Source of the DNA: Spizellomyces punctatus DAOM BR117
Lineage: Eukaryota
Length of the DNA stretch: 64,000 bases
Reading direction: 5' to 3' (one strand)
Assembly: GCA_000182565.2 (NCBI GenBank)
Contig: KQ257453.1
A program made the position numbers and the translations under genes. The notes beneath the pieces were generated by a model that saw nothing but the letters and a program-made list of their open reading frames with translations, was not told the origin of the DNA and did no database searches. Positions 1 to 64,000 of this stretch are shown here, piece by piece. How positions within the stretch are numbered: position 1 is the stretch's first letter; every line of letters starts with the position of its first letter.

Positions 1-309
1 GCTTAGAATTCCCCGACAATTTGATTCTCTGCCATACCATGTATTTATGAAAGGTCTACAGATTTGTTTAACAGATATATGTAGTACTAGTACTAGTTGT
101 TGATTCCTTCGCATCGGTTCAATAGAACTGGGACCATTATATAAATTTGCATTGAAATCTCCGTCATGCAAAGCATCTGGTTCTCAAATACACAGCAGCC
201 ATTATCGAATATTATGAATTTAAACAACGTTTTGCTTATGGTACAATTGCACCCCTTTAGTTCTAAAATACATAAATTAAGGAGTTGCTCAATGCTCAAT
301 GTTTCCCGC

Positions 310-2340
310 TTAGTGCTTCCATCTAGAGAATGACACACGATTAGCCCGTTACCAAATGCTCATCGATCTAAAGCCTTACATTTTCAAGACTTTGTCCTTG
401 CCGCCACTGGCAACCTTATCTCCTGCTGGGCTCCAATCTACCGAGTATACTTCATCCGCGTGTCCTGGTAACTCGATTTTTAGCTTCTTGGTCTTCAGGT
501 CCCAGGTTTTGAGTGTCGAGTCGCGCGAGCCAGAGAGAACTTGTCGTGAGTCAGAAGACCAGCAGACTTGGAAGACAGCACCGACGTGTCCGCGGAGGGT
601 TGAGATGAAACTCGTGGTCAAGTAGCATGTGAGTTTACATATTGACTATATACACGTGAAAAAAAGCGAGTCAAAAACTCACACTCCCTTTTCAGCATCC
701 CATAACTTGATGCTCTTGTCAAAGCTCGCACTGGCTATTGTCCTCCCGTCAGGGGAGAAGCTCAAGTGGGTCACAGGCTGTTGATGTCCTGTCATCCGCG
801 TAATAGGCTTCTTGCCAGTACTAGGTTCCCATAAGAATATTGTGAAATCGTCGCTGCAGGATGCGAGGCGTTCTTTCCGAGTTCCATTGGCTGTTGCAGC
901 ATTGTAGCGTTTCGTCGCTGCAGCATGGGCTGTGGATCTGTCGGGGAAGGTAGAACCTGTGTGATCGTAGGGGCCGGTGCGGAGGATAAAATCGGTAGAG
1001 AGGGCGAGGTGGTTGACCCAGTGGGCATGGCCTTCCAGTGAGCGGACCAGCTTGCCCTTTGGAGTATTGGTTTGGTTACAACTCAAGTCGGACAATACCT
1101 CATCTATTACAGACACAATGCATACCTGCGTCGACTCCCACACTTTGATCGTCTTGTCTCTAGATGCAGAGTAAATCAACCCGTCGCCGCCCCACTTGAC
1201 GCACATTACAGGACCCGTATGTCCGGAAAGTGTCATAAGGACCTTTCGTAAGGTCGCATCCCATATGCGGACAGTGCCGTCACGCGACGCTGATGCAAAG
1301 CGATTGCAGTTTTCATTGCTAAAGCGGCATGAGAGATTATCATGCATCAAAATGTAGACTAACAGAAGACTTACAGGTGCATTGGCTCCCAGGATATGCT
1401 TGTAATGACTTGCGAATGAGCGCGGAGGGCATCGCCTATAGGTTTACCTGTTTTGGGATTCCACAATCTTATCTAATATTCACAAATATAGTTCAGTTTC
1501 AAGAAAGTCACAGCCTTCCTGTAAAGCTGGGTCATACCGTACTATCCATGCTTCCAGACGCCAAGATCTGACAGTCTGGGGACCAGGCCACAATCTGGAC
1601 CCAGTTCTTGTGCCCTACCAATCCGAACGGTTTAGACTATGCCCATGTAATATGGAACTCTCATTGAGTCGTCATTTATCAAGATCCACACACACCTTCC
1701 AGCGTAAATTGTGGGGTCTCGGTCGCTAGATCCCATATTCTCACTGTTGTGTCCCCAGATCCCGTTGCCAGCTGTGTTCCATCCGGACTAAAGCATACCG
1801 AGAGTATAGCCTCCGTATGTCCTATGCTCTGGAGCTGTAGTTACCCATGAGTGATGACATTCCTGCACACAAGTAGCTTACCAGTTAGCGAAGAACTGCA
1901 CCGAGTAACAGAGCGAACACGAAAAACCGCTTGTGGACGGTATAATATAGTAACCAAGTCTTCTGTAGATCGCTGGAGGCCTTGGATGATATCAACATGG
2001 AGGTTCTGCGTGATTTCTGTATCGTCGACGAGGAAGGAATACGGAAGTGGGTCTTCCTAAAGTGCCGTTCAAGAATCATATTTTTTTTTAACATTTATAC
2101 GTTTTTAAGTATTGCATATAATTATCTTACATTCTGCAAGAGGTTGTTCAACAAGAGCGCTAGCTGCTCTGGGTTGACGTCGGCGGGAAGGTTCAAAGGA
2201 GGCCCACACACTTCCCCTTCAGGACTTTTGAATTGCGCAACAACCGTGGCCCCGACCGGAGCAGCAGGTGCGGCATCCCCTGCTGCTTGCTTTCGCTTTG
2301 ATTTTGCCGTGTATGGATGGAACTTTGTTTCTCCCCCCAT
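310..2340 (-). CDS. RSA4: Notchless/Rsa4 WD40 ribosome-assembly factor (multi-exon)
   Basis: N-terminal NLE domain ([47 protein letters not shown]) then WD40 repeats incl. [52 protein letters not shown]; last exon IWKH* inferred at 310-322. Confidence 0.93.
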
Positions 2341-2916
2341 AATGTTAAATTGCAGGACGATAAAATGTTCAAGCTGCAAGATCTCAAAAAGAGTCCTTCA
2401 AGTCAGCAATGGAATGCTGTGCCACTGTTGCCTAGTTACAAAGCTTGCTGGTCAACCCTTCCATCCATGAGAAAGTCGAAGCTTTCCATCTGCCTTTACC
2501 GCGAAACAGATTGTTGGAAAAGCGTAAAGGCACCGTTCGGTGAGTTATCCCTCCTCTTTGCTACCAATCGTTGTCATTTTGGGTAGTTGTCCATGTCGTT
2601 GTCTTCTGGCTTGTCGTCTGGAATGGCTTGTCGTCATCTCTTGTCGTCTTGTCCGTGGGGAGGAGGGAGAACACAGGCTGTGATTTGAATGAAACTCTCT
2701 GGCGCTTCTTTGGGGGCAGTTTACGCTGATAGTCAGAGTCTGTAGTCTATTTTCTGTCTCTCTGTGACGATTCATGCAACTGATCTGGTTTTCGCTGGAC
2801 CGACTTTTTGGAACCTTTTGGTGCGCCAACTGGACCCAGTCGCTAACTTCACCCCATATTTACATCGCTCCAGACGTACTTCTGTAAAGTTGTGTCTGTT
2901 GGCGAGTGACAACAGA

Positions 2917-5468
2917 ATGGCTTCTCCGGACGAATACGATGGCGGTCGATCCACTCGGGACAAGTTCCAGCGTGAACGTGATGATGACGCACAAGGAGTC
3001 GAGGTGGACGAGTTCGGACGAACAATAGATAATCGCAAGCGACGGGAGCGCAGCAAAAGTCGGAGTCGCTCGCCGGAACCTACTGGTGAGTAGGTCCGGT
3101 TAATGGATCGAATCTGTTTACAATGTTTCTTATCTGAGGTAATACAACTTTAGGCGAACGTCGCGGCAAGCGTCGTCGATCTCGTAGCAGAGAGCTGGAT
3201 ACCTATATACCTGACTATGGTCGGGATGGATATGCACCTCCCCCTCGGTTCGGCGGCGCCACTGTGCCCGTGCCTCTCATGGATTATGGACAAGCCTTTT
3301 TTCCGATGATGGGAGACCACTACGATGGACGAAAGAGGTGACTTACTCTGGAGTCTTAATAGATATGCGTTCTGCTAACTCTCCTTGTTAGTCAAAATCT
3401 GCCAGACCCGATGAAGCTGGACTATCTTGTTTCACGCGAAGCATTCGCGGATTTCGCGCGACAAGAGTTCAGGAAGAAAAATGGCCGCCATGCCACGATG
3501 AGCCAAGAAGAATTGGAACGTCGATACGAAATTTACAAAGAGAATTTCACCAACAAACAGCATCAAAAGTTCTTCAGCACAGAAAAGAACAATGAATGGT
3601 ACGCATTCAATAGTATCTATTCTCTATGAAACCCTATGGTAACCACTCCTACAACAGGTTCCGCGAAAAGTATCATCCCGTCGAGTCCAGACCACTCAAG
3701 GAAGAGACAAACAAGCGCCGGCACGAGCTGCTAGCCAAATTTCAAACTGAATTAGGCGAAGGCAAATACGACGACGTCAACTACGATCAACCAGCGGCGG
3801 CATCTGGGGGCGATGATGCTGTGGACAAACAGGAGGACGAAGATGTGAAACCTATCAAGGCAGAAGAGGAGCAACCAGAGGAAACCTTGGTACCTGTAGG
3901 CAAGAAGACTTCTGAGCCTGTTTATGCGTTGTTCATCAAAACTGTCCCGCCCAGCATGAAACGTCAGAAGATTGTGGAGGTAGGTGAATGCTTTCTGACA
4001 GTACTTATTGTATAGTATTAAGCTCTTTGATCATCAGCTGGTCCAAAAAGTCGAGGGCTTCAAGTATCTCGTTTTGAGTGACCCCAAACCCGACAAGTCG
4101 ATGCATCGCCTTGGCTGGATTGTGTTTGAAGACGGGACTGACATGATGAAAGCGTTTAACGAGCTGAATAAAAAATCGGTATGTTTTTTTTTGGCTACAT
4201 GAAGGCAGCCTCCTGCTGACGGCTACCCTTTCAGATCGACAACTTCACATTCCATCTTGCTCCCCATCACATTCTGGAGTCCCGCACTCGTGTGGCTCCC
4301 GGCGAAACTAGCAGACCGGAGCGACTTCGGCATGACCTCGATCAAATTAAACAGCTGGCTCAAGTGCTTGACGAGGAAGTTGGATTTGACCAAGGCTCTG
4401 GTGCAGATCTGGTTGCCAATCGCCTCAACAGCATTATACTGCCGGCTTTGGATACTAGCATGGATACTGATGGTGACCAGAAGGAGACCGATAAGGTATA
4501 TAGTGGCTATGAGGTCTCGATTATGAACCTCGCAATGCGTGCTCACTAAATCTCAATGCAATTCCAATAGGTTAAGCGGTCCTTGGACCTTTACATAACC
4601 TATCTTCGGGTCGTTCACAATTATGACTACTATGGTGGTATTGAGAGTGCAAGTCCAGAGGATTTTGCCCGCCGATCGGCTGTTTATCTTCGCCGTCCAC
4701 CGCCTCCTGAAGACAAGGACATCCGTAAAGACTGGACCGATCGACTGGACTTGCGTGTTGACCTGCGCATTCGGAAGCCGATTGATGGTCCAGAGATAAC
4801 TAAACTAGGTGGAAAATCTCTCGAAGTGGAATTAGATAAATACCTTAGCAAGCATGTCAAGAAGGAGAGCGAGGGGAAGTACCGATGCCAAGAATGCAGC
4901 AAGCTTTTCAAAGGCGATGAATTCGTCAAGAAACATATCAAATCGAAACACGCCGAAGTCTGCGCCTCCACCAAACAGGAGGTTGAATTTTTCAACAATT
5001 ACATCAGGGATCCAACCAAGGTGGACCCCAGTCGACAGGCTCTCGGCGCACTGAACGGGAATGCCACGCAAACTGTCGGTGCAGCCCCTGCCGTTCCTGT
5101 CATGCCGATGATGCCAATGCAAATGCAAATGCCGCTCATGAACCCTGCCTGGCAAATGCAAATGCAAATGATGGCACAAATGCAGATGATGCAGCCTATG
5201 GGGATGCCAGCGGGCACGGGAATGAGAATGAATGGAGGAGGGCAGCGCAATGGGCGAGGTGGCAGAGGCTCTGTTTCTGGAAGATTGGGGCCACCCCCCG
5301 ATAGGAGGAATTCGTAAGTGTGCTCTGAAAACCTGCTAATGTGCAAGAACGATCTGTCTAATTCCCTTTATAAAAACCCTCAGGCGCGGCGATCCACGCC
5401 AGATTCGTAGCTACAATGATCTCGATAATCCTGTTCCATCTGGTGAAATGGAGATCAGCTATGATTAA
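2917..5468 (+). CDS. SRRT: ARS2/SERRATE RNA effector homolog (multi-exon)
   Basis: RS-rich N-terminus, WFREKYHP motif, RRM-like region, LDLYITYLRVVHNYDYYGG, C2H2 finger YRCQECSKLFKGDEFVKKHIKSKH, C-terminal RGDPRQIRSYNDLD typical of ARS2. Confidence 0.92.
5102..5205 (+). repeat. Coding low-complexity ATGCAA/ATGCCG-type repeats (Met/Gln/Pro tract) in ARS2
   Basis: MPMMPMQMQMPLMNPAWQMQMQMMAQMQMMQPMGM. Confidence 0.7.
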
Positions 5469-5823
5469 CCATTCAAAAGAATGATGCAACATATCTTGTC
5501 CGTGTCGTGCTGTAATATACTTTGGAGAATGCTCCTTTTGCTGTAAAAACTATTGCAATAATGTGTTGAATATATGCATTTGCGATGTCAAACAGGTTAT
5601 CCATCTTGAAATTATTTAAAAATGACGCTTCATGTATTGGAGAATATTCATTCTTGGTCTGTAGGTCATCCCCTGTCCATAAACCCTCTATTTCTTGCCA
5701 GTCTTCCGTTCTGCAACCTCCCTTTCATGTTCTCGGATGTAGCGCTCTTCGGCAGCAGATTCCCTTTTGCTACAAACCTTGTCGGTACAATGACATACAA
5801 GAAATGCAAATAACCTTGGAGAC

Positions 5824-6126
5824 CTACCTGAAAGCATCCGATCCTGCCTTTCCGTGGAGATGCACACTCTTCTCCAACTCCTTGTGGAATTGAGGATCCA
5901 AGCTAGGGTCCTTCTCGAGCTTCTTCTTGGCAGCCTGCTCCTTCAACTTGAGCTGCTCCCTCAACTTTTTGATAACTTCCTTCTCGTGCTCCCAAGCATA
6001 TCGCTCTTCTTCCGTTGCCTCGCGCTTGGCGAATGCACCACCGGCATCGCGGATGTTTGTGGTCATTGCGCGGGTGAACCGGGGAACGGTGCGGAGGGGA
6101 CGCGCTACGAGACGGAGTGCGGACAT
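5824..6126 (-). CDS. INH1: Mitochondrial F1Fo-ATPase inhibitor IF1 (single exon)
   Basis: Arg-rich presequence then IRDAGGAFAKREATEEERYAWEHEKE, the IATP family signature. Confidence 0.9.
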   Translation of the reverse strand: MSALRLVARPLRTVPRFTRAMTTNIRDAGGAFAKREATEEERYAWEHEKEVIKKLREQLKLKEQAAKKKLEKDPSLDPQFHKELEKSVHLHGKAGSDAFR

Positions 6127-7071
6127 TGTTATTCGTTTTTGTTATGGACTTGGGTGCCGTGTCGCGATGAGATGCGTTTTGCTTTTTATATTTTGTTCCC
6201 GAAAATGAGGTCACGCAAGTCATCACGTGTATTGCCGGGGATGAGTCATTATGATGGCATGAGTCATGCAGTTTGAGAGATGAGGCATATTCCATTTGCT
6301 TGCCCAATGCATTATGGAGATTATTTGTTTCTACTGCATGCAATCATGGAGGAACATTGGGAAGTATCATTGAAATGTCGAGTTGCGGTATAGGAAAATG
6401 CGTTGACTGCCGGTGCATCGCTTGTCTTTTGGCACTACATAATCATTCCATGGTCGTCATCGATGTAGAAATGAGTAAGCGTATACGATGACCGTCAAGT
6501 TTCTCTCCTGCAGCTCATAGATTCCTTTCATGCATGTGTCTTACGTTCACAATTTGTCCGGTTTGGGAACGCGTTGTCGAGAGCTTACACCTGTCTTGGG
6601 ACATGAAGCGGATGAACACAGTTTTCTATTATAGATATGCATCCATGCGACTATTCGGTTGTTCTTATGTCGCCAGATCCTATGGTGCGTGCTCAAGACC
6701 TTGATTCCTTGTCGCTTAAGCTACCATCCACAAAAGGGTACCGCCAATCATCAAAAACAATCCCCACGTCTCACCAGTTGAAACACTAGAAACCGACTAG
6801 TTCTACCTCGTTGCTCAAGAAATTCCAACATGCCTCTTTTGTTCTGTTCGTCTGCGCTGTAATAACTACTGATATCCTATCAGCGTTCTGTACCTGTTGA
6901 TTTGTTTATATGCAACTGCATGTTGTTGAAAACTCCGCATTGAAGTGCGTAAGCATCATCACGTGAACGGTCACTTTCCACTCCCGCCATCCATCCGGGC
7001 AAACAACAACAGTTCACGCCCCGCCATCGACTCTGTACCAACGATAGACATAAAATTATAGCTTGTTAAGT

Positions 7072-7730
7072 ATGGCGGTAAGTGATAAAGGAAGAAGCCC
7101 TTGCTGGCTGCCGCGAGAAAAACTCCAAAGCCGGCTGTGGACATGCCAAGTTGCAAGTAGGCGACCGTGAGGCCCTCAGCTTACAGATCATATTCCGGTT
7201 GACAGGCTGGCGATCACAAGAAAGAAGACTTTCGAAAATACCTTGAAAAGAATGGTATCATTGATGCCTTGACTAAAGGTGGGTGTGAAGATATTGAAGC
7301 TGCCGGCCAGGTCACAATAAGTTGTTCTTTGCTAAAACGAAAAATACGCTAGTTCTCGTTGGCCTGTATGAAGAACCTGAAAAGCCTGAAAATGCCATGG
7401 AGTAGGTATCGAGTGAAGATTTTGCAACGACAGCATCTCACTGACTAGTCGTATCGCAGTTACGTAAAACAATTTCTTGGAGGCCCATCAGACGTTGATG
7501 TGGAAGCTCTGCGTAATGAGAATGAGGAGTTACGTCGCAAAGTTGAAGAGTTACAGCAGCGGCTTGATGAGATTAAGGGAGCAAATCAAGTATGTCACCT
7601 TGAGGCTGCGATGGATTTGAGACCAGTAGAGATACTCATCCTTGATCGCATATAGCCTACGGTACAAGAACCGGCTAGCGTTACCCCAGGAGCACCTGGA
7701 GCCCCTGTCGAGCCACAGCCTGCCCAATGA
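7072..7730 (+). CDS. MYCBP: c-Myc-binding protein / AMY-1 homolog (multi-exon, not in ORF track)
   Basis: Spliced translation MA|AGDHKKEDFRKYLEKNGIIDALTK|VLVGLYEEPEKPENAME|YVKQFLGG...DVEALRNENEELRRKVEEL matches MYCBP; start exon ATGGCG|gtaagt inferred. Confidence 0.88.
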
Positions 7731-8049
7731 TTTGTAGTGGTCAAGAATCCCACATAACACCTGGACACCTGTTCCGTTGAATGTACATATTTACCCTTTT
7801 GGAAATAAAACTTCACAAAGTCACTAAAAGCTCATGTTTGTTTGATCACCCTATATTTTAGATACAGAGAAGAATGCTTCACATGCCTCTCCTCGGCCAC
7901 ATTATGTGCAATTGCTCTTGTCTGGGCCCGAAACACCCGCTATTGTGTTAGGTTGTATAAATACACCATTGCATTATGCAACTGCGGTCCTCTTTATTCC
8001 GACAAAGTCCGCCAGTCCTTCCCATACCCCTCGTAGAAATAAATCTATT

Positions 8050-9579
8050 TTACGCAAAATGCAGAGACGTCATCATCTTTCTGATAACTGCCTCGGGATC
8101 CATGCTGCACTGAAGGTTGTAGGTGTGCCACCATCTATATGCTTCGACCACTCCGTAGTAGTGGACAACCGCGGCAGCTACGACCAGACAATGAAATATT
8201 TGGTGCGAGTGGAACTGCCAAGACATCAAAAACGGGAGATCAGCCGTACGTATCACTTGAAAGTGCAGAGTTGATATCTACCCAAAGATCGAATTTTCCT
8301 GGTGCCCAGCGCTCCGGAACTCTGCAAGCATATACAACCGCGCCGAGAAAGTATATTGCACCAGAAGAAATAAGAGAGCCAGACGAGAGTGCATGTCTTG
8401 TCATTTGACTCTGGATAGGAAAGTCAGATGCGGCTGAAACTTGGCGCAACGGAGACGGACTCACCCCATATTTCGTCAATGCGTGTACCAACGGGACGAC
8501 GCCAGTCAGGCCCATTAATACAAACAGGCCTGTTCGCAGCAGACGATAACGTGGAGCAAAAAATTTGGGAGAAACCGTAATACAAATCTGAAATTGGATA
8601 TGTAAGTCGCTTGCACACGTCGACCACCAAAGTGGGTCGCGTACCGTTACGATTCCGAATATGACAATTACGGCGAGGTAAACAGCCTGCAATTTAGGGC
8701 TACAAAAGAATCCTAGCAGAGAGTCCGAGTTAACCAAGTGCCGGTATTTGTCCTATACCGATCAGTGCTCACCATAATAAATCGAAGGAACAAAGGATCC
8801 CCTAGAGTCGGAGGTCGAGTGATACATCAATCATAGTGCTCTACTAGCAGCAGGGGCGGGTACAGGTCGGCCACTCGACTTACATGATCAGCGTAACAAT
8901 ACCAACATAATCTCCTCTTAACCATACTGCCGCAACGCTTCTGGAATGACAGCAGCACAAATGGAAGGTGGTCGATAATCCAAGACAAACAACCGCTCCC
9001 AAGAAGAACATGCTTATGATCAAGATATCGGCCCAAGTACTTGTTTCAACCGTCAACCACCCATAAAAAACTTGCGCAAGGACCACAAAGCCCACAAAGC
9101 CTAGCGCGTGCGTAAAAACGTTGCCAGTTTCGTTGTGCAGGTATGTTAATGATTTTACACATCCCAGGTAAGAGTTCGTTATTCTCCGGTATCCTTTTAG
9201 TAGGTAGACGTTATCCACATACCTGAGAAACTTGTAAATGAATATGAAAAGGACGACGTAAAGTCATCGCTGATACATACCAATCTGGCATCTCTTTGAT
9301 GGGTACGGTATATTTGTTCGGTTCCCCCTCTCGTTGCGTGAACTGATCATAGTCTCGTAGGTCGCGGAGAACAGCGGACGAAGTGGCAGGAACATTTACT
9401 GGATCAGTTGCAGCCTTGTCTAATAACGGTGTGGACTCCGCGCTTGGGTCTGCCTTGAGCGATTGTCTCCGTCGTGCTGCTCCTATGCGCTGCTCATAGG
9501 AAGAGACCTCGACGGATGTCGCGCTCCGCAAAGAGTCGTCGAGAACGGCCGTGATATGAGCCGTTTGCTTCGGCGACAT
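8050..9579 (-). CDS. PAQR/adiponectin receptor-like (IZH, hemolysin-III) membrane protein
   Basis: DNVYLLKGYR, LHNETGNVFTH, STTFHLCCCHS, DYVGI, RVPERWAPGKFDLW, HSHQIFH motifs. Confidence 0.92.
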
Positions 9580-9829
9580 TGTTGAACGGCCTCGTTTAAA
9601 GCAAATGCTGAACTATGCGTGACAAGTTGCGGTGCTTCGACCCAAGTGCAAATCACACGCAAATCAGCTCAAGCTCCGACGACTCTATTTTTCTAAAACG
9701 ATCTGCCTGAAAAAACAGGCTGTTCGCGCTGTGCTTGGTGGACAAGATGGCAGTTCCGTCGTCGAACGAAGGCGAGCGGACGCCGTCGATCTTCCGTTTA
9801 TGCGATCCAGTCGGTCCAGCGCGTGTCTT

Positions 9830-9843
9830 GTTGCCATGTCAAC
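9830..9843. promoter_or_regulatory. RFX X-box-like palindrome GTTGCCATGTCAAC in the PAQR/ATP18 divergent promoter
   Basis: Matches GTTRCCATGGYAAC-type consensus at nearly all positions. Confidence 0.5.
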
Positions 9844-10044
9844 AATGGACACGTTCGTGGCGCAAATATCACGTGTAATCCTCCAATCAGAGGGCGTAAC
9901 GTCATCCTTAGATTCCACAAGCCACTTGCAGCCGTCAAGCGCCGAAGGCGAGCGACTCGAAGGAACAGCAAAAGGTCGACCCTCATTTGCAGCATTTGCG
10001 CAATACCCCAATCTCGAACAAAAAATCAAGGCCGCAATTTGAAA

Positions 10045-10655
10045 ATGGCTGCTGCAGCTCCATACCGCACCTTCCTCGGCCAACGCGTATGGCCCGCCAC
10101 CATCCTCAAGCTTTACTTTCCCTTTTTCATTTCGGGATCCATGGCTTTCTTCCTCTTCAGCTTTGCTCACACCAAGATGATGGACAGTACGTATTCTTGA
10201 TTTTCAATTTGCGATCTACTGTTTATGTCGTTGGGTTGAATCGGAACGAGACTTTTGGGAGGATGTGCGATCACGGAGGCATGGGGAATGAAGTGACAAT
10301 ATGTTCGCGGGCCGTATTACAGAATATTGTTCCATGTTTTGGTTATTGCTCTTATCTCACCCTTTTCTTCATTGTAACCAGGTCCTAGCGCAAAGTGGGA
10401 GAACATTGTGTAAGTTGAACGAGTGTTGCATGTCTCGGGAAGGGCTTAGCAAGGATTCCCTCGTCATCGCATGCTGGGACACGATGCACTTGAATCCCGG
10501 CAGAAGCAACCTTTACGCATATAAAAGATCATCGTTGATTTCGTGAAACTTTTGCTCACAAGCTTGTTTCATCTCTTAGCAACAACGTTCGCCGCGATAC
10601 CGCAAGGCAAAAGCTCAAGGCCGCTGCTGGAGAGTACTACGAAGCACACAAATAG
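10045..10655 (+). CDS. ATP18: ATP synthase subunit i/j (3 exons: 10045-10186, 10382-10409, 10580-10655)
   Basis: WPATILKLYFPFFISGSMAFF resembles fungal Atp18 (PTPILKVYWPFFVAG); small single-TM protein; splice phases are consistent. Confidence 0.7.
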
Positions 10656-11128
10656 GAGAGCATTCGTACTACCCCGTTTCTTTGGCTATTCGTCCTTTGA
10701 ATCAGTCCTGCTATCACGGTTTCCTTGGGCGTGGGATTTTGTCGGTGCTATTAGTTAGAACCAATAAGATATTACTTTGTGGAGTGAAGAACCAAATGAG
10801 AAGGAGTGGCGAAAGCTGTGGCTCAACTTGGGAAGTTGAAATTTCCAACCATCACGCTCATAAACATGCAAATCGAATCTACTGGGGCTCTCCATTGGCA
10901 AGTCTCCGCCGCGTTCATCCGAAATACCTAATTACAAGCAGTCCACCGCATAATGAGCGAGGGCCGTGGTTTGCTATCCAGTCGCCAAAAGAGCCATTAG
11001 CATATTAACTAACATCCCCAAAATGACCACCAAAAAACAACATCTATCCACATTGATCAAGAAAAACTGCCCTATCGTTGGGTATCTCATGCTATATGAA
11101 AGTCTGTCCGCGATATACCGTACGGGAC

Positions 11129-12249
11129 TCATGGCAAATGATTCCAGTCCACTTCCTTTATCCCTTTTGCCTTTAGCCACTCATTCGCCTTGGAAAAATG
11201 CTTGCATCCAAACCATCCTCCCTGGTTGGCACTCAAAGGGCTTGGGTGCTTCGCCGTCAATACCAAGTGCTTCTTCTTATCAATACCTTTCCCTTTCTTT
11301 TGCGCAAAAGCGCCCCACAACATAAATACAAGCCCTGTTTTCGTTTTGTTCAGATAGGCTATGATGGCGTCCGTGAACTGAGCCCAGCCGAAATTTTGAT
11401 GACTGTTGGCTTCGCCTTTTCGGACGGTCAAACTTGCGTTCAGGAGTAAGACACCTTCCGTACACCATCCTTCCAGAAAACCGTGTGAGGGTCTCGTAAA
11501 CTTTTCTGGACCGAGATCAGATTCCAGTTCTCGGAATATGTTAAGGAGGGACGGAGGAGGTGGAATACCCTTCTTGACTGAGAAGCACAGTCCGTGAGCT
11601 TGATTAGGTCCATGATAAGGATCCTGACCAATGATAACCACTTTGATGTTTTCCAATGAACATTTTGTGAATGAGTAGATCTCTGTTGGGATTGGGTATA
11701 TTGTCGCCTTTCGAGCGTATTCTTGGTTTAGGGCTCGTTTGATATTGAGAAAATACGGCTTTTCAATTTCGGTTTTGAAAGCTCTATACCAATCTGGGGA
11801 CATGGTTTCTTTTTCAAGCTGCAGGAGGGCGGACTTTTCGCGTAAAGCTAGAGCAGCAAGTCGTTTGGCTTCGATCGCTTTGACCTGCAATGCGAAAAGG
11901 AAAATAGCAGTGAGCGCTTTTACGCATGATAGTCAACATCAAAAAGATTCTAGCCGGCTTCTAGCGGAGGATGCAAGATGGTCGTCCCGCTCACCAAGAG
12001 ACACAGCGAAACGTTCGTTGCTGACTTTCTTACCTGCTGTTCTGTCAGCCCTTGTTTTATTTCACCCACACCGTTATCTACTTCTGACGCCAAGGGCTGC
12101 GGTTCCAGCACATCCTCCTTCACTACTTCAACCACCCCATCCGTCTTCTTCTCCAGCTCCTTCGTCGCAGAGGCGGATAGTCTGCGTTTCTTGGGAGGCA
12201 AACAATCCTCGCTGGTGTTTTCTACAGGCTTAAAGTATTTTCGTATCAT
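11129..12249 (-). CDS. UNG1: Uracil-DNA glycosylase, family 1
   Basis: KVVIIGQDPYHGPNQAHGLCFS, GVLLLNASLTVR, HPSPLSA; N-terminal MIRKYF (PIP-like) and PPKKRR NLS; one intron. Confidence 0.96.
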
Positions 12250-12590
12250 TGTTGTTGAGCGCGTACAGGCTAGAGGGAGAGCACAGGAGACGCGAGCTCG
12301 TAATGGTAGTCCCAGGCAGAACACTTTGGGTGCAGTGTGCGGTGGTGCGATGGATGCAAGTGGGACAAATGGCGAGGAGAAGGAGCGATTTGCCCGTCCT
12401 TACCATGCGGCTTGCAGGTGGCTTGTTCATTTACCCTTATCAAGAAGTCATTAATGCGCCACATCAAAATGGTCCGAGAATGGCCGTCGTGAACAAGAAA
12501 GACCGACTCTTCCTCATAACACAGCAGGTTGTTAACCATTGTTCCTCATCACGCCAATCACCCCAAAACGCTGCACGAAACAACGTAAAC

Positions 12591-12918
12591 ATGGTGTTTG
12601 CACAGCAATGGACCACTGTCGCCCCTTGGGTACGCAAGATTGCACCCCTCGTCCACCCTGAGAAGATTCGCAACTAGTAAGACATGATTTACCTGCCACG
12701 CGCAATCACAGAATCGAAATTACCAATAGATAGACTTAACCGTGCATTTGTCCATTTGCAGCGCTCCCGTCATTGCCACCTGGGGAGCAGCAGCCGGTAT
12801 CACTGTCCTCTTCTTCCTCGAACCAACTCCCATCGCCCGTACCGATATCTTCCAGAACATTCCTGTTGTGGGTGGATTCTGGAAGCACAAGCTGGAAGCG
12901 CGGGAACAGAAGGACTAG
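12591..12918 (+). CDS. QCR10: Cytochrome bc1 complex subunit 10 (2 exons)
   Basis: Spliced ...KIRNYAPVIATWGAAAGITVLFFLEPTPIARTDIFQNIPVVGGFW matches the fungal Qcr10 pattern. Confidence 0.82.
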
Positions 12919-13220
12919 GATATCTTTAAGAAATGATGCAATACATGTGTGTTTGACGTTACGTGGGTCGACACGATTTGCCTTGGGGAGGAGCAGCTAA
13001 ATAATAGATTATGTTGAATGCCGTGATTTGCGTTATGGGCGCACTATTTCTTTAACGATTTTTTGTTTAGCCAGGATAATACGGATGCTCAATGCTGCAA
13101 TCCTTAGATATTGATTATAGGAGTTTGGTGTAGATTCATGTCCCACCGGTACGATCTCCCATCCACGGCGGGTAGGAGTTGCGATATCCAATACCAAGGG
13201 TACATACTCTGGTTTCCTTC

Positions 13221-14245
13221 TCATCCATATTCTCTCCGTACTTTCCCCTCGGAGGATGTCCTGAATAATTGTTGCACAGACACAGCGGCCAATCGGCATG
13301 TCTCATAGCATCTCATGTACTGGAAAGTGGGGAGTGAGTTTGCTTGGCGCCCACAGTACGGTAAACCATACTCTTTGACTTACTTCGTCCACAGTAAACA
13401 ATCCCGTCGACATGTTTGCCAATGTGCCCTCCGAAACATTGTCAAAGGCAAATGTGTGCACGGATGCAGATCTCTAAAGTTCATATGAAAAAGGTCAGGA
13501 CATTCCAAGGCGGTCTCTAGCGCTCATGCAACTCACCTCCAGCTCAATCGCAGTCGGATCCAAAAGTAGCTCCCCTGTATCATCTATCATGCAGGTTACC
13601 GAGGCCGCCAGCGATCGCAAAGGTATTCCTGCATCAACGAGGGCGAGTGTAGCGGCGTTCAAGGCAGTTGATAATATCTTTTTGGAGTATGTAGTGAGAA
13701 ACATTGCTTGTAAAATATCGCGCAAAGAAGGTCTATTACCCCTCCGTCATCTGTAAGAACTTGCAGGGTAACTCGTATTGATGTTCGTGGGTGGAGTCCA
13801 CTCAGTATGGATGCCTCCAAAGTTTGACGGATTATTCTTTCATACATTCGCTCTTTGGTTGCTACACATGGGTAACCACATTAGATTAGAAAAGGCAGCC
13901 GGCATATAGAGGGCATTCTGTCTGCGACTTGTGCGAACGTCATAGTCTTCCACTTACTAGTCATGCCTGCTGCAGTTTTAAATATGACTTCCACGACGGC
14001 TTTGTCCAACTTTTCGTCACGCAGCTTCACCTCCATCGGCCCAAAAACGGAACACATGACAGCACTGTCACCTGTAAACCTGCCATATTTTAGTTTCTGG
14101 GCAAAGATGCTTTGCAGCTCTGCTGTAGCATACCAGACTTAAACCGAACTGACCCGTCCGCTCTACTGAGTAGAGCCGAACTGCAGTAAAAGGGCCGCAT
14201 CTCATTCGGCGAGTGCCGTTTATCAGGTCTTGTTCTTTGCGTCAT
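13221..14245 (-). CDS. RRP46: Exosome core RNase PH-like subunit Rrp46
   Basis: LLSRADGSVRF, VMCSVFGPMEVKLRDE, LHPRTSIRVTLQVLTDDG, NAATLALVDAGIPL, LLLDPT. Confidence 0.92.
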
Positions 14246-14390
14246 TGTAGCAGCAATCGTCTTTGGAGAAATGGTCAACTTTGCAGATCACCGCGACACA
14301 TAGGCCTTCACGGCGATTACCATGGCAATAAGAGAACTGGAGTTAACACGCACCAGAACTTGGTCTTGACCCATTGGCTTCACTTACACA

Positions 14391-15549
14391 ATGAATACAG
14401 CGGGTAAGCCAGAGGATCGATATGGGATACAAGCTCAAACTCCCAAGATATTAATGTAGTCGTCCCTTCAGCTCGAGCACTGAGGGCTGTCCGCTATAGC
14501 TGCGCGGTAATGGCTCCTTCGCACTGCATTTTAGCAGACCTGGCGAACTCATAACAACTGTTTAGGCAGAACGTCATTTGGCAAAGACGCTGTCCAGAAG
14601 CCCTGTATCTTTGCTTCGCCAACGCACATTGCTACTTTCACAGCACTCCATTCGGCAGTATTCGCAAGCCGCTCCAAAGGGAGCACAGACAAAGGAGGAC
14701 TTTTCTGTAAGCCGTCAGTAAACGGGCCCACTTATCTTTGCTGCTTCTCATTCGCAATAATTTGCTTCACTTCGCAGAGGCTCACATGGAAGAGTATAGG
14801 AGCTTTCCTTGTCAGTGGAGCCGCTCTATTCGGGTATTTTGAGTACGAGAAGAGAAAGCTGCAAGCCCGGCGAGAGGCGTCAAAGAATGAGAGTGCCGGC
14901 AAGCCATTAGTTGGAGGACCCTTCTCTTTGGTGGATCACAATGGACGGCCTGTGACAGACCTTGATTATCGGGGCAAATACATGCTCCTGTATTTTGGCT
15001 ATACGTTTTGCCCCGATGTTTGCCCAGAGGAACTCGAGAAGATGGCCGAAGTGGTCGATACGTTGAGTACGTTGTCCCTGAGATCTGTATTGAGGTGGTT
15101 GGGTTCCAGGCTAATGCCTTCGTGCAGGTAAAAAGGAGGGCTATACTGAAGAGACCATTGTTCCCATCTTCATTTCGTGCGACCCCAAGCGTGACTCGAT
15201 CGAAGCAATAAAAGAATATGTCCGAGGCAAGCACCGTGCATATTCATGTCAATATGGCTCTGTTTAAATCCTAACGGGCATTTTAGACTTCCATCCCAAA
15301 TTTGTAGGGTTGATTGGAACGCATGCACAGATCAAGCGAGTTGCAAAAGCCTACCGTCTGTACTTTAGCGCACCGCCGAGAGCAGTGGACGATGATGAGG
15401 CGGACTATCTTGTGGACCATTCTATATTCTTTTATCTGGTAGACCCTGACGGAAAATACGTTGCACATTTTGGACGGACGGATACAGCGGAGGAAGTTAC
15501 AGATAGGATCATTCAGCAAATCAAGCAGAGGCGACAGTTGAATGCGTAG
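14391..15549 (+). CDS. SCO1: Mitochondrial copper chaperone Sco1
   Basis: GKPLVGGPFSLVDHNG, YFGYTFCPDVCPEELEKM (CxxxC), DYLVDHSIFFYLVDPDG; start exon ATGAATACAGCGG|gtaag inferred. Confidence 0.93.
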
Positions 15550-16171
15550 ATGAGGAATAACTCTAGTTTATTATTTACCAAATTTACAATTTACTTATTG
15601 CGGTCCAGCAACCGTCCCAATCTCCTCGCCATGTCGACTTTTAATGCTCGATCGATTACATACGAATGTCACGTGTTATTGGTCATCAAGGGCTGTCGAA
15701 TTTCCGCTCCGATGATCTTGAGCGTTTAAAGGTCAACGCTGTGAAGAGATAACGCAGCGAGCAGCGACTGTCCTTTTTGCATTTTATGCCATATACAGGT
15801 TGTGTAGGGATGAAACCACTGACTTGCGACTGGTAAAAGATGTGAATCTTAACAGCTGGCTGCTCATTCGCAACCCAGTTGAGATTTTCATGTATGGGTG
15901 CAAAATAACCTTGTAACATTGCATTATGCCCTGCACCTCCATATGTCATGTCAAACTTTATGCAAACCCAACCTTCAAATCCATCTTGAATAGCAGCGAA
16001 TATCTTTTTATGTTGCAGTAACAGAATTCGATTGCCATCGTTTTTTGATTAGTTTCGGACACACGTTAATCTGCACGCGCTGGACTTTTCCCACGTAAAG
16101 CCCCGCCGTTCGTTTGTAGCCTCGTCCTTCCCGCACACCCAAGACTTTAGGACTTTAATCACTTTATTAGC

Positions 16172-17926
16172 ATGCCAAAACGTTCCCAGCTTGTTTTGGA
16201 CCCGCCGTTGCCCACAGGGGTGGACGAGGCGGACCTTCTTCAGGCGTTGGACACCTTTCCAGAGTTCAAGCTGCTCTTCCTGTACAAGCATGTATGTTTG
16301 TATCTTCGTAGTCAGATTGTTGAGTACAGTGTCAGCTCACAACAGCTACCCTTTTCGGTAGTTTTATCTTATGACCTTTGACACCATGGAAGGCGCACGA
16401 GACGCCTTGGAGCACCTTAATAATAAACTTCCGGCAAGCGTCGACATTCGCTGGGACTATTGGCAGCATGGCGATCCAGAAACTGGCCCGTAAGTACCTA
16501 TAAGATCTCGATAGAGCTGCCTGCAAACCGACCAAGGTTTTTTTAACTTAGATACCCTGACGTTTCTTCTGCTGTCGAGTCCAACTTTGTCTTCATACCC
16601 CGAACTTTTGTCCGTGCTTCAGCCATCTGTAAAATGGTTGAACATCTTCCAGGGTTTCGTGGCGGACGGGCAGTGACCCGAGGTCATATCGTCCAGTTTC
16701 GGACCGTTCGGCATGCTTATGGGTGTATTGATTATCTCACTAGCAAGACGGATATGCTTGTGTTCTTTGTGGATAAAGAGGGCAATCCAATCGAGCCAAT
16801 TGCGGAAGAGGATTCCTATGGAGATTTCAAAGCGGCAAAAGAGGGCGCAAATGCACCGGATCGGACCAGCCTTCATCAGAACCTCGTTATTTCTCCCTAC
16901 GGAGGTGACATTAGCGTCCTTATCAACCTCCTCGCTTCCTTTTATGGCTGGAAGAAGGCTCTCTTTGATGGATCCATCAACTGCACTGCTACGTTTTCCG
17001 ATCCAGCAATGGCCAGACGGGCGTTCAGATATTTCACTACGCAAACGCCTGCGCTTGTGTTTTTGGAGGCTGGAGGAACACAGCAAGATGGACCCACGTA
17101 TGTCCGCAAATCCACCAAAGGAATTCACATAGCTTTGGATAAAAAAATCCGCTTGCCGAAAAAACGTAAAACGGCGCAGAGGCGCCTAGAGACGTGGCTC
17201 GAAGGCTATAAGGGCTTTATCCATATCGCATTCTTCAGTGAGGACTGTATTATTGCCGTCTTTGTCCGGCCCATGGATGCCGAAGCGGCACTTAAACACC
17301 TGAACGAGTCTACTAATCTGTTGACAACCTTCTACCGGACGGGTGAACTTTGTCCGTCGAACTGTCAATTCAATCCGGTGCCCGAAAAGCAAGTGTCCCC
17401 TTCTACACCTGTTGGAAGCCCTATCAAGGAAATGAAGGAAGCATTGAAAACGTCGGCCCCGCCGCCCCTAACAACAAGTATTGCTAAGGAACTTGCGAAA
17501 GAGCCGTGTACATCGCCGCCTCGGACTGAACCCGCTGCCGAAGAGCGGGTAAAAGCGCCGCTTCGGGCATTTCTGTCTCTTAAAGGTGTATCTGCGTCAA
17601 CTTCAAAACAAGATTTGCGGGATGTGTTTTCGGCATTCCGAGGGTTCCTTGAGGTTACAAAAGACCCGGATCAGGTCATTGTGACCTTCAGAACGGAAGA
17701 TAATGCGGACCAAGTAAAAGAGGCCATCAGCGCCTATTGCCGGCTTGGTTCTGTAAAAGTCGACATTCCAAACATGTCCGGCTTTAAAAACGAGGCAAAA
17801 TCTGCCGTTCTTTCTATTCAAGAACGTGCTGCGCGGACTCGTGCCAAGTTGCGCGAGCTCGAGGCCCAAAGTGCGACTATGCAGCGTTTTCTGGCTGGTG
17901 GTCCTGAAGGTAATGTATCATTTTAG
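16172..17926 (+). CDS. Uncharacterised protein with several degenerate RRM-like repeats (3 exons)
   Basis: Repeated 'L..LF..F.GF...-xxxF....A..A...L' units (FYLMTFDTMEGARDALEHLN; IAVFVRPMDAEAALKHLN; VIVTFRTEDNADQVKEAI); 430-aa terminal ORF plus two upstream exons in phase. Confidence 0.6.
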
Positions 17927-18194
17927 TACACTGAGGATGGGAGCGGCGGTGGGGTAAATGGACAGTATGGTGGGGACGGTAACGACGAAAGGACGCTCAA
18001 ATTTCGTGTAATTTGGCCTTGTTTGAGCATACGTGCAGTGAATAATAAAATCGTTCTTGCGTATGGATCTAAGCGGGTTGGCTCACGGCGGGCAAACCCC
18101 GCATGATTACATAATCGCATTTCCCTTCGATCTTACCTCTACTTTCAACATCTTGGCCAAACGATTGTATTTAAGAGCTGGCAGCAAGTCCGTT

Positions 18195-21100
18195 ATGGAT
18201 ATTGATAAGGAAATATCCGTCAACAGCTTAATAAGAGAGGTATTTTTATATTTCTTGTTAACCGCCTATTGAAGGGAAAATTGATATATAGCCTTGCTTT
18301 AGTACTTGGTATTTGCCAATTACTCAAAGACAATTGATATATTTGATGCAGAATGCGGAGACAAAGGACGGCCGGTTGATGCATCAGATGGGGGTGGGGT
18401 GGAATCAACATTGGAGGAGGCAGAGGTGCTACAACGTTTCCACATTCTGTTAAGCAATAACGGCTTTTCTGAACACTGTTAATTTCCAGAATCGCTTTTT
18501 GATATCATTCCGAAATGGGGATCGTGCAGCATTCTTTGCGCTGTGGGACGACCAGTTTCCATCCTCTGTCCGCGCATCTGACCCGCTATATCAAAAGTTG
18601 GAGTTTCTGTTGAGCGTATATTTCGCAGTGTTCCCCATACATCCGGGGGTAAGCGCTACCGCTGCCAAGGTAGGAAGTAATCCTATTGACTTTAAGTTAT
18701 GCTGCCTTAATTGCCACGATTGACGACATGTAAACTAGCATCACTCGCTCCCAGTAACGATGGACACTTTCAAACAATTCTTGGAGACTCGTGGTGCAGA
18801 GCTCTGTAAAACGACCCAGTTTCTTTCTTACTACGCCCTGCCATATGTTCCGGACCCTCGAATGCATCCTTCTTTCAAAGACATTTTTGAGCATGCTTGG
18901 GTGGCGGATCTGGAGGAGAGATTGAAGCAGTTCTTGAGAAGTGCGCTGCGAGGTAGCATTAGACCCAGATTAGTAAAAGTTGTCGAAGAGGTAAGAGAAA
19001 GCTGGAATTGCGGGACAAGGTCATCTGTGCTCAAAAGTTCATGGCTAACCATTGTCCTTGATCAGTCCCATGATTCGGGGAAAACATTTCATGGTAAGGT
19101 GCTGACGGTTCTCTAAGTATCGCCCGAAGCACCGTTCTTAATCATATTCTGCATTCTATAGAACAATCTCAAGAGGCCCAAGCTATCCGTAAGCAGCTAG
19201 GCGACCTTGAAGAACGTGAGTTTGCATTGTCTTCCAAGCATCGAACCCTTCAGGTGCGTACATGGACAATTATGCATTTTTGGAGACTTTCGAGTTGAAT
19301 AATCCTAATGTGTCGCAAATGGCAGAACGACTACCATAACCTGATTACTATCGCATCAGAACTGGTTCAAACACTAACTGCGTGCATCAACGGACAAAAG
19401 GTGCCCCTCTCTGGTCATCGCTTTACACATTTGCATGCTTAACGGTCTCTTCAGATAACTCCAGCCTATCTGTCAGGGGTTTGCCAGCGACTGGCATCAT
19501 TTAAGCAAAACCAAGGAAAAGCTTCTGATGGACAGGTATGCTGAACTAGCGGATTCCGAGCATATTCTGCGCGGTCATAATCTGAGGCATCTCCCTAGAA
19601 GGATGCACGCAAGATATCGCCGCAAGCGCAATCATCCACAAGCACAATCAACAACCACGCTGCATTGGCCGCCGAACCCAAGCCTAGCGAGCACCAACCG
19701 AGGACTACTGTGGAGCCGGAAATTCCATTGGAGCAGTACCTAGATTACAATGCTATCGCGAGGGATCTTACGCCGACTACAGACCCTAGAGTACACAAGC
19801 AGCAAGCGTTTCTGCTGCAAGCCCTACGACTGGTGAGTTGTTATGGATCACTTTCAATGACATATGTACTAATGAACGCCGGAACAAAATAGCACGTTAC
19901 AAAATCTCAATCAATCGCTAACCGACGAACTATCCTCATGACCTACACTGCGAACGATTTCTTCCAAGTTGCTGCTGGAAAGGTAACATTGCTTGCAGGC
20001 GATCAGTTTCAGATCAACGGCTAATATTTAATTACACCCTGTCAGTCTTTTATCTTGGACCTGTTTGACCATCCCTCGCAACTAGTACAGGACCAAACCG
20101 CAAGACTGATCAATATCCTTGCATCAGATTGTTCTGGCCGAGAATATCTGTCAAGAAACTCTCACTTGGTTCCCAAACTGGTTGAATGCATGAAAGCTGA
20201 GGAAATTGATTCGGTGTTTAGGCAGAATGTGCTGGGGATATTACAAAAATTGAGCTTGAGGTAAGCATCTCTCTCCAATGCCAGCATCTGTTTGCTTATT
20301 TCACACGACCAATGGCTTTGAATCTAGACGAGTGGCCCAATCCGCAATGAACTCAGTCATGGTCATTCCTTATCTTCTTGAACTGTTGCAAGATCTTGAC
20401 GGTTTATCCGAGTACACAATTCAGTATGGTACAGCCTTGTTGATGAACCTTTGTCTTCGGACTGCGGGAAAAAGACAGTGCGCAACCAATCCGGAGCGGA
20501 CCTTGAAGATGTTGACGGCATTAATGGATCATGATAACTTGCAGGTATGTACATGGTTAGTTAGCCCCCCTTTTTCTCCATGTTCAGAAACCTGATCTTC
20601 ACATTTTCTGTTTGCAAAAGGTCAAAACCTATGTGAACGGGACGCTCTATAGCTTGTTTACGGAGCCAAGTATACGGGATGCTGCTCGCGCGATGGGTAT
20701 GGAAGATATGCTGCAGTACCTGAGAAGTTCGTCGGACGAGCAACTGGTCCGACAGATAGATTTCGTAACAGAGCAGTTGAACTCGGGTATGTCCTATCAT
20801 GTCATGACTCTCCGAGTGCTTGGGAGAAATATCTCACTGTCTCTGGATAACAGAGGAGGTTCCGGACAACTCCGATACTGTATCGGAAGATGGCGAAGAA
20901 GAGGACTTTGAAGATGATGAAGAGGTGTGATTTGACTCTGAACACCTTCACTGTTAATTAATGCTCAAGCATCAAACCTCGTTTGTAGGATATACCGGAA
21001 GAAGACGATACAGACGATCTACCTCCACCCACACCAAGCAATCCCACGGGCACATCTCTCCTTCTCAAATACAAACTAGCTACTCCACGCCCAATAACAA

Positions 21101-21773
21101 CTCGTCCCTATGATTCCCTCCCTCATCATCCTCTGAGTCACCCCTCCTCCCTCAACCTTACCCCGCACGACCTTCTCCGTCCACGCACACCCTCTCGCCC
21201 CGGAACACCAACAGTGTATAAATCGATGACCTCACTTCCTCTCCAGCGCGCTCCCGCTGCCCTAAGAGAAGACGGCGGAGCCAAGGGATTAGTTGGCAGT
21301 GGTTCAACGTCGCATCTGCGCCAATCGACAAATTCGGTGACTGGTAGTTCTAATAAACTCAATAAGGCGCGAGGATCCAAAGATAAATCGCGAGATCTGA
21401 GGCATCCCATAACAGTGGAAGAGTAAGTACTTTCCATTTTATCACTCGGGGTTCGCAGTGGCCCAACTGACAGTTTTGCAATGAATAGACAACAAGAGAT
21501 CGATTTGGCCTTCTCCACCCGGCCCAAACTTCCGCGTACTCCACTTCCGGGAGCGAGCTCATCACGAAACTTTAGCGTAACAGCTTCCCTATCCGCGTTA
21601 TCAGACGACGTGCATCAGAGTGCCAACTATCGCAGAATGAACGTGGATGGAGGAGTGAGAAGCTCATATGATGATGGTAAGGTTTTGGTATGGAAGTTAA
21701 AAGATCTGGCGGAAACTAATGGTTTCTCGCAGTCCGTGCAACTAGTAGATTATCTCAAACTTCTGGTAGATGA
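18195..21773 (+). CDS. ARMC9: LisH/armadillo basal-body protein ARMC9 (many exons)
   Basis: LisH start (VNSLIRE), KLEFLLSVYFAVFP, TTQFLSYYALPYVPDPRMHPSFKDIF, LQNDYHNLITIASELV, ALLMNLCLRTAGK, TYVNGTLYSL, C-terminal AFSTRPKLPRTP. Confidence 0.9.
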
Positions 21774-22050
21774 TGTGGCGACCAAGATGCTTGTTAGACA
21801 TGATGTTTGGCGACATGCTGCAGATCGCACGAACATCATGATGCTGTACAGCTTTAATGGCTATTTAGTGGAATATACTGGAGAAGCTCTGATCTTCACA
21901 AATATATAAATCACATGGGCTCAATTAGAAACGTTGCATGAGGTTTTTGCGGGATATCAGAGTTCCAAAACACTCTAAAATTGATTCTTAAAAGATAATT
22001 TCATGTTGCGGGCTACCGCATCCCCGAAACAAAAGCCGACCACCAGTCTC

Positions 22051-24288
22051 TTACAACAGCATTGTGAGAGGGTTCTCAACATAGGTCTTGAACTTCTCAA
22101 GCCACCTGGCTCCAACTGCACCGTCTACGACACGGTGATCGTTGCTCATGGTAACCTTCATCACCTTACGCACTGCAAAACCTTTCTCGCTCGTCTCATC
22201 CAAGACTAGCTTTTCATCCACACCGCCCACGGCGAGGATAGAGGCATGTGGGGGATTGATGATCGCGGTAAAGTGGGAGATTCCATACATTCCGAGGTTG
22301 GAGATGGTGAAAGTACCGCCCTGTAAAAATGGATCCCATCTTTGAGTATTTGACGTTGCGGGAGCGAACCATGTAGACGAATGATCACCTGGTACTCGTG
22401 AGGCTGCAACTTGTTGGCGCGAGCCTTTTGTGCAAGTTCCTTAATGCTGTTTGAGATCTTTGCAAGACCTTTGGTTTCAGCTTGGTGGATAATGGGAGTA
22501 ATAAGGCCGTTCTCTGCCAATGTCAAAGATATCAAAATGTTTGGTGTTACATACATTGACAGCCATTACAAATGCCAATCAACCTACCGGTAGCGACAGC
22601 GACCGCAACGTCCGCGCTATTGAATCTGCGGAACAGGTGTTTCAAACATCCTTCAATCGTGGATAGCGGGAATTTCTCACTTACTGTCTGATGAAATTTC
22701 CTTGCCACGAACTGTTCACCTCGGGCACATCCTTCAACGCAAGGGAAGCCGCTTTGACTATGAAATCGTTGACGGAGAGCTTGAACTTGCCGTTTGCCTG
22801 GCTATTCAAAACCTCACGCAGCCTACGCGATATCTATCAGCTCTTGTAGCAGTATGCCGCAAATCACTAGTTTCATACTTCAAAATCTTGTCGGCATTGA
22901 TTTCTGAAGTCAGATAGTAATGTGGAATTTGTTGCTTTGACTCAAGTAGCCGTGTAGCAATGACCTAGTTGAGCAAGTGAGTAATATGCTCCCATTGGTC
23001 CACCGATTTTTTGGCGATTCTGTCACCTTGCGGACGTTTGACAAAGGAATATCAACGTATGCAGCGCCGGGAGCTGGTGCTGGAGGTGCAGCCTTCCCGG
23101 TAGGGGCTGCGGCAGGAGCAGGAGTAGCAGCAGGAGTAGCGGCCGGAGCTGAAGCATACAGATGCGCATGAGACAGCCAGAATAGCATGGAACGGTCCGC
23201 TCAGCAAAGTTAAGCCACCTTTGTAGTTCAGGACGTCTTCCTTAATAATTCTTCCACCAGGCCCGGAACCCTTAATCCCACCAAGCTCGATGCCACGCTC
23301 CGCGGCAAGCTTTTTAGCCACAGGACTAGCCGAAACTCGATCTGTGAAATCAAAATTTTGTCCGCGTCATCAGCTATTTATGCTGCCCAACTATTCAAAG
23401 AAGAAGCGTCATTGAAACTTACCGGAAGATTCCCCTGATGAGGAAGGTGCAGATTCGGCTGCTTTTGATGGCTCATCTTTAGATGGAGCGGGTTCTTCCT
23501 TCTGCTTGGAAGGAGGTGGAGGCGCGGCAGCACCCTCAGGTTTGAAATCCGCAAACTTTTCCACATCATCCTTATTCTCTACCAAGATAGCCAGTGGCTA
23601 GTTGCGGACCGTTGGACAAAGTCAATATAGTTCCCGATTTGAGCGGTTTCCTTTAGTATCTGTTTATTACGGATCCTACCTTGCTGACAGGGACGTCCTT
23701 CTCGCCACTTTCAATAAAAATCCTCGCCAAAAATCCCTCATCTTGACACTCGAAATCCATTGTCGCCTTGTCGGTCTCTACCTCCACAAGAACGTCACCC
23801 GGCTGAACTTCGTCTCCAATTTTCTTATGCCATTGACCGAGGTTGCCCTGAGTCATTGTTGGCGACAGCGCGGGCATAGTGATCAGGGTATGAGGAGGAT
23901 AGGCTATAATTTGTTCAAACCAGGAGGGTTATCCATGATACCTTGTGGCAGTTTATCAAAGAACTGTGACTTACAATCCGAAGCATATTCGCGCTGTTGA
24001 GTGCGGGCGAGGCATGGAAAGGTGAGATGTTTCCGCATAATGCGAGGTCCATGAGGCACTAACGAAGTGCTATAAACGCACAGGCAGTCGTCAGTAAGTT
24101 TGTCGCGCACGCGAAGCCATCTTGAAAGATTTGACAAACCGAACAACACTAGATGCGTGCCGCAAAGCGCCATTTGTAGTAGAGGAAGCACATCCTCGAG
24201 TAATGGCTGCACGTACGGTCCTTACAGTGACGGTTGGCGTGCGTGCATGTGCAAACCGAGTCGGATTTGAACGAAGTATGGCGTGCAT
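22051..24288 (-). CDS. LAT1: Pyruvate dehydrogenase E2, dihydrolipoamide acetyltransferase
   Basis: Lipoyl domain [12 protein letters not shown]...[13 protein letters not shown]3-binding [13 protein letters not shown], catalytic DHRVVDGA. Confidence 0.95.
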
Positions 24289-24709
24289 ATTCCAGAGTGG
24301 CCGTCCGCGCGGTGGGGTTATGAACGTGAAGAGTCGGCAACGGTATGGAGAAGCCTTTCCTCAGGTTTCTTCCTTGTGTTTACAAACAGTCAGCCAAACA
24401 CGATGGCAGCAACAATTGGATGCGGTAGAATCGGTGATTGGGAGCTTTCCAAACCTATCGATGTCATGATCGATTACCTCAAGCGCCAGGTCACGTGATC
24501 ACATCGACTGGCCAGATGCAACTTTCAATTGGAATAACAGCTATTGGGGACTCTCCAGCAATACGCTACGTTTGCCTATTTGTCTACCACAACAGCGAGA
24601 ATGCGCAGGACATTGTATCGAAAGAGAATGCGTTATCATTATCAAATCATACATACATGAAAAATAAATCCAAAAGTAGGAACCAGAAAGCTCAAATCGT
24701 CCCTTTAAT

Positions 24710-26709
24710 TTAAGCAACAATTCCCTTCTGCTGACGTTTGTCTGATGCATCTCCTTCCAGCTTTTCGCTTCCTCCCGTAGCAATGCCGGGTAACGGAGCA
24801 AGGCCTTGTGCTGCGAGAGGTACGCGTCGGATTGTGGGTCGCGCTCGGGACAAAACTTTGGCGAGGGGATCAATGGAAGTCGGTGGGGTGGCGGGTGCTG
24901 GAAGGAATTTGGAAGCCGTGCTTTGGAAGGATGATGTGGGATGAGGAGGCTATAGAGGATGCGATGTATGTTAGGTTTCGTAGAATGGATTAGAGCAGAC
25001 AGTGTTATGGTAGCTCCTTACCCCTTTCGGGAGCGATGGACCTCGTTTGACGAGGTCACCTTCTCTGAGAATGACTCCTGGCGCAACCTTCATAGTTTCC
25101 GCCTTGATAACAAAAAAGTATGAATGAATATCCCATGAAATTGACAAATGGCCGGACCATAACTCACCAACGACGGCACTTCAAGTGCCACATCTTCCAC
25201 AAATCCTGCTCCGTGGTTCAAAGCTCCAAGAAGGCTTGCAATACTTCCAGAAGCGCCTTCTTTCGACTTTCTCTGCTTTTGTTTACTTGTGCTACTTTTT
25301 GCCTTTGGTGGCAGACTAGGCCCTTTTCTTTCACCGATATCCGTAGCTTTTCGAGGTTGCCGGATACTGCGTTTCTGGTGAGCATATCTAGCGGTGGTAG
25401 TCTCAGCAGCAGATGATGCTGCCGGTGGTGTTCGTGGTGGCTGTGGGTGGGACTTTGAAGAGTTTACCGGAACCGCGCTGGTGTCCACTGGTAATAGTCT
25501 GCTCTTGATACTGTGTCGTAACCACTTAGCTTTCATCGAAGCTCCGGGACTTACAATCCCTGCAATGACTTACCCTTGTCCAACAGCCTTCCCTGATCCA
25601 ACTTTCTTTACAACAACAATCCGACCCTCGTGGTCGTAACTCCAATCCACCGGCTTTCCGCCGTCTTTCTCCAAGTTTCGAAGACGTGCTAATACCCGCT
25701 TATTCTCCTTGAAAACCATAACACGGTCAGCATTGAGGCATGTGAGATAAACCCGTTCGTAGAGATCCAACCTCTTGAATCGCCATCTCTGCAACTTGCG
25801 CCGCAGATAACGGTGGTGGTTGACCGGCATCCTTTAAGGCCCCACCTCGGCGTCCACCACTTCCACTGGACCCAATGCGTCGACGAGCGGCTGTGGAAGT
25901 GGTGGAAGCGGCAAGGGATGCGGCGGACATCATTTCTGTTCGAGAGTCGCGGATCTGGACAGGGAACTCCAATGTTAGGCCGAATACCCGGAAAACACGA
26001 TTTGTCAGATACATACACTAATCTTTCTCTCCCTACTAGACACCAATGAACCAGCTGATGCTTTGATATTTGCAGATCCTGCGACACTTGGCCTATGGCG
26101 GTGGAGTCTATTATGTACATGGGACAATGCCAAAACATTCCCATTTACCTACCGTTGGGAAGCAACTGGCGCTGTCTCTACTATTTCTTGAGATGCTTCT
26201 GATTGCATACTAACAGTACTCGCTGATCTCGTCTCGAGAACGGGGGGAGGAGTTGGCTTTATGATTTCGAGCGGAGTTCGTCGAACGGGAATCGCGCCCG
26301 GCGCCCATGAGTCGATAATTGCTGGTTCTGGTTCTGTTAAAGTGTGTTATGAGTGAGTTCAGAGTGCCCTTCTATGGGAACAGCGATTCTTACCTTCATC
26401 TGGTTCCCAAGTGCATGGATCTATATCTCCAGGATCGCGGCGAAAAAAATGCCACTGAACAACGAAAATGAGACATTCCGCTCCATGAACGTATTCCCAC
26501 TTTAAACTGTCCCCCGATCTCACCTCCACAATCTCGTCAATCGTTTCCTTTGCAAATTGCACGGCGTAAGGCAAAACCTGACTCTCAATATGTTTCTCAA
26601 ACAGGACATCTTGGGACCTCTGCACGATATGCTCCACCAACGACACAATAAACAGTTCCCCCTCCTCGGTGTCAATCAGCTGCAGGTAATCATCTTTGGT
26701 GGTTGTCAT
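24710..26709 (-). CDS. C2orf81/DUF4639-like protein (likely cilia-associated)
   Basis: EEGELFIVSLVEHIV...LPYAVQFAK...WHFFRRDPGD...WEPDEEPEPAIIDSWAPGAIP and late MKVAPGVILREG resemble C2orf81; long low-complexity middle; family assignment from memory of motif. Confidence 0.65.
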
Positions 26710-26906
26710 CGTGGGAGACTTTGTCGTGGTGAAGATGAAAGCTTCAACTGTGATCTGGTCGGAAGGGCGTGTAGTTGATTACGTGAAGGCTTATTGTTGG
26801 GTTGTTGGAAGGATGAGTCATCGCAGTATCGCTCTGCTAGGCGTTTTTAAATTGCAAACATTTGTCGATCCGTTGACACCTATAGACTTTGAAGCCCTTC
26901 CCAACA

Positions 26907-27792
26907 ATGGTATAGTAGCGCTGTCTATCATTTGTGAGATCCGACTAAATTGACTGCTTCCTAATGGTTTGAATTTACCAGTCTGTAACTCTGCATACCG
27001 ACCTGGGCGACATCAAAATTGAGGTCTTTTGCGAAGGTATGCTCGTCCTTGTTCCTCGGAGATATGTCTGCAACGGACGCCTTACTTATTTTCTTTTGAA
27101 TGATAGCGACACCCAAGGCCGCTGAGGTAAAATATCACCATTTACTCCTCAAAAATGTGACAACTCCCGCTCACATCCTGTCACTGTAGAATTTTCTGGC
27201 CCTCTGTGCAAGCGGATATTACAACAACTGCCTCTTCCACAGGTACGTATTAGCTGAACCATTTTCCACCCCACGATGAGATATCTCACCTCAGAAGACA
27301 GAAATATGAAAGGCTTCATGATCCAAACTGGGGATCCAACGGGAACCGGAAAAGGTGGAACGAGTATCTGGGGTCGAAAGTTTGAGGATGAGATCAAGGC
27401 AACCTTAAAGGTACTGTCTATACACTTCCGCTTCTGCTCAATCCCTCCGCAAATGTTTACAAGGTGATTGTATCAGCACAATGCCCGAGGCATCGTCTCC
27501 ATGGCTAACAAGGGCCCAGATACCAATCTGTCCCAGTTCTTTATTACCTATGCAAAACAAGCACATCTGGATTCAAAGTACACTGTGTTTGGAAAGTGAG
27601 TTGGAGCGCAATCTTCGTTGGTCTGCTGTTGCTGCCGATATTTACGTTTCCAATAGAGTGATTGACGGATGGGATGCGTTGGACTCGTTGGAGAAGGTAC
27701 CAGTGGATGAGAAGTCCCGGCCGATACAGGACGTGCGGATACGCACTGTTACAATACATGCAAACCCTATAGCAGAGGCTGTGGGGCGATGA
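26907..27792 (+). CDS. PPIL3: Cyclophilin PPIL3/Cyp10 (many short exons)
   Basis: [61 protein letters not shown]. Confidence 0.94.
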
Positions 27793-27947
27793 CCTGTCAA
27801 CACTAGAGCTCCCCGCGTGATAATTGTAAATAATCTGAACATTGGAAACTTTGGTACTGGGAATGAACTACGCGTGGAATTCTATTTAAAAGATTGCTAT
27901 ATTTATATATAAAAAAAAGTTGCACCCTCACATCCCAACACGATCCA

Positions 27948-28559
27948 CTAAGAAGACAAACCAAAGAGCCCCCTTCGCTGAGATGGTGCTGCCGCCTGAC
28001 TCTGCACGGCAGCATCGGTCATAAATGCATCCTGCGGTGCAGTTTGTTGTGGTGCCCCAGCATGGGGCGATGACATGATTGACAGTTGCTGTTGGGCCGT
28101 CTCAGGCTGGAATCCCTCTGGCAATGCCGGCGCTTGAGGCTTGTATGTATCCGCATTCATCCGATTCAACATGGCACTCACACCCTCCATAACAGCCAAA
28201 ATTGCTCCACCAAATACCGCCGAAATAGCCATTACTCTCGGTCCACTCCTAGCCGCCAAAATCGCTCCAGTAGCTGCACCGGCGATAATAGGATTCCATG
28301 CGTCCTCCTTCCCTCGAACACCAGCGATCATGCAGTCTCCTGCATTGAATAGACCGGACCAGACGGCAAAATTTCCTCCAAGAACTGGTGCGCGTGCTTT
28401 TATAGAGGCCAAAGAGCCTGCGAAACGTTCGCCTCGTGGTGAATTACGGTAACCCTTGAAACCGTGCCATACCGTCCCGCCTATTGCCCCCATGCAGAAA
28501 CCAACACCGACATCATTGACAATTGAGTATGGGCAGGGATCGCGACTGTGATCGGACAT
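27948..28559 (-). CDS. TIM17: Mitochondrial inner-membrane translocase Tim17 (single exon)
   Basis: DHSRDPCPYSIVNDVG, RAPVLGGNFAVW, RGKEDAWN. Confidence 0.96.
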   Translation of the reverse strand: MSDHSRDPCPYSIVNDVGVGFCMGAIGGTVWHGFKGYRNSPRGERFAGSLASIKARAPVLGGNFAVWSGLFNAGDCMIAGVRGKEDAWNPIIAGAATGAILAARSGPRVMAISAVFGGAILAVMEGVSAMLNRMNADTYKPQAPALPEGFQPETAQQQLSIMSSPHAGAPQQTAPQDAFMTDAAVQSQAAAPSQRRGLFGLSS

Positions 28560-28822
28560 GGTTTGCTTTGTGCTTTCTCTTCGTGGAGTGCGGAGGAAGG
28601 GACTGCTTGTTCAGCTGGTTGGTCTGCATGAAATAAAGAAGATTGTCAGAACGGCCACGTAAACGTATGCAGAGCGACCTGAACACAAAACATTTACAGG
28701 CAAAGACCAAACTTACGTTTACCAGAGAAGGCGACGAGATGGATGCAATGAGAAAATAATCCAAAAGTGCAAGACGGCTTCGGAGCTGCAAATCCAAAAT
28801 TCAAAACTGCAAGTCAATTCCT

Positions 28823-28836
28823 GTCTCCATGGCAAC
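28823..28836. promoter_or_regulatory. RFX X-box GTCTCCATGGCAAC upstream of TIM17
   Basis: Match to GTYNCCATGGYAAC, ~265 bp upstream of the TIM17 ATG. Confidence 0.5.
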
Positions 28837-29218
28837 TGAGATGTATGAATCACAGCAGTGTACGTAAGCAAACACACAAGCCACAACAGTCATTGAACAG
28901 TGCGAGACCAACTCGCGGATTTGTTTGAATATAAAACAAGAAGAAAAAAAAAGAAAGACAAAGAGCGCAAACGCATGATTTCTAGCGTCTGCATTATACC
29001 CCTGCAGACCGTTCCCATCATGCCATCCAAAGCCAGCTAGGGCTGGTATTACCCGGTGTCTTATGGCTGTTGGTCCGCCCGTGTTTCGGCGATCTCTTTG
29101 TCTCGCAAAGAGTGGCCGAAGCAGACTATACTGAGCTGCAGGCGTATCACCATCATGCACTCCATTTCCATCCTTCCGGGTATGGCGATTTTGATAACGC
29201 CAGTCTGGTTGTACTGTG

Positions 29219-31528
29219 TCACGGCTTATTCAACATCGGTGGGGAGAGTCGTCGTCGGCCTTTCAAGGAATGTTTTGGATGCGTTTGAGGTTGTAAGATT
29301 TCAAAAGAACAAAGAAGGTCTTCATTGACTACATGGAGGGAAGTACTATAATTAGCACAAGGAGGTCGCCATAGTAGCATAGCACCAGCATGTGTTCATA
29401 CCACACATCACCGCCCTGAATGTAGACAACCGCCAGTCAGCACCGAATATAAACAGCGAATGCCGCAAACCACACATTTACTCACCCTTTGTTATCAAAC
29501 TCTCCACAGTAGTTTGGTGCGGAAAACACTGTCACCAAGGTTCTATTGTTGAAGAATTCATAGCCTTCTTCCACTACCATGTGCGCTCGACAAACCTATT
29601 CGGTGACAAACAATTATCAGCACCGTATTGTTCTAAGGTTGCTGTAAGAGTGGCACCCACCAAATCCAGATCATGTCGACTGAGGAACTCGGACACAATA
29701 GTCTTGCTGAAGCCTATTTGAAGTAGCACGTCAGCGCGCTCTTCTAATGGTTAAAAATTCATTGAGACTCACAGTAACTAACACCCCGCTCATTATCCTT
29801 GTAAATGAGAAACAAAGGTCAACAACGGGCACTAAAATCATAGAACAGGACAATCCGGCTGCAACAAGCTTGCTTGCCGGATGGTACCCTCATGAATTTC
29901 ATACCTCCCAATCAGTAGCGAGCTATAATTGATACAGGAGTTAGCAATTTTGGAATCATAGATTGAAGGTCTCATCGAATTATACTCACATCGCTTGGAT
30001 CGGACCACAAAAGATCTGATGTAACAAAATAAATTCAGCCTTTCGGTAAGTCTTGCAGTTCCTGCCGCGTGCACATACCGTTTAATAACCCAAAATCAGG
30101 TACATCCGACGGCCGCGCGACTGCCCGAATGTCATCCATGCTGGAGAAGTAGTGAAGTTATTCAATAACCAGCCTATAAAGCAAACAGCTGGGAAACATC
30201 AACACATACGAATGCAGGCTTGGTGATAACCCTCCATGGACACAGAATATCTGAATCATTTTAATCGTTTAGGTTGGCGATTTTATATCCTATCTCTCCT
30301 ACACCGTACCTTTCCTATTTAACAGATTTATTTAATTGTTCATCAAAGAAGGAAAACCAAAAATTTGACCTTACCAGCAACCAATGCAGCAATGGGCAAG
30401 CAATTGAAGACATCCGTGAATACTTTCCACACCTTCAAATTGCATCGTCGCTTGCATTCATCGTAAAACCCATACACTGCGGTCAAGTCGTAAGACATCT
30501 CCACCAAATATCTACGACATCAAAACAGGGTAGATACACACCTCTGTNNNNNNNNNNNNNNNNNNNNNNNNNNNNNNNNNNNNNNNNNNNNNNNNNNNNN
30601 NNNNNNNNNNNNNNNNNNNNNNNNNNNNNNNNNNNNNNNNNNNNNNNTTCTCCCGCGGTCGACGTAATCACCTTAACCGGTAATAATGATGTTACAAAAT
30701 GGCCCAATCGCACAACATAATCCATGCATATCTTTACCCAAGAATAGATAATTCGTGCTGGGAGGATATCCGCAAAGGTCGAATATTCGCAAAAGGTCGT
30801 GGAACTGGCCGTGAATATCACCTGACACGGGGCACCTGTATTAGAGCTTGCATTCTCGATTAGAGCGGTGAGAGTCCTCAAGTATACACACCAACGATAT
30901 TGACAGGAGGGAGCAGCTCCAATAGGATTGGTTGGCTCATAAAGACTTCTCGTGCTTTATGACAGACAGATAGAACCTCGGAATTTTTCAAGCAGAGAGA
31001 TTTCGACACCTTGTGGTTTCGCGCATCCAAAAGCCGTGCAATTATGTCGTCCAGATCATATTTGTCTTTTGGGCCAATTCTTCCACCAAAACTACTGGAA
31101 AAGGCAGTTCTCGGTGACGCCGGTGACTCTGAGATTGGGCTACTGGGCACATCATCGGCGTTGTTTGCAGTATCATCTGGATTGGTGGGGTCCGACTCCT
31201 CGCCTGCAGATGAGGGATCATCAGCGTCCTGATCTCCAAAATTTGGTGGTGGTGATCCAAGATGCTTGGGTGGTGGGCTTGTAGGTGTCGGCACGGGTAC
31301 AGCAGCACCTTTTTTGATTTCCGTTGACTCCGTTAACGATAAGTCGTCTCCTCCACCGGATATGGATGCTGGCGCAGAAAATCGGCGTACGGGATCTTTA
31401 GATGCGACAGCGGCACCGCTGCTCAAGTTTTGCACGGATGCGGTTGTGAGTTCGGCAACGTCCTTTTCAGCAAAGCTCGAGATACTCTTCCGTTTTCCGT
31501 TCTTTATTTTCGAGTTACCGCTTCCCAT
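29219..31528 (-). CDS. PPZ1: PPZ-type (PP1-related) Ser/Thr protein phosphatase; interrupted by assembly gap
   Basis: Myristoylation-type start MGSGNSK, long Ser/Pro/Asp-rich N-terminal extension, then [43 protein letters not shown]; stop position approximate. Confidence 0.85.
30548..30647. other. Assembly gap (100 N) inside the PPZ catalytic domain
   Basis: Run of N; flanks encode GDYVDRG on one side and TRVYGFYDE on the other, so the RGNHE segment is hidden. Confidence 0.99.
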
Positions 31529-32927
31529 GCTAGGCGCGAGTGCGGCAGGGTAGCTGGAACGGAAAGTCGCCGGTTTTTAATAGCCCAGCTTCTAGCAGCT
31601 AAGGTAAGGTAAATTGCAGTTCAGGGTCGAGAAACGACTGACGTCAGAGGAAATTAGCTAAAAACGAATGCGTCATGGTACACCCTTCCGGGGGGTAGAA
31701 TGCAAACCTTACTAAAGAACGCAACTGCTCGACTTTGACCACAGAGCTCACAGCCGCAAAAGAGACGGACCCGCAATTTGTCTCGCTCGTAGTCCCCAAA
31801 AAAACTCAACCTTGTCCAAATATGCACACAAACACACAAGTCGTTCCTTCCAATCTTTTCTACACTATCCAACAAAAGACAATAGATGCTAGCGTACAGA
31901 CGCCTGTTCAACTTGCTGTCGTCAAAGACAAAATGGCGATGATTTCCACAAAGGAAATCCCAAGATAGTAAAAAGCCGTTCAGGAAGGAGAGCCCCCCTC
32001 CGATGCTCCAAAAGTCGCGTGAACTAAGTTTGTGTAACTTCATCAGTCACATGAACAATCAATTGCTGACTCATCGGACCCTCAACTATAAATAAGCCTT
32101 TTTGGATATCTGCGTTGATCTTTCGGTTTTTGTTGCAGCAGGATACATGCACAAGGTTGGGAAGGCGACTCTTGATATGGGTGGTTGGCGGGTATGGAGA
32201 TGATAGTTTATTCCTAGTTCTTACTCTTGTAATTTCGTCCCTTTTCGGTCCTTCCCGCGCAACGACATCAAGGGGCGATTCAAACTTGTCAACCTTCAAG
32301 CCACGTTTATGTCGCGGGCGCCTTTTGGATGTTCAAAGCTCTTCCATGGGTATCCGTCTTTCTCAAACATATCGAACCCATTCCCATATCAAACATTGTT
32401 ACTGACCAGCGACTGCGGCATTCTCGTGTCCTTTTCAGAAACTCTGCAATGCTTTTTGTTTGCACGTATCGTTCACCTCATCTCTGATCCACAAAGCAAA
32501 TGAGAACTACAAGTCAACCTTTTAGCTATGCATCATTGTTACCATACTTGCCCAAAATCTCTTTAAGCTTGAGAATACAAAAGGATCTTTTTGAAAGTAA
32601 TTTGCACACAGTCTCTTTCTCCATTCAAAGACACGGAAGGCCAAAGTATTCGTAGCTTCTTCCTCTATGTATTCATGCAAAACAGCCGCAAAGTCGGGCG
32701 AACCGTTTTCCATTCGTTGGCTTCTTTATTGTAAAAACTCCTACAAAACCAACCCTCCGTTGGGCACGTTCCAAAGAAGCAACCGCGTCACGTCGCTAAG
32801 CAATTTTAGAACACTTACGTCACAATGTCCGATGGGTTGTGGAACTTTGGGACAGTTGGACTTTTTGGCTTAAAAGAACGGTCGACAAGGTTCATCTGCG
32901 TTATCGCATGGACACTAACTTGGCGCA

Positions 32928-35306
32928 ATGGGACATGCCCACAAGACTCAGAACGCTTTCGATGCTTACGACCCCGACAACTGGGTCAAGCGCAACGAAC
33001 GTCTGGTCAAGCGTACAGGAATCCTACCTCTAAATGCAGAAACTCCAGTAGAAGTACTGTTGAATGAAGCCGTCACGCCTTCATCGCTTCACTACGTGAG
33101 GAATCATGGCGCTGTGCCAAAGCTGGACTGGGCAAAGCATGTCATTGAGCTAAAGGCTGGAGACAACACAATCAACATCTCGATGGATCAACTCGAGAAA
33201 GACTACGAGCCTTGCACTCTTCTTGTCACATTTGCGTGTGATGGAATTCGCAGAAAGGAACTCAATGAAATTCGACGTTCCAACGGATTTGACTGGGCTA
33301 CGGGAGCTGTTTCCACTGCCAAATGGAAAGGGGCGCTCCTGAGAGATGTTCTCCAGAAAAACTTTTCCGACTTGCAAAAGTACAAGTTTGTACTCTTTGA
33401 AGCGTGCGATGATCTTAATAATGGATCGTACGGAACAAGTATTCCGATAGATCATGCACTCGATCCATCCGCAGACGTCCTTATTGCATATGAAATGAAT
33501 GACGAACGCATTCCTCCTGATCACGGATATCCTGTTCGCACAGTTCTTCCTGGATGTGTTGGTGGTCGCATGGTAAAATGGTTGAAACAAATCATCTTGT
33601 CTGAAAAGGAGTCCCAAAACTGGCATCATTTTCACGACAACCGGGTGCTCCCGCCGACGATTACGAACAATGCCATGGCTAGCGGCATCTGGAAGAATCC
33701 CGATTATCTTCTGTATGAATTAAATGTCAATTCTGTCATTCTATTTCCTGCCCACGGTCAGAAACTTGATGTTAAGGACATTACATCCAATTTCACGGTG
33801 ACAGGATATGCATATGACGGAGGAGGAAGGAAGATTAGCAGAGTGGAGGTAACTTTGGATGGAGGTGAATCTTGGAATGAATGCAAGATTGCCTATCCGG
33901 AAGACTATGAGCCTCGACACGGACGAAAGTGGTGGGTCATGTGCAAGTGGAGCATCGAGTTTCCGGCGTGGAAAGTTGTTTCGGCTAGAGACATGGCAGT
34001 TAGAGCTTGGAATGCCTCGCTGAATACCCAGCCAGAGCACCACACGTGGAATTTACTCGGAATGATGAACAATGCTTGGTACCGGGTGCAAGTTCGTAGA
34101 GCCCAGGCAGAATGCGTGGAATTTGTACATCCTGTTCGAACCTCACCCGGTGAAGGAGTCAAGGGATGGTTGGAAAAGGCACCGGTCGCATACCAGGAAA
34201 ATGTTCCCAATCGCAACTACAGCTGGGAAGAAGTAGCAAAGCACAAGGCACGAGATGACTGTTGGATTGTTGTCAATGGCAAAGTCTACGACGTTACAGA
34301 TTTTTTGAGTCAACATCCCGCCGGTCCAGGACCTATCATGGCGCATGCGGGAACAGACGCAACCGCAGTCTTCACCGACATCCACTCTGAAGATGCACAC
34401 GTTCTGAAAGCCTCCTATGTGATTGGACACATTGGTCAAAAAGTCCTCAAAGCTCACATTTCTGAACGTGCCAAACACCCCAATCTGACACCCGACGGAC
34501 ACGCCATCGTCTTGAATCCCCACAGGTGGATACCAGTCACACTCGTCAAGAAAGAGTCGATCACTCACGATACTCGACGGTTCACGTTCGGGTTACCTTC
34601 CAAGGAGGACAGAATGTGGCTACCTTGGGGTAAGCACATCAATTTAGCCATCACACAAGAAACCCGCATGGTGGTGCGCCCCTATACGCCAGTCAAACCA
34701 ATCCTCGAGGAAGAAGACGATGGGACATTTGACCTCGTTATCAAGATCTATTTTCCCAGCGAAGACCGACCAGGAGGCGAGCTAACCCAAATGCTAGAAG
34801 GTCTGAAAAACGGAGACGAAGTGAAAATTAAAGGACCTGAAGGCGAGATCTATTACACGGGCAAAGGCTCATTCGACGTTATGGGCCATTTTATCCACTG
34901 CAAAAAAGTCAATTTTATCGTCGGTGGAACAGGGTTGACACCAGCTTTGGCGGTCATCCGAGCAGCCCTCCTGGCCGAAAAAGGCCGACACCTTCAAATT
35001 AGCCTTGTTTACGCAAATAAAACCACGGACGACATACTGTGCGGAGACGAACTTGACCATTTTTTGAAAGAGTTTAAGGATAACTTCAAACTATGGCACG
35101 TCATTAGCCGCCTGGGCGACTCGGAAAAGAAAAATTGGCCTTATGGGTCAGGACACATTGATGGAAAAACTCTTCAAGACCATTGCTTCCCACCGGCAGA
35201 CGACACGGCGTGCTTTGTTTGTGGACCACCTGCGATGGTTGCCCAAGCTGTTATGCCTAATTTAGCAGAACTTGGATTTGACGAGGATCATGTCTTTGAA
35301 TTTTAG
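32928..35306 (+). CDS. Eukaryotic NAD(P)H nitrate reductase-like enzyme (Moco + dimer + cytochrome b5 + FAD/NAD), intronless, 792 aa
   Basis: HYVRNHGAVP, ACDGIRRKELN, PPDHGYPVR, GGRMVKWL, DNRVLP, WNLLGMMNN, b5 WIVVNGKVYDVTDFLSQHPAG..DIHS, RPYTP, GGTGLTP, CGPPAM. Confidence 0.93.
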   Translation: MGHAHKTQNAFDAYDPDNWVKRNERLVKRTGILPLNAETPVEVLLNEAVTPSSLHYVRNHGAVPKLDWAKHVIELKAGDNTINISMDQLEKDYEPCTLLVTFACDGIRRKELNEIRRSNGFDWATGAVSTAKWKGALLRDVLQKNFSDLQKYKFVLFEACDDLNNGSYGTSIPIDHALDPSADVLIAYEMNDERIPPDHGYPVRTVLPGCVGGRMVKWLKQIILSEKESQNWHHFHDNRVLPPTITNNAMASGIWKNPDYLLYELNVNSVILFPAHGQKLDVKDITSNFTVTGYAYDGGGRKISRVEVTLDGGESWNECKIAYPEDYEPRHGRKWWVMCKWSIEFPAWKVVSARDMAVRAWNASLNTQPEHHTWNLLGMMNNAWYRVQVRRAQAECVEFVHPVRTSPGEGVKGWLEKAPVAYQENVPNRNYSWEEVAKHKARDDCWIVVNGKVYDVTDFLSQHPAGPGPIMAHAGTDATAVFTDIHSEDAHVLKASYVIGHIGQKVLKAHISERAKHPNLTPDGHAIVLNPHRWIPVTLVKKESITHDTRRFTFGLPSKEDRMWLPWGKHINLAITQETRMVVRPYTPVKPILEEEDDGTFDLVIKIYFPSEDRPGGELTQMLEGLKNGDEVKIKGPEGEIYYTGKGSFDVMGHFIHCKKVNFIVGGTGLTPALAVIRAALLAEKGRHLQISLVYANKTTDDILCGDELDHFLKEFKDNFKLWHVISRLGDSEKKNWPYGSGHIDGKTLQDHCFPPADDTACFVCGPPAMVAQAVMPNLAELGFDEDHVFEF

Positions 35307-35532
35307 TCTAGGGCGGACCTCCGTAGGCAGCGTAAGACAATTGAAAAGAGATGCACAGAATTCCTCGTAGAGAGCACCCATTCTCTTGGCGTGCTTCGAG
35401 GATGCCATCTCGACAAAGAGGGCCAAATTACGATGTAAGACGTTGGTATATGTATACAAAAGTAGTCCAACCCATTAGGTACATTTCTACAATCCTACGA
35501 TATCTACAGAAAAAACATGACTCTTTTTCCAT

Positions 35533-38330
35533 TTAACGAATACCGCGCTCTCTCACACTGTCATTTCCAGACATACTAAACCATCTATTATAATCCATCC
35601 GTAGCAGAAGTTGGGATAGACAGTGTGCTTGTGGCGAGGTGGTTTGGACACTTGAGAACGTGCGGAAGAGGAAGGATGTGCACTTTTCAAAATCCTACAT
35701 CGTGTAAACGGATAAAATGCTGAGCAACAATCCAGCGAAATATATCACATCACGCTTAGAGAAAAGAGACAGTAACCAACCTCACGGAGAGCTCTCACTT
35801 GAACCAGGACGCCGTCACTCCCAGATTCATTCCAGGATCCAGCGCTCAGAATCCTATCTACTAGTCCACAGAATTGTTCGCACAGGGTAAGAGCCTCGCG
35901 AACCGTTCCACCAATCAACCGGTTCATGACGGGGTCAAGAAAACAGCCTTGAAGGACGGCCTGTAGGTGTGCTGTATGCGCTTTTCGAATATCTTCGAAG
36001 TCAGGACGGGAATGCGAAGATGCGGCATTGATATCGGCGACCGTCTCGTCCTCATTTCGCTCTTTCTGCTTCACAACTTCCATCAGTATATGATAGTTCG
36101 ATTCCAATATATCCATCTACCAACAGGTACTGCTTTAGAAGAAGAAGAAGAAGTAAACTATCACAATGCAACAAGAAGACATACCTGAATATACGACCAT
36201 AAGCAATCCAAAAAGAACATCATGACCCCCCGCACTTGCCAGATTTCTCTTGGGACCTCTGCAGTATCCTCATCCAATACATTTCGTTTGCTATTACCAC
36301 TTGATACGGCTCGAAATGACTGGCTGATCGACGAGCAAACACGTTGTAGCCGCATATGTGTTCCCTTGAGCAGTAGCAGGAAGGCCAGAATGGTGTTGTA
36401 GCTGCCAAAATCGTGGGTTAGAAAAAGAAAAGACCTGGTTATGAAATGAACTCTCAACGAACTCTGTAATATCACTCAATGTGAAGACGAGGTCTAAAGG
36501 CCACTTCACGATATAATCCAGAGTAAATGGCACCCCGAGGAGGTCCTCGGTGTAATTCCGTGACAACGTCGAGTCCTGGCCGCTTGTACTCTTTGGCATT
36601 CTGAACCGAAAATGTTCCATATAGAGCCCCATATCCTCTTCTGAAGCAGCTTTGCGCACCAGCTTTTTGAACATTGAATTAAGCTCTAAAGTTCCCACCC
36701 GGTTATTAAATATCAGTTAAAGACTACGACACAGCTACTAACCATGAGCGGTGACAAGGGATAACCGTGCCCCAGCCTTCATCTTCAATTGGGCACATTC
36801 CTCAATGAAGGTCATCCACAGGTCACCATTTCCCAACAAGTAGCAAGCTTTGAAAGCCTTAACGTGTAGATACTGGATAAGCAGCCCCACACAGCGAACA
36901 GCTTGTCTGGAAGCAAACCTTCAAGTGATTTATCAAATGTTCATCCATGACCACAACATCCCAAAGAATCGCTGCAACGTCTCTTTTGATTTTAGAGATA
37001 GTGTTTTCAAAAGCCAGAGATCGAAACTCTTGTGACTTTGAAAGCGCAGAAACTTCAGTCAGGTGTTCGGAGACCAGCGACTTCACTAGTGCGGCTGGTG
37101 CGACACCGCATTGACAGGTAAGCCAAGCCGTTCTGATACATGAGACATATCGCTTATCCACATACCTTCAGGACGCTTAGACTCTCCAATGATTACCACC
37201 GCCTTTCCAATGAATAATATTGTGTCGGCGACATCCGGAGGAACAAAGTCAGGTACAAGTGCGGCATCTAAAACGAATTGGGATTGCCTGGCAAGAAAGT
37301 GTCGATGAACACGACGGCGAATAACAATGAACCTATAGGTGACGTACCATCGAGTATGCTCCGCTTGCAAATGCAAATCAAAGTCGTCATCTACAGAGTT
37401 CTGATTCATGTCCATCCGTTGAGCTGCGAGCGAGAGGACAATATGCAACGTCACAATCCAACCTTGTGGCGACTATCGACGCCAGCATTTCTCACAAAGA
37501 ATTCACCATGTGGATCATGCAGCTTGCCGTACAGCATCCATGTAATGAGCTGCTTGTAGAATACTGTCATACAAGATTGGAATAATCTACGTGTTGAGAG
37601 AAGATGAGTCCAAATAGATGCGCCCAGCAACAACGTCCAATACCTTAGAACTACTCCGCGTACTTCAGGAATACCAGTTTTGGTGCGAGCATTCAACAAG
37701 CTCAAGAGTGCCGCACCGTGATAGCCAAGATTTGCCTCAATGGTTTCCACAAGTTGTCTCAGATGTGATAGAATTACTTTGTACTAGATTATGTATTAGA
37801 AAATGTACAGACCATCGTTGTAAGAAATACAATACACAGTGAGCTCTTGTGTCCAGCGTCACGGTGGGAGCCCATTTTGGTGACTTGCATGCGCTTACCC
37901 TGCCAAATACATGCTCCAACCAGCTTATCGGTGTCCTACCTCCGTCCGTATCCAAGTCCAGGCTAGAAAGGACCTTGACCTCTGCCTCGACAACCAATTG
38001 TCGGTATTCGTCCAAAACATCGTCTACCGCTGCACAAAAAGCAAAGAAGTAAAATCCGGTCGGACTAACAGGTGCAGTCCCTTCAATCTGTTGCTGTGAT
38101 GGAAGAGTTGCTGTCCACACTCTTTTTCGATTTTTGTCGACAAAGTCCCGGAGTACAGAATACAGAGCGCCTAGGTGCACCAGGCGATCTAAGGCCGTCC
38201 GTTCCGCCGGATGAAGGAAAGGAAAGTCTGTCGCTACCCGATACGTCTTTAGTGGCGCCGGTGGTGGAGGATCAGGAACAAATACGTCGCCTGGATGGCC
38301 AGATAGAGCGAGAAGCAGCTCGTGAAGCAT
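35533..38330 (-). CDS. TUBGCP4: Gamma-tubulin complex component 4
   Basis: MLHELLLALSGHPG, FPFLHPAE, WMLYGKLHDPHGEFF, ILFIGKAV, VKWPLDLVF, DFEDIRKAH, LLLRMDYN. Confidence 0.9.
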
Positions 38331-38381
38331 GTCCAATCGAGATCAACTTGTAGAGCTCCAAGTGTTCGGAAGGTTGGACGC

Positions 38382-38390
38382 TTTTCGCGC
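38382..38390. promoter_or_regulatory. E2F/SBF-type site TTTTCGCGC ~50 bp upstream of GCP4
   Basis: Same 9-mer as in the POL12/SAS-4 promoter. Confidence 0.45.
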
Positions 38391-38612
38391 TTCTTAATCA
38401 GGGGCCGATGACATAAGCACTAGCACCGACCGGCGAACAGACTTGTTTATCAACACCAAAACGCTCGCCGCACACAGCCCGACGTATAGGAACGTTGAGG
38501 TGCAGCTTAAATACCAAAAAACGTCGGCCTTTGCTTCGAAGGGTTGCAACGAAAACCTTGGGCAACAAACCCTGTCCCCAGCCGGAGCTTGACACATTGA
38601 GGACTTGTCGCG

Positions 38613-40613
38613 ATGGTTGACGTTGTCCTCATCATCACTGTGGTGGTCTTCGCCATTCTAGTAATATTAGCCTCCATATACTTCTTGGCATACTTCCAGC
38701 ATCCAGACGACAAATGGGTAGCATGGTTCCCAAAAATTGTGGTGGTACGTATCGGGACTGTCAGTTTCGTTTGTTGCGGCTCACCAACACTCAAAATTCC
38801 TTTTCATGTTATCTGCAGATAATAGGGCTATCACTGGCGTGTTACAATGTCTTCCTTCTTCCCTTGGACGTGGCAAATCAGAAAGGGCAACTCCAAGCGT
38901 CAGGAAACATACCAATGGCCAAAATCACGATTGCGTTTTACATATCAACAGTGATCATATGTCTTGTGGTTGTTCCTTTCACGGTGTTCTTTTATGAAGG
39001 GTCGGACGAAGATGATGGTGATCAGAGGTACATCGTCGTGAGAGGGCTTCAGTATTAGACTGTTAGCATGCATGTCGTGTGGCTCACTGCTTGAATCTCT
39101 TTTTGCAGATCATCCCCAAGTGCTTTTGCATACGCCATTAAATGGCTAGTTCCTATTCTCATTTTTATGGCCGGCCTTATTTTTGTTCTGTATTGGTTCC
39201 TTGGCTATGCGGACGTTCCCACAACCAAATTGACGAGTGTGCTTGTAGCCGGTGGAAATTTAGGCCTCAACTCATCGATCAATAGTTGCTTGAACACTTT
39301 GGCGCCAACGGGAAATATGACGCTTGTAAGACCTTTTGCTGTCTTTATCACTTTACCGATTATTAATCTTTTTCTTCATGAATTTCAGTGTCAATACCAA
39401 ACAGGGACGAACCACGTCGTTGTGTCTCCTCTCGTCTATATCGTGGCAATTGTCACCTTTGTAGGCTGGATTCTTTTCTCCATTTTTGGAGGAGTAGGTC
39501 TCATTGCCTTGCCCGTGGACTGGGTCTCGCAATTCCTGCATCGTCCTAAACCGATCAAAGCAAATGAGTATCAGGAAAAAAAGAAGGAGATTGGGCAGAA
39601 TGCACAGCTTCTGATGGAGGCCGGAAAAACGCTTAACGAGGATCTGAAATCTGCGACGAGATCGGGAGTGGCTGGGAAACGGTGGAGAAGAATTAAGACT
39701 CGTGAGACCGAGTTCAGAAAGGTAGGCGTGATGTTCTGTTCGAAATGAGCCGGGTTGACCAGAAAGTAATGGATGTATTACAGGATGTCCTCATTTTGGA
39801 GTATCACTATCGCCGCCTTGAGGATGCCTATAGAAATCAGGGAGGGAATTTCCTTCTCCAGCTCATTCAATTCATTGGCGGCATCATCGGGTACGTTGCA
39901 ATCTCCTCTACTTGGTAGTTCCTTGAGACATGTAAATTCAAACTCCCTTTGTTCTGCTAGTGGATTTCTGTCGCTGTTCTGGCTTTTGCACATAATCCTC
40001 TACCTCATTCCTTGGGCACTGCATACGAATCCTTACAGCCCATTTCTTAACGATTTCTTGAACGCTGTCAACAAGGTTCCTTTTGTGGGAACCGTGTTTT
40101 ACGCACTGTTCTCCTTCTATCTTTTGGCCTGCGTTCTGAAAGGTGCTGCGTCATTAGGAATGCGAATCTTTTTCATTCCTATTCATCCATTGAAGTAAGT
40201 ACAGTGGGTGTGACTGGTAGATGAAAAGGAATTCTCTAAACTTTGCCTTCCGCAACAGAATCGGAGAAACCATGATGAATTCTCTTGTTTTCAACACTGG
40301 TGTGGTGCTGATATGCTCCATGTCGGTCGCCCAGTTTTGCACCCTCAGCTTCTCTCGCTTTGCAAAGTATACCGCCAATGAATGTGAGTTCGTCCGGATG
40401 TCTTTTGCAATCGATAATATCATTTGCAGTTTCTTTACACGTTCCAACATTGCAGCAATATTCGGTGTGCAGATGCAAAATCTCAGGGGCATTCAATACG
40501 GATACGACGCCTTCATTTTCATCTTGCTAGGTTTTGCAGCGTTGACCATAGGATATACCCTCTATCGACCTCACAAAAAGCGACGAGAGAATATGATGGA
40601 CTTCAAGTATTGA
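38613..40613 (+). CDS. LMBR1-domain (LIMR family) multi-pass membrane protein
   Basis: YFQHPDDKWVAWFPK, LLPLDVAN, PFTVFFYE, IFGGVGLIALP, IHPLKIGETMMNSLVFN. Confidence 0.88.
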
Positions 40614-41384
40614 GGAGGGGAGCAAGATCGGACATGAGTACACTAATGCAAAAATACGAGGTGCAGATAATGACTGGAGTAAGGGGTTAAGACCATAGTT
40701 CGTTCTTGTGTTTGGTGAATATAGATCTATGTACAATGACTCTAAACTCTGAGAAACAACAGCAGAGAATTCTAGCAATTTTCTGCCAGTTACATGGTAT
40801 GATAATTGATGCAAAATTCCACCATCAAGACAATTAGCAGATAGTCTGAAATCATGATCGGAGCCTTCGGAGGTATCAGCTCCATGGAATCATCCGAGTG
40901 TTCTGTGATTACATAAATCGAACGAAACCAGTACCATGGATCGAGATTTGGGAGACACTTTTAAGCTTTTGACCAAGCACCTACCCACTGGTGCATCTTT
41001 GGCGGCGAGACTGCCCATCACTTTATCCCAGGGGGAACGCAGGGCACGGGCTTTACTACGACATTCCAACTAGTCCTTCTCCTATAATTCAACCCGGGTC
41101 CCCAAAGGAAGAGCAACCCTTCAGACGCCTCCCGCGTATAATCACCTTTTGTCAAACGAGTTGATGCACTCGTCAAGTAGCGTCAAAGTAACTGACGAAG
41201 CACAAAGATGCAACAATCTCGCACAAAATGAAAACGACCATCGGACGCCGGCAGTCGTTGAGCGAGGCTTGCGGAGGATTCAGTCATATGACTTTGGCGC
41301 TGTTGCTATGCGACACGGTGATGACACACCCTGCGATAGGATGCTCTAACGCTCTAAAGCTCATCTACGATTGCGCTCATCATA

Positions 41385-42646
41385 ATGTCCTTGTTCAGAC
41401 CCGCCTTCTCCCGTGCGTTGACTGCGTCACTTCGGCCTGCCTCATCATCCTTGATATCAAAAACCTGTGTACGCGCATTCTCTGCATCTGTTGCTCCTCG
41501 CGAGTTTGCTCGAGTTGCGGTAAGTGGTTGAAGTGCGCCGTAGTGTAGAAAGCTGCACTGTTGCGAGAGCACGGACTTAATGGTGGACACTGTACAATTT
41601 GCTGTAGTAAATTATTGTCGACACCTTGTATTAATAGATATGCCTTTTAAATGCCTAGAAACCCGCTCCCACATGGAAAGCCCAAGCTGTTATCAACAAG
41701 GAGTTTAAAGATATTAGCTTGGCTGACTACAAGGGAAAATGGTGCTTGCCATCTGATTTACTCTAGGCTTGAATTAACCTGTTAACTGATCTTCTCTAAT
41801 GCCGGATATCATCGCAGGGTTGTCCTTTTCTTCTATCCTCTGGATTGTAAGTTCACGATACGCAGGTCATTCCTCACTAGCCCGACACTGATAGCATCTT
41901 TTTATAGTCACATTTGTGTAAGGGCATTCCACCAGCACCTCTGCAAACAGAAGATCATCGACTAACTGTGCCGTATAGCTGCCCGACGGAAATTATTGCG
42001 TTCAGCGAACGTGCCGAAGAATTTCGCCAGTTGAATGCTGAAGTGATTGGCGCCTCCGTGGACTCTGTACACTCTCACTTGGCCTGGATCAACACTCCCC
42101 GTCGTGATGGTGGATTGGGTGACATGAAGATCCCTCTGAGTAAGGTTTTGCACGAGATCACCCTCCGTGAAACTCATTTCTAAGCTGATAAATTGAATAT
42201 GTCACATAGTCTCCGACATTACAAAGTCCATCTCTCGGGATTACGGTGTTCTTCTTGAGGAAAGTGGCTTTGCCCTTCGCGGCACCTTTATCATTGATCC
42301 CAACGGTGTCGTGCGGCAATTGAGCATCAACGATGCACCAAGTAAGCATTCCGCAACGTTTGATTAAGATCCAAGAACGGGATATCTCGGGATGCTAATG
42401 CTATTGTCGGTTGACAGTTGGTCGTAGTGTTGAGGAGACGCTCCGGCTCTTGGAGGGTCTCCAATTTGCTGATGAGCACGGACAAGTTTGCCCAGCTGGA
42501 TGGAAGAAAGGAGGTAATTTTGGTACTTTCTATGCCATTTTAAATCTAGACGCTTAATGCTTAATTGTAATTCAGGCAAGACCATGAATCCCGATCCCGT
42601 CAAGAGCAAAGAATACTTCCGTGATGAGCATGCGACTGGAAATTGA
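41385..42646 (+). CDS. Typical 2-Cys peroxiredoxin with mitochondrial presequence (PRDX3-like)
   Basis: Presequence [36 protein letters not shown] (across a 10-nt microexon), [16 protein letters not shown]. Confidence 0.92.
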
Positions 42647-43211
42647 ATCCAGCCTGGTCAGTACCCGTGGTTCCAAGCTGCAATTAGCGTCTATCTGCGC
42701 CGTCATGTGGATGCGACGGGAAATTGGTTCATAAATTCAACAGCATTGCACAGTTTCAACTTGTAGTATTCAATAATACAGAACAGTTCTATTGGCAACG
42801 CTAAGCATCTGGTTGGTGAGATACGGTTTGGTTTTTCCGGATGATGAAGACGCTCCCCTAATCAGCGATGTGACATCGCCATTCACAATCACAAATACGG
42901 CCCACTTGCGTAGCCATTCGGTTGCTGCACGCACACAGTACCGTGCTCCTTCCAGTTACTCTCGAAGTCCAGTGAAGATGGTTACCCTGCCCATCGGATG
43001 TCACGATCATCATGACAAGTGCGTCGAAATGGCCCGTTGAGTAACTGATGAATCGTAGCAGAATAACTGGTGGCACGAGTATGATTGCTGAGGGGTACTT
43101 CCTCGTACGATCTCCTACCGGGCTTTTGATTCACCATTGATATTCTGGAGGTTTTCTCGTTCACATTTCCATCGAAAGCCTGCCCGCTATAACTTTTTCC
43201 TGGGATCACTT

Positions 43212-43880
43212 CTATTCATCATGCCGTGTCCGTTCTGACAACTTTGAGGTAAACCAAGCAACGCCCATTAAACACAAATCCAGGGTCCCAATCCACGCGC
43301 TGAGTCTTCCAATGTCTGCCCAATTTCGATCATTCAAGTCGGGGCAATGACTACCGCCATAATTCCAACAATAAGTGAACATATTCACATTAATTTCCGC
43401 CAAAACGCACACGAGCAAGCGATAGGATACTGGAGCACAGAACTTTCGCTTGCTAAGGTTGTTTGTCAGCAACAGCACAAAGTCTACCAACAAAGCCAGA
43501 TTGTATAATGCTAATAGATGAAACACTCTTCCATATCCCACAGTCCAGTACAACGCATGGAAAAGGAATGGCGTCAAGGTGATAACGGACACCGTGTTGA
43601 ATTCCCAGAGGAAGCCGGCAAAAATGAAAATGGCAATCAAATGATGTAACGCCATGTTGGTGAATGCTCGTATGATATCCGTTTGGATGAGCTCAAAGGT
43701 ATAGAAGATAATGTACAAGACCAGGTGAAGGCGAAACTGAGAGACAAAGCGAAATGAGACCGGGGATTCGGCTGGAAAATGGCGACCTTTCGAGAAACAG
43801 TGGGCAAGGGCAATCGAAATTTGCAATAGACCAAACCCGTTCACCAGGGCATGGTAGCGCGTCGGAAGCATGTGGTCCAT
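43212..43880 (-). CDS. Uncharacterised multi-pass membrane protein, 222 aa, intronless (weak TLC-like HH motif)
   Basis: Several hydrophobic segments with membrane His residues (RLHL, ALHH, LFHA); no confident family. Confidence 0.6.
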   Translation of the reverse strand: MDHMLPTRYHALVNGFGLLQISIALAHCFSKGRHFPAESPVSFRFVSQFRLHLVLYIIFYTFELIQTDIIRAFTNMALHHLIAIFIFAGFLWEFNTVSVITLTPFLFHALYWTVGYGRVFHLLALYNLALLVDFVLLLTNNLSKRKFCAPVSYRLLVCVLAEINVNMFTYCWNYGGSHCPDLNDRNWADIGRLSAWIGTLDLCLMGVAWFTSKLSERTRHDE

Positions 43881-44259
43881 GGTAGAGTGGGATCTTGATT
43901 GTCAAATAAAAAAGTATGGATGCGTCACGAACGGATAAAGTGTTGATAGCGAAAGAGAGTCGAACGTTTTGTGGGTTCAAGGAGGGTTTGTCGGAATCCC
44001 GCATACGAGGACTGATCGTCGTTCTACTAAGTCGTCGTCGAATCGGTCATATCCCTGGTTTGCAATGATCCTTTGACGCAGGCAATGCCTCGACAGTGAC
44101 GTGGGACCAAGTTCCCCACAATCTGGTAATCCCAACGACGGCGCGGGCATCCACGTCATGCAGTGGAATGCATTCTAACTGGGAGGCACAGCAAAAGACA
44201 GTTGTTCAAAGGTCCGTCGTCGCCAATGACTTTGACAGCGATCTCCGCTGACACTCGCA

Positions 44260-45164
44260 ATGACATTTCTGCTTCGAACTATACGCCGCCTCCCTCGGGC
44301 ATTGGCCCGTTCACATTTCCAACCCGCACGCCGTTATCTCACCAGCTCCCGTCTCCTCTCATCATCCAACACGTCACCAGATCCATCGCCACTTCAAACT
44401 TTTAACATCTTTGAAAGTCCCTCCCCGAGCACAAAGACCTTCAAATCAGTCGGAAACACATCCTTCACCGTCGGAGATGTCCGGTTACAGGGGCCGGTCG
44501 TACTTATCAACGATACCGTCTTTATGTGGGATGTACCGCAGTTTGGTGCTGGGAGTGAACAGGTTGAAATATCCGAGACGATCATTGATGGGGAGACATT
44601 GATTAGACGAGGTGCAGGTTCAGAGGGACAGGAGATCGTGGATGACCCTTCCTCACCCTTTCATGGATGGACCACCGATCACTTCAAGCTATTTGAAGTT
44701 ACCCAACCAGTTCCTGGTACGTCGGAAGAGCGTGTTTTTTGTTAAAGGTTGCCCACATTTTAATTCGGCATACGCGGCGGCAGAATTATTGGTCATTGGC
44801 ACAGGTGCCCAGACGTACATCTTGCCACCTTTTCTGCGCTCATACCTTCACAAATTGGGGTTGCAGCTAGAAGTGATGGCTTCGGTAAGGGACAATTCAA
44901 TGCACTGCTTCACTCTGTTGATCATGTGTCGCTGATTGCGATGATTATCGGTAGCGCCAAGCTGCTTCGACATACAACATTCTCCTCCAGGAGGGCCGTC
45001 GTCCTGCAGCTGCATTTTTACCGGTGATTCCGACATCGTCTCGCACAGGAGAGATACTGGTCAAATTCAGTAAACCTGAATTTGAGAAACAAAGGGAAAG
45101 GGAGGCGCGGGAGCACCACCGCGCATGGGGACTACCAGGGAACCTCACAGGAAATACTAGTTGA
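44260..45164 (+). CDS. NDUFAF3: Complex I assembly factor NDUFAF3 (Mth938 domain)
   Basis: Presequence, FTVGDVRLQGPV, ELLVIGTG, LGLQLEVM, AASTYNILLQEGR. Confidence 0.88.
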
Positions 45165-45372
45165 ACGATGTGATAATATGTCTTCCAGCTTAGCCATATC
45201 ACTGGTTGTCCAATAAATAGAACAGTGGACTTCAAAACTGCTGTGAAACATAACGTATTACAACAGTATACAGGTCATCCCACTTCGGTCCCGCTATTGA
45301 CACTGGCTCCTCAAAAGATTTACAAAAATACCTTACACCAGATCCTAAGACTAATTACTAGATACCGCCAGC

Positions 45373-47331
45373 TTATTCGCGTTGACGGGGTCTGTAAAGC
45401 CCAGGGTTGTCAGCAATGCAAAGTGGAGCCAGTATTGATAAGAGCAGCGTTTTTACCTAGGAGCGCAGCGAATGATGTCGTCGACCCGCAAGATGAGTTC
45501 CGCTGCTTCTGATGCAGATAGAAGTACTTGCTTCTTCAACTTAAATGACTCTGTAATACCGAGTTCACGAACATCTGCAACTATTCCTTGGGCCATATCT
45601 GAATGTGGTGGGAAAGGCGACAGCGCAATTAGAACCCTATCCCCAGCAATAATAGAAGCAATGCACATACCTAAACCGAACGTCGATTTGCCTTCATGGT
45701 GAGCTGCGCGCAATTGCGAGACAAGCTCGGCACTGTCATACCCTGCATTGTCCGCAAGGATCGTTGGCAGCTGACGTAGCGCCTTAGCAAATGATTCGCA
45801 GGCAATCGCCTTTTTGCCTGGTGTCTTTGCCGCAACTTCCTCAACAGCTTTTGCCATGAGCATCTCAGCACATCCACCTCCAAGGGTTGTACGAGGTTCC
45901 TTTACTGTCTGAGAAAGCACGCAAAGCGCGTCATGCAGAGATCGTTCTGCTTCATCCAGGAGTTGGCCAGTGGCACCACGCAGAACCACAGTACAAGCCT
46001 CGCCCGCAGCTACCCCCGAGAACTTGATCAGTCTGTCCTCCCCAATCATGATCTCCTCAATCAAATCGCAGTGTCCTAGCTTGACTAGCTCCGGGTGGTC
46101 AAAAGTCGATGCGATTTCCCCTCCTGTGACTAAAGCAAGACGTTCTACACCATCAAAGTCCGCGTGCTCGATCGCCATGACACCGGAATCAGCGAAGAGT
46201 TGCTCCGGCCAGTTGTAAATCAGCTGACGGTTGACAAAGCAATTGATGCCATGTGCCTTAATCTTCTCGACCTTCTCCTTCATCTTGTCACGCTCGGCCC
46301 GCTCCAACTCGGCCAACTTTCCAGTTGCATCCACCCTGACGCGTGCTCCAAAGATTTTGATTTTGTCGGTATCCATAGGAGTGTTTGCTACGAGAATCTT
46401 GGCGTTCTCGATCCTTTTCGGTTGGTTTACACCGATCTTCTTGTCAAGAATGAAACCTTCGTCAAGGTACGAGTCGATAAGTTTACCCCCGGCCTTTTTG
46501 ATGATTTGGATGTTGTCAAGATTTGTGCTTCCCTAGAGGTTGAACAAGACATTAACGCTTTTGGAGGTATTTGCTGCAATGTCAAGTGCAGCTACCTTTA
46601 ACCGCATCACCGCGTCGACCGCAAGAGTGGCAAAGTATTCTTTGTCTTGCGACAGCACCTTTGAACTTAGCGTTGTTTTTGCAATGTTCAGAAGATCTTG
46701 CCGGAAGGCTTCAGTATTCTTGCTATTGTCCACAGCAGACTCTTCCAGGGCCTTGTAGGCAGCGGCAGAGGCGATACGGTAGCCCTCAATGATAGTTTGA
46801 GGGTGGATGTGTTGATGAACAAGCTTCTCTCCTTCTCTGAGCAACTCTGCGGCCAGAACGCAAACAGATGTAGTTCCGTCACCAACTTCATCGTCTTGCA
46901 CTTTTGAAATGTTGACCAGAACTTTTGCTGCGGCGTTGTCTAGCGCGATTGATTTCAAGATTGTTGCACCGTCGTTTGTGACTACAATGTTGTTGGTAGT
47001 CATGGATTGCAGCGTCTTGTCCATTCCTTTTGGACCTAATGTGCTTTTCACCAGATCCCCGACAGCAATGGCACCCACAAATGACGACTATAGCAGAGAA
47101 TAAGATCTTAGCATCAACACCATGAGCGCAACCCATTGTCGATGAAATAGACTCTTGGGCTCAAAATGGACATCTACATACCAAACGCGCATTTTCTGCG
47201 CGCTCTTCGGAAGCATTCTCCTTGAAGATCTCGACGGGTGCCAAACTCTGATGGTGAAAGGATTATGGCGAGTGAGAATTAGGCGGACGCGCGTCGACGT
47301 GAAAATCAGAAACAGCATCCGTTCCTACCAT
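45373..47331 (-). CDS. CCT2: Chaperonin CCT/TRiC beta subunit
   Basis: [47 protein letters not shown]-only first exon inferred. Confidence 0.97.
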
Positions 47332-47577
47332 ATCGATGTTCTGTTACTAAAAGTGGTATAGGTCTAAACGATGGGAAATCTGTCGACGAGTTGTTGCTGC
47401 GGAGGAGGGGAAAACGAAGCGTCTTGTTGGGTTCACGGGGCACGTCGCAGCTGTCGGACACGCAAAATATAGTGGTTGCTATGTGTCTGCATGGTTACTG
47501 CACAGTCATGCAACTTTCGGACAGGGTTTCTTCCATCTTTTCCTGTCCTCCAGCCGTCGGCATCGTCCAAAACGAAA

Positions 47578-47997
47578 ATGTCACGACCTGCACCACAACA
47601 TCCGTACGCTGCCTTCAAGCGAAAAGCACCAGTACACACTCCTTCAATACCTCCGGCTTCATCAAAATCAGCAAAGGGAGGACCGCCGACCGCAGCGGAC
47701 ATTGTTAGCAGTTATGCTCGCATTCCTCCCAGGACAAAGCTGAAACTGAGTCTAGGTGAGGAGACCATGGTTCCTGTTTGAGTCTTTTGGATTTTATCTG
47801 ACTGATGCTGGACAGGTCTCCTTGGGTTTGCTTCCTTGGGTGTATACATGACTTACAAATTTGAGGAGTGGTATCCCCTTGAAAAGAGAGCGCCCACCGT
47901 GGCGCCAGATGCAAAGTCCAGAGTGGATGTCTTGTGGGAAGAGGAAGAGAGGAAGCTCGAGAAATTGCAGAGTCAACGCAAGCCTTCTCAAAACTAA
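47578..47997 (+). CDS. Small uncharacterised single-TM protein (2 exons)
   Basis: Spliced ORF ...SYARIPPRTKLKLSLG|LLGFASLGVYMTYKFEEWYP... with canonical gtgagg/cag intron; basic N-terminus, one TM, charged tail. Confidence 0.6.
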
Positions 47998-48094
47998 GGG
48001 CAGAGCTCAGCCGTTATTTCATTTGTACATATTTTCAATAGCCTGTAATCTATTATCCAATTGCATAGATTCTAAGATCAGACTCAGACCAGTC

Positions 48095-51000
48095 CTATAC
48101 TTTTTTTGGTGAACCTGGTGTTGCAACTTCGTACAGAACGATGGCATCGTACATATTGGCGCCAAGCTGCTTTGCCACTTGAGGGTTCTTGAAGACTATC
48201 GACATGAAGAAAAGCATTATCATTTTCTTGGACAAGCAGAATTGAAATGACGAATATGAAACTTACCACCAATTTTTAGCGAATCCACTCGGAATCGAGC
48301 GTAGAAATTCGTGTGAATCGCCCTTCCCATTCCCTTATCAAAACAATTGTATGTTAGGATAACATGGCTAGTGATGCTAGGCAGTTCCAAATGTCTTGAT
48401 ACAGACCTCTACCACGACAAAATCAACATCCCTACATTCCGTTGTCAGCTCATCGCTGAGTCTCGTAAGATCCAAGCAGGGTGATGCACTACCGGTGCCA
48501 AGGGCGAGCAATCGCTGTTCCGCCCAAGCAGATCGGATAACCGGGTCGAATCCGGCGATAACTGGGAGAATTCCTCGCAGTTCGTGCACGGTGATATCGT
48601 TAACGGAAGGACTGGTATTGGCAGCTAAAACAACAGTTGTCCCCTTGCCCAGCAAATAGCGAGCAAAAGGTATAATGCCCAAAATGATGTCCGCTCCACT
48701 ATTATCGACAAAAATCACGGCTTTGCGGTAAGGGGATCCCTCGACCAACCGCTGTTTCAGTTGAGCCAATTGGCTGAACTGTTGTGGATGCCCGACTGTC
48801 TCCTTGGCAGTATCAAAGTCGAGCTCTCCCTTCTTCAACATCTCTTGAACTGATGTCGATCCCCAGTCATACATGTTCCCCGCCAAGACATTATCAATCA
48901 GATTATCGAGCTTTTTCCCTTCATCCTCCATGGCGTCTAATCGCTTTAAAAGTTTAGGGAGACCTTCCAGGGCAGCTGCATTTTCTTGCTTCTTCACATT
49001 TTCAAAAATGTCCGTAAAGCCCATCTCGCGTAGACATTGTTCACGAAGATCCAGAAGGCTGCGTATTGTGAGGGCACCGTACATGTTTGGTTCTCTCCGC
49101 AGCGCCTGTAGGTGTTCCCTGTACATGGCTTCAAAACTTGAAGCACGTGTCCGAGTATCTGCAAAATTGCCTCGCCATTGTAAAGCCATATCGGCCAAGT
49201 CGCCAAGGTTTCTGTCCAACAAGTCTATCCAATATTGTTGCAGTTTTGGGTCTTTCAAATCGGTTGTATCGGGCTTGTATCTGGATACATCCGCCAGGAG
49301 AGGGAATACCGTAAGATGTGTCGGAAACTCATCTAGTGCACCAACTGCTCCCAATGAAGATCCAGAGATTTTATCGACTCGAGTAAAGTTTTCAGTGAAC
49401 GATTGAATTCTACCGCGTTGAGGTACATGGCGTAAGAAAGCTCCCATAGCTCCCAGGTAGCCTTCATGTCGCAGAAACATTGCCATAATCTTTCCCTTTG
49501 ACCAGAAGTTGATTGCGTAGCTAAGGCGACAGGTTATTGACACCTGGTCGAGAGAATGTCGAACAAAAAGGATGTCGCATATCCTCACCTGAGGGTGTTC
49601 ATGGTTATCGGATGTCCTATGAGCGCCGTTGAAAGAGGTTCAGTGATTTATCCCAGAACGTGGGCGATGTACCATCATGTACCTCTGATGAAGAAGCCAC
49701 TAAAGTATATCCTGGAACGTAACGAAGATTAGCACAGACCTGGATGGTGCCGTCATCATATCGGCGATACCTTTGAATACCATGCGCTTGTGCATTCAAA
49801 TATGCAATCTGTCCAATATTGTTGCTGCAAAACGGTTTCTAATCCATTCCAGTTTCCAAACTGCAAAAACACCACACTATACCTCACGAGATACTGTACA
49901 AAATATCAGAATAATAAACATACAGGACATTCATGGCGTACAACGTACCAACAAAGACCTAGAAATATCCTCCTGCTTGAACTTTGATTTCCTCTCTTCC
50001 GGTGGAGTCTTGAACACCTTCCCAAATGACGATGCAATTGCGGATCCCTTCAATCCGATTTTGGGATAGTCGCTACGATACATCCAATAAGTCCGAAACG
50101 ATCGAACTGTGGTTACATGCCCGTCCATTGCCGACTAAAACGTACCCACCATAGATATCGCCAACCTAGATCCCTCACGTTAATGTCAGCACGGAATGAC
50201 GCCGATGTCACGCAGCCATACCAGCATATCCACATTCTTATTGTCACCGAGCTTTGATAATTCTGCGGCAAAGCATTACACCAATAGTGCAAGTCGCGTT
50301 ACGTTCACATGCATACCTAACATCTCATCATAATCCTTGGCTTCGGTTAATAATGAGAGTAAACCCCACAGTGTCCCGCCTCCCAATGACGTGCCTAGAG
50401 CCACGACCCGTCAACCAGAAAAAACTTTGTGGTAGTAATAACGTTAGATGTATACCGCTTATACGCTCATATGTTTCATCGCTAGTGACTTTAAGTATGC
50501 TAACGCCGGAGCCGATATTGACAAGCTGGAGCCCTGCTGGTTACTAATAATGTCTAATAATAAATCAGTACACAGCTCACTCACTAGATAGGGGAAAAGT
50601 TCGGAAGGAGTAGACTCAAACTGCATGGACTCTGCTCGACGCTCATCATATGTGAACACCTCATACGGAATTTGCCGGACCAAGAAGTTCAACCCTATTC
50701 GCTCCACCATGAGTTGCACACGTTGAATCATTCAATTGGAGAACTCTAAGGACCTGTAATCAGACTAAAAGCAACCCAATATGACTCAATTCATTCCATC
50801 CAATCAAGAAGTCATCAAGAGAAGAGAACATACCATTCCATTTCGTCTTCACGTTGCATTGTTACACCCAGCTTCTCTTTGAATAATTCTAACAATCTTG
50901 TGAGCACGAGTTATCTTGTCAGAAGGGCTGGACTTTGGTTTTACCGTAATATTTATGTGCACCTCCGCCAGTAGCTAACATTTATGACTTTTAGGTTTCG

Positions 51001-51459
51001 AAGAACAAATCCGAAGATGCAAAAGCAAACCTTTTATGACACGCTTTTCCACCGGTATTTGCCCATGATATCCAGTATATAAAACTTTGTGAATAAAGTC
51101 GACGCAATCGTTGATATGTTGAGTCTCGAACTTGACAAAGTTCATGCGACCTCCGGGAGAATCTGGGGTTCGCGAGAAGTACACTACTTTGGCTAAACTG
51201 CCACCCTAAACAAAACAGATAAATGAACATAAAGCGAGAGGACGGACTCGTCAACAGGAAAGAAAAACCTTACAATATCCACAGCGATCTGCGCAACGTC
51301 CTCTAATTGGTGAGGGAACAGGATATCCCTAATCTCGCGAAGGTAAGACGGATGTCCAAAGGTCCAAGCAGAAAGAAAACCAAACCTCGTCTCCTGCTTT
51401 TCAACGTCATCTTCGCTAATGGCAGCGCCTCTAACATTCAAGTTATGGTTGTTAATCAT
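48095..51459 (-). CDS. PANK4: Type II pantothenate kinase fused to DUF89/ARMT1-like phosphatase (PANK4-like)
   Basis: AVDIGGSLAK, TGGGAHK, REDEMECLITG, LVNIGSGVS, GTSLGGGT, FLRHEGYLGA, then LAGNMYDWG, FVDNSGADIILG, EGMGRAIHTN. Confidence 0.92.
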
Positions 51460-51515
51460 GTTTGCCCACCTGTAAAGATGTTCAACTCATTGAAACTTGG
51501 GAAACGTCCTGCTGA

Positions 51516-51552
51516 ATGAGTCATCACCGGTGACTCATTTCTGTCACGTGAC
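51516..51552. promoter_or_regulatory. Two AP-1/Gcn4-type TGASTCA sites plus E-box GTCACGTGAC in the PANK/PUP3 divergent promoter
   Basis: ATGAGTCAT 51516-51524, GTGACTCAT 51530-51538, GTCACGTGAC 51543-51552. Confidence 0.45.
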
Positions 51553-51669
51553 AAGCTGTGGTTTCGCGTCTACAAGCGACAACGTCGTGTTGACTGGTCG
51601 CATCTTCATTCAACATCGCGACGGTTTTCGACCTTTTTCCACAGATATCCTGCACCAAAAAAGATCACC

Positions 51670-52685
51670 ATGGTGGGTAATGTTCACTGCTGTGAGCAAA
51701 GAACTGATAGCTAACGGCTCCCCATTAGTCGATTATGGAGTATAACGGTTCGGCCATAATGGCCATGAAGGGCAAAAACTGTGTGGCGATCGCGGCAGAC
51801 CGCCGATTCGGTGTGCAGTTGATGACGCTTTCGACAGACTTTCAAAAGATTTTTCCTGTAACGGAAAAAGTCTACCTTGGACTTCCTGGCCTAGCCACCG
51901 ATGTGCAGACCTTGTACGTAAGGGTTGGAAAGTTTTGTTAGGGGCTGAGATGAACAGGCGTATATGGTACTTTTTTGGAGGACTAGATGGACTCTTGACA
52001 AGTACGGTGATGGACGTGGACTGTAGAGCTGAAATACGCGCTAGCCGAGTGCCCACATGACAGCACACATGTCGAACATGCAAGTTGACTAAACACTGAC
52101 AAATTGTGTCGTCTCTCCTTCCTGTAGAGCTGAGCGCTTTAGATTCAAGGTTAATATGTACAAATTACGTGAAGAAAGAGATATCAGTCCAAAAACTTTT
52201 GCGCATATGGTCTCCTCCACACTGTATGAGCGAAGGTACGTACGTTGAATGTACCTCCTGTATAGGATATGCCAAATCTGATATGGGGTTGCTGCAGATT
52301 TGGTCCATTCTTCTGCGAACCCGTCATTGCTGGACTAGAAAAGGATGGGACACCCTTTATCTGCTCCATGGACCTCCTTGGTTGTATAAACCACGCGAAA
52401 GACTTTGTCGTGAGTGGAACGGCGTCGAATCAGATGTACGGAACAGCGGAGGGACTATGGGAGCCGGAATTGGTAAGAATTTGCGTGCATTGACAGCTAC
52501 GTCTGTAAATATTGAACTTCTTCTCAATGTTAAATTTACAGGAGCCAGAGGACCTTTTCGAAACCATATCTCAGGCCATGCTGAGTGCTGTAGATCGTGA
52601 CGCCTCGAGCGGATGGGGGGTTATCGTTCATGTTATCACACCAGAGAAGGTTATTACGCGAACCTTGAAGGCGCGCATGGATTAG
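51670..52685 (+). CDS. PUP3: 20S proteasome beta-3 subunit
   Basis: [53 protein letters not shown]. Confidence 0.97.
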
Positions 52686-52880
52686 ATGCGGTCAAAGTGA
52701 CAATACAAAACCGGTGCTACTTGTACGCATTTTGTGCAATTTTCGATTTCTAATATAGGTTATTGAGCTTGGAACACAGTCTGTGGTGAGGTGATATTAA
52801 AAAGGTACATAAGCAGTACTAACAAAGACAGCACGTATGTGTACATTGCAGTGAATGCGGGTCCAATTTTATCATTGCAC

Positions 52881-55800
52881 TTAAGCGGTCACACCAGTGG
52901 CCTGGGTTCCCGCAGTTGGTAGTGCCGCCCCCGCTTGCGCACCACTGCCGCCTGTGGAGGAACTTGCGGTAACTCCAGGTCCTGACCCTGCCGGCGCAGC
53001 CCCAGTCTGATTCTTTGACTGCATCACATTGATCAAGATCTGAGCCTGTAGTTCCATTGCGGTTTGGTCCATCACGCCATATCCAGGCCCAAAAGCGCCA
53101 TCTGGCATTGGTGTACTTGGTGAAGCGCTCGACGAAACGAGTTTTCGGAGCTTATAAACGTTGACGGCTCCATTATCATCACCTGTTAGTACAGCAGGCG
53201 ACTTGGAAGCAAATATTATGGACGTCAGCCGTCGGTCGAGTACCGTGTGGAGAATTGCTGGGTCAAGCCTGCAGAGAAAATGCACTCAGGACTGATAAAA
53301 TGAGGGAGCCGCGGAAATCAGCGTGCAACTTACACGGATAATTGCAAATCCCATATTTCCATTCTTCCATCTGTCGATACACATCCGAACACGGTGGAAG
53401 AAGCAGGAGACCATGCCACATCTGTTATTGTGTCCTGTGCAGAGGAGTAAGATAGGTTGATCAATATGCCATTTCACGACAAGCCTCCCTTATCCTTACT
53501 TTGCCGCTTTGAAACTTAAACACCGGCTCTTCCATGTCCTGGTTCCATAACCGGACGGTCCAATCGCACGAGCATGATAAAAACGCTCCAGAGAGAAATG
53601 GCGACCACCGAATTCGATTTACTGGACCTGTATGCCCAAAGTACGTTGCAAGATATTGCTCATTGTATGAGCAAGAGCACCGATGAATGTGCCCGTCGTC
53701 CGTTCCGACCATGTAACTACATTATGAAAGCTGACTCAATAAGAGGAATACAAGAAAGCGCATGACCAGCACGCACATGTTATTATCTTTCGGATTGAAA
53801 TCAAAGCATAAACCACCCGACTGTCGGGCGATGAAAGAACCGGGTTTGTTTCCAGACCCAGCAGAGCCGGCAGCGGTACCTGCTGCGGCACCGGCCTTAA
53901 TTTCTTGCTGCTTCGTTACTCTCTTCAAGCTCATCAAATCTGACATACAGGATTAACATGCATGTTTACCGTTAGCGCAGTCAGGTTCCACCATACCTGT
54001 ATATTCTAAACCTTTCCTGATTAACCATTGAGTTACACGCCCATCAGTTGATACTGATACTAGCGTCTCGCCGCGTGCATGTTCGTCTCCACGCTCCCTT
54101 TCGACCCATCGAAGCTCCCAAATTGGATCGCGATGTTTTCCGGCGAGGTCGCTGGACAGAAAATCAGAGAAGTGTGGGTCCGTACTGCAAAAAGCAGATA
54201 CGGACAGTACCTGTTGTCCATTACTGGCTCATCTTCTTTCCTTCGCACGTCGTATATTGCTATTCGTCCGTCAACATAACCGCATGCAAGGAGATTGGGA
54301 GTGGACCGTGAAAAGTCAATCGCCGTCACTGGAGATTTTGATCGATAGATCCTTTCAGGCCACTATTACAAAAGGTGAGGAAATCGCTTGCCGAATCGAC
54401 CAGCAAGGGTAGTGTGCGAACCTCTGGATTTTTTACCGACCAGCACAATACCAGCCCTGCATGTGGATTTGGACCTGGTTTTTGCTCGCCGTAAGCAACC
54501 GCCAATATGTCCTTTTGAAGCATTTGCTCGTCAATCTAGGTGCAATTAATTGTCACCTGAATCACACCTACTTCATTTTCTTTGTTCCACACCAGAAATG
54601 ATACCGCCCGGCCGCGGGTAAGTTCACATCGGTATGACCACAGAAAGTCCACGGTGGGAATGCTGTCAACGTCTCGTTTGTCGTCTCGGGCTACCAAATG
54701 TTGTGATTTAAGTTCTTATCAGAGTCACTCGAAAGAATGTTGTCAGTACACACCTTTGTCACCTAGTGTGTATGATTTCAAGAAGGGTCTTTTGTTAGAG
54801 GACTGATCCTGTCAAATCCAATGGAGAGAACGTCCACATTACGCCCTACGTACCCGCAGCTGGACCACCTGGACTCGCACCCGGCAAACCTTCCGGAGTC
54901 TGGTCAAGTGCTTCCTGTCGAGCGGCAATTTCCCTTTGCTTTGCTTCTTCCGCGTCCATGACATTTCGGTATTGAAGGAGCTTCTTCTCAAAGTTATTGG
55001 CCACTACTGCGCGTTCCAAAACCAATAGGGAATTTTGCAAGTTCTTTTGATTTAACTGAATTAGAAGGAAGTATCTGTTAGAGGTATACCGTCAGGCAAT
55101 AAACGGTCGCTCCCTACGTACCCCAGCAAGGGTGACTTCAGGACCAGCTACAATGTCGCTCGCTACATCGACCATGTCCCCACCTCTATGCATTCCGGGT
55201 CCAATGCTCAAGCTATTACGCTTAGCGCCCGGTCCAACGCTCGCATACAGATCTGACATGGTTTCCCCTTCGGGTAGGAATACTGACCGTGACATCGCCC
55301 CTGCTGCATCAGACATAACCATAGAGCTACTGGCAAGCTTATTGCCTTGCAGCATAGAAGAATCGCCCACCGATCCCTGCAGTCCGATGGATGCAGGAGC
55401 CGATTGTTCACCAAGGTTGGACAAGGCCTCATTATCACCGTCCTTGCTTTTGTATTGGATGGACAGCAAATGAATTTTACAGTTATCGATGCAATTGGGT
55501 GGATTTGAATGTCCCTACCTGATACCTTCACTGGTCTTTTCTGTACCCTCCAAGTGATAAGCGTCGTAGATGCTCCATTGGGTTACCATACACTCGACGT
55601 TGACTCCCTTTGGTCCAGGTGCTTGAATTTCCTTTGTTTTCAGCGGATCATTGAAAGTCTGCATCCCGCGATCGACAAAGTTTTCATTGGCCGCTCGACT
55701 TTCAAGAACCTTTGGAGAAGTTGCATAAGACGCCAAATTGGTGCATCTCTTTGGCTTTTGTTAAACAAACCTCTTTGTATTTGGCGTTCGCTGCTCTCAC

Positions 55801-56689
55801 GGCTGTGGCTTCGTCTCCTGACTCATTGGACACCGTAACTGCAGTTATATCCAAGAGTGGGATGGTTTCTGTTTCGGTGAGGTTGATGTGCACAAGTTTG
55901 TTTAGCTCCGCTTCCCCAAGAGTCCGGGAAGTCGCGGCAGCTGCGACGGACACCCGGTCTTCTTTGAGTACTGTCAATAGATGTGGTTCAGACCTGATAC
56001 TCGAGGAATATGCAGGAGCTCAAACGGACGCTTTACATTCTTCTCTGTCTTCCGCAGATTCTGCGCTTCCCACTGAGCTTGCCTCATCCTCATCACCGCT
56101 CTCAGCCCCAGACATCCGGCTGGAACTCAAAAAGCTCATTCCCATCATTGCAGATCGCCCAAACACCGACTGATTCCATGATCCCACAGTCATAGATTCT
56201 AGGTTGTTTAACACATCGGCAACCGTTTCCTATTTCCATGAAGTGGTCGAGCGCTGAGCACCTCCGCATTGTGAACCAATTGGATCAGAAAGATCTTACC
56301 CGTGCAACGCTCGCCATACTACTAAGTTCTGTTGCGCTCGCACCTCCATGACCTTTTCGAACATGCCCGACTTGTTGCGGGGCTAGTAAGCTCAGCGGAG
56401 TAACATCATTCCCCTCCTCATCCAAGACCTGCACTGCCTTTTCTTGGACGGGTTTCCCATTTCGATCCAGCGTACTTTGTGATGCCCGAATTCGCTGCTG
56501 TGACCCCCGACCATATACTCCAGAAGAAATTGAAGATAAAGCATTTCGTGACCGTACTGATGGAGAGGCGGGTTCAAGTCGTGCGTGTGAAGCCGCTGAG
56601 GCATTGAGTACAGCGGTGGAGCGTCTCCCAGCTGGCTTCTGCAACCGGGCTTTAGACGCTGCAAGGTTTCCAGTTTTGGGTGGTTCCAT
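52881..56689 (-). CDS. DNAI4: Axonemal inner-arm dynein I1/f intermediate chain (WDR78/IC138)
   Basis: VLDEEGNDVTPLSL, INLTETETIPLLD, GMQTFN, DILAVAYG, WSVKNPE, VGTDDGHIHRCSCSYNEQYL, WD40 C-terminus. Confidence 0.88.
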
Positions 56690-56866
56690 CTAATTGCTTT
56701 CAGAACTTTGTACTATTCGGCTGGAAATATTTGCATTGGCAGCATCAACAAATAGGTTGGGATGGACTCTTAGCGTCGGAGTTTTGGGGGTGCTGCGCAA
56801 AGGACGCGTCCGTCAGCGTGTCGCTTGTCGCTGCTCTGCGTTTTTCAACCAGTTTCACGCAAAAGG

Positions 56867-58163
56867 ATGACCTCTGAGCCCAAGGACTATGATAACAGCT
56901 GGACGTATCGAGTCCCTCAAATACACAAAGAGTTGGGGGAGCCTGTGATAACAATTCGACATCTCTCAAAGAGTGGGTACAAATGCCATATGACTCGAAC
57001 CCATTGCTGACTCTGTTCCTTCCTGTAGCATACAATATCCCTGGCACAGATGAATCTGTTAAAGCTCTTCATGACATCCACCTCGCACCGGATTCAGAGT
57101 TCTATCCTATTCGCAGAGGTGAATTTGTGATTCTACGAGGACCAAGTGGTGGTGGGAAAACGACTCTACTCAACATCTTGGGCACGATTGATACGGCAAC
57201 CAGTGGTACTGTGGGTAAGTGAAGACAGCCAAGTCCTGCCTGTTTTGCATCATCAATTAATGTGTCTGGATACGGTAGAGCTTCTCGGGGAGGAAATATC
57301 AGAAATATCGTCCGATGCATACTTATCCGGCCTTCGCCTGCGGCGTATTGGTTTTGTGTTTCAGACATTCAACCTGTTGGGAACCATGTCTGCATTCGAG
57401 AACGTGGAGCTACCCATGACAATTCAAGGGAAGCTAGGGCATCGCCAACGGCAAGAACGTGCGCTGATGTTGCTAGAAAGTAAGTGCCGAACACTCATTT
57501 GCTCTTTGGATTGGTCATTGAGGTTCCACCAGCTGTCGGTTTACAAGATCGAATAGCACATCTCCCTTCCGAGCTTTCTGGTGGTGAACAGCAGCGAGTG
57601 TACGTTTTACCAAGAAAGTGCCAAGTATGTAAATATTTACATAAAATTCGTACAGTACAATAGCAAGAGCGCTGTCAAATGATCCAGACATCCTGCTTCT
57701 CGATGAACCCACCGGGGATCTCGACACCGCCAACACCATAGATATTATGAATCTACTTCTCAGAATCAATCGGGAAAAGAAGACAACATGCGTCATGGTA
57801 CGAAGGTTCGGTATGTTGTTCAAGAGACTGCCAACATAATATTGATTTGGCTCTGTCGTTGTTCACCTCCCATCACTGTAGGTAACGCACAATCCGGATG
57901 TCGAGTGTTACGCAGATCGTCTTCTCTATTTGGAGGATGGGCGGTTTGTAAAGCAAGCAGTGAACAAGGTTTGATTGAAATATCTGCGATTCATAGCATG
58001 AGAGCGCTGACGCATTTGCCTCCTTCTTTAGGTACAAACGCCATTGATTCTGGAAGAATATCAAGGTACAGTAGCATGATGAAGCTATCAGCTCGCAGGT
58101 TGCCCGATCTCGTAGGCTCACGACGTTACATCCGTAGAATACCTACGAAAAAAGGACGCGTGA
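56867..58163 (+). CDS. Stand-alone MacB/LolD/FtsE-family ABC ATPase (8 exons)
   Basis: Walker [11 protein letters not shown]-loop [17 protein letters not shown], signature LSGGEQQRV, Walker B/D-loop [12 protein letters not shown]-loop VTHN; no TM segment. Confidence 0.92.
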
Positions 58164-58316
58164 CATCCTTTTCACCAAATTTACAATCTTCATCGATAGC
58201 TCACATTCGAATTCTAGTATTCTATCTCTTGTTGAAAATGTACAGTACCGTGGGATACCTCCGGAACAACAGTCCCGGAAGCCAATATATATTATTATTC
58301 TTTCGCATCTTCGTTG

Positions 58317-61300
58317 CTATTCCATAACCTTATTATCATACACCACACGCCCCTGCGAGCAAAAACGTGAGTCACACAGGATAAGATCAGCTGCAGAGGC
58401 ACGCTACTAGCTGAAACTCACCTCAGCGTCTCTGACTTTCACCCGCCCATCGGACCATCGCATTTCCTCCGTACCATCCGGGTTTGAAATTTTCACCAAA
58501 CCATCTCCATAGTATTTTGTCCTAACTCCATTTAGGTACACCTCCTGCGAGAAACACAATGTATAAGAGGCCTATGGCTATCAAGGCATGTGGTCATCCT
58601 GCAATGTACCTTTATTCCGTTTGGATATTCCCACGTTTTCTTTCCATTCTCTTCAACACGTTGTATTCTCCCATCAGGAAAGAGGCTCTCCTCCTGTTCA
58701 TCAAATCATGCGACCGGTTCCATATTAGCTCTTCGATATATGCCCAGCTGCCTGTTGGCCATACTTACCTCGCCGTTGGTGAAGATGTATTTCACCGTTT
58801 TATCCGCGAAGACGATTTCGTTGGTCCCGTCAGGGTAATGCTTTTCCACCTGCCCATTAGAGAACTCGTACACCTGCAAGCCATCTTTATATGTCGTATG
58901 TAAGGTCCGTTGCTCGGTATACCAGTATACGATGCGACCGTCCGCGAACACCTGGTTAAGAAAATGACCGGAAACCGGACGTTGGTGAGCTATCAATTTC
59001 AAGCTGCCGAAGGGCTCATCTCAGGTGTGGGAATGGCCATTTCTTACCGTTTTTGAATCGCCGTTTGTGAAATGTATTACTATCAACTCGTCATCAGGAT
59101 GTACCTCCTTTAATGTACCATTGGAGTATCGGACGAGCTTTATTCCGTTCGCATATATACGCTCGAGTTTCCCATCGGACGTTGTCCGTTGCTTTATAAA
59201 GGTACACAACAGAATCAAAGAATGTTACATGCCGATTGTCATCCGGAAGGGTCTCATTACCTCAACACACCCTGAGAAGCTCAACCTTTTCTCAAGCGCG
59301 TCCAGCTCTGCCACGGCAGCCTTTGACTTAGCACTGTTCGAAATGGATCTTCGAGAGACCCGCTTTTTGGTGACTGCAGAGATGCTCTGCGTAGTAGAAC
59401 TGGGCGAAGGAGCAGAACTTCCGATTCGTTCCTCCTCACGGCTTGTCCATCCATTTGTGGGGGTTGATTCCGCACCCTTCACATGCTTAATGATAACAGG
59501 CTGGTGCTTTGCATAAACGGGCGGTCTGTGAACGGTTTCCTGCAAAGATCAAACTTAAGATAATGACTATCCCACATGAACAATGGTGGCACCTTACAAG
59601 ACAGGTTTGATTTCGCTCAACATATGCTGCACGTTCCTGTTCAAGAACCTTCACCTCCTCCTGCAGTTCCATATTTCTTCGAGTTAGATCTTCAACGCGT
59701 CGCTTCAAGCGGTCCTGAGCAAGAGTCATCCTGGACTCTTTCTCCTTAAAGCTAGCCTGCAGGGTCTCAATCTGCTTTCGAAGCAATTCGACATCTTGTC
59801 TCTCTCTAAGCGCATTTGTATGCATCAATATGTGACACTGTCGATTGATGGGCTAACAACCGAATCCACCTTTTAGTCGGCAAAATCTCAGCTGCCTTTC
59901 GCTGCTTTTCCCAAATTTTACGTTCTCTTTTAAGGTCTCGCAACGCGTCTTCTCGCATTTGATTGATCTTTTCGATTTCTTCCTGCTTGAACTTCTCGAA
60001 AGACTTCTGTTTACGTACCGAATACAACTAATGGCATGAGTACCGCCATTCATTTGAAGGCAAAAGGACACCAGAAAAACCGACCTTCTCGCCGTCCAGG
60101 ATCTTCATAGCTTGCTCGTTCTCGCGCGATCCTCGTCGAGTGAGATCGTCTGCTTTTTTGAACTTTTCAAGTTCCTGCTGCAAGTTCTGTACAACGGAAG
60201 CTCAGAATGGTGACTTCACATAAAAGATCTACGCTTCTTCACTGAACCTGGAGCTTCTGTTTCAATTCGTCTTCTATCGTCGACGTGGACTTTTTTGGTA
60301 GTCCGTCACTTGCTTCCTCCCCAAGTTTCCCTGGATCCTCTATTGCTATGAATTAGTCTGCTCTACAGCAGGTCTATCGCATACTGGCACTTATACTCGG
60401 CTGGCAGTTGCTCACCTGCAGGCTTGTTCAATTTTGGCCTCAGCCCCGGAAACAGGCTGTATAAAAGCCTTGAGGGACCAATCCCGGCGCTGGAGCTGTC
60501 TCCTTCACTAGCTTGTGCTTCTATATCTGAAGCATCTGCGATTGGTATGTCCACCCCATTTCCCGGATGCGCGCTATCCGGAACATTATCTAGACGGCCT
60601 ACATATTATTCGAACTTGCGTCAGTGCAAGGAAAGAAGGTCCATAACTACATCAACCGACCTGGCTGCTCCCCTTCCGAGAAGACTTTAGAGAGGAACCT
60701 CTTTGAGCTCGCCATAGGGCTGGTTACTTCTCTCCAGTTCTTCGGTTCATCTTCTTCCGTAATCTATTGCGTCGACGAATCAGCACTAACAGTCTCCAGG
60801 AAATACAGAGATACATTGCATACCAATGGTTTATCTTGCGAAGAGTTATTACGTCCTCGAAATCTACATCCATGCTGGACAATGAGAATGGAACGACGCG
60901 GATATTGTACATTTTAGAGGAGACAGTACCTGTGCATTGGATGTAACCCAGGGTCGGCAGTAAGATTGCCATTGGTTGAAGTCATCCTTGGGCGATTTGT
61001 TGTGGAAAGATTTTCGGCTGATGCTTTCGGGGAACAGTGACCACGGCCGTTCACCCGCCTTCCGACACTATCTGCTTCCTTTTTTGCACTATTATCCATC
61101 TCATTCGCGGGCCCTGTGGAAGCTCCTTCTTCCTCCTCATCGGATGTTGATCCCCCAAGAATCAGTCGTTCCAGTTCTTCGAACTCATCTCGCTGATCAG
61201 CAGCCGACCGTTGAATTTGATGCCATCTTTTTCTATTCGCCAGGCGGGCTGGAGTAAGAACTTGCGTTTCTAGTATTACATCGACATCGTCATTCTCTAT

Positions 61301-61658
61301 TGCTTTTTCGACCGCTGGATTTGCATTCTCGGTGAGTTCCTCTCGGCATGTGGGCGACGATCTCGGTGTCGAGATAGTTTTTAATGGAGAGCGATGCTGA
61401 GCGCGCTGTAGAAAGCAACAGCTTAGCAATTGTTAACCTGCACATAACGTAGATTCTTCTTTACATTAGAGCATGGGTTCGTGTCGTCTATTTTAAGCTG
61501 TCGATCCAGAAGTTCTTCAAAGGTTAATCCCGCAGGGCATATAGGTTTCTCTATATCAGCCTAGATCGAACCCCAAAAAAGTGTTAAGCGCTACACAAAG
61601 TAGGAAAATATGCGCCGCCCGCCTTACAGCGGAATACCCATTTCCTGCCTACCAGCAT
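58317..61658 (-). CDS. CENPJ: Centriolar protein SAS-4/CPAP (TCP10 C-terminal domain)
   Basis: N-terminal KPI...TFEELLDRQL (PN2-3-like), SRLLYSLFPGLRPK, coiled coil, G-box repeats (IHFTNGD, YEFSNGQVEKHYPDG); start inferred. Confidence 0.85.
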
Positions 61659-61703
61659 CTTTCCTTGCAAGTGAAATGAAATGCAGAGATCATTGCCTAG
61701 GTC

Positions 61704-61724
61704 GCGCGAAAATGGTAAGCGCGT
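61704..61724. promoter_or_regulatory. E2F/SBF-type site GCGCGAAAA plus ACGCG core in the SAS-4/POL12 divergent promoter
   Basis: GCGCGAAA is both an E2F site (TTTCGCGC) and an SCB (CGCGAAA); AGCGCGT at 61718-61724. Confidence 0.55.
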
Positions 61725-61832
61725 CCACCAAAGGATGGTCCGAAAGTTGACTCGAACCGGCTTGCTTCGGACATGACCAAGCGGAACTTGGGGTTTGCGA
61801 CAAACGTATTTGGACCATCTCGTCAAGACAAG

Positions 61833-64000
61833 ATGCTTACAGCCAACGTGGAGCCAATTCGGGAAGAGCTATTGGCTGCCTTTGGTCCGCAAATCTCATC
61901 GCGTCCTGAAGTTCTAGACCGGCTCGTCACATATGCAAAGATCTTTGATGTGGAGGCCGAGGATTTACATGCCAAGTGGGAGGCATACACTCTCACTCCC
62001 GCAGCGCAGAAGTCTGACGATGACCTGACGCTGCCGACGCTTGCTCACCTGGACGAACTACAAAGTGTGTTGTTGCGAAAGCAAGAGGCCGAAAAACATC
62101 AGGCCCTCTTAGGAACATCTGATTCGCTGCTAAACGTGAAGGAGGTCAATCCGTTTGTGGAAGGCACAATGTTCACGAGTGACTCGTTACAGAGCCTCTT
62201 GGACGATAAAGGCGCAGATATTCTTGGAAGCTTTCGAACGCCAGGCAAAGCTAGGCGAAAGATTGTGCCTAAGGATGCAACAGCGTTGAGTGGGAGTGGG
62301 GCCGGGCCACATCCAGCCAAGAAATATCCTTCTCAGCCAGTAGGGGCTACCATGCCAAAGACACCAGCATCAAGCGGACGCTTTGATAAGACGCTCAACG
62401 TTGGAAATTCTCCTGCCTCAGCGCGTTTCTATGGAGCATCTCCTAGCACCCCTAGTGGCAGAGATAGTATACCATTGTCCCCACGGGGACCATCTCCGAA
62501 CGCCATAAAGTTTGCGGATAGGCTCAACAAAGCAAAGAAGGAAGAAACTTTAAATGATCATGTACCGATGGTTGCGTCGTCACCCGAAGATCCAGTGAGA
62601 TGCGAAATTTCATTAGTTCCAGGCCAGCAAACCAGCGGTTATCGATATATGTACGAGAAGTTGATGGAAAAGGGCGACTACTTGGATGAGCGTATTGATC
62701 AATTTGCAGAGCTTATTGTAGAAGCGATTCGTGAAACTCTACCAGAGGAAACCCGAAACGACTTCCAACTGCAGCATCCTGGTGTGCCAAACCAGGATCC
62801 GATTATAACCGTTGGCCGAGTCTGTTGCGATTCGTTAGTGGAAAATGCGAAATTGAATGAGCAGTCTATTCTGCTAGAATCATCGCGTGCCATGGGGGCT
62901 GGGTGCCGGGTAAAGCTAAACTTGAACGAGATCCCGGGTTTCACGATGTTTCCTGGCCAAATTATTGGTGCGGAGGGAATGAATTCAAGTGGAAGACTAC
63001 TCAACGTGTCCAAACTATACCAGCCACCACATCCTCCTAAAGCAACCTCAACACCGTCACAAATCGTTAATTTCTACTCAGAGGAGGGCACCGTTTCTAA
63101 GCGCCCTGTTAACGTCTTCATCGCGAATGGTCCATATACCCTGGACGACAGTCTGAATTATGAGCCATTTGAAGAGTTTGTGACTCAAATTTCGAAAGAA
63201 GCTCCTGATGTCGTCATACTACAAGGACCTTTTGTCGATGCGTCGCATCCTATGATTGCGCAAGGCGATCTTGACGTTGACATTGATGAGTTATTTCGAG
63301 TGCAGATTTCCTCCCGACTTGAACGTATAATACAGGCAAGGAAGCATCGTTCGACCAAAGTAGTTTTGATCCCTTCCACGCGAGATGCCTGTTCAGAATG
63401 GGTATCCTTCCCTCAACCGTCTCTTGCAGCAGGATTGACTGACCAGGAGTCACGCGAACGTCGTAGAGTGTTGGGCATTCCAGGCGAAGTGATGCTCTTC
63501 CCTAATCCAGTGCAATTTACGATCAACGAAACAGTGTTTGCTTGCTGTAGCACAGACATCCTCTGGCAGATGTGCGCTGAGGAGGTTGCCCGGGTACCGA
63601 AACAGCAGCAAGGGTCGAACGATGCGAATGGGATCTCCAACCACAAGATAACACGCCTGTTCCAACACATGCTGAGCCAAGGAAGCTTCTATCCACTATT
63701 CCCGCCAGCTCTGGACGATGCTTGTTTGGACCTCTCGCGATCAAAAGCGTTGGAACTGCAAGCAACTCCAGACGTCTTAATTGCTGGAAGCAGATTACAG
63801 TATACCGCACGGAAAGTGAACGGTTGCGTATGCATAAATCCAGGATTGCTTGTGAAGGGGCGAGGAGGTGGTACATTTGCCAAGATGTGTATCTGGCCTT
63901 TAGATTTGGATGGAATTAAGACGTTGGTTAAAGAGAAGACTACCGACTCCATGGATGTCGACGGGGAGGATGAAGAAGACATAGCTATCGCCCACGCTGT
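61833..64000 (+). CDS. POL12: DNA polymerase alpha-primase B subunit (runs off the window end; no intron seen)
   Basis: Long open frame MLTANVEPIREEL..., S/T-P cluster, YRYMYEKL, VGRVCCD, FPGQIIGAEG, GPFVDASHP, QGSFYPLFP, CINPG. Confidence 0.92.
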   Translation, partial: MLTANVEPIREELLAAFGPQISSRPEVLDRLVTYAKIFDVEAEDLHAKWEAYTLTPAAQKSDDDLTLPTLAHLDELQSVLLRKQEAEKHQALLGTSDSLLNVKEVNPFVEGTMFTSDSLQSLLDDKGADILGSFRTPGKARRKIVPKDATALSGSGAGPHPAKKYPSQPVGATMPKTPASSGRFDKTLNVGNSPASARFYGASPSTPSGRDSIPLSPRGPSPNAIKFADRLNKAKKEETLNDHVPMVASSPEDPVRCEISLVPGQQTSGYRYMYEKLMEKGDYLDERIDQFAELIVEAIRETLPEETRNDFQLQHPGVPNQDPIITVGRVCCDSLVENAKLNEQSILLESSRAMGAGCRVKLNLNEIPGFTMFPGQIIGAEGMNSSGRLLNVSKLYQPPHPPKATSTPSQIVNFYSEEGTVSKRPVNVFIANGPYTLDDSLNYEPFEEFVTQISKEAPDVVILQGPFVDASHPMIAQGDLDVDIDELFRVQISSRLERIIQARKHRSTKVVLIPSTRDACSEWVSFPQPSLAAGLTDQESRERRRVLGIPGEVMLFPNPVQFTINETVFACCSTDILWQMCAEEVARVPKQQQGSNDANGISNHKITRLFQHMLSQGSFYPLFPPALDDACLDLSRSKALELQATPDVLIAGSRLQYTARKVNGCVCINPGLLVKGRGGGTFAKMCIWPLDLDGIKTLVKEKTTDSMDVDGEDEEDIAIAHA

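What the first reader, a model, noticed from the sequence alone, without database searches (positions are those of the whole stretch)
56690..58163. Bacterial-type MacB/LolD ABC ATPase as an intron-rich fungal gene, sharing a 177-bp promoter with axonemal dynein
Seen: a short solo nucleotide-binding protein with the LolD/MacB/FtsE hallmarks ([34 protein letters not shown]), no TM domain and 7 canonical spliceosomal introns, so it is a long-resident eukaryotic gene and not bacterial contamination. It is head-to-head with DNAI4 and tail-to-tail with SAS-4. Established: this ABC class (type VII, mechanotransmission/lipoprotein extraction) is bacterial; standard fungal ABCA-G families do not include it, though Dictyostelium AbcH proteins are similar solo ATPases. 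Inference: zoosporic fungi retain a poorly characterised split eukaryotic type VII ABC system whose FtsX/MacB-type permease is encoded elsewhere, perhaps acting in the flagellated stage. This is my best candidate for an undescribed system.
Basis: partly seen in the sequence, partly recalled or inferred. Interest (0 to 1): 0.75.

Follow-up and report, generated by a model that had tools for sequence, protein, structure and literature searches.

The report
Conserved eukaryotic MacB-class ABC ATPase gene
This is a real, expressed and already annotated chytrid gene for a stand-alone ABC ATPase of the MacB/LolD/FtsE kind; it belongs to an old, catalogued but functionally unstudied family found across many eukaryotes, and its membrane partner in this fungus and any link to the flagellum remain unproven.

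Summary
Window 56867-58163 (+) is SPPG_02987 of Spizellomyces punctatus: 8 exons, 7 GT-AG introns and a 282-aa product with no membrane helix. RNA reads confirm that the last two introns are spliced. By sequence and by fold the protein is closest to type VII ABC ATPases (MacB, LolD, YbbA, BceA, FtsE, MJ0796). It reaches none of the NCBIfam family cut-offs. It is not a recent bacterial import. It sits in a well-supported eukaryote-only clade ("AbcH.2"; 58-98% identity from chytrids to Naegleria, Guillardia and Eutreptiella). That clade is sister to a longer eukaryotic paralogue clade ("AbcH.1"). Trees place both next to Asgard archaeal ATPases whose genes adjoin 963-aa ten-helix double-FtsX permeases, but an AU test does not reject a bacterial affinity. 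The family is already catalogued (Dictyostelium, kinetoplastid and Tetrahymena ABCH; TCDB 3.A.1.207 "Eukaryotic ABC3"), though I found no functional study. The permease could not be sought in this genome, which is not held. The head-to-head DNAI4 and tail-to-tail SAS-4 neighbours are confirmed, but nothing here shows co-regulation or a ciliary role. Verdict: a new member of a known, poorly studied kind, of moderate interest.

The parts
56867..58163 (+). Coding region of SPPG_02987 (AbcH.2-type solo ABC ATPase, 282 aa). It has 8 exons: 56867-56972, 57029-57214, 57279-57479, 57533-57599, 57656-57797, 57882-57968, 58032-58065 and 58138-58163 (stop codon at 58161-58163).
   Evidence: A single GT..AG intron set reproduces P0001 exactly. 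P0001 is 100% identical to exon 3. Pfam finds ABC_tran at residues 63-206, E 1.8e-29.
57029..57214 (+). Exon 2. It encodes the N-terminal beta-sheet and Walker A (GPSGGGKTT, residue 73).
57279..57479 (+). Exon 3. It encodes the Q-loop and helical subdomain ([11 protein letters not shown]...ENVELP), which is the most conserved block of the family.
   Evidence: As a 66-aa query it retrieved 2575 relatives with E<=0.001. Every listed row that carries an organism name is a eukaryote. The block is invariant across the 22 sequences of alignment A1.
57533..57797 (+). Exons 4 and 5, split by intron 4 (57600-57655). They encode the ABC signature LSGGEQQRV and Walker B with the catalytic glutamate ([11 protein letters not shown]).
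57882..58163 (+). Exons 6 to 8. They encode the H-loop (VTHNPD) and the eukaryote-specific conserved C-terminal helix ([13 protein letters not shown]). Introns 6 (57969-58031) and 7 (58066-58137) are confirmed by RNA reads.
   Evidence: RNA run X7 shows a joint 58063->58136 (GT..AG) in 3 reads. Loose ends at 58030, 58065 and 58136 read the end of exon 6, the start of exon 8 and the end of exon 7. The model has a helix at residues 270-281 with block pLDDT 86-92.
58164..58355 (+). 3' untranslated region. Plus-orientation RNA reads run to about 58290-58355 and meet minus-orientation reads of the convergent neighbour.
   Evidence: Depth table. In bin 58164-58227 the plus depth is 22. In bin 58228-58291 the plus depth is 11 and the minus depth 17.
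56690..56866 (.). 177-bp spacer between the divergent start codons of the DNAI4-like gene and SPPG_02987. It is a presumed bidirectional promoter region.
   Evidence: Sequence and length. No promoter function was tested.
54063..56689 (-). 5' part of the upstream divergent gene, an axonemal dynein intermediate chain of the DNAI4/IC138 type. The first coding exon is 56288-56689 and a WD-repeat exon is 54063-54362. The gene continues further left, to at least 52884.
   Evidence: Exon 54063-54362 matches human DNAI4 8j07_k2 (E 4.3e-15) and IC138 8glv_AF (E 3.8e-8). Exon 52884-53285 matches the C-terminal part of DNAI4 weakly (E 2.6e-4).
58709..59020 (-). Exon of the convergent downstream gene. It carries the Tcp10_C / G-box repeats of SAS-4/CPAP.
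   Evidence: Pfam PF07202, E 1.3e-17, 2 stretches.

Best explanation
SPPG_02987 is an expressed nuclear gene of Spizellomyces punctatus. It encodes a cytosolic, catalytically complete, stand-alone ABC ATPase of the eukaryote-wide AbcH.2 clade.

Shown:
- the gene model, and splicing of the last two introns;
- the type VII (MacB/LolD/FtsE-like) sequence and fold;
- the eukaryote-only clade and its old split from the longer AbcH.1 paralogues.

Inferred: like its closest prokaryotic relatives, the protein most likely works as an ATP-driven dimer. The dimer would dock on the cytosolic coupling helices of a separately encoded FtsX-fold permease, most plausibly a ten-helix, internally duplicated one of the YbbP/BceB/'E-ABC3' type. 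ATP-dependent closure of the dimer would be passed on to the permease's outward-facing domains (mechanotransmission). This would extract, expel or remodel a lipid-linked or surface substrate rather than pump a solute through a channel. The substrate, the membrane and the partner in this fungus are unknown.
For: Gene and expression:
- A unique 8-exon model equals P0001.
- RNA reads from a run with the same species label span intron 7 and end at the exon 6, 7 and 8 borders.

Class:
- The best NCBIfam models are LolD 199 bits, DevA, MacB, YbbA, FtsE and DarD.
- The best solved chains are 5xu1, MJ0796, MacB, YbbA, LolD, PsdA, BceA, YtrE and FtsE.
- The AlphaFold model (pLDDT 86.3) matches the same chains by Foldseek, with TM (target) 0.88-0.94 and 31-42% identity.
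- Walker A, Q-loop, signature, Walker B-Glu and H-loop are all intact.

Old eukaryotic family:
- The 22 aligned orthologues are 58-98% identical to P0001.
- The H2 clade has support 98-99, the H1 clade 93-98, and H1+H2 together 98, in three trees of 125, 69 and 104 rows.

Partner type in relatives:
- 21 of 80 closest prokaryotic loci have a MacB_PCD+FtsX permease gene directly beside the ATPase gene. The other adjacent membrane ORFs were unrelated proteins, apart from one ABC-2 permease (L005) lying beside a different, weakly related ATPase gene.
- In the four Asgard loci that the 104-row tree puts next to the eukaryotes, the ATPase gene is followed directly by a 962-965-aa membrane protein. 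The two I scanned had two FtsX and two MacB_PCD stretches; the other two carry both families in precomputed annotation.

FtsX-type permeases in eukaryotes:
- Leishmania braziliensis has an annotated 'FtsX-like protein' gene (PMC11841412, passages).
- TCDB 3.A.1.207.4 is listed as a 10-TMS entry (supplement of PMC7997004).
- An ESM-Atlas cluster of about 1100-aa FtsX proteins is 67% Eukaryota, commonest Euglenozoa (a lead only).
Against: - No permease was found for this species. The genome is not held.
- None of the 87 window ORFs scanned carries FtsX.
- The exhaustive search with an Asgard permease gave 150 listed hits, of which I looked up 11 (10, P0376). The only organism name returned was an Asgard archaeon.
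- The word-index search with the Borrarchaeum-type permease gave 120 listed hits, and no row carries a eukaryote name.
- None of the 120 listed longer relatives that carry a eukaryote name has a fused FtsX domain.
- 43 of the 80 prokaryotic loci have no membrane-protein ORF within 1.5 kb, so adjacency gives no information for most of them.
- The very high conservation (about 65% identity between chytrid and Naegleria) and the eukaryote-specific N- and C-terminal segments would also fit a soluble, non-transport role.
- The Leishmania FtsX-like knockout grew normally, so such a system need not be essential.
Confidence: 0.55

Rival explanations
1. It is a soluble ABC ATPase that works without any permease, as ABCE, ABCF and Caf16 do. 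It would use ATP-driven dimerisation to regulate a cytosolic process.
For: - It has no TM segment.
- No eukaryote-named fused form was seen.
- Conservation across eukaryotic supergroups is unusually high, and the extra N- and C-terminal segments are absent from prokaryotic relatives.
- For another bacterial-type fungal solo ABC protein (YDR061W), the fungal inventory notes that no membrane component was ever found (PMC2848647, passages).
Against: - All the closest solved and modelled relatives are motors of FtsX-fold permeases.
- FtsX-type permeases are annotated or catalogued in other eukaryotes.
- Earlier unchecked notes of this scan report a ten-helix FtsX permease in Naegleria gruberi, a species that also has an AbcH.2 orthologue.
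Confidence: 0.25
2. It has a zoospore- or cilium-linked function. The gene would be co-regulated with DNAI4 through the shared 177-bp spacer and would act in the flagellated, wall-less stage. This is compatible with the permease model.
For: - It is head-to-head with DNAI4 and tail-to-tail with SAS-4.
- Among the organism-named fungal rows, all are zoosporic lineages (Chytridiomycota, Blastocladiomycota, Caulochytrium), and no Dikarya or Mucoromycota row appears.
- Most other named hosts have flagellated stages (Naegleria, Percolomonas, Guillardia, Eutreptiella, Planoprotostelium).
Against: - Adjacency in one genome is the only direct evidence.
- Most protists are flagellated, so the profile is weak.
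- A Stygamoeba row appears among the hits.
- The nearest Atlas cluster is 100% Eukaryota, commonest Evosea.
- Sources name the orthologues after AbcH2 of Dictyostelium, which from general knowledge has no cilia.
- AbcH.1 occurs in Fonticula and Blastocystis.
- The trypanosome table lists short ABCH1/2 for T. cruzi but only ABCH3 for T. brucei (assigning these to clades by size is my inference).
- The RNA run gave no reads over the DNAI4 5' end, but the library is 3'-biased, so this says nothing.
Confidence: 0.12
3. It is a recent horizontal transfer from bacteria, or bacterial contamination of the assembly.
For: The best family models and solved structures are prokaryotic.
Against: - It has seven spliceosomal introns, two of them confirmed in RNA.
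- Its GC content equals that of the window (0.463 against 0.473).
- It is embedded between eukaryotic genes.
- The best prokaryotic identity is only 40-53%, against 58-98% to eukaryotes of several supergroups.
- The eukaryote clade has support 98.
Confidence: 0.01

Closest known systems
Eukaryotic solo-NBD 'ABCH' proteins: Dictyostelium AbcH.1-AbcH.4, Tetrahymena ABCH1/2 and kinetoplastid ABCH1-3
   Same: They have a single nucleotide-binding domain and no membrane domain, and are classed apart from ABCA-G. Sources name the chytrid orthologues 'ABC transporter H member 2' and the longer paralogues 'AbcH.1'. Tetrahymena and Dictyostelium ABCH are described as single-NBD genes (PMC2984421, passages).
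   Different: No sequence of the Dictyostelium, Tetrahymena or kinetoplastid proteins was in hand, so orthology rests on source names and lengths. The original Dictyostelium paper (Anjard & Loomis 2002) is not held. The arthropod and fish 'ABCH' half-transporters that dominate the literature are, from general knowledge, a different, ABCG-like family.
Type VII ABC ATPases with solved structures: Spr0694 (5xu1), MJ0796 (1f3o/1l2t/3tif), MacB NBD (5lj9, 5lil), YbbA (9ge6-8), LolD (7arh and others), BceA (7tcg) and FtsE (8idb)
   Same: The fold and motifs match: phmmer E 2e-51 to 1e-37, and Foldseek TM (target) 0.88-0.94, rmsd 1.6-2.4 A, 31-42% identity. All of them drive FtsX-fold permeases by mechanotransmission (from general knowledge; the MacB review PMC5985334 was seen in abstract and one passage only).
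   Different: The protein scores below every NCBIfam cut-off: LolD 199 against 308, FtsE 185 against 265, YbbA 189 against 336, MacB 192 against 966. It has eukaryote-specific N-terminal (residues 1-25) and C-terminal (263-282) segments. Its gene is intron-rich and not in an operon. Its partner is unknown.
TCDB family 3.A.1.207, 'Eukaryotic ABC3 (E-ABC3)'
   Same: It is the catalogued home of eukaryotic MacB/FtsX-type ABC systems. Entry 3.A.1.207.4 (UniProt C4LT38) is listed with 10 TMS, and Asgard homologues are reported in Heimdall and MK-D1 (PMC7997004, passages and supplement).
   Different: The TCDB entries seen describe permeases. Whether AbcH.2 is their ATPase is not stated in what I read. 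No chytrid member was seen. That C4LT38 is an Entamoeba protein is my recollection and comes from no call.
Asgard (Borrarchaeum/Promethearchaeota) ATPase plus 963-aa double-FtsX permease cassettes
   Same: They are the closest sister group of the eukaryotic AbcH clade in the 104-row ML tree (SH-aLRT 90). They have stand-alone ATPases of about 240 aa, 49-52% identical to P0001 by blastp. Their permease has two FtsX and two MacB_PCD modules, the architecture expected for a eukaryotic partner.
   Different: They are operon-encoded and lack the eukaryotic terminal extensions. The sister relationship is not significant: the tree that holds eukaryotes with bacteria is not rejected (p-AU 0.51).

Membership tests
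Type VII ABC superfamily (MacB/LolCDE/FtsEX/BceAB/YbbAP), ATPase subunit | The nucleotide-binding domain is closest in sequence and fold to the LolD/MacB/FtsE group rather than to importer or type IV/V exporter NBDs. | tested here: met
   The top 8 NCBIfam hits are all type VII ATPases. The top PDB chains are too, apart from Rv1281c (8j5q/8j5s). The top Foldseek hits are all type VII ATPases down to rank 24.
Type VII ABC superfamily (MacB/LolCDE/FtsEX/BceAB/YbbAP), ATPase subunit | A complete catalytic motif set: Walker A, Q-loop, LSGGQ signature, Walker B with catalytic Glu, and H-loop. | tested here: met
   GPSGGGKTT at 73, Q126, LSGGEQQRV at 179, LLLDE(204) and TH(237).
Type VII ABC superfamily (MacB/LolCDE/FtsEX/BceAB/YbbAP), ATPase subunit | A partner permease with the FtsX fold (4-TM module plus extracytoplasmic domain) in the same organism. 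| not testable with these tools
   No genome is held for the window. No FtsX was found among 87 window ORFs. Permease-seeded searches listed no eukaryote-named row.
LolD / FtsE / MacB / YbbA equivalogs (NCBIfam) | The whole-protein score reaches the curated cut-off. | tested here: not met
   LolD 199.3 against 307.75, FtsE 184.7 against 264.85, YbbA 189 against 336, MacB 191.7 against 966, DevA 193.5 against 295.8. It is not an orthologue of any of these.
Eukaryotic AbcH.2-type solo ABC ATPases | A single NBD, no membrane domain, about 270-330 aa. | tested here: met
   282 aa. Pfam finds only ABC_tran and AAA_21. The maximum 19-residue hydropathy is 1.0.
Eukaryotic AbcH.2-type solo ABC ATPases | It falls inside the eukaryote-only clade of proteins that sources name ABC transporter H member 2, separate from AbcH.1. 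| tested here: met
   The H2 clade has support 99 (FastTree, 125 rows), 98 (IQ-TREE, 69 rows) and 99 (IQ-TREE, 104 rows).
Eukaryotic AbcH.2-type solo ABC ATPases | Orthology with Dictyostelium discoideum AbcH2 itself. | not tested
   No Dictyostelium sequence was obtained. This is inferred from source names only.
Cilium-associated gene set | Co-expression with axonemal genes, or a presence/absence profile that follows cilia. | tested here: inconclusive
   The RNA run is 3'-biased and of unknown stage. Named hosts are mostly flagellated, but Stygamoeba appears, the nearest Atlas cluster is commonest in Evosea, and sources name the orthologues after Dictyostelium AbcH2.

The most novel reading that the evidence does not exclude
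Zoosporic fungi and many protists retain a type VII 'mechanotransmission' ABC machine that dates from the last eukaryotic common ancestor. Its motors are the AbcH.2 and AbcH.1 ATPases, working on ten-helix double-FtsX permeases. It was inherited vertically from the Asgard archaeal host, where Borrarchaeum-type ATPase-permease cassettes are its closest relatives. It was lost in animals, in plants and, together with the zoospore, in terrestrial fungi. In chytrids it would act at the membrane of the wall-less, flagellated cell.
Probability: 0.2. Interest if true: 0.7.

Novelty: new member of a known kind. Interest (0 to 1): 0.38.

Why it matters
Type VII ABC systems (MacB, LolCDE, FtsEX, BceAB, YbbAP) are treated as prokaryotic envelope machines. 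The main review of the family that I consulted uses the word 'eukaryotes' only once, about another transporter type.

A strongly conserved eukaryotic branch with two ancient ATPase paralogues means that many protists and zoosporic fungi probably run such a machine on a membrane without a bacterial envelope. What it moves there is unknown.

S. punctatus has been genetically transformed (title of PMC7213984, search listing only). This gene is therefore a practical entry point: tag it, find the partner, and knock it out.

The possible Asgard affinity would add one more membrane system to the archaeal inheritance of eukaryotes, but my data do not settle it.

Tried and rejected
1. Whole-genome search for FtsX (PF02687) in the window's own genome: no genome is held.
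2. RNA holders: no RNA holder was listed by the index. I laid the one raw RNA run with the same species label instead. Only about 6% of that run was read.
3. Fused forms: among 120 listed relatives of 495-2000 aa, three carry FtsX (P0200, P0219, P0237). None of the three has a eukaryote name. P0200 looks like a prokaryotic MacB-type fusion to me, which is a judgement and not a test.
4. Walking from prokaryotic permeases to a eukaryotic one, in two attempts:
   - An exhaustive HMMER search with the L030 Asgard permease gave 13289 hits, of which 150 were listed. I looked up 11 (10, P0376). One name was an Asgard archaeon, another was a generic JGI permease label, and the rest had no name.
   - A word-index search with the Borrarchaeum-type permease gave 167 hits, of which 120 were listed. 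None carries a eukaryote name.
   - P0410 (1118 aa, an unnamed metagenome protein) has the ten-helix layout and 28-32% identity in the FtsX blocks. Its origin is unknown, so I do not use it as evidence.
5. Asgard origin: three trees favour it, but the AU test does not reject eukaryotes grouping with bacteria (p 0.51; the constrained tree is 0.87 log units better). I therefore do not claim it.
6. H1/H2 obligate heterodimer: both paralogues keep canonical motifs and the closest Asgard cassettes have one ATPase gene, so nothing supports it. The L030 locus with two ATPase genes is not the closest relative once more Asgard genomes are sampled. I ran no complex prediction.
7. Literature: Anjard & Loomis 2002 is not held. 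The fungal ABC inventory that included S. punctatus names only the Caf16 and YDR061W solo groups in the passages I saw. No paper contains SPPG_02986, SPPG_02987 or SPPG_02988. No paper combines FtsX with chytrid names. Searches found no functional study of a eukaryotic AbcH-type ATPase or FtsX-type permease apart from the incidental Leishmania knockout. Supplements of bioRxiv preprints are closed and could hold relevant tables.
8. RFX/X-box or other motif analysis of the 177-bp spacer was considered and not run.
Full report
**What is in the sequence.**
- The window comes from Spizellomyces punctatus DAOM BR117. Exon 3 of the reported gene is 100% identical to a database protein that NCBI calls 'uncharacterized protein SPPG_02987' (P0001, 282 aa).
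- I enumerated GT donors and AG acceptors around the seven suspected introns. Exactly one combination reproduces P0001 letter for letter. It has 8 exons from the ATG at 56867 to the stop at 58161-58163, and 7 GT..AG introns of 53-84 nt.
- GC content of the gene (0.463) equals that of the window (0.473).
- I laid a raw RNA-seq run carrying the same species label on 56500-58400. About 6% of the run was read and 165 reads were laid, with 3'-biased coverage.
  - Three reads show a GT..AG joint 58063->58136.
  - Soft-clipped ends at 58030, 58065 and 58136 read the end of exon 6, the start of exon 8 and the end of exon 7.
  - The gene is therefore transcribed, and introns 6 and 7 are removed as modelled. 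The five upstream introns had too little coverage to judge.
- Three DNA-like contig sets from another sample are identical to the window and keep the introns.

**What the protein is.**
- Pfam sees only ABC_tran (E 1.8e-29) and the overlapping AAA_21.
- The best NCBIfam models are LolD (199 bits), DevA, MacB, YbbA, FtsE and DarD. All of these are ATPases of FtsX-fold, type VII systems. Every score is below the curated cut-off, so the protein is an orthologue of none of them.
- Against solved structures, the best chains are S. pneumoniae Spr0694 (5xu1, E 2e-51), archaeal MJ0796, MacB, YbbA, LolD, PsdA, BceA, YtrE and FtsE. No eukaryotic chain is among the 50 matches.
- An AlphaFold model built on 22 orthologues (pLDDT 86.3, pTM 0.84) matches the same chains by Foldseek, with TM (target) 0.88-0.94.
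- There is no hydrophobic segment: the maximum 19-residue hydropathy is 1.0.

**It belongs to an old eukaryotic family, not a bacterial import.**
- In the exon-3 search, every listed row that carries an organism name is a eukaryote. The names include:
  - Chytridiomycota and Blastocladiomycota: Geranomyces, Fimicolochytrium, Phlyctochytrium, Rhizophlyctis, Blastocladiella, Catenaria, Paraphysoderma, Sorochytrium;
  - Caulochytrium;
  - the heteroloboseans Naegleria, Willaertia and Percolomonas;
  - Guillardia, Eutreptiella, Planoprotostelium and Stygamoeba.
- Several chytrid rows are named 'ABC transporter H member 2' by their sources.
- Twenty-two of these proteins align at 58-98% identity to P0001. 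Long stretches are invariant, and conserved N- and C-terminal segments are present that prokaryotic relatives lack.
- A search among longer proteins found a second eukaryotic group of 500-900 aa, about 48% identical, named 'AbcH.1' in chytrids. It also occurs in Fonticula, Monocercomonoides, Paratrimastix, Streblomastix, Blastocystis, Percolomonas and Moneuplotes. Its extensions are low-complexity and not membrane-spanning.
- The closest prokaryotic genes, in one genome for each of 185,579 species, are only 40-49% identical by tblastn and up to 51% by blastp.
- In three trees the H2 group (support 98-99), the H1 group (93-98) and their union (98) are each monophyletic. The trees were FastTree with 125 rows, and IQ-TREE LG+C20 quick with 69 and 104 rows.
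- Percolomonas and three chytrid genera have both paralogues. The duplication therefore predates the divergence of those lineages, which is an inference.

**Where the family comes from.**
- In the first two trees the sister of the eukaryotes was a pair of ATPases from one Promethearchaeota (Asgard) locus (support 86 and 84).
- I then scanned 151 genomes of that phylum. 142 have a match at E<=1e-40, with identities up to 53%.
- With 36 of these Asgard ATPases added, the eukaryotes became sister to four of them (support 90), inside a group made only of Asgard and eukaryotic sequences (support 84).
- However, an AU test of the alternative split (eukaryotes plus bacteria against all archaea and outgroups) gave p 0.51, and the constrained tree was 0.87 log units better.
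- The Asgard affinity is therefore a lead and not a result.

**What the relatives work with.**
- I examined the 80 best prokaryotic loci:
  - 21 have a MacB_PCD+FtsX permease gene directly beside the ATPase gene on the same strand;
  - 16 have some other membrane protein there: MatE, a 7TM-HD receptor, an ABC-2 permease that belongs to a different neighbouring ATPase, or long unannotated proteins that sometimes carry TPR in Bacteroidota;
  - 43 have no membrane ORF within 1.5 kb.
- In the four Asgard loci nearest the eukaryotes, the gene order is conserved: an 8-10-helix protein, an ArsR/PadR-type regulator, the ATPase, then a 962-965-aa membrane protein for which the hydropathy scan marked 10-13 segments. 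The two I scanned with Pfam carry two FtsX and two MacB_PCD stretches.
- This is the internally duplicated layout of YbbP and BceB, and of TCDB's 'Eukaryotic ABC3' entry 3.A.1.207.4, which is listed with 10 TMS (supplement of PMC7997004).

**Is there a permease in this fungus?** I could not find out.
- No genome is held for the window.
- None of the 87 window ORFs that I scanned with Pfam has an FtsX domain.
- Two searches seeded with Asgard permeases listed no row with a eukaryote name.
- That FtsX-type permeases exist in other eukaryotes is indicated by three things:
  - an annotated 'FtsX-like protein' gene in Leishmania braziliensis, whose knockout grew normally (PMC11841412, passages);
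  - the TCDB family;
  - an ESM-Atlas cluster of about 1100-aa FtsX proteins that is 67% Eukaryota, commonest Euglenozoa (a lead only).
- Earlier, unchecked notes of this scan describe a ten-helix FtsX-type permease gene and an AbcH.2-type ATPase gene in Naegleria gruberi, with partner and function unknown. They agree with my reading but are not independent evidence.

**Neighbours and the ciliary idea.**
- The divergent upstream gene is an axonemal dynein intermediate chain of the DNAI4/IC138 type.
- Its first coding exon starts at 56689, directly after an in-frame stop, which leaves 177 bp between the two ATGs.
- The convergent downstream gene carries the SAS-4/CPAP G-box. RNA reads of opposite orientation meet at about 58230-58350.
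Beyond adjacency in this one genome, nothing ties the ATPase to cilia.
  - Among fungi the named hits are all zoosporic, and most named protist hosts are flagellated.
  - On the other side, a Stygamoeba row appears, the nearest Atlas cluster is commonest in Evosea, and sources name the orthologues after Dictyostelium AbcH2.
  - AbcH.1 occurs in Fonticula and Blastocystis.
  - The trypanosome table lists the short ABCH1/2 only for T. cruzi and not for T. brucei. Mapping these to the H2 clade is my inference from their lengths.
- Co-expression could not be tested.

**How it most likely works.**
- Shown: it is a complete, soluble type VII-like ATPase.
- Inferred from its relatives:
  - two copies sandwich two ATP molecules;
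  - the dimer sits on the cytosolic coupling helices of an FtsX-fold permease, most plausibly a single ten-helix polypeptide that provides both halves;
  - closing and opening of the dimer drives movements of the permease's outward-facing domains, which act on a substrate in or on the outer leaflet (mechanotransmission).
- The conserved C-terminal helix (residues 270-281, confidently modelled) is a candidate docking element specific to eukaryotes, which is speculation.
- I put about 0.55 on this model, 0.25 on a permease-independent soluble role, and about 0.12 on a specifically zoospore- or cilium-linked role, which could coexist with either.

**Novelty.**
- The gene is annotated and the family is catalogued: ABCH in protist inventories, and TCDB 3.A.1.207.
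- In the library searched I found no functional study of the ATPase or of its presumed permease in any eukaryote.
- The fungal ABC inventory that covered S. punctatus does not mention this group in the passages I read.
- I therefore rate it a new member of a known but poorly studied kind, with moderate interest.

Noticed in passing
L030:2725-8501 (Promethearchaeota contig): An Asgard operon with a 1387-aa ten-helix permease (two FtsX stretches, MacB_PCD and a large domain of about 680 aa between helices 7 and 8), followed by two different ATPase genes of 266 and 254 aa that are 47% identical to each other. This suggests a heterodimeric motor on a single-chain double permease.
   Followed up: partly
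L120, L121, L122, L123 (Asgard genomes G032, G042, G021, G059): A conserved five-gene cassette: an unannotated 8-10-helix protein of about 303 aa, an ArsR/PadR-like regulator of about 205-214 aa, the ATPase, a 962-965-aa double-FtsX permease, and an unannotated protein of about 230 aa. In L121 a second ATPase plus 984-aa permease pair lies about 7 kb upstream.
   Followed up: partly
P0376 (unnamed NCBI protein, 2786 aa): A giant protein with six FtsX domains, a MacB_PCD and a C-terminal adenylate/guanylate cyclase catalytic domain. Its origin and meaning are unknown.
   Followed up: no
P0239 (ENA protein, 920 aa): An AbcH-like ATPase (54% identity over 64% of the query) whose precomputed Pfam list includes Hom_end and its associated Hint domain. 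This suggests an intein inserted in the ABC domain.
   Followed up: no
L010, L011, L024, L035, L043, L047, L059, L061, L069 (Bacteroidota loci): The ATPase gene is preceded by a gene for a protein of about 880-1050 aa. In the two I looked at, 11-12 helices lie in the first 400 residues. These proteins have no Pfam family, or only weak TPR hits. This is a recurrent, unannotated neighbour that is not an FtsX permease.
   Followed up: no
window 58164-58355: Plus-orientation reads (the 3' end of the ATPase mRNA) and minus-orientation reads (presumably the 3' end of the SAS-4 mRNA) overlap in the same 64-nt bins. The two convergent transcripts appear to abut or overlap.
   Followed up: no
window 32919-35303 (+), 45456-47087 (-), 48380-50731 (-), 61719-63998 (+): Other genes seen in the Pfam scan: a nitrate-reductase-type Mo-co/cyt b5/FAD/NAD oxidoreductase in one 795-aa open frame, a TCP-1 chaperonin subunit, a Fumble (pantothenate kinase) plus ARMT1-like phosphatase gene, and DNA polymerase alpha subunit B. 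Gamma-tubulin complex, LMBR1, Tim17, SCO1, UDG and ARS2 genes lie elsewhere in the window.
   Followed up: no
P0220, P0223 (Blastocystis): AbcH.1-type ATPases are annotated as fused to a DIE2/ALG10 glucosyltransferase domain with several helices. This could be a gene-model merger or a real fusion.
   Followed up: no
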